DNA of 64,000 bases. Origin: an uncultured Acidimicrobiales bacterium (GTDB lineage: Bacteria > Actinomycetota > Acidimicrobiia > Acidimicrobiales > CAWCAL01). Location of the stretch: positions 471,975-535,974 of the forward strand of contig CAVOFR010000008.1 in NCBI GenBank assembly GCA_963695075.1, given 5' to 3'. Both the position numbers and the translations under genes were made by a program. This document shows, in pieces, positions 1-64,000 of the stretch. Position 1 is the stretch's first letter, and the number at the start of each line of letters is the position of its first letter. The notes under the pieces were generated by a model. The model was not told where the DNA came from and did no database searches. It was given only the letters and a program-made list of their open reading frames with translations.

Positions 1-351
1 GTAGACCGCGCCGAGCACTCCGGCCAACCGCGGGTTCATGCTGGCGAAGATCCCGACGAAGAGTGCGCCGAACGAAGCGAGCCAGAACCCGCCGGGGATG
101 GTGACGGTCGTGTTGCCATAGCCGGAACCGACGTCGGCGACGACCGGCTCGGTGGCCGATGCCCAGCCCCAGGCTCCACCTGCGACGACGATCAGGAGGA
201 AGACCACCGTCTTGACCGACGTGCCGAACACGGTCATCGTCGCCGGAGCGGCCACGGTCCGACCGGGACTCATGTAGGTCTCGATGATCCTGTCGCTGAA
301 CGCGGGGTTGCCCGAGGCCGATCCGCTCGTGGCCTGCATCGGGACTGTCAT
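1..351 (-). CDS. Bax inhibitor-1/YccA-family integral membrane protein (5' part only; gene runs off the left edge)
   Basis: Hand translation of the reverse strand from ATG 351..349 (AGGAGA 6 nt upstream): MTVPMQATSGSASGNPAFSDRIIETYMSPGRTVAAPATMTVFGTSVKTVVFLLIVVAGGAWGW... The SGNPAFS N-terminus, then MTVxGTxxKT and TM helices, matches my memory of actinobacterial BI-1/YccA-like proteins. Absent from the ORF track because no stop lies in the window. Confidence 0.5.
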   Translation of the reverse strand, partial: MTVPMQATSGSASGNPAFSDRIIETYMSPGRTVAAPATMTVFGTSVKTVVFLLIVVAGGAWGWASATEPVVADVGSGYGNTTVTIPGGFWLASFGALFVGIFASMNPRLAGVLGAVY

Positions 352-431
352 CGCTGTTCTCCTGGTCGGGTTCGGGTCGGCCCGACGCTAGTGGCGACCA
401 GCCCAACCAGCTCATGCCATGATGCGGGCCC

Positions 432-941
432 ATGGGATCCGACTCGTTCACACCCAGCACCGACGTATTCGTCGAGCACAACCGTGAATTCGCCCTGGAG
501 TTCGCCGACGCCGACCTGCAGGTCACGCCGACCCGCCATCTCGCCGTCGTCACCTGCATGGATTCCCGCATGGACATGTTCCAGATCCTGGGTCTCGGTC
601 ACGGTGAGGCGCACGTCATCCGCAACGCCGGTGGCGTGATCACCGATGACGTCATCCGCTCGCTGTGCTTGTCCCAGCGAGCGCTGGGCACCCGCGAGAT
701 CCTCCTGGTGCACCACACCGACTGCGGGCTCCAGAAGGTCGACGAGGAGGGCTTCCGGTCCGAGCTCGAAGCCGAGCTGGGCGTCAAGCCGGCGTGGGCC
801 GTGGAGTCCTTCGACGACCCATTCGAGGACGTTCGCCAGTCGATGCAGCGACTGGCGCTGACACCGTTCCTGCCCCACAAGGAGCACATCCGCGGGTTCG
901 TCTACGACGTGCACACCGGCCATCTCCACGAGGTCGAGTGA
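432..941 (+). CDS. beta-class carbonic anhydrase
   Basis: 169 aa. Zinc-ligand motifs C-x-D-x-R (VVTCMDSRMD) and H-x-x-C (LLVHHTDCG). Size typical of small actinobacterial beta-CAs. Confidence 0.9.
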   Translation: MGSDSFTPSTDVFVEHNREFALEFADADLQVTPTRHLAVVTCMDSRMDMFQILGLGHGEAHVIRNAGGVITDDVIRSLCLSQRALGTREILLVHHTDCGLQKVDEEGFRSELEAELGVKPAWAVESFDDPFEDVRQSMQRLALTPFLPHKEHIRGFVYDVHTGHLHEVE

Positions 942-960
942 CCGGGTGACCTGAATCCGC

Positions 961-1224
961 TCAGGCCAACGAGAGCCGGGGCCGCAGGATCGGACCTCGC
1001 TCGAACATCGTCGCGCCGCGCACGATCAGATACACGAAGATGCCCAGATATGGCAGGAAGATGACGAGCACGGTCCACAGGGCCTTGCCCCAGCCCGTCA
1101 GGTCGGCGCTGCGCAAGATGTCGACGACGATGAACACGAACATGTACATCCATATGAGGAGGAGGGCGAACCACAACAGGGACCACACCACCTGGCCGAC
1201 ACCGAATCCCGCAGCGAGCATCAT
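961..1224 (-). CDS. PLDc_N (cardiolipin synthase N-terminal-like) small membrane protein
   Basis: C-terminal 87 aa of track ORF 961..1434, starting at MMLAAGFGVGQVVWSLLWFALLLIWMYMFVFIVVDILRSADLTGWGKALWTVLVIFLPYLGIFVYLIVRG. Two TM helices with the W..LV.F.P..G...YL pattern of PLD_N domain proteins. The upstream part of the track ORF is R/G-rich and crosses the hairpin repeat, so I shortened it to ATG 1224. Confidence 0.6.
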   Translation of the reverse strand: MMLAAGFGVGQVVWSLLWFALLLIWMYMFVFIVVDILRSADLTGWGKALWTVLVIFLPYLGIFVYLIVRGATMFERGPILRPRLSLA

Positions 1225-1400
1225 CGCCGGGTACCTTAGCCAGCCCCGTCCCGAGAGGAGTTCACGCTGAGAGCCCGACGATGGCGCACCGATCTCGCCA
1301 TGATGCTGGCCCTGCTGGTCGCGGTGAATCTCCTGACGGCGTTCGGCCTTCCCCGGTGGGCCGCCGAACCCGCGCCGCCGGACACCGCCGGCGAGTAGGT

Positions 1401-1436
1401 CAGTGCGTTCGGGGTCTGTCCCCGGGTAACGCACTC
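1401..1436. repeat. 36-nt intergenic palindromic hairpin element, copy 1 (probable bidirectional terminator)
   Basis: CAGTGCGTTCGGGGTCTGTCCCCGGGTAACGCACTC. Outer stem AGTGCGTT/AACGCACT, inner stem CGGGG/CCCCG, loop TCTGT. It lies in the intergenic gap directly downstream of the SHOCT gene stop (1441) and upstream of the same-strand PLDc_N gene. A second copy is at 10736..10771. Confidence 0.7.
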
Positions 1437-1440
1437 GGGG

Positions 1441-1758
1441 TCAGGCCAGGAGCTTGGCCTTGGCTGCGGCGAACTCGGCGTCGTCGAGCAGCCCCTTCGC
1501 CTTCATGTCCGCCAACCCCTCGAGCTTCGCCATCAGGTCGTCGCCGGCCGACGCAGCGGGCTGAGCCGCCTGCTGCGCCTGCATCGCTGCCATCTGCGCC
1601 TGCACATCCGCCAGCTCGGCCTGGGACTGGGCCGCGGCCTGCTCGGCCGCCTGGTCCTGCGCGGCGGCCTGACCCTTGGCGGCCTGCCGGTTTCGCACGC
1701 CACCCGACACCGCGGTGGCGGTACCCGCGACGACCGCGGTGCGGGCCATCGTCCCCAT
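1441..1758 (-). CDS. SHOCT domain-containing protein
   Basis: C-terminus DDLMAKLEGLADMKAKGLLDDAEFAAAKAKLLA is a textbook SHOCT (short C-terminal) domain. It is preceded by an A/Q-rich low-complexity region and a hydrophobic N-terminus (MARTAVVAGTATAV). Start taken at ATG 1758; ATG 1749 is equally possible. Confidence 0.65.
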   Translation of the reverse strand: MGTMARTAVVAGTATAVSGGVRNRQAAKGQAAAQDQAAEQAAAQSQAELADVQAQMAAMQAQQAAQPAASAGDDLMAKLEGLADMKAKGLLDDAEFAAAKAKLLA

Positions 1759-1825
1759 GACTCCGGGGCGTCCTCTACGTCTACGGCGGGGCGGCATTGC
1801 TGTTCTCCCTTGTGTCGATCCTGAT

Positions 1826-2257
1826 TCAGTCGATGGTCGCGAGCTCGGCCATGAGCTCCTCGACGACGAGTCCGGGCACGCGGAACTGCGCGGCCAACAG
1901 GCCGCCGGATCCCACGATCGCGTCCCGCAGAGGCGTGGCCCACGTGTGCTCGAACACGAGGACGGCAGCCGAGCTGTTCGGCTCGAGTCCCTCGGCCAGC
2001 TCCATGACGTCCTCGTCGGAGATGAACGACTCGAGCTGGTTGAGCAACGAGGTCAGCGCGGAAGCATCGTCGTTGGCGTCGATCTCCTCGAACTCGACGA
2101 ACGACACCGCTCCGTCCCCGTCCTTGCGGAGCAGCAGTCCGTCCACGACGGCGATCGTGCCCTCGTTGGCCAGCCGTTCCAGTTCCGGGATGATCTCGCC
2201 GGTGAATCGGTTCTCGGGGAACGCGATCACGAGTACTTCGATGGGTCCGATGGCCAT
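1826..2257 (-). CDS. DUF6325-like protein (DUF1269/general-stress related)
   Basis: 143 aa. MAIGPIEVLVIAFPENRFTGEIIPELERLANEGTIAVVDGLLLRKDGDGAV...AAVLVFEHTWATPL matches the layout I recall for actinobacterial DUF6325 proteins, which commonly sit next to SHOCT genes. Confidence 0.55.
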   Translation of the reverse strand: MAIGPIEVLVIAFPENRFTGEIIPELERLANEGTIAVVDGLLLRKDGDGAVSFVEFEEIDANDDASALTSLLNQLESFISDEDVMELAEGLEPNSSAAVLVFEHTWATPLRDAIVGSGGLLAAQFRVPGLVVEELMAELATID

Positions 2258-2346
2258 CGGCGCACCCTATCCGACCCTCAGGGCTTACCGGACGGCGTTC
2301 GGCTCATCGAGGGCTGGCGAGAGAGCTCCGAGAGTCCGTCTCGGTC

Positions 2347-2727
2347 CTACCGGGACTCGACCGCTTCCTTCACGAACAGGGCGGAGATGATCAGCCCCGC
2401 CAGGAGGGCGGCCAGCCAGACGATCACGGTGGCGAGGATCCAGGTGGCCGCGCCGCTGATCTGAAGGCCATCCGAGATCAACGCCGTGACCAGGAGACCG
2501 ACGAACGTGGTCACCAATGCGGTGCCGCTCTGCAACGCCGGCACCTTGTCCACCGCGATCTTGGTGATGAGCGGCTTGGCCGCCACCTCGACCACGGTGA
2601 AGATGGCCACCGCGATGACGAACGCGACCCCGTCGATCGACATGTCGTCGAGCACGGTCGCGGCGACGAGCAGCCCGAGCGCGTTGGCGGCCAGATGGAC
2701 CGCAGCCGAGCTCAGATGTCGAATCAC
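2347..2727 (-). CDS. phage-holin-family-IV-like (PF04020-type) 4-TM membrane protein
   Basis: C-terminal part of track ORF 2347..3141: (V)IRHLSSAAVHLAANALGLLVAATVLDDMSIDGVAFVIAVAIFTVVEVAAKPLITKIAVDKVPALQSGTALVTTFVGLLVTALISDGLQISGAATWILATVIVWLAALLAGLI. Start placed at in-frame GTG 2727; ATG 2775 is the alternative. The rest of the track ORF is antisense to the 2795..3478 gene. Confidence 0.5.
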   Translation of the reverse strand: MIRHLSSAAVHLAANALGLLVAATVLDDMSIDGVAFVIAVAIFTVVEVAAKPLITKIAVDKVPALQSGTALVTTFVGLLVTALISDGLQISGAATWILATVIVWLAALLAGLIISALFVKEAVESR

Positions 2728-2794
2728 CGTGGTGAGGCTACAGCGTGGCCCAGCACGCGGCCGCCTGTCGGTCATCCGCGCGAGCATCGATGCC

Positions 2795-3478
2795 ATGTAC
2801 GCCGTCGCAACCTTCCTCATCGTCGCCGTCATCACGATGGTGTTCACCAAGCTCGCCAACGGCGCGCTCATCGCCACGGGGGTTCCGCCGGACATCGCGG
2901 CGTTCCAGGCCCGATCGGCCTTCAGCGGAGCCGGCTTCACCACGACCGAGGCGGAGAACGTGGTGAACCATCCGACCCGGCGGAAGATCATCGCCGCGAC
3001 GATGTTCGTCGGCAACCTGGGCACGCCGACACTCGTCGTCACGGTGCTCGCCGGGCTCGCCGTTCCCGGGCCGGGTTCCACCACCGAGCGCACCCTGGTC
3101 ATGTTGGCCGGCCTCATCGGCATCGTGCTCACGCTCGGCAACCGGCCGATGCAGCGGGTCCTGGTCGGCGTCGGGCAGCGCTACACCCGACGCAGGCTCA
3201 TTCCCGCACTGTCCGACCAGGCGGAGGAACTCCTTGCGCTCGGGGCCGAATTCACGGTCGCGGCGGTCCGCGTCGCGACAGACCCGGGGGACACCTACCG
3301 GAGCCTGAGGGGCCTGGAGGACGCCATCCCGGGCGCAAGGGTCCTCGGGGTCCGGCGCGGCGACGGGTACTTCGGCGAGGCCCCGGTGGACCTCACCCTC
3401 AGGCAAGGTGACGAACTCATCGTGTACGCCCGGCGGGACCATCTCGAGGGTCTCGACGGCAGCGAGGTCGCCGTCTGA
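2795..3478 (+). CDS. TrkA-C (RCK C-terminal) domain membrane protein, putative ion channel/transporter component
   Basis: ATG 2795 within track ORF 2486..3478. N-terminal TM region (MYAVATFLIVAVITMVF..., SAFSGAGFTTTEAE pore-like segment). C-terminal TrkA_C-like fold (FTVAAVRVATDPGDTYRSLRGLEDAIPGARVLGVRRGDGYFGEAPVDLTLRQGDELIVYA). Confidence 0.6.
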   Translation: MYAVATFLIVAVITMVFTKLANGALIATGVPPDIAAFQARSAFSGAGFTTTEAENVVNHPTRRKIIAATMFVGNLGTPTLVVTVLAGLAVPGPGSTTERTLVMLAGLIGIVLTLGNRPMQRVLVGVGQRYTRRRLIPALSDQAEELLALGAEFTVAAVRVATDPGDTYRSLRGLEDAIPGARVLGVRRGDGYFGEAPVDLTLRQGDELIVYARRDHLEGLDGSEVAV

Positions 3479-3500
3479 CGGGCAAAGGTCGCCCCGAGCC

Positions 3501-4481
3501 TCACATGACACCGCGGATGTGCTGTTTCACCGTGGCGAAGTAGAAGTCGGAGAGGTCGGCGTGGACCTCGCGCGAAAGGGGCGGCAGGCCGCTCGCCGCC
3601 GCGTTCTGCGCCACCTGCTCGGCTCGGGAGGCACCGGCGATCACCGACGAGACCGCGGGCTGATCTAGGATCCATCGCAGCGCGACCTGGGCGAGAGGCA
3701 CCGTGCTCGCCACCCTTCGCCCGATCTCGGCCGCGTAGTCCACCGCCAGGTCGTACGGGAGACCGGAGAACGTCTCACCCACGCTGAAGGCCGCCCCGTC
3801 GCGGTTGTAGGTGCGGTGATCGCCCTCATCGAACGCCTGGTCCTTGACCATCTTGCCCGACAGGACCCCGGAAGCGAGCGGCAGGCGGACGATGATCCCC
3901 ACCTCGTGTTCCTCCGCCAGCGGGAACAGCTCGGTGATCGCATCCTGGCGGAACAGGTTGAAGATGACCTGGAGCGAGGTGATCGTCGGGTGCCGCACCG
4001 CGAAATACGCTTCCTCCATGGTCTCGACGCTCGCCCCGAAATGGCGGATGAGGCCCTCACGTTGGAAGTCCTCCATCCACGAGAGGAGATCACCGGCCAT
4101 GAGCACGGCGGTCGGTACGCAGTGCAGCTGCGCGAGGTCGATGGCCTCCACCCCGAGCCGCTTCCTCGAGCCCTCGAGGCCGGCCCGCACGGCCGCCTTG
4201 GTGTAGCCGTCCGGGTATAGATGGTCATCCCGGCCGACCTTGGTCGCCACGATCCGGCCGGCCGGCCGGGACCGCATGTAGTCGCCGATCCGCCGCTCGC
4301 TGAGGCCGGCCCCGTAGACATCGGCGGTGTCCCAGAAGTCGATACCGCTCGCGTCGGCGGCTTCCAGGATGGCCACAGCCCGGTCGTCCGAGATCGGTCC
4401 GAAGTCGTCCCCGAGCTGCCAGCAGCCCAGTCCCACCTCGGAGACGTCATAGCCGCTCTTGCCCAACCTTCTCCGTTCCAT
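3501..4481 (-). CDS. aldo/keto reductase
   Basis: MERRRLGKSGYDVSEVGLGCWQLG...FWDTADVYGAG...; GGAGGA RBS before ATG 4481. The track ORF's 27-aa N-terminal extension was discarded. Confidence 0.9.
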   Translation of the reverse strand: MERRRLGKSGYDVSEVGLGCWQLGDDFGPISDDRAVAILEAADASGIDFWDTADVYGAGLSERRIGDYMRSRPAGRIVATKVGRDDHLYPDGYTKAAVRAGLEGSRKRLGVEAIDLAQLHCVPTAVLMAGDLLSWMEDFQREGLIRHFGASVETMEEAYFAVRHPTITSLQVIFNLFRQDAITELFPLAEEHEVGIIVRLPLASGVLSGKMVKDQAFDEGDHRTYNRDGAAFSVGETFSGLPYDLAVDYAAEIGRRVASTVPLAQVALRWILDQPAVSSVIAGASRAEQVAQNAAASGLPPLSREVHADLSDFYFATVKQHIRGVM

Positions 4482-4540
4482 GGTCCTCCTGCGATCGCGA
4501 AACCGTGATGCTACGGCTCGTATCGGGCAGGCTGGTCGGC

Positions 4541-5119
4541 ATGGCCCCATCGGAGACTCCACCCGACGACCGGACCGAGCGGCAGCGGATGCTGGCCGGC
4601 GAGCTCTACCAGGCCGACGACCCCGAGCTCTCCGCCGGGAGAGCCCGTGCCGCGGCGCTGATGGATCGATACAACCACGGCCGCCTCAAGAACGCCGATG
4701 AGCGTCAACGGGTCCTCCGCGATCTCCTGGGCGAGCTCGGTTCGGCCAGCGAGATCCGGCCACCGCTGTACTGCGACTATGGAACCCAGATTCGGGTCGG
4801 CGATCGCACGTTCGTCAACTTCGGTCTCGTGGCGCTCGATGTCGCCGCCATCGTGATCGGCGACGACGTGCAGATCGGCCCCAACGTCCAACTGCTCGCC
4901 GCCACCCACCCGGTCGAGGCCGAGGCTCGACGAGAGAAACGGGAGGCCGGCCAACCGATCACGATCGGCGACAACGCCTGGCTCGGGGGCGGGGTAATCG
5001 TCCTGCCCGGCATCACGATCGGGGAGAACACGGTGGTGGGGGCAGGAGCCGTCGTGACCGGAGATCTCCCGGCCGGCGTCGTGGCCGTCGGCAACCCCGC
5101 CCGCATCCTGCGATCCTGA
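4541..5119 (+). CDS. sugar (maltose/galactoside-type) O-acetyltransferase, left-handed beta-helix
   Basis: ERQRMLAGELYQADDPEL...MDRYN N-terminal Mac domain, followed by hexapeptide repeats (IGDDVQIGPNVQL, ITIGDNAWLGGGVIVLPGITIGENTVVGAGAVV). Start at ATG 4541; GTG 4505 is possible. Confidence 0.85.
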   Translation: MAPSETPPDDRTERQRMLAGELYQADDPELSAGRARAAALMDRYNHGRLKNADERQRVLRDLLGELGSASEIRPPLYCDYGTQIRVGDRTFVNFGLVALDVAAIVIGDDVQIGPNVQLLAATHPVEAEARREKREAGQPITIGDNAWLGGGVIVLPGITIGENTVVGAGAVVTGDLPAGVVAVGNPARILRS

Positions 5120-5270
5120 AATCTGGTCCGTGAGCGTCGCTCACCGACGCCTACGGTGCGGTCGTTCGTGAACCTCGCTTGCTCACCCAGGGGGACACCG
5201 GACTGATGTGGCTGTACCGTCGGTCTCCGACGGTGAGGGACCAGATTTCGGGTGGGGGTGGAGCCCGCCG

Positions 5271-6875
5271 TCAGCGCCGGAGTCCGGGAATACGGAACAT
5301 GAGGGCGAGACCCTTGCTGAGGATCCGGGCGGTCCGTTCGGCGCTCAGCCCGGGGAGCTCCGAGACGGGTGTCAGGTGTTGCACGGCGACGGTCCGCGGC
5401 TCGGTGTACTTCTGGATGCCCTCGACCCCGTGCCGGCGACCCAGGCCGGAATCCTTGACGCCTCCCATCGGAGCATCGACCGAGGCCCAGGCCGCGGCGT
5501 AGGCCTCGTTGACGTTGACCGTTCCGGCTTCGAGCCGCTGGCCCACCTCGGCCCCTCGTCGACCCGAGCCGGACACGACGGCGGCGTTGAGGCCGTAGCG
5601 GGACGCGTTGATCCTGCTCACGGCGTCCTCGAGCGCCTCGTAGCCGAAGATCGAGACGACCGGACCGAACGTCTCCTCGGAGAACAGGGTCATGTCCGCC
5701 GTGACGTCGGTCAGGACGGTCGGGGCGAAGTACCAGGGGCCGGCGTCCGGGCGCCCCTTGCCCCCCGTCACGACCGTCGCTCCCTTGGCGATGGCATCGT
5801 CGACGTGGCCGGCGACCGTGGCGAGCTGGTCGGCCGAGATGAGCGATCCCATGTCCCCCTCCCACCCGACTGCGTTCGACAGCGTGATCGCCTCGACCCG
5901 CTCCCTCAGCTGGTCGATGAACGCCGCACGCATCGCCTCGGGCACGAAGATCCGCTCGAAGGAGATGCACAACTGGCCGCTGTTGGCGAAGCTGCCCCGC
6001 ACCGCGATGTCGACCGCCGCCCCGAGGTCAGCGTCGTCGAGAATCAGGAGGGCGTTCTTGCCTCCCAGCTCGAGGGCACAACCGATGAGCCGGTCGGCAC
6101 ACTGGCGGGCGACGGTTCGGCCGGTCTCGGTCGAACCGGTGAAGGTGACGAAGTCGGCCCGCTCGATGATGGCCGTGCCCACGACCGAGCCTCGGCCGGT
6201 CACGATGTGCAGCAGATCGGCCGGCAGACCGGCTTCTTCGAACAGCTCGGCGATCCACAGCGCTGTGAACGGCGTCAACGCTGCCGGCTTGATCACGGCG
6301 GCGTTGCCCGCCATCAGGGCCGGGATCGCGTCGGTGATCGACATGGAGAGCGGATAGTTCCAGGGCGCGATGAACCCGACGACCCCTTTCGGCACCCACA
6401 CCTCGCGGGTGCGGGTCAGGATGGGGAGTGCCCCTTCCCGGCGAGCCGGCGACAGGTGCTTCTCGGCCCGCCTGGCGTAGTAGTTGGCCACGATGGCCGT
6501 GTCGGCCACCTCTTCGTAGGCATGGGCCCGGGACTTGCCGGTCTCCATCTGCATGATGTCGAGGATCTCGTCCTGTCGTCGGAGCACGAGCTGAGACAGC
6601 CGGCGGAGGACCTGGCCCCGCTCGCCGAAGGACCGGGCGGCCCACGCCGGCTGGGCGGCGCGGGCGCGGGTGAAAGCGAGGTCGACATCCGCGTCGCCCG
6701 CGGCAGGAACGCTGGCGAGCGGCTCACCCGTGTGGGGGGCGATGACCTCCATCGTCTCGCCCGGTTCGACGATGGTCGCGCGGGCCGCCAGCTCCGCCAG
6801 TCGGTCCGGATTCACGGGCCATTCGGCGTCGAGCACCTTCGCTCGTGTTGATGCATCCACCTGCGTTGCAGCCAT
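5271..6875 (-). CDS. NAD(P)-dependent aldehyde dehydrogenase, succinate-semialdehyde dehydrogenase (GabD2-like)
   Basis: 534 aa. ALDH motifs FTGSTETG, ELGGKNA and catalytic Cys in FANSGQLCIS. Length and N-terminus resemble the actinobacterial GabD2 group. Confidence 0.9.
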   Translation of the reverse strand: MAATQVDASTRAKVLDAEWPVNPDRLAELAARATIVEPGETMEVIAPHTGEPLASVPAAGDADVDLAFTRARAAQPAWAARSFGERGQVLRRLSQLVLRRQDEILDIMQMETGKSRAHAYEEVADTAIVANYYARRAEKHLSPARREGALPILTRTREVWVPKGVVGFIAPWNYPLSMSITDAIPALMAGNAAVIKPAALTPFTALWIAELFEEAGLPADLLHIVTGRGSVVGTAIIERADFVTFTGSTETGRTVARQCADRLIGCALELGGKNALLILDDADLGAAVDIAVRGSFANSGQLCISFERIFVPEAMRAAFIDQLRERVEAITLSNAVGWEGDMGSLISADQLATVAGHVDDAIAKGATVVTGGKGRPDAGPWYFAPTVLTDVTADMTLFSEETFGPVVSIFGYEALEDAVSRINASRYGLNAAVVSGSGRRGAEVGQRLEAGTVNVNEAYAAAWASVDAPMGGVKDSGLGRRHGVEGIQKYTEPRTVAVQHLTPVSELPGLSAERTARILSKGLALMFRIPGLRR

Positions 6876-6932
6876 GACTTGATCCCTCCCGGTCGTCGGA
6901 CTCGCGCGCCTCTGACCATATGCTCGACCGCC

Positions 6933-8225
6933 ATGCTCTCACTACCCCCGTCGCCGTGTCCTGTCCCGGAGCTCGTCGACGCGTTGGTCCACCAGATGCC
7001 GTACGGCGCCGACCTGGTCGTACCGATTGCGAACGGGGAGCCGGTCGGGCTGCTCGACGAGGTCGAGCGTCAAGCGGACCGACTCCGCGATGTCCGGGTC
7101 CATCAGATGCACGCACTCCGGGACCGGCCCTACCTCCATGGCGCACACCGGGGCCACCTGGAACACGTCTCGTGGTTCCTCTCGCACGTCACCCGTCCCG
7201 CGTTTCTGGAGGGCGGCTGCCACTTCGCACCGGCCAACTTCAGCGAGGTACCCCAGTTCCTGTTGTCCAAGAAGCCGTTCGTCGTCCTGGCCGCCGCCAG
7301 CCCGCCCGATCGGCACGGGTACTTCTCCCTCGGCGTGGCCGCCGACTACGCCGCAGCCATGATCGGACGGGTTCCCTTCGTTCTCGAAGTGAACGAGTCG
7401 ATGCCGAGAACCCACGGCGCCAACCGGCTGCATCGCAGTGATGTCGTCGGATGGTGCGAGGTAGACACAGCGCTGATCGAGGTCCCGCCGCCCACCGTCA
7501 CCGACGCCGACCGCGCCGTTGCCGCCCTCATCGCCGAGCGCGTACCGAACGGTGCGTGCATCCAGCTCGGTATCGGTTCGATCCCGACAGCGGTGGCTAA
7601 GTTCCTGGGCGACCACGAGGATCTCGGGGTCCACACAGAGCTGATCTCGGATCCGATCGTCGATCTCGTCGAGAGCGGTGTCGTGACCGGCGTACGCAAG
7701 CAGCGGTTTCGGGGCCGGATCGTGACGACGTTCGCGCTCGGCACCCGACGGCTGTACGACTTCTGCGACGGCAACGACGCGGTGCAGTTCCACCCCGTCA
7801 ACGAGGTGAACGATCCGCGGGCGATCGGCCGCGAGCCCAACTCGATCTCGGTGAACGCCACGCTCGAGGTCGACCTGTTCGGACAGTGTGCATCCGAGAC
7901 GCTCGGAGGTCGCTACTGGTCGGGCAGCGGCGGTCAGGCCGACTTCGCTCGGGGCGCCCAGTACTCCGACGGCGGTGACGGGTTCGTGGTCCTCCACTCG
8001 ACGGCCAAGGCCGGTACGGTGAGCCGGATCGTGCCTCGATTGCACCCGGGAACGGTCGTGACGACCATGAAGAACACGGTGGACAACGTCGTGACCGAGC
8101 ACGGGGTCGCCGAGCTCCAGGGTCGGACACTGTCGGAACGGGCCGAGGCACTCATCGCAGTGGCGGCGCCCGACCATCGGGACTGGCTTCGCTCGGAAGC
8201 CCGCGTCATGGGTCTGGCCGGCTGA
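6933..8225 (+). CDS. acetyl-CoA hydrolase/transferase family protein (4-hydroxybutyrate/succinyl-CoA:acetate CoA-transferase-like)
   Basis: ATG 6933 inside track ORF 6879..8225. Carries IANGEPVGLL and SGSGGQADFARGA (the GGQxDF motif of this family). Confidence 0.85.
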   Translation: MLSLPPSPCPVPELVDALVHQMPYGADLVVPIANGEPVGLLDEVERQADRLRDVRVHQMHALRDRPYLHGAHRGHLEHVSWFLSHVTRPAFLEGGCHFAPANFSEVPQFLLSKKPFVVLAAASPPDRHGYFSLGVAADYAAAMIGRVPFVLEVNESMPRTHGANRLHRSDVVGWCEVDTALIEVPPPTVTDADRAVAALIAERVPNGACIQLGIGSIPTAVAKFLGDHEDLGVHTELISDPIVDLVESGVVTGVRKQRFRGRIVTTFALGTRRLYDFCDGNDAVQFHPVNEVNDPRAIGREPNSISVNATLEVDLFGQCASETLGGRYWSGSGGQADFARGAQYSDGGDGFVVLHSTAKAGTVSRIVPRLHPGTVVTTMKNTVDNVVTEHGVAELQGRTLSERAEALIAVAAPDHRDWLRSEARVMGLAG

Positions 8226-8315
8226 AACGGTGACCTCCCTGGAGACCCACACGGAGAACACCACCAGAGGCGGCGTGGAGGACGACCTCTCGATTCGATC
8301 GTCGTCGGGGGCTTC

Positions 8316-9386
8316 ATGATCGAGGGGCTGGTCGGTCTGGTGCTCGTCGGTGGGGCGAGCCGCCGCATGGGCGTCGACAAGGCGCTCCTCGAGTTCGAGG
8401 GGTCGCCACTGGGTAGACGTTCGGTGGATGCGCTGACCGCCGCCGGCATCACCGAGGTGTGGGTGGTCGGTGGGACCGACGCGCACAGCCGGGCCCTGGG
8501 CGCGAACCAGCTACCCGACGAGGACCCGGGCAGCGGTCCGCTGCCCGCGATCGCCGGCGCCTGGCGGCGCCTGGGCGATGTCGATCTGCTGGTGCTGCCC
8601 TGCGATCTCGCTCGTATCGGCCCGGCCGACGTCAAGCGAATCATCGAGGCCGCCGAGGAAACGACAACCGATCTGATGTTTGCCACCAGCGGTGGTCGAC
8701 GCCAATACCCCATCGGACTCTGGCGTCACTCGGCCCGCAGCTCTGTCATCGCTGCGGTCGATCGCGGTCGGCGCGACTTCGCGTCAGCGGTCCGCGGGCT
8801 CACGCTCGGCACCGTCGAAGGCGGTCGCACCGTCGCCGATTCCGATCGGCCCGAGGAGCTCCCCTCCCACCGGCCCGATCCGGTGGCCGTCTCGGTTGTC
8901 GGTCCGTCCGGCAGCGGGAAGACCACCCTCATCGTGGCGCTCATCTCCGAGCTCACCGGGCGCGGCCACCAGGTGCATGCCATCAAACACGAGGCGCATC
9001 GGGTCGAGCTCGACACGCCGGGGAAGGACACTTGGCGATTCCGGCAATCCGGGGCCGCGTCGACGATCCTGGTGGGCGACGACCAGGTGGCCTGGTTCGC
9101 CGAGCACGTCCCCCTCCCCGACCTTTCTTCGCTCCTGCACTTCATGGCCCCCGGGGACGCGATCGTCCTCGTGGAAGGATTCCGGGGGGCGGGTCTCCCG
9201 TGCATCGTCGTGGGCGATCCCGGCGATCCGAGCCGATGGGAGCCACCGCAGCCGGAGGTCCGGCTGACGAGCATCGCATCGCTCGACGACACGGCGCCGG
9301 ACGCGTCCTGGCCGTCTGAGATCGTCGGTGAGCTCGCCGATCGGTTGGAGCAACTCGTCGCACAGCGACCCGACCACGAGGATTGA
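8316..9386 (+). CDS. mobA: molybdenum cofactor guanylyltransferase MobA fused to MobB
   Basis: N-terminus LVLVGGASRRMGVDKALL (MobA nucleotide-binding motif). C-terminal half has the P-loop VVGPSGSGKTTLIVAL plus HAIKHEAH...DTPGKDTWRF, typical of MobB. Confidence 0.85.
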   Translation: MIEGLVGLVLVGGASRRMGVDKALLEFEGSPLGRRSVDALTAAGITEVWVVGGTDAHSRALGANQLPDEDPGSGPLPAIAGAWRRLGDVDLLVLPCDLARIGPADVKRIIEAAEETTTDLMFATSGGRRQYPIGLWRHSARSSVIAAVDRGRRDFASAVRGLTLGTVEGGRTVADSDRPEELPSHRPDPVAVSVVGPSGSGKTTLIVALISELTGRGHQVHAIKHEAHRVELDTPGKDTWRFRQSGAASTILVGDDQVAWFAEHVPLPDLSSLLHFMAPGDAIVLVEGFRGAGLPCIVVGDPGDPSRWEPPQPEVRLTSIASLDDTAPDASWPSEIVGELADRLEQLVAQRPDHED

Positions 9387-9470
9387 CGAACCCGACATCG
9401 CAGGCCACCTCTCCCCCGACGGGACTCTCCGGGTGGGCTCGGCGATCATCGGACGATCACACTGGGGGTC

Positions 9471-10727
9471 ATGGGATGGATCTATCTCGTCGTCTCGATC
9501 AACGGTGCCGCGTACACCCTCACCGCCTACAGGCCACCCCGAAAGAGCCGAGTGCTCTACGGGTGGAGCTTCTTCGCGTCCTGGATCACCATCGAGATGG
9601 CCCCCCTGCACCTGATCTGGCAGATCGTCGCCACCGGGATCTTCGCCTGGAAGGGTGCGCTGCGGACCACTCCGGGGCGGCTCGGACTGGCGATCACCCT
9701 GTCCTCGTGGGTCGGCCTCGCCATCTCGATCCGGAGGAGCTTCGCCGCCCGCCACGAGATTCGTGACGCACTCCGCGATCTGGATCACGACGGATCGACC
9801 ACGCCGCCTCAGGGTGTGCGCGTCGAGCGGCACATCACGTTCGGACGGGCCGGAGGACGCAACCTCAAGCTCGATGTACACGCGCCCGAGACGCCCGCCG
9901 AACCGGGCCGGCGCCGCCCCGCACTCGTCCAGATCCACGGTGGCGGTTGGGTCATCGGCTTCAAGGACCGGCAGGGCCAACTCCTGATGAACCGACTCGC
10001 CTCGCAGGGCTGGGTCTGTTTCAACGTCGACTACCGACTCAGCCCCATGGCCACCTTCCCCGACCACCTGATCGATGTGAAGCGCGCCATCGCGTGGATT
10101 CGCGAGCATGCCGACGAGTACGGCATCGATCCCGACTTCATCGCCGTCACCGGAGGCTCAGCCGGTGGTCACCTGGCCACGCTCACCGCGCTCACCCACG
10201 GCCGCGAGGAGTACCAGCCCGGTTTCGAGGACGCCGACACATCGGTCCAGGCGGCCGTCCCCTTCTACGGCGTGTACGACTTCACCAATCGCAACGGCGC
10301 CTGGCCCGAGGAGACGGTGCCCTGGTTCCTGGCACCCGTCGTGATGAAGCTCGATCCCGATGAGGATCCCGAGGCCTGGGCCGCGGCTTCCCCTCTCGAC
10401 CAGGTCCGGGCCGAAGCACCGCCGTTCTTCGTCGTCCACGGCGACATCGACGTCCTGGCGCCCGTCGAGGACGCCCGGGACTTCGTCGAGCGGATGCGGG
10501 CCGTGTCGAACGAGCCCGTGTACTACCTCGAGCTGAAGGGCGCCCAGCACGCCTTCGAGATGTTCGCCTCGGTGCGGGCCAACGCCGTCGTGGATGCGGC
10601 GGCCCGCTTCCTCGATGCCGTCCATCACGCTCACGTGCACGCCGGCGTGCCCCTGCCCAGCGCCGAGGAAGTGCGGGCAGCGGTCGCCGAAGAGCTCGGT
10701 TCGGACACCGCGGGAACCCTCAGCTGA
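9471..10727 (+). CDS. membrane-anchored alpha/beta hydrolase (HGGG-type esterase/lipase)
   Basis: Three or four N-terminal TM helices, oxyanion motif VQIHGGGW, nucleophile elbow GGSAGGHL, and a late HGDIDVLAPV. Confidence 0.85.
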   Translation: MGWIYLVVSINGAAYTLTAYRPPRKSRVLYGWSFFASWITIEMAPLHLIWQIVATGIFAWKGALRTTPGRLGLAITLSSWVGLAISIRRSFAARHEIRDALRDLDHDGSTTPPQGVRVERHITFGRAGGRNLKLDVHAPETPAEPGRRRPALVQIHGGGWVIGFKDRQGQLLMNRLASQGWVCFNVDYRLSPMATFPDHLIDVKRAIAWIREHADEYGIDPDFIAVTGGSAGGHLATLTALTHGREEYQPGFEDADTSVQAAVPFYGVYDFTNRNGAWPEETVPWFLAPVVMKLDPDEDPEAWAAASPLDQVRAEAPPFFVVHGDIDVLAPVEDARDFVERMRAVSNEPVYYLELKGAQHAFEMFASVRANAVVDAAARFLDAVHHAHVHAGVPLPSAEEVRAAVAEELGSDTAGTLS

Positions 10728-10735
10728 GGCGCAGC

Positions 10736-10771
10736 CAGTGCGTTGGGGGTCTGTCCCCCGGTAACGCACTC
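10736..10771. repeat. 36-nt intergenic palindromic hairpin element, copy 2 (probable bidirectional terminator)
   Basis: CAGTGCGTTGGGGGTCTGTCCCCCGGTAACGCACTC. It differs from copy 1 at only two positions, and those two positions pair with each other (C-G in copy 1, G-C here). It sits between convergent stops at 10727 and 10770. Confidence 0.7.
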
Positions 10772-11546
10772 AGGTGGGTGCCGGCACCTCGGCCATGAAG
10801 TCCCGCACCATCTCCGGCCATGCGGAGAGGTCGTCCGCCGCGATGTGCAGCTCGGCGTTGGGCATGGCGGAGGCCAGCTCCCGAGCCACCCCCAAGGGAT
10901 GAGTCCGGTCCCCGGGCCAGGCGAGGATGAGCGTGGGAGCATCGATTCGCTCCAGGTCTCCCAGCGGGGGGAGATCGCTCCTCGCCGCTCCCCGCAGGGC
11001 CAAGCCGATGCGACGGGCTCCGCTGCGGGACACCTGGTCGAACACCGCGGCGGTGAGGGCCTCTCTGGTACCCGGCTCGGGCCGGGATCGGCGGAAGCGG
11101 AGCCCGAACGTCAACGGAGCGAGGAGACGTGCTGACGCCGCAAACCCGGCTCCCCCGTACATGACCCGTTGCAGGAACCGCGACTCCCACGCCGTCGGCG
11201 GGATGACGAGGATGAGGCCGCGCACGCGTTCCGGTGCCAGGTGGGCAGCCCAGAGAGCGGTCGCCGCGCCCATCGACGCGCCTCCGAACACCGCGGTGGG
11301 CACACCTCGTGCGGCCGCTACGTTCAGCATGTCGATCGCCAACGACTCCCAACGCTGCTGGTCGACACCGTCGGCGTCGGGTGACCGACCGTGCGACCGT
11401 GCGTCGTATCGGATGAGCCTGGCTCCGGCGCCGGACCAGTCGAAGAGCCCTGATCGGCGCTCGGCCTCCATCGAGGCGAGCAGGGCATGACCCCAGACGA
11501 GTGGAGGGCCCTCTCCGGACACCTCCACGTCGAGCTCGGCGCCCAC
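10770..11546 (-). CDS. alpha/beta hydrolase
   Basis: GPPLVWGHALLAS..., nucleophile elbow GGASMGAATAL, and C-terminal LAWPGDRTHP. The only plausible start is GTG 11546, 3 nt after the stop of the upstream gene. The track ORF's upstream 73 aa overlap that gene. Confidence 0.7.
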   Translation of the reverse strand: MGAELDVEVSGEGPPLVWGHALLASMEAERRSGLFDWSGAGARLIRYDARSHGRSPDADGVDQQRWESLAIDMLNVAAARGVPTAVFGGASMGAATALWAAHLAPERVRGLILVIPPTAWESRFLQRVMYGGAGFAASARLLAPLTFGLRFRRSRPEPGTREALTAAVFDQVSRSGARRIGLALRGAARSDLPPLGDLERIDAPTLILAWPGDRTHPLGVARELASAMPNAELHIAADDLSAWPEMVRDFMAEVPAPT

Positions 11547-11548
11547 CG

Positions 11549-12472
11549 TCAGACCACCAGATCGACGGGCCAGAGATCGAGCAGGACCTCCAGGACGTCG
11601 TCGGCGATCATCAGTCCTCCGAGATGGCTCTCCGCGTGCCGGATCTCGAGCGTGGAGTCGGGGACCAGCTCGGCCATCCGCTCGGCGTGCGCGACCGGGA
11701 CGATCGGATCGGCGTCTCCCTGCCAGAACCGGATCGGCACCTTGATGTCGGCCAGATCGAAACCCCACGGCTTGCTGAACAGCAGGATGTCGAAGAACAG
11801 CGAGTGGAGCCCACGGGTGGCGCCGTGGGCGATGTCATCGAGGAACATGTCCTTCATCTCGGGTTCGGCGAAGACCTCCCGGTCGCCCTCGGGGAAGACG
11901 CGGGTGGCCAGTCCGAACGCCTGGGACGACACGGGTCGGAGAACCTGGACGGTCGCGCCGAACGCCGTGCCCATCGGGGCACGGAAGAGACGGATCACGC
12001 GTTGGAAGCGTTGCGCCAACCGGATCATTCCGCCTTCGGGTGCCTCGGATCCGGTCGTGGGAGCGACGCCTCCGAGAATCGCTCCGGCGACCATGCGCTC
12101 GGGATGGGCCGCCGCGCAGGCGAGCACATAGGGGCCTCCGCCGGAGAGGCCGATCGCCGCATACTCTTCAACCCCCAGATGGTCCAGGACCGTCTCCACG
12201 TCGTCGGACCAGTCGAGTACCCGGTCGTAGAAGTGCGGGGTCGAGTCACCCGCCCCGGGCCGTTCCAGCCCGATCAGGCGGACTCCCTCCTCATGGGCCA
12301 GTCGGCGGGCCGGCGGCGGCAGCTGCCGGCGGGCGCCCGGTGTGCCGTGGAACCACAGAACGGTCCGGCCGTTCGGCTTGCCGTACTCAGCGAATCCCAG
12401 GAAACGGCCGTCCTCGAGCGTGACCGTTCCCTCCAGACGGGGAGGGTGGACGTGAGGTAGAACGTGTTCCAT
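11549..12472 (-). CDS. alpha/beta hydrolase
   Basis: MEHVLPHVHPP...VLWFHGTPGARR, GLSGGGPYV (G-x-S-x-G), WQGDADPIVP and a C-terminal His (AESHLGG). Start at ATG 12472. Confidence 0.85.
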   Translation of the reverse strand: MEHVLPHVHPPRLEGTVTLEDGRFLGFAEYGKPNGRTVLWFHGTPGARRQLPPPARRLAHEEGVRLIGLERPGAGDSTPHFYDRVLDWSDDVETVLDHLGVEEYAAIGLSGGGPYVLACAAAHPERMVAGAILGGVAPTTGSEAPEGGMIRLAQRFQRVIRLFRAPMGTAFGATVQVLRPVSSQAFGLATRVFPEGDREVFAEPEMKDMFLDDIAHGATRGLHSLFFDILLFSKPWGFDLADIKVPIRFWQGDADPIVPVAHAERMAELVPDSTLEIRHAESHLGGLMIADDVLEVLLDLWPVDLVV

Positions 12473-12526
12473 TTTTTCAGTCTTCCACGACCGGGCCCGG
12501 CAGGCAAGGATCGGTGACCCCATGAG

Positions 12527-13360
12527 CTACTCCGGTGGGACGAAGAGCACCGAACAACCGGCCCCATGGAGGATCTTCAGCGCAACACCGCCGACCCGTC
12601 GCTTGGATCGGCCACCCACCTTCTTCGTGCCGACCACGAGCAGATCGATCTCCTCCCGTTCGACGACCCCGAGGAGCCCTTCGGCCGGGGAGAGAGCCCG
12701 TTCGGCAACGGCGGTGAACGAGACCCCGGTGTCGATCACGGGAGCAGCCCACTCCTCGATCTCGGCTTCGACCCTTCGACGCCAGTTCCTCGGGCTGAGA
12801 TCGTAGGTCCATTCGACCACCGGCTCGACCACGGACACACCGACGACCGAGGCCGCCAGTGGCACGGCGAACCCGGCGCACCAGCGGGCGGCGGCGAGCG
12901 ACTCCGGCGATCCGTCGACACCGAGCGCGATCCGCGCCACGGGAACACCGCCGCCGGTCACCACCGCCAGGGGATGCGTCGCATGGTGAGCCAGGTACTC
13001 GGCCACGCTCCTGAGATGCAGGAAACCGGGGCCCGCCGATTCGCTGGCCCGCCCGACGACGATGAGGTCGGCTCCAGTGTCGTCCGCACGGCCCATCAGA
13101 GCCTCCCGCGGATCGCCCTCGGTGACCACAACGTCGACCTCGACGCCAGCCGCGACCGCCGGGGCGATCCAGGACTCCAGCTCGGCGCCGATGCCGTCCC
13201 TGACCATCCGCTCCTGATCGATCGGGAGCTCGTGGAGCCCTTCGGGCACGGCGTGCACCGCTGCCAGGGTCGCCCCGCCGGCGCTGGCGACCGCCGTGGC
13301 CCACCTCACCGCTCCCTCAGACTCGGTGGACACGTCCACCCCGACGACGATCTGGTCCAT
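12527..13360 (-). CDS. universal stress protein, tandem Usp domains
   Basis: Two repeats: IVVGVDVSTESEGAVRWA...GSVAEYLAHHATHPLAVV and IALGVDGSPESLAAARWC...VGGVALKILHGAGCSVLFVP. Start at MDQIVVGV (ATG 13360). Confidence 0.85.
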   Translation of the reverse strand: MDQIVVGVDVSTESEGAVRWATAVASAGGATLAAVHAVPEGLHELPIDQERMVRDGIGAELESWIAPAVAAGVEVDVVVTEGDPREALMGRADDTGADLIVVGRASESAGPGFLHLRSVAEYLAHHATHPLAVVTGGGVPVARIALGVDGSPESLAAARWCAGFAVPLAASVVGVSVVEPVVEWTYDLSPRNWRRRVEAEIEEWAAPVIDTGVSFTAVAERALSPAEGLLGVVEREEIDLLVVGTKKVGGRSKRRVGGVALKILHGAGCSVLFVPPE

Positions 13361-13453
13361 GGTCGGCCTCCCCGGTCGCAGATCCGCATACGCACGGATG
13401 GATGAAGCGTCGCGCTCCGGCCCGGCGCGGCCCAGGGTCAAACGTCCTGGGAG

Positions 13454-13705
13454 CTACTCGTCGGCGGCTGGAGCCCAGATGTCGACGGCAGCGAAGGGAT
13501 CCCGCGGGTCGGCGGGAGGCTTCCACGGGGCGATCGACTCGTCCGACGGCTCTTCGACCGCGGCCAGGTCGTCCGGGGGCACGAAGTCCTCGTCGGAGCC
13601 TCCGGACGAATCGCCGGGGAGCCCTCCCAGCAGTTTGGCCCCGGCCAGGACCATCGTGAAGGCGAGGGCGACGAGGAGCTTCTTCGAGGGGCGCTCAGGC
13701 TTCAT
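13454..13705 (-). CDS. small membrane-anchored acidic/proline-rich protein, possible minimal PilP analogue
   Basis: 83 aa; overlaps the pilO stop by 11 nt, so likely co-translated with the operon. One N-terminal TM helix (LLVALAFTMVLAGAKLL), then a disordered D/E/P-rich tail ending ...PPADPRDPFAAVDIW. Confidence 0.45.
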   Translation of the reverse strand: MKPERPSKKLLVALAFTMVLAGAKLLGGLPGDSSGGSDEDFVPPDDLAAVEEPSDESIAPWKPPADPRDPFAAVDIWAPAADE

Positions 13706-14321
13706 CGGTCACCTCGATCCCCTCCTCGCCCTCCAGGCCTTCCGAATCGAGATCGGCCGGAGCGATCGAACGATCGGTGGTGAAAATCCGCAGCTCCAGA
13801 TCCAGAGTCACCACCGAGGGATCCTCCTCGTCGGCGTTGAAGCCGATGAGGTCAATCACGACGAGCCGATCGAGATCTCGCAGTCGGTCGACGAACCCGA
13901 CGAGCCGCTCGTAGCTCCCCGTCGCCCCGAGACTGATCGATGTCGATGCCGTCCCTCTCGGAAGGTCCCCCATGCTCGCCGGATCTAGGTCCGATGCGAT
14001 CGCTATCGGCGCGATCTGGTCGACGACGACGCCGCTCAGTGCGGCGGCGACACCCGCATCCTCCAGGAAGTCGTCGAGCTGCATCTCGGACGGAACCGCG
14101 GCCTCGCCGGCCTGGATCCGCCGGTCGAGCCCGTCGCTCGCGGCCGGAAGGTCCCTCACCGCCTGGAGCTCGCTCTGCAAATGGATCCGCTCGGCATCAG
14201 CTTCCTCCCGGCGCTCGTCCTCGGCCCCCTGCGCCCGGGCGGGCAGCCAGCCCGCGATGAGCCAGACCGTGATGACGACGGCGGTCGGACCGGCCACCCG
14301 AAGGACGGATCGAACCCGCAT
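13695..14321 (-). CDS. pilO: type IV pilus alignment subunit PilO
   Basis: N-terminal TM helix, coiled-coil (AERIHLQSELQAVRDL), then a PilO-type core (ISLGATGSYERLVGFVDRLRDLDRLVVIDLIGF...LDLELRIFTT). TGATG overlap with the upstream pilMN stop. Confidence 0.7.
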   Translation of the reverse strand: MRVRSVLRVAGPTAVVITVWLIAGWLPARAQGAEDERREEADAERIHLQSELQAVRDLPAASDGLDRRIQAGEAAVPSEMQLDDFLEDAGVAAALSGVVVDQIAPIAIASDLDPASMGDLPRGTASTSISLGATGSYERLVGFVDRLRDLDRLVVIDLIGFNADEEDPSVVTLDLELRIFTTDRSIAPADLDSEGLEGEEGIEVTDEA

Positions 14322-15991
14322 CACTCGGCCCCCACGGTCCGCACGGGAACGGCCGAGTTCACCAGAACGCCGTCGACGGTGAACACGACGGCGTTCTGAT
14401 CTCCTGCACCGAAGGGACCCAGGGCGGACTGAGCCAGCCAGATGCCGTCCAGCGACGGGATCTCCTCGGCCGACCGCATCCAGCGACCGACACCGTTCAG
14501 GTCGGCAGCCACTCCGGTCAGGGTCATCGTCGCCGGAGGGGGAGGACCCCCGTACCCGATGGGCACTTCCGCTCCCTGAGATCGCTGCACCCGCACCGAC
14601 TGGAGGTAGGTGTTGGTCGGCATCGCCTCGGCCAGCTGCCGGATGACCGTGGTGAAGCCGTAGTCCTCGGCCAGCAGGTCCCCGATCCGCTCGTCCTGGT
14701 CGTCGGCCAGGTCCTCCCGCGCCTGATCGTCCTCGAAGCTCGCGAGCTCCACCCGCACGGCCTCCAGGGTCGCTTCGGCCGCATCGGCGGCCGAAGCGGC
14801 ATCAGCGCTGATCGCCTGTCGACTCGTGGCGTCGGCGAAGAGGAGCGGAGAGAGGAGGATGGCGATCACCACTCCGACGGTGAGCAGCAAGCGGTCGGTG
14901 CGACGAGCCTGCTCGCTCTCGGGTACCAGGTCGAACGATCGTGCGCCCGCGGGCGAGGTCGCGGCCTGGGCCACCGCGACCGCATCGTCGAATTCCGCAG
15001 AGGCGGGGGCGCCCTCGGGCCACTGGGCCCGGTGATGGCGCAGGACCTCCGCGTTCGGGAACGCCTCTCCCATCTCGAGCGCCAAGCCGGCCGCCAGGGA
15101 CTGCGGCCCACAGAGCACGATACGTTCGACGGCTCGGTCGTCGACCTCGCTGGTGAAGTAGTGGAGCGTGCGCCGAACCCCCTCGACGACGGTCGCCACG
15201 CCGGATCCCGAGGCCGCGCCGGAGGGAGTCTGTGGCTCGCCGGACGGTCCCTCTCCACTGAGCCCGCTCAGTATCTCGAGCTCCATCTCGAGCGCATCGG
15301 AGATCGACGTGGACTCCTTGCTCACCCCGGCGGTGATACTCCTCGCGAAGAGCAGACCCGCCCGGTCGTGGACGACCACGTCCGTGGCGATCCTGGAGAC
15401 GTCGATCAACACACCGACGCCTCCCTCCCCCACAGCGGCCGACTCCGTGATGGATGGGACCAGAGCGGCGGGGACCGCTTCGGTCGACACCAGCTGTAGG
15501 CCGGCGCGCTCGCTCGCTTCCTTCTGGGCGAGGATGACGGCCTCCTCGACGGCGAGGATCAGCATGCTGACCGTCTCACCGTCGCTTTCGGGATCGAGCT
15601 TCCGCCCTCGCCCGACCTCGACGGCCGAGACGAGCGCCTGTTCGACCGGATAGCTCAGCAGCTCACCGATCTCGAAGACCGATGCCTGTTTCAGCTCGTT
15701 CTTGTCGAGCGCGGGGAACTCCGCACGGCGGATGACTGCGGCGCTCGTGTCGAGGCCGATGGCGATCCGCTTGGTCGAGAACCGGGCGTCGGCCCACAGC
15801 TGGCGCAGCGCGCCGGCGAACGCTTCGACATCGAGGATCTCCCCCCGTTCGACGACGCCGGGTGGCAGAGCGACCTCGCCGACCCTGACGACCTCGTCCT
15901 CGGCCTCGCGACCGAACCGCCGAGCCCCGCGCAGCTCGACCCCGCGAAGGGTCCGGGCATCGAAGGCTGCTCCGACCAGGTGATCAGGCAT
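14321..15991 (-). CDS. pilM: PilM-PilN fusion protein (actin-like ATPase fold + TM + PilN periplasmic domain)
   Basis: N-terminal ~350 aa are PilM-like (IAIGLDTSAAVIRRAEFPALDKNELKQASVFEIGELLSYPVEQALVS...IVLCGPQS). Then a TM helix (RTDRLLLTVGVVIAILLSPLLFA) and a PilN-like domain (LAEAMPTNTYLQSVRV...MTLTGVAADLNGVGRWMRSAEEIPSLDGIWL). Start at ATG 15991; the track start at 16030 is possible. Confidence 0.8.
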   Translation of the reverse strand: MPDHLVGAAFDARTLRGVELRGARRFGREAEDEVVRVGEVALPPGVVERGEILDVEAFAGALRQLWADARFSTKRIAIGLDTSAAVIRRAEFPALDKNELKQASVFEIGELLSYPVEQALVSAVEVGRGRKLDPESDGETVSMLILAVEEAVILAQKEASERAGLQLVSTEAVPAALVPSITESAAVGEGGVGVLIDVSRIATDVVVHDRAGLLFARSITAGVSKESTSISDALEMELEILSGLSGEGPSGEPQTPSGAASGSGVATVVEGVRRTLHYFTSEVDDRAVERIVLCGPQSLAAGLALEMGEAFPNAEVLRHHRAQWPEGAPASAEFDDAVAVAQAATSPAGARSFDLVPESEQARRTDRLLLTVGVVIAILLSPLLFADATSRQAISADAASAADAAEATLEAVRVELASFEDDQAREDLADDQDERIGDLLAEDYGFTTVIRQLAEAMPTNTYLQSVRVQRSQGAEVPIGYGGPPPPATMTLTGVAADLNGVGRWMRSAEEIPSLDGIWLAQSALGPFGAGDQNAVVFTVDGVLVNSAVPVRTVGAE

Positions 15992-16048
15992 GACTCGACC
16001 GTCGGGACGTTCGCGTCGCTCGGGGCGCATGCGGCTGACTGGGGAGCA

Positions 16049-16123
16049 TCGTCATCAATCGGACCACCCGGGCCGGGATTGAGGATTCGTCATCAATCGG
16101 ACCACCGACTCGGGATCGAGGAT
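16049..16123. repeat. two tandem ~38-bp direct repeats in the divergent pilMN / minor-pilin promoter region
   Basis: TCGTCATCAATCGGACCACC-CGGGCCGGGATTGAGGAT followed immediately by TCGTCATCAATCGGACCACC-GACTCGGGATCGAGGAT. The first 20 nt are identical, and a CGGGAT(T/C)GAGGAT tail is shared. Confidence 0.8.
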
Positions 16124-16173
16124 TCCTCGCGGCACTTCTCAGGGTGCTCCCCCTTTCGCCGATCATTCGAGTG

Positions 16174-16674
16174 ATGGATGCGGCGCGCCCGTCCGACCGG
16201 ACCGAACACGAGCGTGGTGCGACGATCGTCGAGATGATCGTCGCGACCATGATCCTGGCCGTGGGCGTGGTGGCCGTGGCGGGGTCCCTGAACACCGCAT
16301 CGAAGGCCGACAGCGTCGCCGATCACCGGACCGACGCCGCCCGGTTGATGACCACCGAGATCGAGACGATCCGCTCCCGGCCGTATGCCGAGATAGGGAT
16401 CGCCCCGTCGAGTCGCGGGTACCGACGCCACTTCGAGAACCGACCGACCGTCACCGAGGCGGTCAATCGCGTCGAGGCGTCCGGATCCGAGGAGATCGGC
16501 TCGGTCTCATACGAGATCGATCGCGACGTCACGTGGTCGGGCATCAGCGTCGGCGCCACATCGGTTCCCGAGGGGTACAAGGTCATCTCGATCCGGGTCA
16601 CCTGGTCCGACGCCGCCGGCACGCACGATCTGCGCCAGGACACCGGCCTCTACCGTCCGGACGCCAATGCGTGA
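16174..16674 (+). CDS. prepilin-type minor pilin (PilV-like)
   Basis: Class III signal: ...EHERG|ATIVEMIVATMILAVGVVAV, with Glu at +5 after the Gly. Followed by TDAARLMTTEIETIRSRPY, as in PilV-type proteins. Start ATG 16174 (GTG 16144/16171 are alternatives). Confidence 0.7.
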   Translation: MDAARPSDRTEHERGATIVEMIVATMILAVGVVAVAGSLNTASKADSVADHRTDAARLMTTEIETIRSRPYAEIGIAPSSRGYRRHFENRPTVTEAVNRVEASGSEEIGSVSYEIDRDVTWSGISVGATSVPEGYKVISIRVTWSDAAGTHDLRQDTGLYRPDANA

Positions 16675-17251
16675 TCGCGAGCGCGGCGCCGCCACGCTGT
16701 CCGAGGTGGTCGTCGTCCTGTCGATCGCCACCCTCCTGGCGGTTCCCCTGATGACGATGCTGCTCACGACCACCCGAGCGGAGGAACGCCAGACGAGCAG
16801 GAACGAGGCCAACCGCCAGCTCGAGTGGGCGTTCGGCCTGATCAGCGATGACATCAGGTCGTCCACACCGTCGAGCCGACTGCAGTCGGGCGACCATCCG
16901 GCGGACACGCTCGTGCTCTTCGTCGCCGGGAGCGGAAGCCCGGATCGCCTCGTCTACTGGAGGCTCGAAGGCGACGGCCTGGAGCGGACGGCTCTCGATC
17001 CGACCACGGGACGAGTGATCACCCGATCCACCGTGGCCGCCGACCTCCTCGCCGCCGGGGCGACCGCACCGTTCTCGTACTTCGACGCTTCCGGGTCCGA
17101 GCTCGACCCTCGGAGGACGGACCCGGAGACGATCGCGACCTGTACGACCCTGATCCGGGCCACCCTGGCCGCCGAGGTCGGCCAGCGGACCGTCTCCTCG
17201 GCGCTCTCCGCCGCACCCCGTTCCCGACCACCGGGAGGCAACGGATGCTGA
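16667..17251 (+). CDS. prepilin-type minor pilin (PilW-like pseudopilin)
   Basis: MRDRERGAATLSEVVVVLSIATLLAVPLM: Gly followed by a hydrophobic helix containing Glu. 8-nt overlap with the upstream gene. Confidence 0.6.
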   Translation: MRDRERGAATLSEVVVVLSIATLLAVPLMTMLLTTTRAEERQTSRNEANRQLEWAFGLISDDIRSSTPSSRLQSGDHPADTLVLFVAGSGSPDRLVYWRLEGDGLERTALDPTTGRVITRSTVAADLLAAGATAPFSYFDASGSELDPRRTDPETIATCTTLIRATLAAEVGQRTVSSALSAAPRSRPPGGNGC

Positions 17252-18282
17252 CCGCACCTTCGCAAACCGAGCGCGAGCAGGGCAGCGTCCTCCTCGCTGT
17301 GCTCGTGTTGATGATCATCTCGCTCCTGGCCGCCGCCATGTTCACCGAGTCGTTCCAGCGGCTGTCGGGCAGCCGCGACAGAGCGGACGCCGCCGCGGCT
17401 GACTCGGCCGCCGAACTGGCCGTGAACGAGGCGTTCGCGCGTATCGACGCCGGCGAGACCATCGCATTCCGTGGTTCGGGGGACGTCGGCGAGTCGAGCT
17501 ACTCCTATGAGGCGACCCCGGTCGGTTCGTCCTCCTGGCAGATCGACGGGCAGGCGACCAACGGCGACGTCGAACGGACCCTCTCCGGACTGGCGACCCG
17601 CGAGCCCCGCTACGGCTACACCCTCTTCGCCGAGGATCGGCTCTCGATCGACCGGAACAGAGGACGCGTCGCTGGTCGGGTGGGCACGAACGGCACGATG
17701 GAGATCACCGGACCCTCGCCGGGCGACGCGCAGGAGCTCTACCGACCGGACGGAGCCTGTTCGGGGTGCTCGGACCCCGTGACCCTCGACGGGCCTCGGA
17801 CCGTCGTCCCGGTGACGCGCCCGGTCGGGCCGACGCAGAGGTGCCCGGTGGGCGGCCTGTTCACCACTTTCGTCGACGGTCGGGGCGGAGTCCCCTTCAT
17901 CTGCGATGACCGGGGCGCTCCGGTCTCGTTTGCCGGCCCGGTGCTGGTCGTCAATCCTCCGGCGATCGTCTACGTCGGTCCCTCGGTTTCCCTCAGCATG
18001 GACGGGGCGCTCGTGAACCCCTTCGGTCGTGCCGCCGACTTCCGGTTCTACGTCGCCGGGGACTCGAGCAGATCCGGTTCCGCGCTCTCCGCGACCGGGA
18101 CCACGATCACCGCGCTCATCGACGCACCCGGGAGGTCGCTGCGAACCGACGACACGACCCTCACGGGATCGCTCACCATCGGAGAGCTCGAGGTCCCGCG
18201 GCTCGGACGCCTCCAGATCGTGAGCGACACCAGCCTGGAGTCGCTGGCCGACCAGGCCTGGCGGCTCGAGGACCTCCACTGA
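17245..18282 (+). CDS. PilX-like pilus assembly protein
   Basis: N-terminus EREQGSVLLAVLVLMIISLLAAAMF resembles the PilX_N domain (ErGsaLl..l). 345 aa of predicted extracellular sequence. 7-nt overlap with the upstream pseudopilin gene. Confidence 0.55.
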   Translation: MLTAPSQTEREQGSVLLAVLVLMIISLLAAAMFTESFQRLSGSRDRADAAAADSAAELAVNEAFARIDAGETIAFRGSGDVGESSYSYEATPVGSSSWQIDGQATNGDVERTLSGLATREPRYGYTLFAEDRLSIDRNRGRVAGRVGTNGTMEITGPSPGDAQELYRPDGACSGCSDPVTLDGPRTVVPVTRPVGPTQRCPVGGLFTTFVDGRGGVPFICDDRGAPVSFAGPVLVVNPPAIVYVGPSVSLSMDGALVNPFGRAADFRFYVAGDSSRSGSALSATGTTITALIDAPGRSLRTDDTTLTGSLTIGELEVPRLGRLQIVSDTSLESLADQAWRLEDLH

Positions 18283-18352
18283 GCTCGAGGACCTCCACCG
18301 GGGCAGAGTCCGCGCGCCGGCGCTTCGCCGCCGGGACAGGCTGCGCGGGAGG

Positions 18353-20068
18353 TCAGCTGATGACCCGGAACAGTTCCTCGACCGTGGTCAGGCCCATCTT
18401 CACCTTGCGCAGACCGTCAGCTCGCAGCGTGCTCATTCCCTGCTCCACCGCGACCTTCTCGACATCCTCGACCCGGCCCCGATCCAGCACCAGCTCTGCG
18501 ATCTCCTCGGTGACCGTCAGCACCTCGTGGATGGCGAAGCGACCCCGGTAACCGGTGTCGCCGCAGGCTTCACAGCCCACCGCCTGGAACGCTGAGAACG
18601 AGGACTGGGCGGTAAGCTCGGGCGGCAGCGCGGCAAGGCTCGTCTCGTCCAGACCGAGCCGATCCAAATGGATCTCGAAGGGCTCGCGGCACTTCTCGCA
18701 CAGGCGGCGGGCGAGCCGCTGGGCCAGCACCGCCGAGAGCGCCGACGAGACGAGAAACGGCTCCACCCCCATCTCGATCAGCCGCATCGGTGCCGACGCG
18801 CTGTTGTTCGTGTGAAGGGTCGACAACACGAGGTGGCCGGTGAGCGATGCTTCGACGGCCATTGTGGCGGTCTCACCGTCACGGATCTCACCGACGAGCA
18901 TCACGTCGGGGTCGGCCCGCAGGAACGAGCGCAAGGCCCGGGCGAAGGTCATGCCCGCCTTCTGATTGACCTGGACCTGCTTGATCCCGTCCATCCGGTA
19001 CTCGACCGGATCCTCGATGGTGACGATGTTGCGGGTCGGGTCCCGGAGCTCGTCCAGCGTCGCATACAGCGTGGTCGACTTCCCCGATCCGGTCGGCCCG
19101 GTGACCAGGATGGCACCCCACGGTCGTTCGTAGGCTCGTCGGTAGCGGTCCAGCTGCTCGGGAAGGAAGCCGATACCGCCGACGCCGACCTGCGCCGTGT
19201 TCCTCAGGAGGCGGATTACCGCTGCCTCTCCGTGGACCGTCGGAATGGTGACGACACGAGCATCACACTCGATTCCACCGCCGGCCGCGGTCAGCCTGCC
19301 GTCCTGGGGTAGCCGCCGTTCGGCGATGTCGATGTCGGCCATCACCTTCACCCGGCTGATGATCCCGGCTTCGAGTGAACGGGGCGGTGACATCGCTTCG
19401 TGCAACACGCCGTCGACCCGGAACCGGATGCGGAGCTCGTCGGAGGTCGGCTCGATGTGGATGTCCGACGCGCCCTCCTGGATCGCCTTGGCCAGCAGGA
19501 GGTCGATGAACTGGACGAGCGGAGCCTTGTCGTCGCCGCTCGCCACCTCGACGGCCGCCGCGGGATCGATGACCTCGCGGTTCTCGCCGACCGCGGCCTG
19601 GATGGTCTCGTGCACTCTGGTGTCCGAGTGACCCATCCGCTCGATCAGAGCGAGGATCTGGGCCCCCTCGGCCATGACGGGCTTCACCTGGCTGCCGACG
19701 AACGACCGCAGGTCGTCCAGCGCCAGCACATCCACCGGATTGGCCATCGCCACGATGATCAGGGAGTCCTCGCGCCACACGGGGAGTGCCCGATGGCGGG
19801 TGGCGAGGTTGGGTGGGACGAGCTGAGCCAGCTCGATGTCGATCGCGCGATCGTCCAGATCCACGAAGGGGAGATCGAACTGCTCTGCGAGCGCCCGCAC
19901 GAGGTCGCGCGTCTTGACCAGTCCCTGTTCGAGAAGGACCTCGCCGAGTCGCTTACCTGTCGATCTCTGGATCTCCAACGCCTTCCCGACCTCGTCATCG
20001 CTGACGAGCTCGAGTGCGACAAGGATGTCTCCGAGCCGGCGACGCGTAGCTACCTCGACCTGAGCCAT
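18353..20068 (-). CDS. pilB: type IV pilus extension ATPase PilB (GspE/T2SSE family)
   Basis: Starts at MAQVEVATRRRLGDILV... (ATG 20068; the track ORF's 179-aa extension is antisense to pilT). T2SSE_N/MshEN N-domain, Walker A GPTGSGKSTTLYA, and the tetra-Cys zinc motif CEKCREP...CEACGDTGYRGR. Confidence 0.95.
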   Translation of the reverse strand: MAQVEVATRRRLGDILVALELVSDDEVGKALEIQRSTGKRLGEVLLEQGLVKTRDLVRALAEQFDLPFVDLDDRAIDIELAQLVPPNLATRHRALPVWREDSLIIVAMANPVDVLALDDLRSFVGSQVKPVMAEGAQILALIERMGHSDTRVHETIQAAVGENREVIDPAAAVEVASGDDKAPLVQFIDLLLAKAIQEGASDIHIEPTSDELRIRFRVDGVLHEAMSPPRSLEAGIISRVKVMADIDIAERRLPQDGRLTAAGGGIECDARVVTIPTVHGEAAVIRLLRNTAQVGVGGIGFLPEQLDRYRRAYERPWGAILVTGPTGSGKSTTLYATLDELRDPTRNIVTIEDPVEYRMDGIKQVQVNQKAGMTFARALRSFLRADPDVMLVGEIRDGETATMAVEASLTGHLVLSTLHTNNSASAPMRLIEMGVEPFLVSSALSAVLAQRLARRLCEKCREPFEIHLDRLGLDETSLAALPPELTAQSSFSAFQAVGCEACGDTGYRGRFAIHEVLTVTEEIAELVLDRGRVEDVEKVAVEQGMSTLRADGLRKVKMGLTTVEELFRVIS

Positions 20069-20188
20069 GTGGTGCTCATCGGCCTCCGGCTCCCGGTGTT
20101 GAGCCACCGAGCGAGCTCCGCTCGGCAAGATCGCCGTCCCCCGGGTGGGATCGCTCAACTCGGCCTCGGGGCCGCCGATTCTCCTCGT

Positions 20189-21352
20189 GTGGAAACCCCG
20201 CCCGAAGCAGACTGGCGCGCCCTCGACGACGATGGGCGCGCGTTCCTGAGTGAAGCACTGTCGGCGATCGACGATCCGGCCAGCGGAAGACTGGCCGAGC
20301 TGCTCGATGCCGCCGTGGCCGCCGGGGCGTCGGACCTCCACCTCACCGCGGGGTTGGTGCCGTATCTCCGGGTACGGGGGGTGTTGCGCCCGCTCGCCGG
20401 CGCCACCGCGCTCTCGGCGACAGAGCTGCACCAACTCCTGGAGGCCGCGCTGTCCGCCGAACAGCGATCGACGCTGTCGGCCACCGGCGATCTCGACATC
20501 GGGTTGACCCTCGGTCAAGCCGATGGCCAGGGGCGGCGATTCCGAGTCAACGTCTTCCGTCAGACCGGGACGCTCGCCGCAGCGATCCGCATCGTTCCCT
20601 CCCACATCCCGGAGATGGGCGAGCTCGGCCTGCCCGCGACGATCCAGCGCTTCGTCGAGCTCGACGGAGGCCTGGTCCTCGTCACCGGGCCCACCGGATC
20701 AGGAAAGTCGACGACCCTCGCGGCCATGACCGAGCAGATCAACCGCACCCGGGCCGATCACATCGTCACGATCGAGGACCCGATCGAGTACCGCTACTCC
20801 AGCGCCGCGTCGATCGTCCAGCAGCGTGAGGTCGGCATCGACACGTGCTCGTTCGCAACGGCGCTGCGCCATGCGCTCCGCCAGGACCCCGATGTCATCC
20901 TGATCGGCGAGCTCCGCGACCTGGAGACCATAAGGATCGCTCTGACCGCGGCGGAAACGGGCCACGTTGTCTTCGCGACGCTCCACAGCGCCGACGTCAC
21001 CAGCTCGGTCAACCGGGTGATCGATGTCTTTCCTGCCGACCAACAGGCCCAGATCCGCTCCCAGCTCGCCCTCTCCATACAGGGGTGCGTCAGCCAGCGG
21101 CTGCTCCCGGGCGCCGACGACACCCTCGCCGTGGCCACCGAGGTCATGGTCGCCACGTCGGCCGTACGCAACCTGATCCGCGACGACAAGCTGCATCAGC
21201 TGCGATCGGTCCTGGAGACCGGCGGCGAACACGGGATGCACACGTTCGATCAGTCCCTCTCCGAACTGGTCAGGCGAAATCAGCTCGATCCGAGTGTGGC
21301 CCGTCGGGCCGCCCACAGCGTGTCCAACCTCGAGGCCAGGGACCGGCCATGA
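20189..21352 (+). CDS. pilT: twitching-motility retraction ATPase PilT
   Basis: ASDLHLTAGLVPYLRVRG, Walker A VTGPTGSGKSTTLAAM, TIEDPIEY, ALRQDPDVILIGELRD and GHVVFATLHS. There is no in-frame ATG after pilB, so the start is provisionally GTG 20189. Confidence 0.9.
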   Translation: METPPEADWRALDDDGRAFLSEALSAIDDPASGRLAELLDAAVAAGASDLHLTAGLVPYLRVRGVLRPLAGATALSATELHQLLEAALSAEQRSTLSATGDLDIGLTLGQADGQGRRFRVNVFRQTGTLAAAIRIVPSHIPEMGELGLPATIQRFVELDGGLVLVTGPTGSGKSTTLAAMTEQINRTRADHIVTIEDPIEYRYSSAASIVQQREVGIDTCSFATALRHALRQDPDVILIGELRDLETIRIALTAAETGHVVFATLHSADVTSSVNRVIDVFPADQQAQIRSQLALSIQGCVSQRLLPGADDTLAVATEVMVATSAVRNLIRDDKLHQLRSVLETGGEHGMHTFDQSLSELVRRNQLDPSVARRAAHSVSNLEARDRP

Positions 21353-22662
21353 CGGCGGCGATGGCCCGATCCCCGTTCCGCCGGCGGCAACAGCAGTCGC
21401 CCGGCGATACCGGTACCGCCGTCGTTGCGTCTCCGCCCGGAGGGGCGGCCACTTTCCGCTACCGGGCGATCGACGAGGACGGTGCGGTCCGAAATGGCCA
21501 GCTGGACGGTGATTCCGAAGCCGAGACCGTCGCCCGACTGCGCCGCCACGGTCTCAGGCCGGTCTGGGTTCGCCGATCGCGTTCCGCTGCGCTCGGCCAC
21601 GACTACTCGATGCCGGGGAGGGGGCCGAAGGTCAAGGGCGGAGAGTTGGCGGTCATGGCCCGACAGTTCTCGACGATGATCAATGCCGGTATCCCCCTGC
21701 TACGGACCCTGGAGGTACTGCGCAGACAGGCCGACAATCCCCTTCTCGTCAGCACGCTCGAGCAGATGCGTTTCGACATCGAGGCCGGTGACTCCCTGAG
21801 CGACGCCGTCAGCCGCCACCCGAGGGTCTTCGATCGACTCTTCGTCGCCATGATCCGATCCGGGGAGGCGGCCGGAGCCCTCGACATCGTCCTGCTCCAG
21901 ATCTCCACCACCCTCGAGCGTGCCGTGGCGATCCGTCAGAAGATCCGCTCGGCCCTGGCCTACCCGACGGCCGTCCTGTTCATGGTGGTCGGCGTGATCA
22001 TCGCCATGCTGCTCCTCGTGGTCCCGGTCTTCGCCGGCCTCTATGACGATCTCGGCGGCACCCTGCCTCTTCCGACCCGGCTCCTGGTGGCGGCGTCCGA
22101 CACGATCACGAACTACGTGCCCTACATCGCGATCGGTACCGCGATCGCGGGCTTCGTACTCATCCGGTGGAAACGGACCGATCAGGGCCGGTACCGATTG
22201 GACGGGCTGAAACTGCGTCTCCCGCTCGTCGGCAACCTCCTGCGCAAGAGCGCGGTCGCTCGGTTCGGCCGCACGATGGCCGTGCTCACCAAGGCCGGGG
22301 TACCCGTGCTGGAGACCCTGAGGATCTCCGCCGACACGGTGGGCAACGCCGTCCTCTCCCGGACGCTGTCCGACACCCGCGACGCGGTGCGCAGTGGCGA
22401 GCCCATCGCCGCGAATCTCGCCCGGGGCGAGATGTTCCCGCCGATGGTCATCCAGCTGGTGTCCGTCGGCGAGGAAACCGGCACCCTCGACCAGATGTTC
22501 GACACGGTGGGGCGGACATTCGAGGAGGAGGTCGAGACCTCGGTCGCCGGCTTCGCCGCGCTGATCGAGCCGCTCATGATGGCGCTCATCGGTGTCGTCG
22601 TCGGGGGCATGGTGATCGCCCTCTACCTACCGATGTTCCGGCTCATCGAGCTCGTTCAGTAG
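21349..22662 (+). CDS. pilC: type IV pilus platform protein PilC (T2SSF family)
   Basis: ATGA overlap with the pilT stop. Two T2SSF repeats (LAVMARQFSTMINAGIPLLRTLEVL... and VARFGRTMAVLTKAGVPVLETLRI...) and three TM segments. Confidence 0.95.
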   Translation: MTAAMARSPFRRRQQQSPGDTGTAVVASPPGGAATFRYRAIDEDGAVRNGQLDGDSEAETVARLRRHGLRPVWVRRSRSAALGHDYSMPGRGPKVKGGELAVMARQFSTMINAGIPLLRTLEVLRRQADNPLLVSTLEQMRFDIEAGDSLSDAVSRHPRVFDRLFVAMIRSGEAAGALDIVLLQISTTLERAVAIRQKIRSALAYPTAVLFMVVGVIIAMLLLVVPVFAGLYDDLGGTLPLPTRLLVAASDTITNYVPYIAIGTAIAGFVLIRWKRTDQGRYRLDGLKLRLPLVGNLLRKSAVARFGRTMAVLTKAGVPVLETLRISADTVGNAVLSRTLSDTRDAVRSGEPIAANLARGEMFPPMVIQLVSVGEETGTLDQMFDTVGRTFEEEVETSVAGFAALIEPLMMALIGVVVGGMVIALYLPMFRLIELVQ

Positions 22663-22732
22663 AAACCCTCAAGCCCGACCATTCATCGCCGATGGTAAGG
22701 CGCATTACCTGACGAATCCGTAGGAGTACGCA

Positions 22733-23224
22733 ATGAGAGTTCCCATGACGAGCCGATCGGAGAGCAGGTCCTCCGGCGGCGAAGGCGGCTTCACCCTCAT
22801 CGAGGTGATGGTCGTGGTGTTGATCATCGGCGTCCTGCTCGCCATCGGTGTACCCACCTATCTCGGCGCCCGCTCGCGCGCTCAGGATCGTGCCGCCCAG
22901 TCGAGCGACCGGGTCGCCCAGTCGACCGCCATGGTCATCTTCACCGACGAGGGTGACTTCGGCGACGCGACGACCGCTGCGATGCGGACGGCCGAGCCCA
23001 GCCTCACCTGGCTCGCAGCCAACTCCGCTTCGGCAGACGACAGCCGGGTGAGCATCGCCGCCAACCGCACCGGCACGGAGTGGGGTGCGGCGGCCATGTC
23101 CGACTCGGGCACCTGCTTCTACATCCGCCTCCGCTCGAGCGCGGGGGCGCTGTACGGCAGCTCGGGATCGGCGAGTTGCACCGGCAACTCGGCACTCACT
23201 CGAGCCCGCAGCGCCGAGTGGTAA
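22733..23224 (+). CDS. pilA: type IV major pilin (prepilin with class III signal peptide)
   Basis: TAGGAG RBS 6 nt upstream. Leader MRVPMTSRSESRSSGGEGG | FTLIEVMVVVLIIGVLLAIGVPTYLGARSRAQDRAAQS. C-terminal Cys pair (GTCFYIRL...SASCTG) resembles a disulfide-bonded D-region. Confidence 0.9.
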   Translation: MRVPMTSRSESRSSGGEGGFTLIEVMVVVLIIGVLLAIGVPTYLGARSRAQDRAAQSSDRVAQSTAMVIFTDEGDFGDATTAAMRTAEPSLTWLAANSASADDSRVSIAANRTGTEWGAAAMSDSGTCFYIRLRSSAGALYGSSGSASCTGNSALTRARSAEW

Positions 23225-23249
23225 TCCACGACTGACAGACCTGCCGGTC

Positions 23250-23292
23250 ATGGGGACGTTCAGCTGCATCTGATGTAGCTGAACGTCCCCAT
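23250..23292 (+). terminator. perfect 16-bp stem hairpin downstream of pilA
   Basis: ATGGGGACGTTCAGCT-gcatctgatgt-AGCTGAACGTCCCCAT, 26 nt after the pilA stop. There is no obvious U-tract, so it may act as a stabiliser rather than a terminator. Confidence 0.55.
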
Positions 23293-23331
23293 AACCCGTT
23301 CAGGACACCGCGGAGAAGTACGCTCCGACCG

Positions 23332-25503
23332 GTGAGCGTCGCTCTGGACCGGAAGGAGATCCCGTCACCTCGCCCGCCCGGGCGGCGGCGTCGCAACCCT
23401 GCCCTCGACGGCTACCGGGGGGCCGCCCTGGTGGGGATGATGGCCTGGCACGCCGGGATCGACGTCGTCCGGGGCGGATTCGCCCGGATGACCATCTTCT
23501 TCGTTCTCTCCGGCTTCCTCGCCACTCTCTCCTACCGGCGAGTGTGGAAGAGCGGGAGGTCGGGGGCGTTCCGACGATTCTGGTCCAATCGGGCCCGTCG
23601 CCTTCTTCCGGTGACGCTGATCGGTGTCGCCACCAGCATCGTCTACACACTGGCGTGGGGCAGTCGGGACATGATCACCGCCCTGCCGGGTGACGTCGCC
23701 TCGGTGTTCCTCTACGTCTCGAACTGGCGGTTCATCGAATCCGGACGCAGCTACGCAGAGCTGTTCGAGCGTCCCTCCGCCCTCCAGCACTACTGGACGC
23801 TGTCGCTCGAAGAGCAGTGCTTCATCCTCCTCCCGGTCGTCCTCGGCGTGGCCGGCTGGCTCTCCAGACGTCGCTATCTGTTCGGTGTCGCCGCGGTGAC
23901 CGGGTTGGCGGTCGTCCTCGGCGTCCTCCCCCTCTTCACCCGACCCGACCCCGATACCGCCTACTACGGAACGCACGTCCGGGGCAGCGAGTTCCTGGTC
24001 GGTGTGCTGGCCGGTCTCTGGCTCCTGCGCCGCGGCGGCAGCACGACCGACGACCGCACGCTGCCGAGCATCCGCTTCCTCGGGCTCGGTTCTCTGCTGC
24101 TCCTCGCCGCGGTCATGCTCTTCCTGGATCGCTCGGAGTCCTGGCTGTACCAGGGCGGCATGGCCCTCTTCGCCCTGCCGGCCGCACTCACGCTGCTCGC
24201 GGCACTCGACCCGACCACCGCCGTGCACCGGATCCTCCGTTGGGCCCCGATCGCCATGCTGGGTCGCTGGGCGTTTCCCATCTACGTGATCCACTGGCCG
24301 ATCTTCCAGTACGTCGACCGCCAGCTCGACCTGCCCCGGACCGCCGAGCTCGTCGTCTCCTTCGGCGCCGCCATCGCTCTCGGGGCGGCCCTTCACCGCT
24401 GGTACGAACGGCCGCTCATGGAGGCGGCCCACACCCCGGCCGAGCGACGGGAAGCCGGCCAGTGGCTCGTTCCGGATCGCCCGCTGTTCACCTCTGTCGC
24501 CGTCGTCACCGCGGTGCTCATGGCCGCGGCCTTCCTGCCTGCCGGCTCGCCGCAGTCCGACGTCCTCGATCTCGCCACGCTCCCCCCGGACCCGTTCGCA
24601 CCCGCCGCTGACCGACCCGGGCCACCGCCGTCCCAGTCTTCCGAGACTCCCGACCATACCGTGCCGGTCGACGCCTGGGCGGAGGAGGTCACCCTCGCCA
24701 ACCTGGCCGCCCGCAGCGTGACGGTGGAAACCGCCCCGGAGATACTCGCCCGTGGCCCGTCCACCCCACTACCGGACAGCGGATCCCGCGCCGACGGCAT
24801 GGGCCGCCGATTCGCGCTCTACGGCGGCTCGACCGCGTTCGTGTACGGCTTCCATCTGACCGAGGACCTGTCCGAGCAGGTCACCTGGAGCCCAGCCTCG
24901 GCCCGGCTCGGCTGCGGTCTCCTCCGAGACGTACGCAGGCGCACCACCCAGAGGGAGCTCCCGCACAAGGAGGTCTGCGACGACTGGCCACTGCTGTGGC
25001 CGGCCATCGCCATCGAGGCGCGCACCGAGGTCGTCGGCCTCATGACCGGGGTCTGGGAGACCTACGACATCCAACTCCCGGACGATTCGGAGTGGCGCAG
25101 CGTCCTCGAACCCAGCGTCGAAGAGGCGCTTCGATCCGAGCTGGCCCGGGCCCACCAGAGCTTCGTCGACGCCGGCGTTTCCCTGCTGGTGCTGTTCACG
25201 ACACCGCAGGTGACCGATGGGGCCGCCGGAGACTCCCGCCTCGACCGAGGGCTCCCCGACGATCACGACCTGCGGGTCGAGCGCTACAACGTGATCCTGT
25301 CGAGCTTCGCCACCGAGCACCCCGACGTCACGGTGGTCGACTATGGACGCTTCATCGACGAGTCGTCCGAGGAGCAGCGCAACCAATGGCTCAACGACGG
25401 CGTACACCCGACCAGTGAATCGAGCGATCTGCTGCTCGAGGAGTACCTCGTGCCGTCCATCGAAGATGCCGTCCGAGGCTGCGCGACTTGCCCGTGGAGC
25501 TGA
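23332..25503 (+). CDS. acyltransferase family 3 (OafA/YrhL-like) membrane protein with C-terminal SGNH-like domain
   Basis: GTG start. ALDGYRGAALVGMMAWHAG...FFVLSGFL and about 10 TM helices. The extracytoplasmic C-terminus ends in NDGVHPTSESS (SGNH block V-like DxxH). Confidence 0.85.
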   Translation: MSVALDRKEIPSPRPPGRRRRNPALDGYRGAALVGMMAWHAGIDVVRGGFARMTIFFVLSGFLATLSYRRVWKSGRSGAFRRFWSNRARRLLPVTLIGVATSIVYTLAWGSRDMITALPGDVASVFLYVSNWRFIESGRSYAELFERPSALQHYWTLSLEEQCFILLPVVLGVAGWLSRRRYLFGVAAVTGLAVVLGVLPLFTRPDPDTAYYGTHVRGSEFLVGVLAGLWLLRRGGSTTDDRTLPSIRFLGLGSLLLLAAVMLFLDRSESWLYQGGMALFALPAALTLLAALDPTTAVHRILRWAPIAMLGRWAFPIYVIHWPIFQYVDRQLDLPRTAELVVSFGAAIALGAALHRWYERPLMEAAHTPAERREAGQWLVPDRPLFTSVAVVTAVLMAAAFLPAGSPQSDVLDLATLPPDPFAPAADRPGPPPSQSSETPDHTVPVDAWAEEVTLANLAARSVTVETAPEILARGPSTPLPDSGSRADGMGRRFALYGGSTAFVYGFHLTEDLSEQVTWSPASARLGCGLLRDVRRRTTQRELPHKEVCDDWPLLWPAIAIEARTEVVGLMTGVWETYDIQLPDDSEWRSVLEPSVEEALRSELARAHQSFVDAGVSLLVLFTTPQVTDGAAGDSRLDRGLPDDHDLRVERYNVILSSFATEHPDVTVVDYGRFIDESSEEQRNQWLNDGVHPTSESSDLLLEEYLVPSIEDAVRGCATCPWS

Positions 25504-25629
25504 CCACTCCAGCAACGTGATATCCGGGAGCTCGCTGCCGTACCGGCCTCGGGGTCAGTAGGCTCGTCGCGGCTCGGTCCCCTGGGCTCCGACGCAGGTC
25601 GGAATACCGCGACGCAACGGGAGCACGAA

Positions 25630-26631
25630 ATGCACACGGCACTGGTCACGGGAGGAGCCGGATTCCTCGGAAGCTCGGTCGTACGCGAGCTCCTGGGCCA
25701 GGGTGACACCGAGGTGCGGGTCCTGGCCCTGCCCGACGAGCCGCTGGACAATCTCGAGGGGCTCGACGTCGATGTCGTTCGCGGCGACGTGACCGACCCC
25801 GAGGCGGCCCTGAGCGCCACAGCAGGGATCGGGACGCTCTACCACTGTGCGGCGATCTACAAGGACTACATGCCCGATCCCACACCGATGTACACGGTCA
25901 ATCTCCGGGGCACGTTCAACATGCTCGAGGCGGCCCGACGCAACGACGTGACCACAACCGTGTACACCTCGTCGATCACGGCACTGGGGCGCTCGGGAGC
26001 AGACGGCCGGAGCGACGAATCGACACCCTTCGAGGCGTGGGACGTCGATTTCCCGTATCCCAGGACCAAGTACCTGTCCCAGATGCTGGCCGAGGACTTC
26101 GCTCGATGGGGCCAGGACGTACGCATCGTCTGCCCCGGCGTGCTGTTCGGTCCCCGCGACATCGGCCCCACGCCCTCGGGGAAGCTCATCATCAACCTCC
26201 TGGGCGACGCCGCCCCACCCGTCGTCGGTGAGGGCGGCAGCAGCTACGTGGACGTGCGCGACGTGGCCAGGGTCCACGTCCTCGCTGCCGCCAAGGGCCA
26301 ACCCGGCGCGGTGTACGCAGCCACGGCGCACAACCTGGGCAACCGCGAGTTCATCCGGGCCGTGCTCAGCGCCGGCGGACGCGATCCCGGCAAGCGGCTG
26401 GTGAAGGTCCCGGGCCGGGTCCTCTCGCGGCTCGCCAAGACCATGGAGACCATCGCCATCCGCAAGGGAGAGGAGCCGGACATGACCGCCGTCATGCTCG
26501 ACTATTCCCGCTCGCCCCTATACATCGACAACAGCCGCTCGATCGACGAACTCGGCGCCGACTACCGCCCCATCGACGAAACGATCCGTGACGCCATCGC
26601 CGACTTCCGCCAGCGAGGACTGATCACCTGA
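25630..26631 (+). CDS. NAD-dependent epimerase/dehydratase (extended SDR; dihydroflavonol-reductase/HpnA-like)
   Basis: MHTALVTGGAGFLGSSVVRELL Rossmann motif, and YPRTKYLSQ (Y-x-x-x-K). Confidence 0.85.
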   Translation: MHTALVTGGAGFLGSSVVRELLGQGDTEVRVLALPDEPLDNLEGLDVDVVRGDVTDPEAALSATAGIGTLYHCAAIYKDYMPDPTPMYTVNLRGTFNMLEAARRNDVTTTVYTSSITALGRSGADGRSDESTPFEAWDVDFPYPRTKYLSQMLAEDFARWGQDVRIVCPGVLFGPRDIGPTPSGKLIINLLGDAAPPVVGEGGSSYVDVRDVARVHVLAAAKGQPGAVYAATAHNLGNREFIRAVLSAGGRDPGKRLVKVPGRVLSRLAKTMETIAIRKGEEPDMTAVMLDYSRSPLYIDNSRSIDELGADYRPIDETIRDAIADFRQRGLIT

Positions 26632-26675
26632 CCTCCACACCTTCCCCGGGCGACGGGGAGCTCGACATCGCGGCA

Positions 26676-27638
26676 ATGCACCGACTGGTGAAGCTCGATC
26701 CCCCGATGTTCAGGCGGGCCGACGTGGCCGACCTCGGTGGCGTGCCGAACGATCAGACGATCCGCTGGTGGCGCGCGATGGGCTTCCCCGAGGTGCCCGA
26801 CGACGAGCCCGCGTTCAGCAACCAGGACGTCGAGATGGTCCGCCAACTCAACTCCCTGCTCGTTGTGGGGCTGGTCGATCACGACGACATCCTGCGGCTG
26901 GCCCGCCTGATGGGCGCTTCGTTCTCCCGCCTGGCCGACGCGCAGATCGCCGTGATCGACGAGTTCCTCGCATCGATCCCCGGCGCCGATCCGACCGAGT
27001 CCCGGCGAACCCGGCTCGCCGCGATGGTGACGGACGCCGACACCGACGTCCTGGACTTCCTCGAGGATTCGATGAGCTACGTCTGGCGCCGGCACCTGCT
27101 CGCCGCACTGGGCCGGTGGCTGTCGGTCGATGACGACTCCGCCGAGCAGACCGTAGGGTTCGCCGACCTGTCCGGCTTCTCCCGGCTGGCCAAGAGGCTC
27201 AACGGTCCCGAGCTGACCGACACGATCGAGACCTTCGAGACGGTGGCGTTCGACGTCGTGTCGGCCCACGAGGGCCGGGTCGTGAAGCTCATCGGCGACG
27301 AGGTCATGTTCGTCACGCCGAGCATCGACGAGGCGGTTGCGATCAGCCTCGACATGATCACCCGACTCGAGCCCATCGACGCCGTGCCCGCCATCCACTG
27401 CGGGGTGGCCCACGGGCCGACCGTAACCGTGGGCGGCGACGTCTTCGGGCCGACGGTGAACCTCGCCAGCCGGCTGACCGAGGTCGCCCGCCCGGGGACC
27501 GTCGCCATCCCCCGTGGCAGCGACCACCATCTCGACGAACGCGATGATCTGGACGTGCGGCGTGTTCACAGGACCTTCGACCTGAAGGGCGTGGGGCGGA
27601 CCTCGATCCTGTCCATTAGACCCCGGAGCACCGACTGA
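26676..27638 (+). CDS. class III adenylate/guanylate cyclase with N-terminal MerR-like HTH region
   Basis: Cyclase core VGFADLSGFSRL...VKLIGDEVMFV...GPTVNLASRL. The N-terminus ADVADLGGVPNDQTIRWWRAMGFPEV...FSNQDVEMVRQL looks like a MerR-type helix-turn-helix. Confidence 0.85.
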   Translation: MHRLVKLDPPMFRRADVADLGGVPNDQTIRWWRAMGFPEVPDDEPAFSNQDVEMVRQLNSLLVVGLVDHDDILRLARLMGASFSRLADAQIAVIDEFLASIPGADPTESRRTRLAAMVTDADTDVLDFLEDSMSYVWRRHLLAALGRWLSVDDDSAEQTVGFADLSGFSRLAKRLNGPELTDTIETFETVAFDVVSAHEGRVVKLIGDEVMFVTPSIDEAVAISLDMITRLEPIDAVPAIHCGVAHGPTVTVGGDVFGPTVNLASRLTEVARPGTVAIPRGSDHHLDERDDLDVRRVHRTFDLKGVGRTSILSIRPRSTD

Positions 27639-27661
27639 GGCCGGGCCGGGCGGTCGTCCCC

Positions 27662-29038
27662 TCAGTCGATACCGGCAGGGTCGGTCAGCAAGCGGCGGAA
27701 CCAGACGGCGGAGTCCTTCTCCCTCCGGCGGAGGTCGTCGTCGTAGTCGACGTGGAGCAGACCGAAGCGAGGGCCGCGGCCCTGTACCCACTCGATGTTG
27801 TCGGCATAGGACCAGTAGAAGTAGCCGTCGACAGGGATGCCCTCTGCGATGGCCTCGCGCACCACCTCGAGGTGGGTTCGGATGTACCAGATGCGGAGGT
27901 CGTCCCGAATCCGGAGCTCGCCCCCACTCGGGTCGCCGCCGAGCCGGTCGTTCATCCCGAAACCGTTCTCGGTTATGACCATCCGGCGACAGGCGGGGTG
28001 GTCGCGGTATTGCCGCAGGATCTTGAGCAGCCCCTTCGGCTCCACCGGTAGGCCGACCGCTGATCGGACATTCGCCTCGGCTCCGCGTTCGACCATCGTG
28101 GGAATCGCTCCGAGGCCTGGAATCGGAGCCCGCTTCAGGGGGATCGGCCCGTAGTACTGCATGCCCATGAAGTCGTAGGCGAACGTCGCCGACTCGAGGT
28201 CACCGTCCTCGATGTAGCGCTCGAGTGGTCGGAGCAACGGGGCGTCCCCGAAGGGATAGCCGAGCCCACCGGGAGGATCCATGAAGATTCTGACGGTCAT
28301 GGCTTCGTAGGCTCGCTGCGCCCGGAGCATCCGGGGGTCGTCGGTCTCGAGCGGTGAGGCGGTGGTGACCACGTTCGCTGTGCCGATCTGAGCTTTGTCG
28401 CCCAGAACGGCACGCATCCGCCTGCCGGCTTCGGCACAGGCGAGGTTGATGTGATGGATGGTCTTGAGCGCCTCGATCGGGTGCGGACCGTAGCGGGTGT
28501 GAACGCCGGTGATCGTGTGCCCGAGCACCGAGGAGGGCTCGTTGAACACCATCCAGCGTCTGACCCGGTCGCCGTAACGACGGGCCAGCTCCTCGGCGAA
28601 GGCAGCGAAGTCCTCGACGATTCCCCGTCGCGCCCAGGCCCCCTCCTGCTGGAGCGCGAGTGGAAGGTCCCAGTGGTGGACGGTCACCCACGGCTCCAGG
28701 CCGAGGGCGAGGCCGGTGTCGATGACGCGGTCGTAGTAGTCGCCGCCGGCGGGATTCCAGGGGCCACGACCGTCGCCGAAGACGCGGGGCCAGCTGATCG
28801 AGAAGCGATTGGCCCGGAATCCCATGCCGGCGATCGTGTCGAGGTCGGATTCGTAGCGGTGGTAGGCATCGATGGCGGTGTCGCCCACCCGGCCACCCCG
28901 GATGCGCCCGCGCCTCCCCGCCTCGTCCCACACCGACGGTGCCTTGCCGTCGACGTCCCAGGCTCCCTCGATCTGAAAGGCCGCCGAGGCGACGCCCCAC
29001 GCGAAGTCCTCACCGAAGTCTGCTGCCCTCAAGGCCAC
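27662..29038 (-). CDS. GH1 beta-glucosidase
   Basis: FAWGVASAAFQIEGA, acid/base VFNEPSS, nucleophile ITENGFG. Confidence 0.95.
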   Translation of the reverse strand: MALRAADFGEDFAWGVASAAFQIEGAWDVDGKAPSVWDEAGRRGRIRGGRVGDTAIDAYHRYESDLDTIAGMGFRANRFSISWPRVFGDGRGPWNPAGGDYYDRVIDTGLALGLEPWVTVHHWDLPLALQQEGAWARRGIVEDFAAFAEELARRYGDRVRRWMVFNEPSSVLGHTITGVHTRYGPHPIEALKTIHHINLACAEAGRRMRAVLGDKAQIGTANVVTTASPLETDDPRMLRAQRAYEAMTVRIFMDPPGGLGYPFGDAPLLRPLERYIEDGDLESATFAYDFMGMQYYGPIPLKRAPIPGLGAIPTMVERGAEANVRSAVGLPVEPKGLLKILRQYRDHPACRRMVITENGFGMNDRLGGDPSGGELRIRDDLRIWYIRTHLEVVREAIAEGIPVDGYFYWSYADNIEWVQGRGPRFGLLHVDYDDDLRRREKDSAVWFRRLLTDPAGID

Positions 29039-29071
29039 TCGTTCGTCCTTTCCTCGTCTCGGCTGTCGCCG

Positions 29072-30601
29072 TCAGCCGGCTCCGACGTCCTGCCGGTAGC
29101 TCTCCAGCGCCGCGGTGATCGTCGCGTCGGCCTCGACCAGGGCGTCGTCGACCGAGCCGTCGTCGAGTAGCACCCGGTCCATGGCCTTCTCGATCGCCTG
29201 TCGCACCTCGTCGTACGGGCCGATGATCGGGCCGGGAAAGTCGGTGTCTATGCCGGCCAGGACGTCGTAGGCGACCTTCTGCCACTGGCCACCGAGGCTG
29301 GAGGCCCACGCCTCCTGGAGCAACGGATCATCCGCTGCGGCCTGGCTGACCGGGGCGGCAGAGCCCTCGACACCCCAGCGCACCTGGGCCTCCACCGAGT
29401 TGTTGAACTTCACGAAGTCCCACGCCGCGGCCTTCTCCTCGTCGGACACGGTGTCGGACATGTACCACACGTAACCACCGACCTGACCCTCTCCGGCAGC
29501 GTCGACCCCCGGGTAGGGGGCGACGGCCAGGTTGAGGTCGAGCTCGAGCCCCTCGGGGACATCGACGCCGAGCTCGGCCGAGAGGTCCTCGGCCGCGATG
29601 GTCCCCTCGATCACCCCGGCCACCGTCGACGACGCCGCGGAGGATTCGACCGTGAACGATGACTGCTGGCCCGCCATGGCCAGGAGATGATCGGCGTTGC
29701 CGTCGGTCCCGGGCGTGACGTCCAGGAGCCCCTCGGCCTTCGCCTCCCGGAGCTTCGTCAGGATGTCCCGGGTGACCGGATTGTCGAATCTCGACTCGGT
29801 CGCCCACGTCCCGCCTCGCCCGTTCTCCTCGTTCACCAGCTCCTGCGCCGCGCCCGAGATCCAGCCTTCCAGCAGGAACGAGTTGGCCTGGAACACCATC
29901 GGCCGGTCGACACCAGGAAGCTCGGCCGCCTTGATGACGCGGGCCGCCTCGATCATCTCGTCGATCGTTGCCGGAGGATCGTCGGGATCGAGACCCGCCG
30001 CCTCGAAGTGATCCCGGTTGAGGAAGATGAGCGCCCTGAACGTGGAGAATGAGACGGGCCAGAGCTCGTCGTCGATCGTGTACGACGCACGAGCGACCGG
30101 CAGCAGGTCATCGCGCGTGGCCTGGGACGAGGGATCGGCCGCATAACAGGCCTCGGCCGGCACGAAGAGGCCGCTGTCGACGATCCACCGGGTCTTGGTG
30201 TCATCGCCCACGGCCAACGCCGGCAACGACCGGTCCGGAGCCGCCTGCTCGATCTTGCGATGGATCTCCGCCGGCGAAATCCCCTGGCTCTCGGCCCGCA
30301 CGACCACCCTGTCCTGCGAAGCGTTGTACTCCTCGACCAGACCCTCGAGCGTCCGCTTCCCGAGCGCGACGTACGGATGCCAGATCGTGATCTCGACCGG
30401 ACCGTCGGCCTGCTCCAGCGCGTCCACCGGGCAGGCCGACGCGTCGACACCGTCACCATCGCCTGAGGTCTCGCCGGCGGTCTCCCCACCGCCGCCCGAG
30501 GCCGACTCGTCGGACCCGCCGCACGCGGCAGCGACGAGTGCGACCGCGAAGATCACCGCGATCATCCGCCGGAGCGCCGATGTTCCACTCGATCGTTCCA
30601 T
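29072..30601 (-). CDS. ABC transporter extracellular solute-binding lipoprotein, paralogue 1
   Basis: Lipobox LVAAAC|GG followed by a G/E/D-rich linker, about 470 aa SBP. Highly similar to the next gene. Confidence 0.85.
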   Translation of the reverse strand: MERSSGTSALRRMIAVIFAVALVAAACGGSDESASGGGGETAGETSGDGDGVDASACPVDALEQADGPVEITIWHPYVALGKRTLEGLVEEYNASQDRVVVRAESQGISPAEIHRKIEQAAPDRSLPALAVGDDTKTRWIVDSGLFVPAEACYAADPSSQATRDDLLPVARASYTIDDELWPVSFSTFRALIFLNRDHFEAAGLDPDDPPATIDEMIEAARVIKAAELPGVDRPMVFQANSFLLEGWISGAAQELVNEENGRGGTWATESRFDNPVTRDILTKLREAKAEGLLDVTPGTDGNADHLLAMAGQQSSFTVESSAASSTVAGVIEGTIAAEDLSAELGVDVPEGLELDLNLAVAPYPGVDAAGEGQVGGYVWYMSDTVSDEEKAAAWDFVKFNNSVEAQVRWGVEGSAAPVSQAAADDPLLQEAWASSLGGQWQKVAYDVLAGIDTDFPGPIIGPYDEVRQAIEKAMDRVLLDDGSVDDALVEADATITAALESYRQDVGAG

Positions 30602-30614
30602 GAGATCCTCCTGT

Positions 30615-30651
30615 TCAGCCCTTCACCGCGCCGGCGGTGAGACCGCGGATG
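30615..30651 (-). pseudogene. relic of the 3' end of the ABC permease gene, carried along by the SBP duplication
   Basis: TCAGCCCTTCACCGCgCCGGCgGTGAGACCGCGGATG matches 32214..32250 (the real permease 3' end, ...IRGLTAGAVKG*) at 35 of 37 positions. Confidence 0.6.
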
Positions 30652-30668
30652 CCGGGCGTCACGCGCCG

Positions 30669-32201
30669 TCAGCCGGCCCCGACGTCCTGCCGGTAGCTCT
30701 CCAGCGCCGCGGTGATCGTGGCGTCGGCCTCGGTCACGGCGTCGTCGACCGGGCCGTCGTCGAGCAGGACCCGGTCCATGGCCTTCTCGATCGCCTGCCG
30801 CACCTCGTCGTACGGGCCGATGATCGGGCCGGGAAAGTCGGTGTCTATGCCGGCCAGGACGTCGTAGGCGACCTTTTGCCACTGGCCACCGAGGCTGGAG
30901 GCCCACGCCTCCTGGAGCAACGGATCATCCGCTGCGGCCTGGCTGACCGGGGCGGCAGAGCCCTCGACACCCCAGCGCACCTGGGCCTCAACCGAGTTGT
31001 TGAACTTCACGAAGTCCCACGCCGCGGCCTTCTCCTCGTCGGACACGGTGTCGGACATGTACCACACGTAACCACCGACCTGACCCTTGCCCGCGGCTTC
31101 GACGCCGGGGTACGGGCCGGCATCGATGTCGAGATCGAGCTGGAGCCCCTCGGGGATGTCGACACCGAGCTCGGCGGAAAGGTCCTCGGCCGCGATGGTC
31201 CCCTCGATCACCCCGGCCACCGTCGACGCCGCGCCGGAGGAGTCGACCGTGAACGATGACTGCTGGCCCGCCATGGCCAGGAGATGATCGGCGTTGCCGT
31301 CGGTCCCGGGCGTGATGTCGAGGATGCCCTCGGCCTTCGCCTCCTGGAGCTTGGTCAGGATGTCACGGGTGACCGGATTGTCGAAGCTCGACGCCGAAGC
31401 CCAGGTGCCGCTGCGCCCGTTCTCCTCGTTCACCAGCTCCTGCCCCGCGCCGCTGAGCCACCACTCGAGCAGGAACGAGTTGGCCTGGAACACCATCGGC
31501 CGGTCGACCCCCGGTACTTCGGCCGCCTTGATGGCCCGGGCCGCCTCGATCATCTCGTCGATCGTTGCCGGAGGATCGTCCGGGTCTAGACCCGCCGCCT
31601 CGAAGTGGTCCCGATTGAGGAAGATGAGTGCGGTGAACGTGGTGAACGAGACGGGCAACAACATATCGTCGATCGTGTACGACGCCGGGACTATGGGCAG
31701 GAGGTCGTCGCGCTGGGCCTGGGCCGTAGGATCGGCGGCGTAGCAGGCCTCGGCCGGCACGAAGAGAGCACTGTCGGCGACCCACCGGGTCTTGGTGTCG
31801 TCGGGCACGACCAGGGCGGGCAACGACCGGTCCGGAGCGGCCTGCTCGATCTTGCGATGGACCTCAGCCGGTGTGGTCCCCTGGTTCTCGGCCCGCACGA
31901 CCACCTTGTCCTGCGAGGCGTTGTACTCCTCGATCAAGCCTTCGAGCGTCCGCTTCCCGAGCGCGATGTACGGATGCCAGATCGTGATCTCGACCGGACC
32001 GTCGGCCTGCTCCAGCGCGTCCACCGGACAGACCGACGGGTCGACACCGTCACCATCGCCTGACGTCTCGCCCTCGGTCCCCTCCCCCCCGTCGCCCGAT
32101 GCCGACTCGTCGGATCCGCCGCACGCGGCGGCAACCAACGCGACGGCGAAGATGACCGCGATCATCCGCCGAAGGGTCGCTGTTCCACTCGATCGTTTCA
32201 T
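30669..32201 (-). CDS. ABC transporter extracellular solute-binding lipoprotein, paralogue 2
   Basis: Same lipobox and architecture as 29072..30601, offset by exactly 1597 bp. Confidence 0.85.
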   Translation of the reverse strand: MKRSSGTATLRRMIAVIFAVALVAAACGGSDESASGDGGEGTEGETSGDGDGVDPSVCPVDALEQADGPVEITIWHPYIALGKRTLEGLIEEYNASQDKVVVRAENQGTTPAEVHRKIEQAAPDRSLPALVVPDDTKTRWVADSALFVPAEACYAADPTAQAQRDDLLPIVPASYTIDDMLLPVSFTTFTALIFLNRDHFEAAGLDPDDPPATIDEMIEAARAIKAAEVPGVDRPMVFQANSFLLEWWLSGAGQELVNEENGRSGTWASASSFDNPVTRDILTKLQEAKAEGILDITPGTDGNADHLLAMAGQQSSFTVDSSGAASTVAGVIEGTIAAEDLSAELGVDIPEGLQLDLDIDAGPYPGVEAAGKGQVGGYVWYMSDTVSDEEKAAAWDFVKFNNSVEAQVRWGVEGSAAPVSQAAADDPLLQEAWASSLGGQWQKVAYDVLAGIDTDFPGPIIGPYDEVRQAIEKAMDRVLLDDGPVDDAVTEADATITAALESYRQDVGAG

Positions 32202-32213
32202 GGGTTCTCCTTT

Positions 32214-33062
32214 TCAGCCCTTCACCGCTCCGGCCGTGAGACCGCGGATGATCTGTTTCTGGAATACGACGAGAAGCACCAGAATCGGTATCGAAGCGAT
32301 GATCGCGGCAGCGACACCGACGTTGAATCGCTCCGGGTTCTGCACGGTGATGCTACGCAACGTCACCTGAATGGTTTCCCAACTCTCCCGGGTGACCACC
32401 GCCCGTGGCCACAGGTACTGATTCCAGGCCGCGAGAGCGGTGATCAGCGTGAACGAACCGATGATGGGGCGATTGATCGGGATGGCGACGCGGCGCATGA
32501 AGGCGAAGTGACCGAATCCGTCGAGCCGGGCCGCGTCCCGGAGCTCTGACGGGATCCCGAGGAATCCCTGACGAATCAGGAAGATCCCGAACGCGGACGC
32601 AAGGAACGGCGCGCTGAGGCCCTGGACCGAGTCGAGCCACCCGAACTCCCGGATGGTTCGCACGTTGGCGACCAGCGTCACCTCGATCGGAAGCAGGAGG
32701 GTGGCGATCAGCACGACGAAAAGCAGGTTCTTGAACGGGTACTTCAGAAAGGCGAAAGAGTACGCGGCGAGAACCGATGTGACGAGTTGGGTGACGGTGA
32801 TCAACGCGGTCACGGCGAACGTCAGCATCAGCGATCGGCCGAGCTCGCCGTCGGCCCAGGCCGTCTCGAAGACCCCCCAGTCGACAGCGACAGGCAGGAG
32901 CGGTTGGCCCTTCTCGATGTAGACGAAGGGCTCGGAGATGGCCCGCACCAGCGTCACCCAGATTGGGAAGAGGATGATCAGGGACAGCCCGGTCAGGAGT
33001 AGGTACCAGCCGGCCCGGGCCGCGAGCGCGCGTCTGCGGACCGTGGGCGCCTCATTCGCCAT
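32214..33062 (-). CDS. carbohydrate ABC transporter permease (MalG/UgpE-like)
   Basis: Six TM helices; EAA loop DAARLDGFGHFAFMRRVAIP. Confidence 0.9.
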   Translation of the reverse strand: MANEAPTVRRRALAARAGWYLLLTGLSLIILFPIWVTLVRAISEPFVYIEKGQPLLPVAVDWGVFETAWADGELGRSLMLTFAVTALITVTQLVTSVLAAYSFAFLKYPFKNLLFVVLIATLLLPIEVTLVANVRTIREFGWLDSVQGLSAPFLASAFGIFLIRQGFLGIPSELRDAARLDGFGHFAFMRRVAIPINRPIIGSFTLITALAAWNQYLWPRAVVTRESWETIQVTLRSITVQNPERFNVGVAAAIIASIPILVLLVVFQKQIIRGLTAGAVKG

Positions 33063-33917
33063 AGTGCACCCGCCGGTTCAGGATGCTCAGCTGGAGGAAG
33101 GTCACGGCGAACGTGAGGCCGAACAGCCCGAGGGCCATCACCGCCCCCTCACTGATCAGACCCGGTTCCTGTCTTCGGAAGATCTTGAAGACGAGTGACT
33201 CGGTGCTGCCGGCCGGGCCTCCTGCCGTCAGGATCTCCATGGGGGCGAAGGCCTGGAAACCGAAGATCATCAGCACCACGACCAGGAACAGCAGGGTGGG
33301 CGAGATCAGCGGGAGCGTCACCTTGAAGAGGCGACGAATCGGTCCGAAACCGTCGAGTCGGGCCGCCTCCATGAGCTCCTCCGGCACCGCCTGTAGTCCG
33401 GCGAGCACGATCACGAAAGTGAGGCCGATGTTCTGCCAGATCGAGCTGAGCGACACGCCGAGCAGTGCACTGTCGGACTTGGACAGGTCGATGGCGCTCA
33501 CCTGGCCGAACCTGCCGATCTTGGGATTCACGAGACCGAAGAAGATCACGGCTGCCACCGCCACCGAGCTGGCCACGGTCGAGGCGAAGATTCCCTGGAA
33601 GATCTTGATACCGCGGAGCCGCCGGTGGGCGACCAGGGCCAGCAGCAACCCGAGGACGAGGCCGGCCGGCACCGTGTACAGGACATACCTGACGCTGATC
33701 CACAAGCCGTCCTGGAACTCGTCGCCCCCCAGGACCGACGTGATGTTCGACGGGCCGACGTAAACCTCACCGGTGCCGAAGCGGTTGGGTCGGTACAGCG
33801 CGAAGTGCACCAGCCGATATAGCGGGTAATAGGCGAACAACCCGAGGATCCCGAATGCGGGCAGGAGCAGCGCGTAGCCGAGCAGAGCCTCGCGCAGCGG
33901 CGACTGCCGGCGCCTCC

Positions 33918-33921
<4 letters not shown>
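33052..33921 (-). CDS. carbohydrate ABC transporter permease (MalF/UgpA-like)
   Basis: MRRRRQSPLREALLGYALLLPAFG...; EAA loop EAARLDGFGPIRRLFKVTLP. ATGA overlap with the ATPase stop. The rest of track ORF 33052..35385 is out of frame with that ATPase gene. Confidence 0.9.
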
Positions 33922-35021
<1,100 letters not shown>

Positions 35022-35128
35022 CGGTCCCCTTTCCGGGCCAGGAGCATAGTGGGCGGCGTTCATCGTGAAACCGATACGTCCCGCCGGTAGGGTCCGGGCC
35101 GGGCGGGCCGAATACAGCGGGAGCTCGG

Positions 35129-36250
35129 ATGCGGACCAGATACGCGATCATCGCCATGGGGGCGATCGTCCTGATCGCCGGGGCTTGTACGCCGCCTCCG
35201 ACCGGGCCGGCGTTCACCACGTCGACGGTCATCGACGGGCTCGAGCGCCCATGGGAGGTGGCGTTCACGCCGGACGGGACGATGCTCGTCACCGAGCGGC
35301 CGGGGAGAATCAGCGCGGTGGTGGGCGGGAGCGCAGTAGTGCTGGCCGAGCCGCCGGACGTCCGGGCGATCTCGGAGGGAGGCATGCTGGGCCTCGCCGT
35401 CGACCCCGACTACGCGACCAACCGCCGTATCTACGCGTGTTTCATCTCGAACGCGGGCGGAGCACTCGACGAGCGCGTGGTGCGATGGACGGTCGATCCG
35501 ACGGGCACGACGCTGACGAATCGGAACGACATCGTGACGGGAATCCCGCTCAACGAGGCCGGTCAGGCCGGTCGTCATTCGGGCTGTCGACTGCGCTTCG
35601 GCGCGGACGGAGCCCTGTGGATCACGACGGGTGACGCGGCTCGGGCCGACACGGCCCAGAATCCGGTGTCCCTCGGCGGCAAGGTACTCCGCGTCACCAC
35701 CGACGGTGGCCCCGCTCCCGGCAACCCCGGCGGGTCAGCAGACCCTCGCATCTTCACGTTGGGCCACCGGAACGTCCAAGGGCTCTCGTTCCGCCCCAGC
35801 GACGGTGCCGCTTTCTCCATCGAACACGGCACCAACTGCGACGACGAGGTGAACGTGCTCGCCTCCGGTGCCAACTACGGGTGGAACCCGGGTGCCGGCG
35901 GCTTCTACGACGAGTTCGCGCCCATGACCGACCTCGCAACCGTGCCCCAGGCCACAGCTGCGGTGTGGTCATCGGGTTGTCCGACCATCGCCACCTCCGG
36001 AGGGACCTTCGTCTCCGGAGCGCAGTGGGGCGTCTGGGAGGATGCTCTCGTCACCGCCGCGCTCAAGGGCTCGCAGTTGCGAGCGATCAGCTTCACCGCC
36101 GGCCCCACCCCCACCGTCGTGGAGGAGTGGACGGCCCTGACCGGCTTGGGACGCCTCCGCACGGTGACACAGGGACCTGACGGAGACCTCTATGTCGTGA
36201 CCGACTCGGCCAACGGTTCCATCCTCCGCCTCAGCCCAGTCGAGATCTGA
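35129..36250 (+). CDS. PQQ-dependent sugar (glucose/sorbosone) dehydrogenase lipoprotein
   Basis: Lipobox LIAGAC; beta-propeller motifs GLERPWEVAF, GMLGLAVDPDY, GHRNVQGL. Confidence 0.85.
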   Translation: MRTRYAIIAMGAIVLIAGACTPPPTGPAFTTSTVIDGLERPWEVAFTPDGTMLVTERPGRISAVVGGSAVVLAEPPDVRAISEGGMLGLAVDPDYATNRRIYACFISNAGGALDERVVRWTVDPTGTTLTNRNDIVTGIPLNEAGQAGRHSGCRLRFGADGALWITTGDAARADTAQNPVSLGGKVLRVTTDGGPAPGNPGGSADPRIFTLGHRNVQGLSFRPSDGAAFSIEHGTNCDDEVNVLASGANYGWNPGAGGFYDEFAPMTDLATVPQATAAVWSSGCPTIATSGGTFVSGAQWGVWEDALVTAALKGSQLRAISFTAGPTPTVVEEWTALTGLGRLRTVTQGPDGDLYVVTDSANGSILRLSPVEI

Positions 36251-36262
36251 CCCCCCCGGACG

Positions 36263-36309
36263 AACTTTGTGCGCTGGCTCGCATATGCGTACCGCCTGAG
36301 CACAAAGTT
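36263..36309. terminator. 10-bp stem hairpin between convergent genes
   Basis: AACTTTGTGC-(27 nt loop containing GCATATGC)-GCACAAAGTT, located between stops at 36250 and 36342. Unusually AT-rich for this window. Confidence 0.4.
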
Positions 36310-36341
36310 GGTCGGCAGCGTGGGGGCGGTCGGGCCCGCTG

Positions 36342-37160
36342 TCAGAGGTACTTGGCCAGGTCGACCTGGCCGGTGTTCATCGCGGCGGTGAAACCTCCGT
36401 CGATGATCAGGTTGGCGCCGTTGATGTAGCTGGCAGCCGTCGGGTGCGAGAGAAAGAGCATCGCCGGGGCCATCTCGTCGGGCCGGGCGGGACGACCGAG
36501 GCCGACGTCGACGGTCATGTCGAGCATCGGGTCACCCATGCCGCGCCGGAAATCGACCAGGATCTTGGTGTCGGTCACGCCCGGGCAGATCGCGTTCATC
36601 CTCACTCCCGACCGGATCGTCTGCGCCGATCGCCACATCGTGTAGTACTGGATGGCCTCCTTGGAGAGGAAGTAGCCGTCCCCCAGGATCTCCTCGTGCA
36701 CCTCGCACCAACCCTGACCTTCGGAGAAGTCGACCGTGCCGAGCAGCTCGGTGAGCTCGGCCACATGACCATCCCAACTGTTCCCGGCGATCGAAGCGAT
36801 GTTCGTCACCGAGCCGCCGGGGGGAATCCGATCGAGCAGCGCCTCGGTGAGGCATCGAAGGCCGAGGAAGTTCACCTGCATGACCTGGAGCGGCGTCCAG
36901 TTGGCGCCGTTCGGGATGCCGGCACAGTTCATCAGCACGTCGACGCGACCGGGGAGGCGGGCGGCGGTGGCCTCGATGGCGGCAGGATCCGAGAGGTCAC
37001 ACTCGTAGGTTCCGACCACGTCGAGCTCGATCGGGGCGACGTCGATCGCATGGATCTCCGCGCCGGCGGCCCGGAGCAGCCGGGCCGTCTCGTTGCCCAT
37101 CCCGGTCGCCGCTCCGGTGATGGCGACCGTGCTTCCTTCGAAGTCCAGGAGATCTGTCAT
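36342..37160 (-). CDS. SDR family oxidoreductase (3-alpha-hydroxysteroid/coniferyl-alcohol dehydrogenase-like)
   Basis: VAITGAATGMGNETA Rossmann motif; YFLSKEA (Y-x-x-x-K). Confidence 0.9.
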   Translation of the reverse strand: MTDLLDFEGSTVAITGAATGMGNETARLLRAAGAEIHAIDVAPIELDVVGTYECDLSDPAAIEATAARLPGRVDVLMNCAGIPNGANWTPLQVMQVNFLGLRCLTEALLDRIPPGGSVTNIASIAGNSWDGHVAELTELLGTVDFSEGQGWCEVHEEILGDGYFLSKEAIQYYTMWRSAQTIRSGVRMNAICPGVTDTKILVDFRRGMGDPMLDMTVDVGLGRPARPDEMAPAMLFLSHPTAASYINGANLIIDGGFTAAMNTGQVDLAKYL

Positions 37161-37184
37161 CTGCTCACCTTAGATTGACTCGCC

Positions 37185-38084
37185 TCACCCCGGCGGTTCC
37201 GGGCCCGGACGATCGGGTGGTCCGGTGGGCGGTGAACTCGGCGGCGGTGGGAGCTCGCTTGCCGGCGGTGAGGTGTCGCCGTCTCCGGCCTCCGACGCGG
37301 CGCCCGCCCCCTGCTCGGCTCGGCTCCGCTCCAGGTGGTCCCGGACGGCGATCACACCGCCGAGCCCACTTGCGATGGCCGCGATCACCACGAGGAAGCC
37401 GACCAGCGGGTTGATGCGCGAACTGAGATCCTCCAACAACGGCTTGTCGGCCACGGCGACACTGATGGTGCCGTCGTAGACGGGCTCGAGTGATTCCACC
37501 GATTCACCGACGATGATCTCAGCCGTGATCCGGATCTCGTGTTCGCCCGGCTGGGTCGGCTCGATCTGATAGCCCCACCGACCGACACCGTCCTGGCCCA
37601 GTTCCTGCTTGGCCGAGTTCTCCTGTCGCACCCTGAACGACGGAGGAGCCGCCAGGATGACCTTCATCTCGGGGGTGACGCGCGGCAGGGATTCGATGTT
37701 CTCCACTTCCTCCTCGCCCAGTTCGACCCCCGCAGCACCGACGGCCTCGAGAAACTCCTCCTCGCTCCCCTGAGCGCCGACCCGCACGACGACCGCGTAG
37801 GTCTCGCCCTCGACCATCTCCGCCGGTACATCGTGGGTGATCTGACCCTCGACGACCTCGGCCGCCCCGGCGGCCGCATCGTCGTCCGGAATCGTGTCGG
37901 GCGGCTGATCGGTGGCGGTCACCGGTGGCCGGGTCGTACTCACCGGAGGGGCCCCGACGGTGGGGTCGGGGAAGTCACCCGTGTCGTCGCCCTCGATTTC
38001 CTCGACACCACCGCAGCCGGCGGCGAGTGCAGACAGCATCAGGACGGCGAAAAGCCGTCGTGTCCAACCCCAGCGCCCGGTACT
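37185..38084 (-). CDS. hypothetical lipoprotein with C-terminal TM helix and proline-rich tail
   Basis: Signal/lipobox RRLFAVLMLSALAAGC|GG, two beta-rich repeats, TM helix LVGFLVVIAAIASGLGGVIAV, and tail ...SPPASELPPPPSSPPTGPPDRPGPEPPG. Start guessed at TTG 38084; ATG 38039 would truncate the n-region. The track start at 38246 would run past the divergent ADH start (38219) and is unlikely. Confidence 0.45.
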   Translation of the reverse strand, partial: STGRWGWTRRLFAVLMLSALAAGCGGVEEIEGDDTGDFPDPTVGAPPVSTTRPPVTATDQPPDTIPDDDAAAGAAEVVEGQITHDVPAEMVEGETYAVVVRVGAQGSEEEFLEAVGAAGVELGEEEVENIESLPRVTPEMKVILAAPPSFRVRQENSAKQELGQDGVGRWGYQIEPTQPGEHEIRITAEIIVGESVESLEPVYDGTISVAVADKPLLEDLSSRINPLVGFLVVIAAIASGLGGVIAVRDHLERSRAEQGAGAASEAGDGDTSPPASELPPPPSSPPTGPPDRPGPEPPG

Positions 38085-38218
38085 CAAGGCCTCGCCCTCT
38101 GCTCGCGAATGGATCAGGGTACCGATCGAAGCCGACCTGCGCCTCGCCCGCGGCGACCCGAAAGCTGAGTTGGCCGTACTGTTGCAGCGATCACGCCCCG
38201 ACGGATTCGAGAACCGAC

Positions 38219-39433
38219 ATGAGAACCACACTCGAGCGTTTGGCACAGGCCGTCTTCATCCTGCTCGGCCGGGTCGTTGCCCGGCTGCTCCCGGATCGGA
38301 TCCCGGTGACGTTCGTCGGCGCCGAGGCGGTGGCCGAAATGTGCGAATCGATCGGCCACCGAGGTTTTCGGAGAGTGCTCGTCGTCTCGGATGCTGGTCT
38401 GGTCGAGGTCGGCATCGTCGACCGGGTGACAGAACCCCTCACCGCGGCGGGAGTGGCGTGGTCGCTCTACGCGGAGGTCCTCCCCGATCCGACGTTCGCC
38501 CAGGTCGAGGCCGGGCTCGACCGATACGAAGCCGACGGTTGCGATGCCGTGATCGCGGTCGGTGGTGGCTCGCCGATGGACGCGGCGAAGATGATCGCGG
38601 CCATGGCGACCAACGGCCGCCCCCTGCGAAAGCTCGAGGGGAAGTTCAGGGTGAGAAAGCCTCCGGCCCCGCTGTTCGCGATCCCGACGACCGCTGGGAC
38701 CGGTTCCGAGGTGACCGTGGCGGCGGTGGTGTCGGACTCCGAGACCCACGCCAAGCGGTTCTTCCTCGATCCCAAGCTCCTCCCGGAGATGGCCGCGCTC
38801 GACCCCACGCTCATGACCGGGCTGCCGCCGGCGATGACCGCCGCGACCGGCATGGATGCGCTGACCCACGCCGTGGAGTCCTTCATCTCCAAGACCTCGA
38901 CCGAGAAGACCGAGGCCTACGCCGAGGTGGCCGTACGCCTGATCTTCGAGAACCTCCCCAAGGCGTTCGCCGACGGCACCGACCTCGCGGCCCGCAAGGG
39001 CATGGCTTTGGCCTCGTACTACGCGGGGCTGGCCTTCACTCGGACCAGCCTCGGCTATGTCCACGCCATCGCTCACAACGTCGGGGCCGACTACGGCACC
39101 CCGCACGGGCTCGGCAACGCGATCGCTCTTCCCCTCGTACTCGACTTCTCGAAGGATTCGGCCGAAGGGCCCCTGGCCAAACTGGCCGAGCTCATCGGCC
39201 TCCAAGGCCGTAACGACGCCCAGAAGGCCCAGAAGTTCATCGAGGCCGTCCGCGAGCTCATGGCGCGAGTCGAGATTCCCTACCAGCTCGCCGCCCTGAG
39301 GGAAGAGGACATCACGTCGCTGGCCAAACGGGCGCGCGCCGAAGCCTTCCTCGACTACCCCGTACCCCGATTCATGAGCCAGGATCAGTGCGAGACCCTG
39401 TTGCACCGCATGTTGGTTCAGCCCGGCGGGTGA
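38219..39433 (+). CDS. iron-containing (group III) alcohol dehydrogenase
   Basis: ATG 38219 (MRTTLERLAQ...). GGGSPMDAAK, TTAGTGSE, and metal-site His residues in DALTHAVESF and HGLGNA. Confidence 0.9.
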   Translation: MRTTLERLAQAVFILLGRVVARLLPDRIPVTFVGAEAVAEMCESIGHRGFRRVLVVSDAGLVEVGIVDRVTEPLTAAGVAWSLYAEVLPDPTFAQVEAGLDRYEADGCDAVIAVGGGSPMDAAKMIAAMATNGRPLRKLEGKFRVRKPPAPLFAIPTTAGTGSEVTVAAVVSDSETHAKRFFLDPKLLPEMAALDPTLMTGLPPAMTAATGMDALTHAVESFISKTSTEKTEAYAEVAVRLIFENLPKAFADGTDLAARKGMALASYYAGLAFTRTSLGYVHAIAHNVGADYGTPHGLGNAIALPLVLDFSKDSAEGPLAKLAELIGLQGRNDAQKAQKFIEAVRELMARVEIPYQLAALREEDITSLAKRARAEAFLDYPVPRFMSQDQCETLLHRMLVQPGG

Positions 39434-41868
39434 GGGGACGTCGACCCGGGCCCGGTCGAGTCGGCGGACCGGTAGTTGAGTAGCCGCAGCGCGTTGGTGA
39501 CCACGACCAGCGTGCTGCCTTCATGGGCGACGACAGCGACGCTGATCCCGATACCGAGGATGGTCAGCGGGATGAGGACCGAGACGACCGCCAGACTGAA
39601 GAACAGGTTCTGCTTGATGGTTCGGCCGGCTCGGCGCGAGATGCCGACCGCGAGGGGCAGACGGTCGATTCGGTCGGCCATCAGGGCGATGTCGGCGGTT
39701 TCGAGCGCGACATCACTGCCGGCCGCCCCCATGGCGATACCGACGTTGGCCGCGGCGAGGGCGGGCGCGTCGTTGACTCCGTCGCCGATCATCGCCACCG
39801 GCCCATCGAGCGCGAGTCTCTTGACCGCATCGACCTTGTCGGACGGGAGCAGCCCGCCGCGAGCGTCGGCGATGCCGACCTCTCGGCCGACGGCCGTCGC
39901 CACCCGCTGGTTGTCTCCGGACAGCATGACGACCGCGTCGATACCGAGGGCGCGGAGTTCTTCGATCGCCGGCTTCGCCTGTCTGCGGGGGCTGTCCATC
40001 ACTCCGAGCACGCCGACGAAACACTCGCCCTGCCGCACGATGACCGTCGTGCGGCCGCGGCTCTCGAGCTCCTCCTGCACCTCCCGAACGGTCGGGCTCA
40101 ATTCGACATCGGCGAAGAACGAGGCGCTGCCGATCTTCACGAGCTCGCCATGGAGCTCGCCGGTGATTCCCTGACCGTTCGCGGCGGTCACATCGTCCGC
40201 CTGTTCCACGAGGTCGCCCCCGAGCCTGGCTGTCGCTCCGGCCGTGACGGCTCGGGCAATGGGATGATCGCTGGCCTGCTCGATCGACAGGGCGATCCGC
40301 AGAAGGTCGCGCTCACCGCCGGGGACCGTGGGTATGACGTCGGTCAGCACGGGCTCGCCTTCGGTGAGCGTGCCGGTCTTGTCGAAGGCGATCGCCTTCA
40401 CCGCGCCGAGCGCCTCCAGCGGTCCGCCACCCTTGACGAGGATCCCGCCCCGGGCGGCACGGGCGATGGCAGCGAGCACCGCGCTCGGCGTGGCGATCGC
40501 CAGAGCGCACGGGCTTGCCGCCACGAGCACCGCCATCGACCGCTCGAACGAATCGGCGAAGGGCTCTCCGAGCAGCGGCGGCACGACGAGGAGCGCTCCG
40601 ACCAGCAGCAGAACGGCCGGGACGAAGACCTTGACGATCCGCTTCGTGAGCCGCTGGGTGGGCGAGATCTGGGTCTCGGCCTCGGCGACGAGGTCCACGA
40701 CCCGGGCCAGGGTCGAGTCCTCGGCGGATCGAAGGGCCATGACGTCGATGGCGCCGTTCCCGTTGAGGGTGCCGGCGAAGGTGCGGTGGGCGGTCGGGAT
40801 GAACTCGATGCCGCTCGGTGCGGTCGATGGATCAGCCATCGGCGACTTGTCGACGGGGACGCTTTCCCCGGTGACGGCCGATTCGTCGATCGATGTCTCC
40901 CCGGCCACGATCACACCGTCCACCGGCAGTCGTTCGTCGGGTCGGACGACGACGATGTCACCCACGACGAGGTCCTCGATGGGCACGTCGACGGTCGGGT
41001 CTTCTCGCCGGCGAGCGGTCGGCGGCGCCAGGTGGCCCAGCGCCTCGATCGCGTACCGGGCCCGATTCATCGCATGACCCTCCAGGGCATGCCCGAGCGA
41101 GAACAGCACCAGGAGCAGCGCGGCATCCGACCATTGCCCCAGGAGCGAGGCCCCGACCGCGGCGATCAGCATCAACTGGTCGATGTCGAACACGCGAGCG
41201 CGGACGGACAACAAGGCATCGCGGGCGACGAAGACACCCGTCAGCGCCGCGGCGAAGACGTAGAGGCCGGTTACGGCCCCGTCGATGTCGGTGAACCAGT
41301 CCAGGGTCCGGGCCACCAGGTAGACGACCAGCGAAACACCGGCCGCACCCAGCTCGATCCGACCCGCACCGTGATCGTGACCGTGCCCTTCGGTGACGCG
41401 GTCGCCGTCTCTCCGTCGGACGGCGACCGCGGGCTTGATCCCGATCGACGGCAGCTGGGCGACGATCCGCTCCCCGGTCGTGGCCCCGAGGTCGTACTCG
41501 ACACGCATGCTGCCGTCGATCGTGACGGCTCCGTCGACGACACCCGGGAGGGACCGGAGCCGTTCGGTGAGTGCTCGCGCCCGAGCGGCGTGACCGGCCG
41601 ACGTCGTTTCGAGGATGAGGTGCCCGTACCGTTCCTCGATCTCGGCGCCGGCAGCTCGGACCCTGTCCTCCAGACGGGTGATCGACACCGCTCCCGGCTG
41701 GAGATGAAGACAGATCTTGGCCGGGCCTGCGCCGTCCGGATCGATGACGTGGACCGAATCGACTCCGTCGAGTCGGCAGAGGGTGTCGACGAGAACCTCG
41801 ACGCACCGGTCACGGGCGTCGTGGGCACCAGGGAGTACGACATCCAGATCGAGTTGCAGGGTGTCCAT
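39418..41868 (-). CDS. heavy-metal translocating P1B-type ATPase (SPC / HEGST signature, Co/Ni/Zn-type)
   Basis: TGES, FDKTGTLT, GDGVNDAPAL; transmembrane SPC (VAASPCALAIATP) and HEGSTLVVVTNALRLL. About 170-aa N-terminal extension with no CxxC, ending in EGHGHDHG. Confidence 0.95.
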   Translation of the reverse strand: MDTLQLDLDVVLPGAHDARDRCVEVLVDTLCRLDGVDSVHVIDPDGAGPAKICLHLQPGAVSITRLEDRVRAAGAEIEERYGHLILETTSAGHAARARALTERLRSLPGVVDGAVTIDGSMRVEYDLGATTGERIVAQLPSIGIKPAVAVRRRDGDRVTEGHGHDHGAGRIELGAAGVSLVVYLVARTLDWFTDIDGAVTGLYVFAAALTGVFVARDALLSVRARVFDIDQLMLIAAVGASLLGQWSDAALLLVLFSLGHALEGHAMNRARYAIEALGHLAPPTARRREDPTVDVPIEDLVVGDIVVVRPDERLPVDGVIVAGETSIDESAVTGESVPVDKSPMADPSTAPSGIEFIPTAHRTFAGTLNGNGAIDVMALRSAEDSTLARVVDLVAEAETQISPTQRLTKRIVKVFVPAVLLLVGALLVVPPLLGEPFADSFERSMAVLVAASPCALAIATPSAVLAAIARAARGGILVKGGGPLEALGAVKAIAFDKTGTLTEGEPVLTDVIPTVPGGERDLLRIALSIEQASDHPIARAVTAGATARLGGDLVEQADDVTAANGQGITGELHGELVKIGSASFFADVELSPTVREVQEELESRGRTTVIVRQGECFVGVLGVMDSPRRQAKPAIEELRALGIDAVVMLSGDNQRVATAVGREVGIADARGGLLPSDKVDAVKRLALDGPVAMIGDGVNDAPALAAANVGIAMGAAGSDVALETADIALMADRIDRLPLAVGISRRAGRTIKQNLFFSLAVVSVLIPLTILGIGISVAVVAHEGSTLVVVTNALRLLNYRSADSTGPGSTSPHPPG

Positions 41869-41889
41869 CGCTGCTCGAAACCCCGGCCT

Positions 41890-42291
41890 TCAGCGTTGGC
41901 TCGTCGCGGCCGCGTGGGCCAGGTGCTCCCGGGACAGGTCCAGCAGCATGCGCACGTGGGCATCGTCGAGTCGGTAGTGGACGTTGCGCCCGTCGCGACG
42001 GTTTCGCACCACACCCGCCGCTCGCAGCAACCGCATGGCCTGCGACACCTTCGTCTCCGAGGTCTCGACGACGGCGGCGATGTCACACACGCACAGCTCG
42101 CCGGCCTCGAGCAGCGCGAACAGAATCCGCACCCGGGTCGGATCGCCGAGCAGGCGGAACATCTCGGCCAGATCAACCGCCTCCTCCACCTCGATCAGCG
42201 ACGCTCCGACGGCCTCGACCTTGCCCGGGTGAACATCGCTCACGGCACACCCGTCCGGCCCGGTCAGGTCTGAAGCATCTGTCATCTGCAT
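41890..42291 (-). CDS. ArsR/SmtB-family metal-responsive transcriptional repressor
   Basis: LLGDPTRVRILFALLEAGELCVCDIAAVVETSETKVSQAMRLLRAAGVV...GRNVHYRL winged HTH. Sits immediately upstream of the ATPase gene on the same strand. Confidence 0.9.
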   Translation of the reverse strand: MQMTDASDLTGPDGCAVSDVHPGKVEAVGASLIEVEEAVDLAEMFRLLGDPTRVRILFALLEAGELCVCDIAAVVETSETKVSQAMRLLRAAGVVRNRRDGRNVHYRLDDAHVRMLLDLSREHLAHAAATSQR

Positions 42292-42410
42292 ACCTGTGAA
42301 GGTATCCGTTGGCGGCTCGGCCGGTCAACGCCACCACCGGCGAGCCCGTTCTCAACCAATTCTCATGGACCCCTTACGTCACTCATGGCACCGCCGGTCA
42401 GGCTCGGCTC

Positions 42411-43268
42411 ATGAACACCCTGCCTCCTCCAGCACGACCGCCAGATCTGCCCCCGTCCAGCCCTCCGCCCTCCCCGTGGCCACGCCGGCTGGCCATCCCC
42501 GCGCTCGCCGCGATGCTGGGCCTCGGCGGCGGCATCCTCGGAGCCTCGCTCGTCACGGACTCCGACGGCACGACACCGTCGACGATCCACTCCGAACCGG
42601 TCGCAGTCGGAGTCCAGGAAGGAGCGCTCGACGTCGGCGTCGTGCTCGACGCGCTCCAGAGCTCCGTCGTATCGATCGAGACGACGATCGACGTCGGCCA
42701 CAACCGCTTTCGTGGTCCGGCCGAAGCCGAGGGGGCCGGAACCGGGATCGTGTTGGACGACAGCGGCCACATCCTCACCAACGCCCACGTGGTCGGCGGT
42801 GCGACATCGATCATGGTCACGGCATCGGACGGGAGCAGCCCACGCCCCGCGACCGTGATCGCCACCGACGACGAAGCCGACATCGCCGTTCTGGTGGTCG
42901 AAGACACGACGGGACTCCGACCGGCGGAGATCGCCGAGGCCGGAACAACCGAAGTGGGTGATCAGGTCGTCGCCATCGGTAACGCGCTGGCACTGGATGG
43001 CAGCATGACCGTCACCCAGGGCATCATCTCAGCGGTGGATCGAACCCTCGAGACCCAGTCCGGCACGCTCACCGATCTCATCCAGACCGATGCCGCCATC
43101 AGCTCGGGCAACTCGGGTGGGCCCCTCGTGAACGACCTCGGGCAGGTGGTCGGGATCAACACGGCCGTGGCGACGAGCGGTGGCGGGGTGCAGGCCTCGA
43201 ACGTCGGCTTCGCCATTGCCATCGACAGTGCCCTCGAGGTCGCGTCGGACCTCGTTGGTCAGGGCTGA
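42411..43268 (+). CDS. trypsin-like (S1C/HtrA-type) serine protease without PDZ domain, membrane anchored
   Basis: ATG 42411; Pro-rich N-terminus plus a TM helix. Catalytic triad contexts are ILTNAHVV, EADIAVL and GNSGGPLV. Confidence 0.85.
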   Translation: MNTLPPPARPPDLPPSSPPPSPWPRRLAIPALAAMLGLGGGILGASLVTDSDGTTPSTIHSEPVAVGVQEGALDVGVVLDALQSSVVSIETTIDVGHNRFRGPAEAEGAGTGIVLDDSGHILTNAHVVGGATSIMVTASDGSSPRPATVIATDDEADIAVLVVEDTTGLRPAEIAEAGTTEVGDQVVAIGNALALDGSMTVTQGIISAVDRTLETQSGTLTDLIQTDAAISSGNSGGPLVNDLGQVVGINTAVATSGGGVQASNVGFAIAIDSALEVASDLVGQG

Positions 43269-43295
43269 GGGCCCCGCGGGAAGAGCGACCCTGAG

Positions 43296-43910
43296 TCAGC
43301 CCGACATGGTGAATTCGGCGAACGTGGTGCCGTCGCTGAAGCTGAGATCCTGCACGACGAGGTCGTAGCCACCTTCGTCGAGCTGGTTGACCACGACGGT
43401 GCCCGTTGCGGCGAAGTCCTCACCGAGATCGGTGAGCGGGCCGGGGCCGTCCGGGTCGAAATGGGCACAGATGCCTGTGCCGGCCACGGGGTCACCACAC
43501 GAGATGGCGAACGTGCCGGTCTCACCGGTCCACGCCTGACCCCAGACCGTGTACAGCTCGAGGGAGAGGAAGAACCCGTCGGCGTCATTGCTCGAGTGGA
43601 CATGGAAGTACGGGTCCTCCGCGGTCCCGGCGGCGGGGATGTAGGTGTCGGTGACGGCGTCCCAGTTGACCATCGCGAGGTCGCCGGTGAGATCGAGGGC
43701 CGGTTCGGGGGCGGCCGTGGTCTCCGGCGCCGTCGAGGTGGTCGGCGTGTCGGTCTCCGTCTCGGTCGACCCGGGCGCTTCGCTGGTGGGCGAGACCGTC
43801 GAGCTCGTTGTCCCCGTGTCGCCCGAGGCCCCATCGGTGTCGTCGTCGCCGCAGGCCACTGCGAGCAGGACGAGCGTCACCGCCACTGCGAGAACGCGTA
43901 ATCGGGACAT
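43296..43910 (-). CDS. hypothetical lipoprotein
   Basis: MSRLRVLAVAVTLVLLAVAC|GDDD lipobox, T/S/E/P-rich linker, and a ~130-aa globular domain with a Cys pair (ISCGDPVAGTGIC). No family recognised. Confidence 0.5.
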   Translation of the reverse strand: MSRLRVLAVAVTLVLLAVACGDDDTDGASGDTGTTSSTVSPTSEAPGSTETETDTPTTSTAPETTAAPEPALDLTGDLAMVNWDAVTDTYIPAAGTAEDPYFHVHSSNDADGFFLSLELYTVWGQAWTGETGTFAISCGDPVAGTGICAHFDPDGPGPLTDLGEDFAATGTVVVNQLDEGGYDLVVQDLSFSDGTTFAEFTMSG

Positions 43911-44108
43911 GCTGGTCTCCTCCAACGTCGGTTCACCGACGCAACCTCAGGACGATCCCAACCTAGGTGTCCGGCCCCGACGACGGTGGGACCGCCGCCG
44001 GCCCGGCGTCCAGGCCAGAGCTCATCGTCCCGCTGCCCGCGCGGCCCTAAGGTGAGCGCAACTCACAGCTCGATCACCGCGCTGAAGCGTTGGGCGAAGG
44101 GAAGGATC

Positions 44109-45860
44109 ATGGCCAAGATCGACGGCGGCGAGATGCTGGTCCGGATGCTCGAACAGGAGGGCGTCGACACCCTGTTCGTCCTCCACGGAGGGCACCTCGA
44201 CGCCATCCTTCAGGCGGCAGCGAGCCACGGGATGCGTCTGATCGACACCCGTCACGAACAGGCGGCCGGTCATGCGGCCGACGGTTGGGCGCGCACGACC
44301 GGTCGGACCGGGGTGGCCATCGTCACCGCCGGACCCGGATTCACCGACTGCCTCACCGCCATCGCCAATGCCCACCTCGACTGCGTCCCGACACTGTTCA
44401 TCGCGGGGGCAGCGCCCCTCGCCGAAGCCGAGACCCTTCCCCTCCAGGGCGGTCTCGACCAGTTGGCCATGGTCCAGCCCATAACCAAGTGGGCTCACCG
44501 CGTCACGAACACCCATCGAATCCCCGACCTAGCGGCTCAGGCCCTGCGAACGGCGCGGTCGGGCCGACCGGGCCCGGTCTACCTCGAGATCCCGATCGAC
44601 ATCCTGTTCGCCACGGTGGAGGAATCCTCCCTCTCCGTACCCTCGAGCGCCATCACCGCCAGTCCGGCGTCCCCCGAGGCGGCGGCGATCGATGACGCCA
44701 TTCGACGGTTGGCCGCGGCGGAACGGCCCGCGATCTACGCCGGCGGTGGCGCCTGGTTCTCCGACGCCGGATCCGAGCTGGTCGACTTCGCGGAGAAGAC
44801 CGGTATCCCGGTGTTCATGAATTCGAAGGCCCGGGGCATGATGCCTGCCGACAACCCCCTGAACGCCGGTGGATTCACCAACCTGGCCATGGCGGCGATG
44901 ATCGGAGCGGGAAGCACCGACTGCCTCCTCGTGCTGGGAGGCAGGCTCGGCCTGTTCACCGGTGGGAGCGGGACCGCGATGATCCCGGCCGACGCGACGG
45001 TGATCCAGGTCGACATCGCACCCGAGGAGATCGGCCGCAACCGCGACATCCAGGTCGGCATCGCCGCGGACTGCCGGGCGACCCTGCAGCTCCTGAACCG
45101 TGCCGCCGCCAACTGCGAGTGGCCCGACTGGTCCGCATGGCACGACGCGGTCGTCATGTTGAATCAGGGCGCCGACATGATGTTCGCCGAAGCGCTCCAA
45201 CGACCCGACTCGCCCATCCACCCCTACCGGCTGGCTCACGACATCGTCGCCGCCATCCCGGCCGATTCCGTCGTGACCGTCGACGGCGGCGAGACGGCGA
45301 CGTGGATGGAGATGGCCGGTGCGCCTCGAAGCGGTGGTAGCTGGTTGAGCCACGGCTACCTCGGGTGCCTCGGCACGGGCATGGCTTTCGCCATCGCAGC
45401 CCAGGTCGCCCATCCCGACCGGCCGGTGGTGTGCGTGATCGGCGACGGCTCGGTCGGACTCAACTTCTCGGAGTTCGACACGATGGTGCGCCACGGCCTC
45501 CCCATCGTCACCATCATCAACAACGACCAGCTCTGGGGCATGTCGGCCCACGGACAGGACCTCATCTACGGCGAGAACAAGCGGGTGGCATCCGAGCTGG
45601 GCCCGACCCGGTACGACCAGGCCGCGGCCGGATTCGGCTGCCACGCCGAGCTCGTGGAGGACCCGGCCGATCTCGGGCCGGCCATCGAGCGCTCCTTCGC
45701 CAGCGGCCTACCGGCGTGCATCAACGTGATGACCGATCCGTCGGTCATCTCGCCGGTCACGATGATGATGGTCGGAAGCACGGCCGAGAGGGGTCCGGAC
45801 GGCTCCGTTGAAGGCGACGGCACCATCCCGATCCCCTACTACAACGACATCGACGCCTGA
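44109..45860 (+). CDS. thiamine-pyrophosphate-dependent enzyme (acetolactate synthase large-subunit-like)
   Basis: GAAGGA RBS before ATG 44109. MLVRMLEQEGVDTLFVLHGG, HEQAAGHAADGWAR, and the TPP motif GDGSVGLNFSEFDT...IINNDQ. Confidence 0.9.
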   Translation: MAKIDGGEMLVRMLEQEGVDTLFVLHGGHLDAILQAAASHGMRLIDTRHEQAAGHAADGWARTTGRTGVAIVTAGPGFTDCLTAIANAHLDCVPTLFIAGAAPLAEAETLPLQGGLDQLAMVQPITKWAHRVTNTHRIPDLAAQALRTARSGRPGPVYLEIPIDILFATVEESSLSVPSSAITASPASPEAAAIDDAIRRLAAAERPAIYAGGGAWFSDAGSELVDFAEKTGIPVFMNSKARGMMPADNPLNAGGFTNLAMAAMIGAGSTDCLLVLGGRLGLFTGGSGTAMIPADATVIQVDIAPEEIGRNRDIQVGIAADCRATLQLLNRAAANCEWPDWSAWHDAVVMLNQGADMMFAEALQRPDSPIHPYRLAHDIVAAIPADSVVTVDGGETATWMEMAGAPRSGGSWLSHGYLGCLGTGMAFAIAAQVAHPDRPVVCVIGDGSVGLNFSEFDTMVRHGLPIVTIINNDQLWGMSAHGQDLIYGENKRVASELGPTRYDQAAAGFGCHAELVEDPADLGPAIERSFASGLPACINVMTDPSVISPVTMMMVGSTAERGPDGSVEGDGTIPIPYYNDIDA

Positions 45861-45917
45861 TCCCGTCGGGCCGGTGACAAGTCAGCGGATTCACCCGGTT
45901 CGCATAGGCTCCCGAAC

Positions 45918-46820
45918 ATGGCCTCAACAGGCGAGACCGAGTCCGAGCACCGCTCGGTAGCGGTCACGGTGAGCCGTCGCGACGTCGTCGTCGGCCTCGG
46001 CATGCTCCCGCTGTTGCGCCTGCTCCCCCGGTCGACGGTCGAGGCCGCGTTCGCTCAGAAGCCGGACGGGTACCGGTTCCTCGACGACCACGAGGCCCGG
46101 GTGGTCATCGAGGCCACCGCACGGCTGATCCCGGGTCCGCTCGACGATCCGGAGGAGGCGGGTCACCCCGGGGCCAGGGAGGCCGGCGTCGTCTTCTACA
46201 TCGACCGCATGCTCTCGGCCTTCCACGACGACCCGCCGCGGATCTTCGCCGGCGGACCGTTCAGCGACCGAGCCGGGGCCACCGACAACGAGCTCGAGAC
46301 CTTCATCCCGCTGACACCGGAACAGGAGGTGCAGTGGCGTGGACGCCTCGAGCACCTCGGCGCCACCTACCGCGACGGCATCGGGAAGCTCGACGCCGGG
46401 GCCGGTGGAGACTTCACAGCGGTGACGGGCGACGAACAGGACGCGATCCTGGTCGCGGAGACCGACTTCAGACGGGTGCTCTTCGAGCACGCCATCGAGG
46501 GCACATACGCGCTGCCCGAATACGGTGGAAACCGGGAGCTCACCGGGTGGGGCGAGATCGGCTATCCGGGCGACAGCGCTCCCCGCGGCTTCACCGCCAC
46601 GGAGGTGAGCGACTCCGACGGTCCGGATGAAGCCCCCGCCGACGTACCCCTGCCCTATGCGCCGGCCTCAGCACGGGGCGAGCGTCCGACCGCTGCTCTC
46701 CTCGGAGAGATCGAACCGCCGGCCGAGGTCGATGACCTGTCCGGTGTCATTCCCGACCTCGGAGCATTCCTCGATGCGGCCCTGCCCGGGTTGGGACGGA
46801 GGGGGTCGCATCGTGGCTGA
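45918..46820 (+). CDS. gluconate 2-dehydrogenase subunit 3 family protein (Tat-signal small subunit)
   Basis: Twin-arginine-like signal VSRRDVVVGLGMLPLL, then FLDDHEARVVIEATARLIPGP, typical of this family. Confidence 0.7.
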   Translation: MASTGETESEHRSVAVTVSRRDVVVGLGMLPLLRLLPRSTVEAAFAQKPDGYRFLDDHEARVVIEATARLIPGPLDDPEEAGHPGAREAGVVFYIDRMLSAFHDDPPRIFAGGPFSDRAGATDNELETFIPLTPEQEVQWRGRLEHLGATYRDGIGKLDAGAGGDFTAVTGDEQDAILVAETDFRRVLFEHAIEGTYALPEYGGNRELTGWGEIGYPGDSAPRGFTATEVSDSDGPDEAPADVPLPYAPASARGERPTAALLGEIEPPAEVDDLSGVIPDLGAFLDAALPGLGRRGSHRG

Positions 46821-48747
46821 GCGGGCGATCGTCGTCGGCAGCGGTCCGGGCGGCGCCACCGCAGCAATGGTCATGGCCCAGGCTGGATGGAACGTCACCG
46901 TCTACGAGAGAGGGGTCGACCACTTCCAGGATCTCGACCGGCCGATCCCTTCGACCCGGTTCAGCAACGACGAGCTGAAGATGCGGCGAGGGTTCGGCGA
47001 CACCGACTGGGACCTCGACCCGCGAACGTTCCGGGCCGACGCATCGAGCGACGTGCCCCTCGACCTCGGCGCCGTCAACAACGTCCCGCAGACCGTGTCC
47101 GGCGGAACGTCGCAGTGGGACGCCAAGACCCCGCGCTTCTGGGACATGGACTTCCGCAAGCTCAGCATGCTCGGACCCATCGAGGGCGCAGACGTCGTCG
47201 ACTGGCCCTTCGCCTACGAGGACCTCGCCCCCTTCTACGACAGTGTCGAATCGATGCTCGGGGTCGCCGGCGATCGGGAAGCCATGAAGGGCACACCGTC
47301 CGAGACCCACGCGCCCCGGTCCGGTCCCTTCCCTCTACCGCCGGGAACCCCGATGCTCTCCTCGGAGCTGCTCGCCGAGGGATGCCGCCGGGTCGGGCTC
47401 CGACCGTTCCCGTTCCCCGAGGCGATACTCTCCGAGGCCTACGACGGCCGGCCTCCCTGTATCAACTGCGGGTTCTGTTCGGGCTACGGGTGCACCGTCT
47501 TCGACCGGGGCAGTGCACTGGTTCCCCTCCGCCACGGACTCCTCACCGGCAATCTCGAGATCGTGGCGCAGTCGATGGTGACCCGGGTACTCCACCGCGA
47601 CGGCCGGGCCACCGGTGTCGCGGTCGTGGGCCCGGACGGCACCGAACGAACCGAGGAGGCCGATTGGGTGGTGCTCGGTTGCGGGCCGATCGACACGGCG
47701 CGGCTGGCTCTGCTGTCCGAGCTGCCCGACGAGAGCGGGCTCATCGGCCGAGGCCTGATGTTCCACTGGTTCACCGCGGGGTTCGGTATCTGGACCGATG
47801 AGCGCATCCACGCCAACCGGGGCCGGGACACGTCCCAGACATGCGACGACTTCTGCGACCCCGAGTTCGCGGGCGCCAGGGCCGCCGCGGCGGAAGCGGG
47901 CCTGCCGTACTTCCGAGGTGGGGTCCTGGAGTTGGGGGGTACGGAGTCCGTGATCGGCGAGGCACTCCAGTACGTCGATCTCATGGAGATCTTCAGCCCC
48001 GACAAGCCCTTCGGTCGTAGGTTCAAACAGCTCATGCGGGTCTCCGCGCTGCGGGATCGGCTGACCGGCGTGCTGATGATCGCCGAAGACCTAGCCCAGG
48101 TGACGAACACGGTCGACCTCGACCCTTCGGTGACCGACCATTTCGGCCTCCCGGCGGCCCGGATCACATACCGCCCCCACGCCCACGAGCTGGCCGCCCA
48201 GGCGTTCTACCTGCCGCGGGTGACCGAGTTCATCGAGGCTGCTGGGGCAGCCGAGGCCGGAGCGGTTCCGCAGAGCGGCCCCATACCCACGCCGGACGGT
48301 GGCTGGGTGGCGTCACCGCCGGGCAACATCTCACCCGTCGGCAAGCACATCCTCGGCGGGATGCGCATGGGCACCGGCGCCGCCACGAGCGTGACCGATG
48401 CCCACGGGCGAGTCTGGGGCCTCGAGAACCTCTCGGTCTCCGACGGCTCGCTCTTTCCGACGAGCGGGGCCCACAACCCGACGCTCACCATCTTCGCCAC
48501 CGCACTCCGCAACGCCCGGGCCTGGGTGGGCGCCGAGGGCCCACCCGACCTGTCGACGACGACCCCGGTCCCGTCCGGGTCCGGGACCGCTGGCGCGCCG
48601 CCGAGCGACGACGGGGACGGTGGAGTCGCCCGCCCGCTGATGGCCGGCGGAGCGGTGGTCGGCGCCGCGGCCGGCCTCGGGGCGCTGGCGGCGAGACGAC
48701 GGGGCCGGACCGATGATCGGCCCCCCGACGCGGGGCAGACCGACTGA
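46813..48747 (+). CDS. GMC-family FAD-dependent oxidoreductase (large subunit) with C-terminal hydrophobic anchor
   Basis: GTG 46813 overlaps the upstream stop (GTGGCTGA). FAD motif AIVVGSGPGGATAA and GMC C-terminal region HILGGMRMG...NLSVSDGSLFPTSGAHNPTLTI. Extra tail ...PPSDDGDGGVARPLMAGGAVVGAAAGLGALAARRRGR. Confidence 0.85.
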   Translation: MAERAIVVGSGPGGATAAMVMAQAGWNVTVYERGVDHFQDLDRPIPSTRFSNDELKMRRGFGDTDWDLDPRTFRADASSDVPLDLGAVNNVPQTVSGGTSQWDAKTPRFWDMDFRKLSMLGPIEGADVVDWPFAYEDLAPFYDSVESMLGVAGDREAMKGTPSETHAPRSGPFPLPPGTPMLSSELLAEGCRRVGLRPFPFPEAILSEAYDGRPPCINCGFCSGYGCTVFDRGSALVPLRHGLLTGNLEIVAQSMVTRVLHRDGRATGVAVVGPDGTERTEEADWVVLGCGPIDTARLALLSELPDESGLIGRGLMFHWFTAGFGIWTDERIHANRGRDTSQTCDDFCDPEFAGARAAAAEAGLPYFRGGVLELGGTESVIGEALQYVDLMEIFSPDKPFGRRFKQLMRVSALRDRLTGVLMIAEDLAQVTNTVDLDPSVTDHFGLPAARITYRPHAHELAAQAFYLPRVTEFIEAAGAAEAGAVPQSGPIPTPDGGWVASPPGNISPVGKHILGGMRMGTGAATSVTDAHGRVWGLENLSVSDGSLFPTSGAHNPTLTIFATALRNARAWVGAEGPPDLSTTTPVPSGSGTAGAPPSDDGDGGVARPLMAGGAVVGAAAGLGALAARRRGRTDDRPPDAGQTD

Positions 48748-48765
48748 GGGAGCCGCGGGTCGGCG

Positions 48766-49389
48766 TCAGGCTTCGGGCACCAGGTTGGAGAAGGCATCGA
48801 CCCGGTCCCGCTCGATCTGCTCGACGTTGGATCTCCGCCCTCCCTTGGCGACGTAGTCCCCGGCGAATTCGGCCCGGACCTCGCCCGTCTCGTCCAAGAG
48901 CCAGTCGGGGGCCATGCGGCGCGGGACGGTGACCACGCCCGGCTCGTCGTAGGTCCGCATCAGGCGATCCCAGATCGGCGTGGTCACCCCGAAGTTCCGC
49001 ATGGGCGCACCGAAGTGGTGATGGAGGTGGCTCCGTCGGGCCCACCGGCCGTAACGGCCGCGGGGCGGGTGGGTGTGGGTCCGCCGGTGCGCCACCTCGT
49101 AGACGTAGTAGGTACCGATCATCCCGACGGTGAATGCGACGGCCCACCGATGGCCTGCCACGGCCCTGGTGGCCGGGTAGGCCACAGCGGTGGTGCCCGC
49201 GGCCGAGGCGGCCTTCGCTGACGCCGGCGCGAAGTACGTGACGTCGGCGTGATGCTTCAGATGCTCGACCGAGGCCATCCCCCGACCTCGCATCTCGTGC
49301 ATCGCGAAGCGATGCAGGCCGTATTCGGCTCCCGTCCACGACATCGCACCGACGATCGCCGCGGTCAGGGGTGATCGGAGGATTCTCAT
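48766..49389 (-). CDS. fatty-acid hydroxylase / sterol desaturase superfamily protein (carotene-hydroxylase-sized)
   Basis: MRILRSPL... 207 aa with four His boxes: HRFAMHE, HLKHH, HRRTHTH, HLHHH. ATGA overlap with the upstream gene. Confidence 0.75.
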   Translation of the reverse strand: MRILRSPLTAAIVGAMSWTGAEYGLHRFAMHEMRGRGMASVEHLKHHADVTYFAPASAKAASAAGTTAVAYPATRAVAGHRWAVAFTVGMIGTYYVYEVAHRRTHTHPPRGRYGRWARRSHLHHHFGAPMRNFGVTTPIWDRLMRTYDEPGVVTVPRRMAPDWLLDETGEVRAEFAGDYVAKGGRRSNVEQIERDRVDAFSNLVPEA

Positions 49390-50420
49390 GGGAAGTCCAG
49401 TGTACGGCCCGGCAGGGTCCCGATCTCCAAACCGGCCAGCTCGGACGTCCCGTCGAACAGAAGGCGGCCGCGCTCGCGCACGACGCAGTGCATCCGACCG
49501 GCCAGATGCTCGAAGTCGGTGTCGACGTTGCGCCGCTCGGCGGGTAGCGGGACAGGCAGCACGTGGTGATCCAACTCGGTGCCGTCGCCCTCGATCTCGA
49601 TCTGAAAGCGCAGCGACCGGGCTCGAACGCTCCACCGTCCTGGACTCAGCTCGGAACGCACGGGTGACGGTGGCGTGATTCGGATCACCCGGTCGCCGAG
49701 GCGGACGACCACACCGCAGACGTCTCGACCCACAGGCCCCAGCCGCAGCGAACCGCCCGAGAAAGCGACCGACACGTCCGCACCGTCGAAGTCGTGGGCC
49801 TGACCCCACCACCAGCGGTCCGGAAACCCGGCTCCCCAGTTCCTCTCGGCATAGACGTTCGCCCCATCGAGCGGCCACCGGTCGTCGACGACGACGATCG
49901 CGCCGCTCGCGCTGCCGCCGAGGCGGTGCGGGTGCCAGTACTGGTTCAGGAACGGGACCGCCGAGAACACCCCGCCACCGCCGAAGGCCCTCGGCCAGGC
50001 AAACGAGTCCGTGAAGCTCAGGTCGAGATGGATCTCCTCGAGGTCGACCCGGACCCGATCGGGAGTGGCCTCGATACCGGCTTCGGGCAGCGTTCCGGCT
50101 CGCAGCATGAATCGGGTCCGGTCGCCGTGGGCATCGTCGAGGGCCGCGGCCCGGACGATCCCCCCGGGGTGCGCGGCGACGGCGACCGTCGCCCAGTCTC
50201 CGTCGGGGTGTCGGTTCAGCCCGCAGAGGGCCACCACGACCCGGCCCGAGGACGGATCGGTCACCCGCCAGAACCAGCCCTCCATCTCGGTGCCGTGGGA
50301 AGGGAGTGAGTCGCCGTACGGGAGGTCCGCGCCGGTCCGCCGAAACGCCGTCACCAGCCGTGTCCGAGCCGTCGCCGCGGCCCGGCGCAACCGGTTCGGT
50401 CGGTCGATCGCGTTCGACAT
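49386..50420 (-). CDS. tocopherol-cyclase-like family protein
   Basis: MEGWFWRVTD (compare FEGWYFRV) and YAERNWGAGFPDRWWWGQA (compare EKNWGxxFPxKWFWxQ) match motifs I recall from VTE1/SXD1-type tocopherol cyclases. Start at ATG 50420, preceded by GAAGGGGG. Confidence 0.6.
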   Translation of the reverse strand: MSNAIDRPNRLRRAAATARTRLVTAFRRTGADLPYGDSLPSHGTEMEGWFWRVTDPSSGRVVVALCGLNRHPDGDWATVAVAAHPGGIVRAAALDDAHGDRTRFMLRAGTLPEAGIEATPDRVRVDLEEIHLDLSFTDSFAWPRAFGGGGVFSAVPFLNQYWHPHRLGGSASGAIVVVDDRWPLDGANVYAERNWGAGFPDRWWWGQAHDFDGADVSVAFSGGSLRLGPVGRDVCGVVVRLGDRVIRITPPSPVRSELSPGRWSVRARSLRFQIEIEGDGTELDHHVLPVPLPAERRNVDTDFEHLAGRMHCVVRERGRLLFDGTSELAGLEIGTLPGRTLDFP

Positions 50421-50610
50421 GCGCCCCCTTCGACGGCTCGGCAATCGCACGGTACCCCGAGGACGGTCCGTGACAAGCACCAGCGCACCCGGCCCTGAGT
50501 AGTCGCCCACCTCCCGGGCCGGACGCGGCCGGCGTCACGGGCGACCGGGTGGCCACGCGTTGTGACCTTCCGCCCTGGCGAGATCCTCGCCAGGGCGGGA
50601 CGGTGTCGGT

Positions 50611-51561
50611 ATGCGAAGAACCGCGTTGACCGCCGTAGTGTCGGCTGAGGTCGTCGCGTGGTTGCTCGACGGTGACGCCGCGATCCGCTGGCAGGTCGAG
50701 CGCGACCTCCTCGATGCGACCCCGGGCGAGATCACAGCTGACCGGTCGCTCGTGGCGACCACGGGCTGGGGCCGGGACCTCCTCAGCCGGCAGGACGCCG
50801 ACGGCACCTGGGGCGGAGGCCTGTACGGACCGAAGTGGATCTCGACCACCTACACCCTCACCCTGCTCCGGCGCTGCGGGCTCGACCCTGCCAACGCTGC
50901 TGCACGACGGGGCGTCGAGCTCCTGTGGGACGGCGCCCGCTATTTCGATGGTGGCCTCACCGCCGCCTCGTCCATCGACGCTCCCGAAGCCTGCATCACC
51001 TCGATGTACGTGACACTGGCGAGCTACTTCGGCTACGTGGACCCCCGGGTCGACACCGCGCTGGGGTGGCTGCTCGACAATCAGCTGGCCGACGGCGGCT
51101 GGAACTGCCGGAACGTCCGCTTCGGTGACCGCCACAGTTCGTTCCACACCTCGATCTCGGCCCTCGAGGCCCTCGCCGAAGCCGAACGGGCCGACCCCGC
51201 TGACGGCGACCTTCCGGCCGCGCTGGCACGAGGCCGGGAGTTCTTCCTGGATCACCACCTCTACCGGTCCCACCGCGACGGTTCCGTCGTCGACCCGGTC
51301 TTCACCAAGCTCTCCTTTCCCCCGCGGTGGCACTACGACATCCTCCGCGGTCTCGACCATTTCGCCCTGACCGGGGCCCCTTGGGACGAACGGTTCCGCG
51401 ACGCTCTCGACGTCCTCGCCGGACGGCAGCGCAAGGACGGCACCTGGCCTGTGCAGCACAAGCACACCGGCCAGGTCTGGTTCGACATGGAACGAACCGG
51501 CGGACCGAGCCGCTGGAACACGTTGCGGGCGCTGCGGGTCCTTTCCTGGGCGCCGCCGTAG
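50611..51561 (+). CDS. prenyltransferase/squalene-oxidase-repeat (alpha-alpha toroid, terpene-cyclase-like) protein
   Basis: Repeated QxxDGxW-type motifs: RQDADGTWGG, NQLADGGWNC, RQRKDGTWPV. Confidence 0.6.
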   Translation: MRRTALTAVVSAEVVAWLLDGDAAIRWQVERDLLDATPGEITADRSLVATTGWGRDLLSRQDADGTWGGGLYGPKWISTTYTLTLLRRCGLDPANAAARRGVELLWDGARYFDGGLTAASSIDAPEACITSMYVTLASYFGYVDPRVDTALGWLLDNQLADGGWNCRNVRFGDRHSSFHTSISALEALAEAERADPADGDLPAALARGREFFLDHHLYRSHRDGSVVDPVFTKLSFPPRWHYDILRGLDHFALTGAPWDERFRDALDVLAGRQRKDGTWPVQHKHTGQVWFDMERTGGPSRWNTLRALRVLSWAPP

Positions 51562-53292
51562 TCAGCCGCTGCCGGCCGCGATGACCGCCCGGTTGCGGTC
51601 GGCCACCTGTTGCGCGTCGACCTTGACGATCTTGCGGTCGTAGGTGAGCAGACCGTTGACCTCCCGCTCGACGTCGGTCAGCTGCGTGTAGATCGAGGCG
51701 GCCAACCCCTTCGGGATGCGGGCCCGCACCTCCTCCATCAACTCCAGGTACCGGCGGGTCAGGTCGCGCTCGCTGCGCGACTTCCTGTACCCCCAGTTCC
51801 GTTTTGTCGCCCACGTGTGTCCGTCGACCTCGAGGCCGATGCCCCCGTATTCGGAGCATGCCACCGCCCGCTGGTCGTCCGGTTTCGGGCGGGCGGGACC
51901 CGGATAGCGGTGAGCGCTGCGGATGTCACCGACACCACGGTCGATCCATCCCGACGCCGAGTCGATGGGGCGGGAGGAGTCGAGCCGCCTGATGCGGTCG
52001 GTGATGCGGGCGGTGTCCCATTGCCCCCAGGCCTCGTTGAACGGCACCCAGACCACCACGCTCGGCACGTCTCGAAGATGGTCGACGATCTCGTCGAGCT
52101 CCTCCTCGAACCACCGACGCCACTTCGCTGTCCTGTAGGGGAAGATGCCTGGATTGGGGATGTCCTGCCACACCAGGAGACCGAGTCGATCGCAGTGGTC
52201 GTACCACCGGGCCGGCTCGACCTTGATGTGCTTGCGGGTGGCGTTGAAACCAAGCTCCCTGGTGATCTCGATGTCGTGACGGAGCGCCTCGTCGGTGGGA
52301 GCGGTGTACAGGCCGTCGGGCCACCAGCCCTGGTCGAGCGGCCCATGGTGGAAGACGGGCTCGCCGTTCAAGAGCAACCGCAGATCACCTCGGGCGTCAC
52401 GGCCCACCGCGGTCGAACGCAGCGCGGCATGAGAGCGAACGGTGTCGATGGGCTCTACCGCCCCGTCGGGCACTGCCACATGGTTCAGCCGCACCCGGAG
52501 GTCGTAGAGGTGGGGGTCGGTGGGAGTCCAGGGCCGGGGTGCCGGAAGGTCGGCCCACAGCCTCTGCCCGACCGGCCCGGAGACCTCGGCGACCGGTCGG
52601 TCTCCCGACCGGATCTCGATCGTGCCGATGATGTCGTCACCGCCAGCGGACGCGCCACCATCGACCGACACCGTCAACCCGAGGGCACCCCGCTCGACAT
52701 CCGGGGCGAGGTGTACGGCCTGGATTGACGTTGCAGGAACGGGTTCGAGCCAGACCGTCTGCCAGATCCCCGATACCGCCGTGTAGAAGACCAGCTTGGG
52801 TCGCAGCGTCTGCTTGCCCCGGGCCTGCCGCCCGCGGTTTGTGGGATCGGCCACGATGATGACCAGCTCGTTGTCGCCATCCGACTTCGCCTCGGTGAGT
52901 TCGACGGTGAAAGGGGTGAAACCGCCTCGATGTTCGCCCACCCGCGTGCCGTTGCACCGGACGATCGTGTGCCAGTCGGCCGCGAGATGCAGCAGCAGGC
53001 GCTGGCCGGCCCAGGATCGGGGGGTCGTGAAGGTCCGGCGGTACCAGAGCCGTTCGTCCGGCCCGAGACGGCGAGCGACGCCCGACAGCGACGATTCGAC
53101 CGGGAACGGCACGACTATCCGGCCGTCCCAACGGCTCGGTCGACCCTCGCCGCGCCGTCGGATGGCGTAGTCCCAGCACCCGTTCAAGCTCTCCCACTCG
53201 TCACGCACCAGTTGCGGTCGCGGGTACTCGGGAAGCGGGTGGTCGGAGTCGACCTGCCCGGACCATCGCGTGGCCAGGCGCCTCGAACTCAT
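51562..53292 (-). CDS. glycoside hydrolase family 2 (beta-galactosidase/glucuronidase/mannosidase-like)
   Basis: MSSRRLATRW... sugar-binding domain (LHLAADWHTIVRCNGTRVGEHRGGFTPF), TIM barrel with NATRKH and the acid/base residue in VPFNEAWGQ. ATGA overlap with the GH27 stop. Its stop abuts the stop of the convergent gene with no gap. Confidence 0.85.
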   Translation of the reverse strand: MSSRRLATRWSGQVDSDHPLPEYPRPQLVRDEWESLNGCWDYAIRRRGEGRPSRWDGRIVVPFPVESSLSGVARRLGPDERLWYRRTFTTPRSWAGQRLLLHLAADWHTIVRCNGTRVGEHRGGFTPFTVELTEAKSDGDNELVIIVADPTNRGRQARGKQTLRPKLVFYTAVSGIWQTVWLEPVPATSIQAVHLAPDVERGALGLTVSVDGGASAGGDDIIGTIEIRSGDRPVAEVSGPVGQRLWADLPAPRPWTPTDPHLYDLRVRLNHVAVPDGAVEPIDTVRSHAALRSTAVGRDARGDLRLLLNGEPVFHHGPLDQGWWPDGLYTAPTDEALRHDIEITRELGFNATRKHIKVEPARWYDHCDRLGLLVWQDIPNPGIFPYRTAKWRRWFEEELDEIVDHLRDVPSVVVWVPFNEAWGQWDTARITDRIRRLDSSRPIDSASGWIDRGVGDIRSAHRYPGPARPKPDDQRAVACSEYGGIGLEVDGHTWATKRNWGYRKSRSERDLTRRYLELMEEVRARIPKGLAASIYTQLTDVEREVNGLLTYDRKIVKVDAQQVADRNRAVIAAGSG

Positions 53293-54725
53293 CGCTCGGA
53301 GGGGCCCAGGACGAACACCCTGGTCTCGTCCGGGTCGAGCGAGACGTCGATGGTGTCGAGCCGGCCCAGCGAGGCCATGGCCCAGGCATCGGTGACCTCG
53401 GTCTCGCCGGCCAGGCCGATCGACGACAGCCGCAAGGACCGGCGCGCCCTCCAGCCCCGCATGTTGCTGAACGACACCGCCTGACGGGCGTGGTCGAGCG
53501 GCTTGCGCAGCACCCACACCCCTCTGTGACGGCTGACCACCCTGGCCTGATGACCGAGAGGATCCTGATTGATCGCGAGGATCTCCGGGTTCATGAGCAT
53601 CCGCCGGTCGATCGCGAGCATTTCCACCGGGTCGCTGCTCGCCAGCAGCGGTGCGGCCATCATCACCCAGAGGCTCATGTGGGTGGCAGCTTGGACATCG
53701 GAGAGACCTCGAAGCGGGATGCGCCTGGACTTCGTCACCGGCAACGAGCTCGCGACGCGACCCTTTCCCCGGTTGCCGATGACCAGCATGTCGGGGTCGT
53801 TCCACTGCCCGGGCGCGGCGTGCTCGGCGAGGGCCAGGTTGCGTCGGGCGATGCCGCGGACGCCCCAGAAGCTCCAACTGAACGAGTCGAAGATGTCCGG
53901 CGTCGTTCGCCACATCGAGGCACCGACGGCGGGAGCCCACTCCCAGGGTCGGCGCATTCCCCATTCGCAGACGCTGAACAGGATCGACCGGTCGCAGGCC
54001 GCGAGGGCGTCGGCCATGGCCGAGTAGCGGGCGATCGCCGTCCGTTGGTCGCGTGGGGCGTGGCAGTAGTCGTACTTCAGGAGGTCGACACCCCAGTCGG
54101 CGTAGGCCCTGGCGTCGATCTCCTCGTGGAGGTACCCGCCGTAGCAGCCTCCGCAGGTCTTCTCGGCGGCATCGGAGTAGATGCCGAGCTTCAGCCCGCG
54201 ATCGTGGACGTAGTCGGCGACCGCCGCGATCCCGTCGGGAAACTTGGTCGTATCCGCCCGCGGCTCGCCGTCGGGCCCCCTACGTTCCGCATGCCAGTGG
54301 TCGTCGATGTTGACGTAGCTGTATCCGAGGTCGCGCATTCCACTCGACACCAGACCGTCCGCGACCCTCTTGACGATCTCGGCATCGACCTCGGGACCGT
54401 ACACATTCCAGCTGTTCCAGCCCATGGGGGGCGTGAGCGCCAGCCGGTCACCGAAGACGAACTCGACCGACCGGGTGACCGACCCGACCGGATTGGTGAC
54501 CGTCACCTCGACCGACAGGGTGCCCTCCCCCGCCGGTGCCGTCCCGCGCACGATACCGGTCGTCGGGTCGAGCGCGACGCCCGCCGGCAGGCCGACCGCG
54601 GTGAAGGCGAGCGGACGCTCGCCGGTCGCCGCCAGCGTGTGGATCAACTCGGTTCCCGGCCGACAACCGACCCGCTCCGCACCGTGGAGGCGCGGCGCGC
54701 CCTCGTCGACCCGGTAGGTCGCCAT
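53289..54725 (-). CDS. GH27 alpha-galactosidase with N-terminal Ig-like domain
   Basis: ATG 54725 (MATYRVDEG...). PPMGWNSWN, YVNIDDHW, LGIYSD and LKYDYC are the GH27 catalytic-domain motifs. Confidence 0.9.
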   Translation of the reverse strand: MATYRVDEGAPRLHGAERVGCRPGTELIHTLAATGERPLAFTAVGLPAGVALDPTTGIVRGTAPAGEGTLSVEVTVTNPVGSVTRSVEFVFGDRLALTPPMGWNSWNVYGPEVDAEIVKRVADGLVSSGMRDLGYSYVNIDDHWHAERRGPDGEPRADTTKFPDGIAAVADYVHDRGLKLGIYSDAAEKTCGGCYGGYLHEEIDARAYADWGVDLLKYDYCHAPRDQRTAIARYSAMADALAACDRSILFSVCEWGMRRPWEWAPAVGASMWRTTPDIFDSFSWSFWGVRGIARRNLALAEHAAPGQWNDPDMLVIGNRGKGRVASSLPVTKSRRIPLRGLSDVQAATHMSLWVMMAAPLLASSDPVEMLAIDRRMLMNPEILAINQDPLGHQARVVSRHRGVWVLRKPLDHARQAVSFSNMRGWRARRSLRLSSIGLAGETEVTDAWAMASLGRLDTIDVSLDPDETRVFVLGPSER

Positions 54726-54775
54726 CGGCGGCGCGCCGCCCGCTGACACCGTCAGGCCGGCCGGGTGGCGACGGC

Positions 54776-54818
54776 GGGAAAACGACGAACGCCACCGACC
54801 TCGAGGGTCGGTGGCGTT
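54776..54818 (-). terminator. rho-independent terminator of cspA
   Basis: Perfect 13-bp stem AACGCCACCGACC-tcgag-GGTCGGTGGCGTT at 54788..54818, 17 nt downstream of the cspA stop. On the coding strand it is followed by CGTCGTTTTCCC. Confidence 0.65.
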
Positions 54819-54834
54819 CAGCGAAACCGTCTGA

Positions 54835-55032
54835 TCAGACGACTTTGACGTTCTGGGCTTCCTCGCCCTTCCGGCCCGGCGCGACGTCGAACTCGACAGT
54901 CTGACCTTCGTCGAGGGACTTGTAGCCCTCACCGATGATGTTGGAATAGTGGACGAAAACATCGTCCGCACCCTCGCGCGAAATGAAGCCGAAGCCCTTC
55001 TCGCTGTTGAAAAACTTGACGGTTCCTTGCAT
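54835..55032 (-). CDS. cspA: cold-shock protein (CspA family)
   Basis: [32 protein letters not shown]... RNP1 is KGFGFI and RNP2 is VFVHY; 65 aa. Confidence 0.95.
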
Positions 55033-55121
55033 ATGTACTCTTTCGGTTCGGCCACGACCTCGCGTCGGACTCGGACGTCACCCTAGGCGATAGCGGCGCG
55101 GTTCCCCCCAATAACCGATTT

Positions 55122-55151
55122 CGATCGCTCCGGGAAGGGTCTGAGCGATCG
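55122..55151 (-). terminator. 9-bp stem hairpin between the GT4 gene stop and cspA (terminator and/or cspA 5' leader element)
   Basis: CGATCGCTC-(12 nt)-GAGCGATCG, 27 nt downstream of the stop at 55178, inside the ~145-nt region upstream of cspA. Confidence 0.3.
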
Positions 55152-55177
55152 GGACGAGTCGGCCCCTTCGTCCGGTA

Positions 55178-56665
55178 TCACCGGGCCCGACCGGGCTCCT
55201 CCTCCTGGCCGGACCCGTCGCCCAGGAGGTCGGACATGATCCCCAGGAACCAGTCGGCCTGGACCTGGAAGGAGTGCGAGTCGAGGAACCGCTCCCGGGC
55301 CCGCTCGGCTCCGGCCGCGCCCAGACGCTCGGCCCCCTCGGGATCCCCGAGGAGCGCACCCAACGCCCGAGCGAAGGCAACGACGTCTGCCGGATCATCC
55401 AGCAGGACCCCGCTCTCGCCGTCGACGATCTGGTCGCAGATCCCGCCGACCCCGCTGGCCAGAACCGGCCGACTCTTCCACATGGCCTCGGTGACGGTGA
55501 GGCCGAAGCCCTCCCGCAGGCTCTTCTGCACGACGACGGTCGCATAGCGCTGGATCGCATTGACCATCACCGCGTTCTCCTCGACGTCCTCGGTGGGCAA
55601 CGACACGAGGTGGACCCGTTCGCGGATGTGTACCGGAAGGTTCCGCCATGCCTCCTCGATCTCGGCAAGGACTTCGGCGCCCTCGGGATCGTCGGTGACG
55701 CCCGAGACGTCGGGTCCGACCAGGGCGAGGTGGGTCCCGCCGTCATCACCGGGTCCGACCAGCCGTGCGAATCCCTCCATGACGCCGAGGTGGTCCTTGA
55801 GGGGGTCCCATCGCGACACCTGGACGACGAACGGTGTGCCCCAATCGGGCGGTCCACCGAGCCGTGTCACTTCCGCCCGTCGCTCGACCCGCCCCGGAGT
55901 CAGATCGACTCGTCGAAAGGTGTACTGGGGGTGGGCGGGCGCTGGGCCGCCCAGGAGGCCGATGTGGTCGAGGATCGTGTGCACCGCGTGGTCGGTGAGC
56001 TCCCAGTTCTTGGGTGAGAAGGCATCGATCGTCGGCGTGAAGATCCGGATCCGCTCCGGTTGGAGCACGTCGGGAACGTACTGCTCCCGCGAGAAGACGC
56101 AGTACTCGACGTCGCGCAGGTAGGGGGCGAGGAACTCCCAGCCCAGGGCGGTCTGTGCGTTCGGCTCGTCGGTCCCGATGTGGCAACGCCAGCTCAGGGC
56201 GGTGCACCTGTCGAGCAGAAACGGTGCAAGTCCCGCCGTCTGGGGGTCGTGGAGCTGGACGAGGTCGGCGGGCTGGACGCGGTCGAGCAGCTCGGCCGCA
56301 TTGGCCCGCATTGCCTCCTCGTAGACGGCTCGCTGGGCGTCGCCCAGCGGAGAGCCGTCGCCCGGCATGCCGTGCAGCGCGTGATGGAGACGTTTGGTGA
56401 GCCGGAAGAACTCCGGGTCACCCGAGATCACCGCCCAACGTCCGTCGACGCCGCTCCCCCGGGTGTAGCCGATCTGTTGCCGCAACATCTCCGCCACCCC
56501 GCCGCCGACCGACGTGGTGTTCACGTGCCACATGGCGCGGCCCTCGAAGATGCCGGCGAACTTCGGACCCAGTGCCAGGAACGACCGCGCCTCACCTTCG
56601 TCGAGCACGTCGGCGAAGCGAGCCGGTGACCTCGTCCGGACATCGACTTCTTCTATGAGCGCCAT
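55178..56665 (-). CDS. GT4 glycosyltransferase, trehalose synthase (TreT)-like
   Basis: ATG 56665 (MALIEEVDV...). WHVNTTSVGGGVAEML and RLHHALHG resemble TreT-type N-termini. GT-B C-terminal EGFGLTVTEAMW (E-x7-E region). Confidence 0.65.
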   Translation of the reverse strand: MALIEEVDVRTRSPARFADVLDEGEARSFLALGPKFAGIFEGRAMWHVNTTSVGGGVAEMLRQQIGYTRGSGVDGRWAVISGDPEFFRLTKRLHHALHGMPGDGSPLGDAQRAVYEEAMRANAAELLDRVQPADLVQLHDPQTAGLAPFLLDRCTALSWRCHIGTDEPNAQTALGWEFLAPYLRDVEYCVFSREQYVPDVLQPERIRIFTPTIDAFSPKNWELTDHAVHTILDHIGLLGGPAPAHPQYTFRRVDLTPGRVERRAEVTRLGGPPDWGTPFVVQVSRWDPLKDHLGVMEGFARLVGPGDDGGTHLALVGPDVSGVTDDPEGAEVLAEIEEAWRNLPVHIRERVHLVSLPTEDVEENAVMVNAIQRYATVVVQKSLREGFGLTVTEAMWKSRPVLASGVGGICDQIVDGESGVLLDDPADVVAFARALGALLGDPEGAERLGAAGAERARERFLDSHSFQVQADWFLGIMSDLLGDGSGQEEEPGRAR

Positions 56666-56679
56666 GGCGGTCTCCCTCG

Positions 56680-57396
56680 TCAGGCGGCGGCCAGCCACCA
56701 CACGCCGAGACCGACCGAGAGCGTTCCCAGAAGAGTCTGCATGGCGGAGACGAGGCGATGGCTCACCGCTGAGCCCATGGCGAAAAGTCCCCCCAGGGCG
56801 CCGCCGAAGGCGACCATGGCCACCAGCACACCGATCCCGAAGACGCTGAGGTAGGCCAGCGCGATCCACGCCGAGCCGAGTTGACTCAGCGGGATGAGAG
56901 CCAGAATCGGGGCGGAGCCGGCCGCACCATGGACCACGCCTACGAGCACGGCCCGGTGGTCGTGGCGGTGGAGGTCCTGCGAGTGGTCGGCCGGCGCGTC
57001 GTGATCATGGGCGTGCAGATGCGCGTGTGTGGGCAACCCGCGGTGTGCATGGGTGTGCAGATGTGCCCTCCTCTTCACGACCTGGTGAAGTGCTGACAGG
57101 CCGATGGCGATCAGGGCTCCTCCGACCATCCACTCGGCGAGCGTGCTCAGGCGGTCCGGAATCGCGATACCCAGCAGATAGACGAAGGCACCGACGGCGA
57201 GGAGCGTGAGGCCGTGCCCGGTTGCCCAGGCTGCAGCCACTCGAATGCTCGCGGACCAACCGGCCCGTCCGGCGGTCAGGCCGCCGACCGCGGCGATGTG
57301 GTCGCCGTCGAGAGCGTGGAGCAGACCCGCGGCGAACGCCGCTGTGAGGATCCCGGCCAGCCCCGCGTCCTGCGGGACGGTCAGCGCGAACAACAT
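56680..57396 (-). CDS. NicO/RcnA-type nickel/cobalt transporter with His-rich loop
   Basis: ATG 57396 (MLFALTVPQ...). LHALDGDHIAAV signature, six TM helices, and central loop HLHTHAHRGLPTHAHLHAHDHDAPADHSQDLHRHDH. Confidence 0.65.
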   Translation of the reverse strand: MLFALTVPQDAGLAGILTAAFAAGLLHALDGDHIAAVGGLTAGRAGWSASIRVAAAWATGHGLTLLAVGAFVYLLGIAIPDRLSTLAEWMVGGALIAIGLSALHQVVKRRAHLHTHAHRGLPTHAHLHAHDHDAPADHSQDLHRHDHRAVLVGVVHGAAGSAPILALIPLSQLGSAWIALAYLSVFGIGVLVAMVAFGGALGGLFAMGSAVSHRLVSAMQTLLGTLSVGLGVWWLAAA

Positions 57397-57446
57397 CGAC
57401 AAAGTGCTATCACCCCGGTCGGCAGAGAACGAACGCTTGCCCCGAC

Positions 57447-57602
57447 CTGCACTTCGTTGGCCCCCTCGCCGTAATCGAGGATCTTGCAGTCGCGATAGTA
57501 ACGCTGCACCGGACTGTCGACCGTGAATCCCTTGGCGCCGTGGAGATGCATGGCCGGGACGGATTGTCCTCGAGGTACTTGCGGAAGCTGCCCCTCGTCC
57601 AG
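57447..57602 (-). pseudogene. C-terminal relic of an acyl-CoA dehydrogenase gene
   Basis: Reverse-strand translation ...MHLHGAKGFTVDSPVQRYYRDCKILDYGEGANEVQ matches the ACAD C-terminal consensus (GG.GY..e.PveRyyRDaki..i.EGT.eiq). The ~330 aa that should precede it are absent, and hemN occupies that space on the other strand. Confidence 0.55.
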
Positions 57603-57690
57603 CTCCTCTGCGGAACGGGTGGGCAACGAACCGAGTCCGCCGTATTCGCAACGGTCGTCCGCCGTGCAGAAGTCGGCATAGGGTTGCCTG

Positions 57691-59085
57691 ATGAACGACA
57701 CCGGCGGAGCGACGGCCGAGTTGCTCGCCAAGTACGACCGGCAGGGACCCCGCTACACCTCCTATCCCACGGCCGTGGAGTTCCACGAGGGGTTCGGCCC
57801 CGACGACTATGCCGCCCGGCTGGCCGACGCTGCCGGCCGACCGCACGACCCCCTATCGCTGTACGTCCACCTGCCCTTCTGCGAGCACCGGTGCTCGTTC
57901 TGTGCCTGCCACGTCGTCGTGACCCAGAACGAGAGCCTGGCCGACGCCTACCTCGTCCACCTCGTGGCCGAAGCGCGCGCCACGGCCGAGCGGCTGGGTG
58001 ATCGACGGGTGCTCCAGCAGTACCACTGGGGGGGTGGCACGCCGACCTTCTATCCGCCGGCGGTGCTCGCCGATCTGCATCGCCAGCTCCTGTCCGAGTT
58101 CGTACTGGCCCCCGGGGCCGAGGTCGCGCTCGAGGTCGATCCTCGGAACACGACCGAGGAGCATCTCTCGACGCTGCGGGAACTCGGCTTCAACCGCGTG
58201 TCGATGGGTGTCCAGGATGCCGACGACGAGGTGCAGCACCTCATCGGCCGACACCAGACCTGGGAACAGACGGCGAGCCTCCATGAGGCGGCCCGCCGGC
58301 TCGGCTACGGGTCGACGAACGTCGATCTCATATACGGCCTGCCCGGCCAGACCGAACGGTCCTTCGCCCGTTCCCTGGAGCTCGTGATCGGCCTCCGCCC
58401 CGACCGCCTCGCCGTCTACTCGTTCGCGCTCGTACCCCACATGCGTCCGCACCAGAAGCGGATCGATGCGGGGCTGCTTCCGGATCGCGACCTGAAGTTC
58501 GGCCTGCTCTCGCTCGCCATCGCGCGGCTCACCGGTGCCGGCTACGAGCAGATAGGCATGGACCACTTCGCCCTGCCCGGCGACGAGCTCGCCGTAGCCC
58601 ACCGCGAGCGCACCTTGTCCCGGAACTTCATGGGATACACCACGAAACGGGGTACCGAGATCGTCGGCCTGGGCACGTCGGCGATCAGCGAGGTGGCCGC
58701 GAGCTACGCCCAGAACCATCGTCGGCTGGCCTCGTACTACCAGGCTGTCGACGCGGACGAGCTCCCGGTCGAGCGGGGCATCGCGCTCGACCGGGAGGAT
58801 CTACTCCGTCGCTACGTGATCACCGAGCTCATGTGCAACGGCCGCCTTCGGGCGAGCGAGGTGGACGACAGGTTCGGGGTCGCCGTGGACGAACACTTCG
58901 CCGCCGAGCTCGCCGAACTGCGTGCGCCCGATGGCCTGGTCGAGGCAGGCTTCGTGCGGGTCGAGGGTCGCGACATCGAGGCCACGCCGATCGGGCGACA
59001 GTTCATCCGCAACGTGGCCATGGTCTTCGACGCCCGACTCGGGGCCGGGAGCGGCAGCGACCAGCCGTTCTCCCGGACGGTCTGA
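57691..59085 (+). CDS. hemN: oxygen-independent coproporphyrinogen III oxidase (radical SAM, true HemN type)
   Basis: KYDRQGPRYTSYPTAVEF N-terminus, radical-SAM cluster motif CEHRCSFCAC, and 464 aa, like E. coli HemN rather than the short HemW. Confidence 0.9.
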   Translation: MNDTGGATAELLAKYDRQGPRYTSYPTAVEFHEGFGPDDYAARLADAAGRPHDPLSLYVHLPFCEHRCSFCACHVVVTQNESLADAYLVHLVAEARATAERLGDRRVLQQYHWGGGTPTFYPPAVLADLHRQLLSEFVLAPGAEVALEVDPRNTTEEHLSTLRELGFNRVSMGVQDADDEVQHLIGRHQTWEQTASLHEAARRLGYGSTNVDLIYGLPGQTERSFARSLELVIGLRPDRLAVYSFALVPHMRPHQKRIDAGLLPDRDLKFGLLSLAIARLTGAGYEQIGMDHFALPGDELAVAHRERTLSRNFMGYTTKRGTEIVGLGTSAISEVAASYAQNHRRLASYYQAVDADELPVERGIALDREDLLRRYVITELMCNGRLRASEVDDRFGVAVDEHFAAELAELRAPDGLVEAGFVRVEGRDIEATPIGRQFIRNVAMVFDARLGAGSGSDQPFSRTV

Positions 59086-59089
59086 CGCG

Positions 59090-60058
59090 GTGGCACCGAC
59101 CGGTGTGGTCGTCGCTCAGCTCGGAGGCCCGGAACGCCTCACCGACGTCGAGCCGTTCATCCGCTCGATCTTCGACGACCCCCGCCTCGTCCCCCTCCCC
59201 GGAGGGTCGAGGACCAGGTCGACCGTGAGCACACTCGTCGCGCGCGTCCGAGCGCCGCGGGTCCGCTCCCACTACGAGGCCATCGGTGGGGGCTCACCGA
59301 TCGCGTCGACCACCCGGGATCAGGCCGCCGCTCTCGAGGGAGAGCTCACCACTCGCGGACACGACGTCGTCGTGGCCGTCGCCCACCGCCACGGTCACCC
59401 CGATTCGGGCGCCGCGGTGGAGACGCTGCTGGCGGCGGGTGTCGACCGGGTCGTCATGCTCCCTCTGTTCCCGCAGTACTCCGGAGCCACGACGGGCTCG
59501 TCGGAAGCCGAGCTGCGACGCGTTCTCGCAGATCGCGGAGCCGACCTCCCCTTGAGGGTGATCCGATCGTGGTGCGAGCATCCCGGTTACCTGGCCGCGC
59601 AGGCTCAGCTGGTCGAGGAGATGCTCTCCGAGAGATCCGACCGTGAGTCCGACCGAACCCTCGTCGTGTTCTCGGCCCACGGTCTGCCCCAGCGGATCGT
59701 CGATCGCGGTGATCCGTACCCCGAGGAGGTCGAGGCCACCGTGGACGGGGTGACCCGGCGACTCCGGCGACCGGTCGACCACCTCATCGCCTACCAGTCG
59801 AGGGCGGGCCCGATCCGGTGGATGGGTCCTGACGTCCGTGAGGTGGTCGCGACCGCGGCTGCCGGGGGACCGACGTGGCTCGGTGTCGTACCGATCTCAT
59901 TCGTCTCGGAGCATGTGGAGACCAGCTACGAGCTCGACATCGAGTTGAAGGCCCACGCCGAGGTCGCCGGCATCCGTGAGTTCCATCGGAGCAGGTGCCT
60001 CGACTCGGACCCGATCGTCGGCCCGATGCTCGCCGACATCGTCGAGGAGCAGCTGTGA
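59090..60058 (+). CDS. hemH: ferrochelatase (HemH/CpfC)
   Basis: GTG 59090, 5 nt after the hemN stop. VVVAQLGGPE, the His ligand in VVFSAHGLPQR, and SFVSEHVETSYELD. Confidence 0.9.
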   Translation: MAPTGVVVAQLGGPERLTDVEPFIRSIFDDPRLVPLPGGSRTRSTVSTLVARVRAPRVRSHYEAIGGGSPIASTTRDQAAALEGELTTRGHDVVVAVAHRHGHPDSGAAVETLLAAGVDRVVMLPLFPQYSGATTGSSEAELRRVLADRGADLPLRVIRSWCEHPGYLAAQAQLVEEMLSERSDRESDRTLVVFSAHGLPQRIVDRGDPYPEEVEATVDGVTRRLRRPVDHLIAYQSRAGPIRWMGPDVREVVATAAAGGPTWLGVVPISFVSEHVETSYELDIELKAHAEVAGIREFHRSRCLDSDPIVGPMLADIVEEQL

Positions 60059-61374
60059 GCGAGCGCCCGGACGTGATCGTCGTCGGGGGCGGCCTCGGCG
60101 GGCTGCTCGTGGCGTGCGAGGTCGCCCGGCGCGGCGGCCGGCCACTCGTCCTCGAGGCCGGCCCGAGAGGGGGCGGCGTGGCCGCCACCATCCGCGAGGA
60201 CGGCTTCCTGCTGGAGCCCGCGGCCGGATCGCTCCTGCTCCCCCACCCCCACCTGACACCCATCCTGGAGTCGGCCGGGGCCACCGTCGTCCCCGCGGAG
60301 CCAGCCGCTCGTCGCCGCTACGTGTACGACCGGGGCACGCTGTTCGAGCTCGCCGGCCCGGGAGCGGTAGCGACCCGCCTCGTGTCAGCACGGAGCAAAC
60401 TCCGACTCCTCCGTGAGCCTTGGGTGCGAGCTCGAACGGTTTGCGCCGACGAGTCCCTTCACAGCTTCCTGGCACGCCGGCTCGGTCCCGAGGTGGGTCG
60501 CCTCGGCGCGACCCTCATGGCGCACGGCGTGTTCGCGGCCGATCCCGACCTGTTGTCGGCGCGGGCGGCGTTTCCCGCGCTCGTCGCCCTCGAGGACCGG
60601 GCCGGGAGCATGGTACGCGGCGGCCTGGCCCGCCGCCGTGACCGTCCGAAGGGAGCGCCCAGGGCCAGCGTGCACGTCGCACCACATGGCATGGCCGGGC
60701 TCGCCTCCGAGCTCGCCACCCACCTCGGTGACGGATTCAGACCGGACTGGACCGTCGATGCCGTCCAGCGCGACGGGGACGAATGGCTCGTGACCGGTCC
60801 CGGCGAGGAACGGGCCCCTTCGGTCGTGGTCGCCCTCGAACCCACCGCCGCCGCTCGTCTCGTTCCGGAACCCATTCCTGCATTGTTGGCCGAGGCTCGC
60901 TCCGCGCCGGTCGCGGTCGTCGGGCTCGGTGGGCGATCAGCGGACCTGCCGGTGCCCACGGGATTCGGGGCGCTCGCGGGTCCCGACGCCGACGTCCGCG
61001 CCCTCGGGCTGCTGTTCGAATCGTCTTACGCGCCGGGCCGGGCGCCGGCCCGCCACCGACTGCTCAAGGGGATCTACGCCGGCAGCGCCGATCCCTCGGC
61101 GTTCGCCCTCAGCGATGAGCAACTGGTCGCGCTGGCGGTCGAGGAGGCGGGCACGATCCTCGGCGTGCCACTCCAGCCGTCCTGGACCCGAGTCGTCAGG
61201 CACACGCCCGGAATCCCTCAGTACCAGGTGGGCCATCCGACTTGGCTCGACCGGCTCGACGAGGCCACCGCCGGCTTCCCGGGGCTCCACCTGGCCGGCT
61301 GGGCGTACCGGGGTGTGGGCGTGTCGTCGCTCGCCCAGCACGCGACAGCACTGGCCGAGACGGTGCTGGGGTGA
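60055..61374 (+). CDS. hemY: FAD-dependent protoporphyrinogen/coproporphyrinogen oxidase (HemY/CgoX)
   Basis: GTGA overlap with the hemH stop. VIVVGGGLGGLLVACEVARRG dinucleotide-binding motif, and C-terminal GLHLAGWAYRGVGV. Confidence 0.8.
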   Translation: MSERPDVIVVGGGLGGLLVACEVARRGGRPLVLEAGPRGGGVAATIREDGFLLEPAAGSLLLPHPHLTPILESAGATVVPAEPAARRRYVYDRGTLFELAGPGAVATRLVSARSKLRLLREPWVRARTVCADESLHSFLARRLGPEVGRLGATLMAHGVFAADPDLLSARAAFPALVALEDRAGSMVRGGLARRRDRPKGAPRASVHVAPHGMAGLASELATHLGDGFRPDWTVDAVQRDGDEWLVTGPGEERAPSVVVALEPTAAARLVPEPIPALLAEARSAPVAVVGLGGRSADLPVPTGFGALAGPDADVRALGLLFESSYAPGRAPARHRLLKGIYAGSADPSAFALSDEQLVALAVEEAGTILGVPLQPSWTRVVRHTPGIPQYQVGHPTWLDRLDEATAGFPGLHLAGWAYRGVGVSSLAQHATALAETVLG

Positions 61375-61402
61375 AGGGGCGAAGCGCCGCCGGCGGGGTC
61401 TC

Positions 61403-62170
61403 TCATGCTCCCATGGCGTGGAATCCCCCATCGACGTGGAGGATCTCACCCGTGGTAGCGGGGAGCCAGTCCGAGAGCAGAGCTACAGCGGACCGGGCCA
61501 CGGGCTCGGTATCGTGCACGTCCCAGCCGAGCGGTGCCCGTGGGTTCCATCCGTCCTCGAACAGCTGGAACTCGGGGATGGACTTGGCCGCGGTCGTCTT
61601 GATCGGCCCGGCCGCGATGAGATTCACGCGAATGCCCTGGGGTCCGAGCTGGCGGGCCAGGTAGCGACAGGTGGATTCGAACGCGGCCTTGGCGACCCCC
61701 ATCCAGCCGTAGGCCGGCCAGGCCACCGAGGCGTCGAAGTCGAGCCCTACGATGGATCCGCCCGGGCCCATGAGAGGGACGACGATCTCGGCCAGTGACT
61801 TGAGCGAGTAGGCCGACACGTGCAGCGCCGTACCGACGTCGTCCCAGTCGGCGGCCATGAAGTCCTCACCGAGACAGGCCGGCGGAGCAAAGCCGATGGC
61901 GTGCAATGCTCCGTCGATCGAGCCCCATCGCTCGCCGAGGGCCTCTCGCACCGCCTGGATGTGGGAGGTGTCGGTGATGTCGAGCTCCATGACGTCCGGC
62001 TCGACCGGCAACCTGCGCGCGGTGCGCTCCGTGAGTCGCAATCCTCGACCCGCACCGGTGAGGACGATCTCGGCACCCTGCTCCTGCGCCAAGCGGGTCA
62101 CGCCGAATGCCAGCGAGCTATCGGTGAGCACACCGGTGATGAGGACACGTTTTCCATCCAGGATTCCCAT
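61403..62170 (-). CDS. fabI: NADH-dependent enoyl-ACP reductase (FabI, InhA-type)
   Basis: MGILDGKRVLITGVLTDSSLAFG, WMGVAKAAFEST (catalytic Y..K region), AAGPIKT, and LHVDGGFHAMG at the C-terminus. Close to my memory of mycobacterial InhA. Confidence 0.9.
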   Translation of the reverse strand: MGILDGKRVLITGVLTDSSLAFGVTRLAQEQGAEIVLTGAGRGLRLTERTARRLPVEPDVMELDITDTSHIQAVREALGERWGSIDGALHAIGFAPPACLGEDFMAADWDDVGTALHVSAYSLKSLAEIVVPLMGPGGSIVGLDFDASVAWPAYGWMGVAKAAFESTCRYLARQLGPQGIRVNLIAAGPIKTTAAKSIPEFQLFEDGWNPRAPLGWDVHDTEPVARSAVALLSDWLPATTGEILHVDGGFHAMGA

Positions 62171-62224
62171 GGGGCGACACAGTACAGGCGCTCGATGGGA
62201 GCCCCTTCCTTCGAGACCTGCGTG

Positions 62225-63655
62225 TCAGCCGTCCGGCAGCAGGTAGCGAATGACGTCGACGGCCCCGTAGGAGTCGGCATCCGGTGGGAGGAATCGCGCC
62301 ACGTCCGCGACGTCGTCGCCAGAGGTGACCAGAGTCGGCTCTCGCGCACCCTGGCGCTGAATCTGACCGAGACCCACGTTGGCCAGCAGCGCATTGCACA
62401 GACACTTCCTGCCGATCGTGTCTTCTGCGGCACCACCCTTGCGCACGTATTCGTCCACCGGCTCGGCCGAGCACCGCCAACCGATTCCCCCTTCATCCTT
62501 TCGATACGCCCTCCGGAGATACCCCAGCTCGCACGGGATTCTCGTCCTGTCTTCGTACACGTCCGCGTCCGAGAGCGTTCCCGGCAGCTGCACGACCTTG
62601 AACGGAAAGCCGGAAGGTGAGGCCAGTGGATCGGTGAAGACCCGCGCCTGGGCCTGACGGCTCAGATCGATGACCCGGCGCTTGATGTCGGAGTCGAACG
62701 CGGACTCCTCGCAGTAGGCGAAGGCGGTGCCGACTTGAACCCCGACGGCACCCAGCTCGATCGCCTCACGCACCCGATGCGGGTCCGCATGACCTCCGGC
62801 CAGCCAGAACGGAAGGCCGAGATCTCGGATGGCGGCGAGGTCAGGGGCATCCCTGTCGCCGTAGATCGGCTCACCGGTCTCACTCGTTTGCGGCTTGCCG
62901 CGGGGCGGTGCGTTGTGGCCGCCGGCGGTCGGAGCTTCGACGACGAAGCCGTCGACGGGAACCTCGAGCTTGGTCGCGAGCATGATGGCCAGTACGTGCG
63001 ATGACACGATGGCGATGAAGTCAGGTCGCTTCACCACGGAGACGTGATCACCGATCGCAGAGACAGGATCGAACCTCGCACGAAAATCGTCGTCCTGTGT
63101 CGCATCCTTCACGTCGAGCCGCAGCTCGACCGGAAGCCCTTCGGCCAGCTTGTCGAGCACCGCGGGGATCGCCTTGGGGATCCCCGCCCCCATCAGCACA
63201 TAATCGACGCCGGCGAGCATCGCTCCGTACAGGGACGGCAGCGTGGGCGCCTGCACCTTCTCGAGGTAGTTGATCCCGACGGGCCCGGCATGGCCCTCCT
63301 TGGCCAGAGCGACCTCGACGAAATTGGCGGCCATGAGAAGACCCTCGACATCTCGCGACGGCCGGTCCCATTTCATCGATGTCTGTTTGAACCTCTCATC
63401 GGCCTGCTTGCCACCGGGCACGAAGTATCGATCCAGTATCCGCTCGGCCACCTCGGGAACAGGGAAGTCGGCGAGCGCCCTTCTGACGTGCCCGTCCGGG
63501 TCCCCGAGCTGCAAGCGGCGGACCATGACGACGTCCACCGCGGTGCCGGACACGACTCCGAGATGTCCCGACCGGGAAACGGCCCGGGCCAGCCGCCAGT
63601 CCGAGACTCCCACTCCCATGCCACCTTGGATGAGCACGGGCAGTTCTCGCTTCAC
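62225..63655 (-). CDS. nitronate monooxygenase / NAD(P)H-dependent flavin oxidoreductase (long NMO, PfaD/FabK-like)
   Basis: LPVLIQGGMGVGVSDWRLARAVSRSGHLGVVSGTA; TIM-barrel FMN motifs (VEAPTAGGH, FWLAGG). Confidence 0.8.
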   Translation of the reverse strand: MKRELPVLIQGGMGVGVSDWRLARAVSRSGHLGVVSGTAVDVVMVRRLQLGDPDGHVRRALADFPVPEVAERILDRYFVPGGKQADERFKQTSMKWDRPSRDVEGLLMAANFVEVALAKEGHAGPVGINYLEKVQAPTLPSLYGAMLAGVDYVLMGAGIPKAIPAVLDKLAEGLPVELRLDVKDATQDDDFRARFDPVSAIGDHVSVVKRPDFIAIVSSHVLAIMLATKLEVPVDGFVVEAPTAGGHNAPPRGKPQTSETGEPIYGDRDAPDLAAIRDLGLPFWLAGGHADPHRVREAIELGAVGVQVGTAFAYCEESAFDSDIKRRVIDLSRQAQARVFTDPLASPSGFPFKVVQLPGTLSDADVYEDRTRIPCELGYLRRAYRKDEGGIGWRCSAEPVDEYVRKGGAAEDTIGRKCLCNALLANVGLGQIQRQGAREPTLVTSGDDVADVARFLPPDADSYGAVDVIRYLLPDG

Positions 63656-63746
63656 CTCACAACCCTACAAGGGCCGTCCCTCGCTCTGCGCCGGGCACGG
63701 GACAGTTCACTTGCGGTCTCCCGCCGACAGCGACGACGATCGACCA

Positions 63747-64000
63747 CATGGACATGGGCATCTTCAGATACATACCGACCGTCGAGGGCCTGGTGGCGGA
63801 GGCCCGCACCGCCGCGGAGCAGGGCTTCAGTTCGTTCTGGATGCCCCAGATCTTCGGTCTGGACGCGCTCACCGCGTTCGCGGTGGTCGCCCACGAGATT
63901 CCGGACATCACGGTAGGCACGGGGGTGGTGCCCGTCTACCGCCAGCACCCCATGGCGCTCGCTCAGCAGGCGCTGACCGTCAGCCAGATCAGCGGCGGCC
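63747..64000 (+). CDS. LLM-class (luciferase-like) flavin/F420-dependent oxidoreductase, 5' part only
   Basis: Hand translation from ATG 63747: MDMGIFRYIPTVEGLVAEARTAAEQGFSSFWMPQIFGLDALTAFAVVAHEIPDITVGTGVVPVYRQHPMALAQQALTVSQISGG. This is the typical N-terminus of LLM oxidoreductases; the gene runs off the right edge. Confidence 0.7.

Follow-up and report, generated by a model that had tools for sequence, protein, structure and literature searches.

Tocopherol cyclases of the VTE1, SXD1 and slr1737 type, which belong to Pfam family PF14249 and adopt an all-beta fold, carry the motifs EGW(Y/F)(F/W)R, YxE(K/R)NWG and FPxxWxWxQ, which have been proposed to be catalytic (PMC4963081). The same 2016 study already listed mycobacterial orthologues of the protein described below among bacterial cyclase-like proteins whose function was unknown, including those of M. 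kansasii and M. pseudoshottsii, which appear in a bacterial out-group in its S2 Fig, and it was the sole relevant source retrieved when a characterised bacterial PF14249 member was sought in the literature. It agrees with the preliminary description of the present locus, in which tocopherol-cyclase homologues of non-phototrophs were regarded as lacking a defined role. A second group comprises AttH, kievitone hydratase, CrtC-type hydratases, fungal decalin-forming pericyclases and a 25-phosphosteroid lyase; its members have a double beta-barrel that accommodates a lipophilic substrate, and additions or eliminations at C=C bonds are catalysed by several of them. Two further kinds of described enzyme are relevant here, i.e. 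the di-iron oxygenases related to the sphingolipid alpha-hydroxylase Scs7p, to sterol desaturases and to CrtZ, which have the histidine boxes HxxxxH, HxxHH, HxxxH and HxxHH, and the class II terpene cyclases (e.g. squalene-hopene cyclase, SHC; SsDMS; MstE), which share the alpha/alpha-toroid and QW-like repeats with protein prenyltransferase beta subunits.

We analysed a 64-kb stretch of DNA (referred to as the window), in which homologues or fold relatives of these proteins are neighbours: a tocopherol-cyclase-like gene (TC-like), a gene for a small putative di-iron hydroxylase (FAH) and a gene for an alpha/alpha-toroid protein (TOR), whose coordinates are collected in Table 1. Judged by best hits, the host is an Acidimicrobiia-like actinobacterium. 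The preliminary description had read the three as one functional module for the cyclisation and hydroxylation of a prenylated aromatic or polyprenyl lipid, and had proposed their recurrence as neighbours in other genomes as its own test. Each of the three family or fold assignments stood, and the functional module did not, since no such trio was seen elsewhere in approximately 170 loci. We consider it likely that TC-like, FAH and TOR are separate, individually conserved orphan genes that are neighbours in this lineage and form no conserved pathway module.

Table 1. Features of the locus, with positions counted from the first letter of the window.
Feature	Position	Strand	Basis
FAH, 207 aa, fatty-acid-hydroxylase-superfamily di-iron protein	48766..49389	-	PF04116, Scs7p profile match, His
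ATGA overlap, TC-like stop / FAH start	49386..49389	-	direct read: ...ttc cca tga / atg aga atc...
TC-like, 344 aa, AttH/kievitone-hydratase-like all-beta fold	49386..50420	-	PF14249, homologues, motifs, Foldseek
Divergent intergenic region, 190 bp, between TC-like and TOR	50421..50610		
TOR, 316 aa, single-domain alpha/alpha toroid, three QxxDGxW repeats	50611..51561	+	weak SQHop matches, AF2 model, Foldseek

The family assignment of TC-like made earlier was borne out by a profile HMM search, in which PF14249 (Tocopherol_cycl) scored 80.9 bits (cut-off 26.6, E 1.2e-22) in an alignment limited to residues 149-334 (profile positions 146-334 of 335), and by the motifs MEGWFWR (46-52), YAERNWG (190-196) and FPDRWWWGQ (199-207). 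All three are invariant or almost so in an alignment of 15 orthologues, the invariant residues being Y190, E192, N194, W195, G196, F199, P200, W203-205 and Q207. Compared with the patterns YxEKNWG and FP+xWxW+QxNxF given in PMC4963081, the protein has YAERNWG, with R in place of K, and FPDRWWWGQAHDF, with H in place of N, and both motifs are present. A total of 911 homologues were found, with orthologues in Acidimicrobiia and Mycobacterium, the latter including M. kansasii, M. marinum/ulcerans and the M. simiae complex. The relationship to the plant enzyme is more restricted: in a BLASTP comparison with residues 73-465 of Arabidopsis VTE1, copied from S2 Fig of PMC4963081, 199 aa aligned at 29% identity (query 153-337, E 5e-18). 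This similarity is confined to the C-terminal half, and the sole match of the N-terminal half is the 7-residue pair MEGWFWR / FEGWYFR; full-length orthology was not found, and a stretch of approximately 100 residues in the middle of VTE1 is without an equivalent in TC-like. TC-like further differs from VTE1, SXD1 and slr1737 in belonging to the bacterial out-group clade and, unlike their hosts, the organism is a non-phototroph, with no homogentisate or prenylquinone genes near TC-like.

A PDB sequence search with TC-like gave no match, and it was the fold search alone that returned relatives. For the predicted model, which is of moderate quality (pLDDT 65), the best Foldseek matches were AttH (2ich), kievitone hydratase (7a0q), CrtC-type hydratases, the fungal decalin-forming pericyclases (Fsa2, Phm7, CghA) and a 25-phosphosteroid lyase, with entry 9fzn also among the matches (E 5e-9 to 1e-4, probability 1.0, TM ~0.5); sequence identity to this group is just 9-13%. 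The bacterial TC-like clade of Mycobacterium and Acidimicrobiia retains the proposed catalytic motif together with an AttH/kievitone-hydratase-like fold. As a member of the bacterial clade of PF14249 with a putative double-beta-barrel of the AttH/CrtC/kievitone-hydratase type, TC-like would hold a hydrophobic substrate in its barrel, where the invariant Glu of YxE(K/R)NWG may serve as a general acid that protonates a C=C bond, after which water or an internal nucleophile would be added in hydratase/cyclase-type chemistry.

FAH was likewise correctly recognised as a PF04116-type protein with four His boxes. FA_hydroxylase (PF04116) scored 59 bits (cut-off 31), the boxes HRFAMH (26), HLKHH (43), HRRTH (101) and HLHHH (121) correspond to those of the Scs7p, sterol desaturase and CrtZ group, and ten His (H26, H31, H43, H46, H47, H101, H105, H121, H124 and H125) are invariant in 22 homologues; a profile match to the hydroxylase (catalytic) domain of Scs7p (4zr1) was found at E 9.5e-13. 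Public annotation (P0122) has a shorter form of 170 aa, and the 207-aa start is backed by homologues whose alignments span 100% of the protein. In comparison with the Scs7p, sterol desaturase and CrtZ group, FAH is small, lacks a cytochrome b5 domain and has a unique conserved C-terminal extension of approximately 60 aa (VPRRMAPxW...DRxDAFxN). Its description as a membrane di-iron hydroxylase holds for the family and the His boxes, while the membrane part is inferred; FAH has at most two weakly hydrophobic helices (segments 3-21 and 82-100; strongest 19-residue Kyte-Doolittle value 1.1), and members of the PF04116 superfamily usually have four transmembrane helices. We rejected FAH as the carotenoid beta-ring hydroxylase CrtZ because no NCBIfam equivalog, including CrtZ, matched at E <= 0.01 and no crt genes were found in the window or at four FAH loci on long contigs (L081-L084). 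Within the fatty-acid hydroxylase/sterol desaturase superfamily, FAH would be a minimal oxygenase of the di-iron His-box type that presumably hydroxylates or desaturates a lipid. Related genomes mostly carry it as a stand-alone gene.

The divergent orientation of TOR, the gap of about 190 bp and the three QxxDGxW repeats of an alpha-alpha toroid had all been reported correctly. The repeats, QDADGTW (61), QLADGGW (158) and QRKDGTW (273), are a feature common to non-cyclase toroids, and the AF2 model is a confident single alpha/alpha toroid (pLDDT 83, pTM 0.86). Profile matches to the cyclases are weak, both for SQHop_cyclase_N (29.0 bits against a cut-off of 26.2, no single stretch passing alone) and for SQHop_cyclase_C, and the NCBIfam cyclase models TIGR03463, TIGR01787 and TIGR01507 scored 30, 26 and 24 bits against cut-offs of 851, 323 and 431, respectively. 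The best Foldseek matches were SsDMS (drimenyl diphosphate synthase; the top PDB match, at 20% identity), SHC, complement TED, GH76 and FTase beta, all at E >= 1e-4 and TM ~0.5, and GH76 mannanases and complement thioester domains resemble TOR equally weakly. In contrast to class II terpene cyclases, TOR is a single domain, not a beta-gamma didomain, and has no DxDD/DxDTT acid motif: a regular-expression search of the 316 aa found neither DxD[DTE] nor DDxx[DE], and no terpene-cyclase acid motif lies among the invariant alignment columns. Since the terpene-cyclase catalytic aspartates are missing, no cyclase function can be assigned. The invariant residues C128, C166, H175 and H179 hint at a chemistry other than that of class II terpene cyclases. 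TOR probably consists of one (alpha/alpha)6 barrel. Its family is uncharacterised and very large, with at least 7963 homologues found, every one named hypothetical. As a functional partner of the adjoining GH2 and alpha-galactosidase genes TOR was ruled out, because these genes are convergent with it and not co-transcribed.

Gene neighbourhoods were compared at 80 loci found via TC-like (orthologues at 60-75% identity, from Acidimicrobiia and Mycobacterium), 84 via FAH (the four long-contig loci and 80 metagenome loci, 43 of these with at least 1.1 kb upstream) and 5 via TOR. The closest genomes compared are at approximately 78-83% protein identity, so the conservation counts apply to kin at that distance or beyond. 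Genes in the 80 TC loci were called by codon-position GC; single-linkage clusters of ORFs >=90 aa were dominated by shadow ORFs in this GC-rich DNA. FAH adjoined TC-like in none of the 80 other genomes (0/80), and a toroid gene lay within 10 kb of TC-like in one (1/80, L007), where it is a 45%-identical paralogue, convergent and approximately 1 kb downstream of TC, i.e. in a different arrangement. Neither FAH nor TOR stood beside those TC homologues of metagenomic origin that are closest to TC-like (76-78% identity), TC-like and TOR were adjacent to FAH at 0/84 loci, and TC-like and FAH were adjacent to TOR at 0/5, where the neighbours of TOR are unrelated. The absence of the three as neighbours from these related loci argues that the trio is probably no conserved isoprenoid/quinone-tailoring module. 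Functional cooperation without linkage may occur, because members of all three families are found together in genomes of Acidimicrobiia, in some cases on the same contig. TC and TOR lie approximately 18 kb apart on contig_31259, and FAH and TOR 1.17 Mb apart on JAWKIF010000006.1.

What does recur downstream of TC in Acidimicrobiia, on the same strand, is a gene for a Pfam-less protein of approximately 250-310 aa (11/80 loci and L085-L087), which is absent from the 64-kb window. Among 150 immediate neighbours of TC orthologues, the commonest genes encode acyl-lipid enzymes, not prenylquinone enzymes: BD-FAE/Abhydrolase_3 esterases (10), AMP-binding (9), Acyl-CoA_dh_2 (9) and Acyltransferase (8), and the 25 most frequent families include no FA_hydroxylase, prenyltransferase or polyprenyl synthase and no prenylquinol supply genes (homogentisate prenyltransferase, HPPD, methyltransferase). 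Such lipid-flavoured neighbourhoods may reflect the lipid-gene-rich genomes of mycobacteria. The supply genes are missing from the window as well, and a Pfam scan of 48 of its 57 called genes detected no isoprenoid, quinone or carotenoid genes. For the genes scanned, the earlier remark that prenyl-diphosphate synthase and aromatic prenyltransferase genes are not to be seen is correct.

The ATGA overlap noted earlier was seen directly in the sequence. Judged from that reading frame arrangement, it implies that TC-like and FAH are co-transcribed, and perhaps translationally coupled, in this one genome. Such 4-bp overlaps are a signature typical of operons, so that the two genes are very probably co-expressed here. 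The same signature speaks against a reading of the genes as chance neighbours, as does the fact that all three superfamilies handle hydrophobic or isoprenoid-like substrates, which would be expected of a real module. One could accordingly propose a lineage-specific pathway of two genes, in which TC-like and then FAH act on one hydrophobic substrate (e.g. a prenyl or alkenyl chain that is cyclised or hydrated and then hydroxylated) and the operon is newly assembled; besides the overlap, the lipophilic substrates typical of both families and their wide distribution in Acidimicrobiia are in line with it. We regard this as unlikely, given that the adjacency is missing from all 80 TC and all 84 FAH loci, that TC in Acidimicrobiia usually has another gene as its partner, and that many Mycobacterium species possess a TC orthologue while no Mycobacterium is among the named sources (a minority) of the 120 best FAH homologues. 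The 4-bp overlap of TC-like and FAH in this one genome is the sole argument for a link. The bicistron is most likely specific to this lineage, and may represent a lineage-specific rearrangement rather than a common pathway. In a more explicit version, a recently assembled, lineage-specific bicistron would modify an endogenous lipid, either a prenylated quinol or another unsaturated one, in two steps, cyclisation or hydration first and hydroxylation second. The product could be, for example, a hydroxylated menaquinone derivative of chromanol-like or omega-cyclised form. This version appears quite improbable; if true, it would offer a first clue to what the bacterial tocopherol-cyclase-like clade does.

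Still less credence is given to an isoprenoid/quinone-tailoring module of all three genes, in which TOR would be class II terpene cyclase- or prenyltransferase-like, TC-like would form a chromanol-type ring and FAH would hydroxylate the product. The domain families are compatible with such a scheme, kievitone hydratase, whose substrate is a prenylated aromatic, belongs to the TC superfamily, drimenyl-diphosphate synthase and SHC are among the nearest solved structures to TOR, and a TOR paralogue near TC at L007 and the pair 18 kb apart on another contig are suggestive; yet TOR lacks DxDD/DDxxD, is single-domain and far under the cyclase NCBIfam cut-offs, has equally weak structural matches to GH76, complement TED and FTase beta, and is transcribed divergently, the prenyl supply genes are absent from the window, and the trio was not seen together elsewhere, by which neighbour criterion the scheme is already close to refuted. 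It is extremely improbable that TC-like is a genuine tocopherol or plastochromanol cyclase in an organism that makes tocochromanols, even with a PF14249 match above threshold and the YxE(K/R)NWG and FPxxWxWxQ motifs of PMC4963081 kept. Identity to VTE1 is low and local (29%, in the C-terminal 199 aa only, with an N-terminal half that is not alignable beyond the 7-residue motif), homogentisate pathway and prenyltransferase genes are absent nearby, and close TC-like orthologues are found in non-phototrophic mycobacteria. Mycobacteria are not known as tocopherol producers. The placement of such proteins as an out-group of unknown function (PMC4963081) also weighs against a tocochromanol cyclase.

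With separate orphan genes as the preferred reading, the adjacency of TC-like, FAH and TOR is unfit for functional inference, and the acyl-lipid enzymes, together with the unannotated protein of approximately 250-310 aa in Acidimicrobiia, are better leads to the function of TC-like than FAH or TOR. A scan of positions 48600-51700 found no sigma-70-like promoter or intrinsic terminator. The intergenic region between the divergent genes contains a perfect 13-bp inverted repeat (50570-50598), which is unique in the window and precedes the TOR start codon by 12 nt.

The preliminary description had proposed an isoprenoid/quinone-tailoring module formed by a tocopherol-cyclase-like protein (TC-like), a fatty-acid-hydroxylase-family protein (FAH) and an alpha/alpha-toroid protein (TOR). 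ORF listing and direct sequence reading bore out its gene layout, with the FAH gene downstream of TC-like, the FAH ATG overlapping the TC-like TGA, and TOR divergent from both across a gap of 190 bp. Public annotation of the source contig gives the FAH gene as a 170-aa form (P0122) that has lost the first His box; the 207-aa form, starting at the ATGA overlap, is the one supported by 207-aa homologues, which align with it end to end (70–83% identity). An 899-aa ORF, in frame through the FAH and then the TC-like and TOR regions, was rejected as an artefact, because G+C is 70% and codon-position GC backs only its 3'-terminal FAH part. Between the divergent genes lies a perfect inverted repeat, with arms of 13 bp around a loop of 3 nt (CCGCCCTGGCGAG atc CTCGCCAGGGCGG). 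It is placed 12 nt ahead of the start codon of TOR and occurs only once in the window; it may serve as an operator or form a hairpin in the 5'-UTR.

Features of the window and of the compared loci (L-numbers)
Feature	Position	Strand	Remarks
TC-like	49386-50420	-	344 aa; ATG start at 50420
FAH	48766-49389	-	207 aa
ATGA overlap	49386-49389	-	FAH start, TC-like stop
TOR	50611-51561	+	316 aa
899-aa ORF	48766-51465	-	rejected
Inverted repeat	50570-50598		
Gluconate-2-dehydrogenase-subunit-3/GMC-oxidoreductase pair	45918-48747		adjoins FAH/TC-like genes
Comparable subunit-3/GMC pairs	L018:2861-4644; L038:14041-16510; L064:18879-20979		near TC-like orthologues
Heme-biosynthesis cluster	57691-61374		HemN, ferrochelatase, Amino_oxidase-family flavoprotein
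Type IV pilus/T2SS-like gene set	14321-22662		PilM, T2SSE ATPase, T2SSF
BD-FAE/Abhydrolase_3 esterase	9552-10727		
BD-FAE/Abhydrolase_3 esterase	L172:4853-6109		adjoins TOR orthologue
Downstream TC-like partner, 250–310 aa (approximate)	e.g. L066:961-1710		L001, L004-L009, L023, L036, L066, L071
Same partner, further loci	L085:7049-7987; L087:7028-7927		

Each of the three genes adds a member to a known, uncharacterised family. TC-like matches Tocopherol_cycl (PF14249) at 80.9 bits (Pfam cut-off 26.6), the alignment being confined to the model's C-terminal half, and FAH matches FA_hydroxylase (PF04116) at 59 bits (cut-off 31), so both proposed family assignments hold; NCBIfam searches returned no model for either protein. 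The motifs earlier quoted for TC-like (MEGWFWR, YAERNWG, FPDRWWWGQ) and the His boxes quoted for FAH are all present and conserved, ten invariant His being spread over the four boxes in the homologue alignment.

TC-like, for which 911 homologues were detected, yielded an all-beta AF2 model of moderate quality (pLDDT 65, pTM 0.63), whose Foldseek matches in the PDB (probability 1.0, TM about 0.5) were kievitone hydratase (7a0q), AttH (2ich), the decalin-forming pericyclases Fsa2, Phm7 and CghA, and 25-phosphosteroid lyase. The predicted fold is thus that of the double-barrel AttH/CrtC-like superfamily, members of which bind lipophilic substrates. BLASTP against Arabidopsis VTE1, as transcribed from S2 Fig of PMC4963081, aligned 199 aa in the C-terminal half at 29% identity (E 5e-18), and a short N-terminal EGW motif was also shared. 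Tocopherol-cyclase-like proteins of heterotrophic bacteria were already described in 2016 (PMC4963081), including TC-like orthologues from M. kansasii and M. pseudoshottsii; that study drew attention to the motifs YxEKNWG and FP+xWxW+QxNxF but assigned no function, and our literature search found no later characterisation of these bacterial proteins. By analogy with the tocopherol cyclase mechanism proposed there and with hydratases that share the fold, TC-like may use the invariant Glu192 of YAERNWG for a proton-initiated reaction on a hydrophobic substrate, at a C=C bond.

A profile of FAH built from 22 homologues had a sole match in the PDB, the hydroxylase domain of Scs7p (E 9.5e-13), compared with which FAH is minimal, without the cytochrome b5 domain. 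It is weakly hydrophobic, has a conserved C-terminal tail, and would act on a lipid as a di-iron oxygenase.

The three QxxDGxW repeats reported for TOR are present and conserved. Against squalene-cyclase models TOR scored low, with a weak match to SQHop_cyclase_N (29.0 bits, cut-off 26.2, no single stretch being significant alone), SQHop_cyclase_C below the Pfam threshold, and 24–30 bits on NCBIfam squalene/oxidosqualene cyclase models whose cut-offs are 323–851. The family is very large (at least 7963 significant among 8000 scored candidates), and all source names among the 120 matches listed are 'hypothetical protein'. The confident TOR model (pLDDT 83, pTM 0.86) shows weak similarity, of about the same degree in each case (E at least 1e-4), to SsDMS, SHC, MstE, complement thioester domains, GH76 mannanases and farnesyltransferase beta; neither a DxDD nor a DDxxD motif occurs in the sequence, and we infer that no activity is assignable. 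C128, C166, H175 and H179, in the motifs PEAC, DGGWNC and HSSFHTS, are invariant in 23 orthologues and recall, at the sequence level, the Zn sites of prenyltransferase beta subunits and LanC-type toroids.

The conserved neighbourhood on which the proposed module depended was not recovered. We scanned one genome per GTDB species and kept the best 80 of 391 TC-like loci (60–75% identity; Acidimicrobiia/Microthrixaceae/Iamiaceae MAGs and many Mycobacterium species), in which FAH had no tblastn match up to +/-10 kb, even at E < 1, and TOR had one. The latter (L007) shows 45% identity, versus about 70% for TOR orthologues of the same taxa, and lies convergently about 1 kb downstream of TC-like with another gene between; one TOR-family match in about 1.5 Mb of TC-like flanks is the chance expectation for a multi-copy family. 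Neither partner was near the three closest metagenomic TC-like homologues on long contigs (76–78% identity), neither TC-like nor TOR occurred in 80 metagenome FAH loci (43 of them with an upstream flank of 1.1 kb or longer), and neither TC-like nor FAH adjoined TOR in five orthologue loci. On long contigs, the closest homologues of FAH (82, 77 and 75% identity) lie among unrelated genes, which differ from locus to locus. Where two of the families share a contig they are far apart, TC-like and TOR by about 18 kb (contig_31259/CAWCAL010000003.1) and FAH and TOR by 1.17 Mb (JAWKIF010000006.1). Seen from all three sides, the trio does not recur, and therefore the outcome named beforehand as refuting the module, that the genes are never neighbours elsewhere, is essentially what was found.

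Most probably, then, these are independently distributed orphan genes, the TC-like–FAH bicistron having arisen by a local rearrangement. That TC-like and FAH, with their overlapping genes, constitute a lineage-specific two-step pathway is rather unlikely, FAH being absent from the TC-like loci compared. An isoprenoid/quinone module of all three genes is a good deal less likely, and genuine tocochromanol synthesis, for all the resemblance to VTE1, is the least likely reading; Pfam scanning of 48 of the 57 genes called in the window found no polyprenyl synthase, UbiA-type prenyltransferase, phytoene/squalene synthase or quinone-biosynthesis gene. The same scan places the trio amid functionally unrelated genes: on one flank a TPP enzyme, the subunit-3/GMC pair (GMC oxidoreductase convergent with FAH), an ArsR regulator with a P-type ATPase, and Fe-ADH; on the other GH2 (convergent with TOR, stop to stop) and alpha-galactosidase genes, TreT and the heme cluster, whose flavoprotein is probably a protoporphyrinogen oxidase (protoporphyrinogen/coproporphyrinogen oxidase type). 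Sugar ABC transporter, GH1, pilus/T2SS and esterase genes lie farther off; neither the pilus/T2SS set nor the heme cluster is related to the trio.

The bacterial TC-like clade being already in the literature and the trio not a recurrent module, the value left lies in better leads to the role of these proteins. Clustering of genes called by codon-position GC gave one of them, a conserved Pfam-less protein of about 250–310 aa whose gene recurs downstream of TC-like, on the same strand, in Acidimicrobiia (11 loci plus L085–L087, overlapping TC-like by 8 bp in L087). It is absent from the window, where FAH sits in its place, and as a candidate for a functional partner it is preferable to FAH. The other lies in the esterase, acyltransferase and acyl-CoA genes of mycobacteria, where genetics is feasible; TC-like is flanked there by alpha/beta-hydrolases (ABHD18-like, BD-FAE esterases), a P450, a glyoxalase-fold protein, an acyltransferase and acyl-CoA dehydrogenases. 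Among 150 proteins encoded immediately beside TC-like orthologues, the leading Pfam families were BD-FAE/Abhydrolase_3 (10), AMP-binding (9), Acyl-CoA_dh_2 (9), Acyltransferase (8) and Epimerase (7, with 3Beta_HSD 4 and NAD_binding_4 5, matches that may overlap). They give a mild hint of acyl-lipid metabolism, a weak one because such genes are abundant in those genomes.

BD-FAE/Abhydrolase_3 esterases are the commonest immediate neighbours of TC-like orthologues in mycobacteria; one also adjoins a TOR orthologue, and the window contains another, some 39 kb away from the trio. Subunit-3/GMC pairs comparable to that of the window (44–49% identity) lie 3–9 kb from a TC-like orthologue in three other actinobacterial loci; either coincidence or weak synteny of the region may explain this. 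A TC-like orthologue (68% identity) on a contig labelled Candidatus Sericytochromatia (L044, JBLNEK010000061.1) is flanked by the gene clusters of actinobacterial loci L047 and L054, which points to an actinobacterial contig that was mis-binned, not to a cyclase-like gene in a sister lineage of the cyanobacteria.
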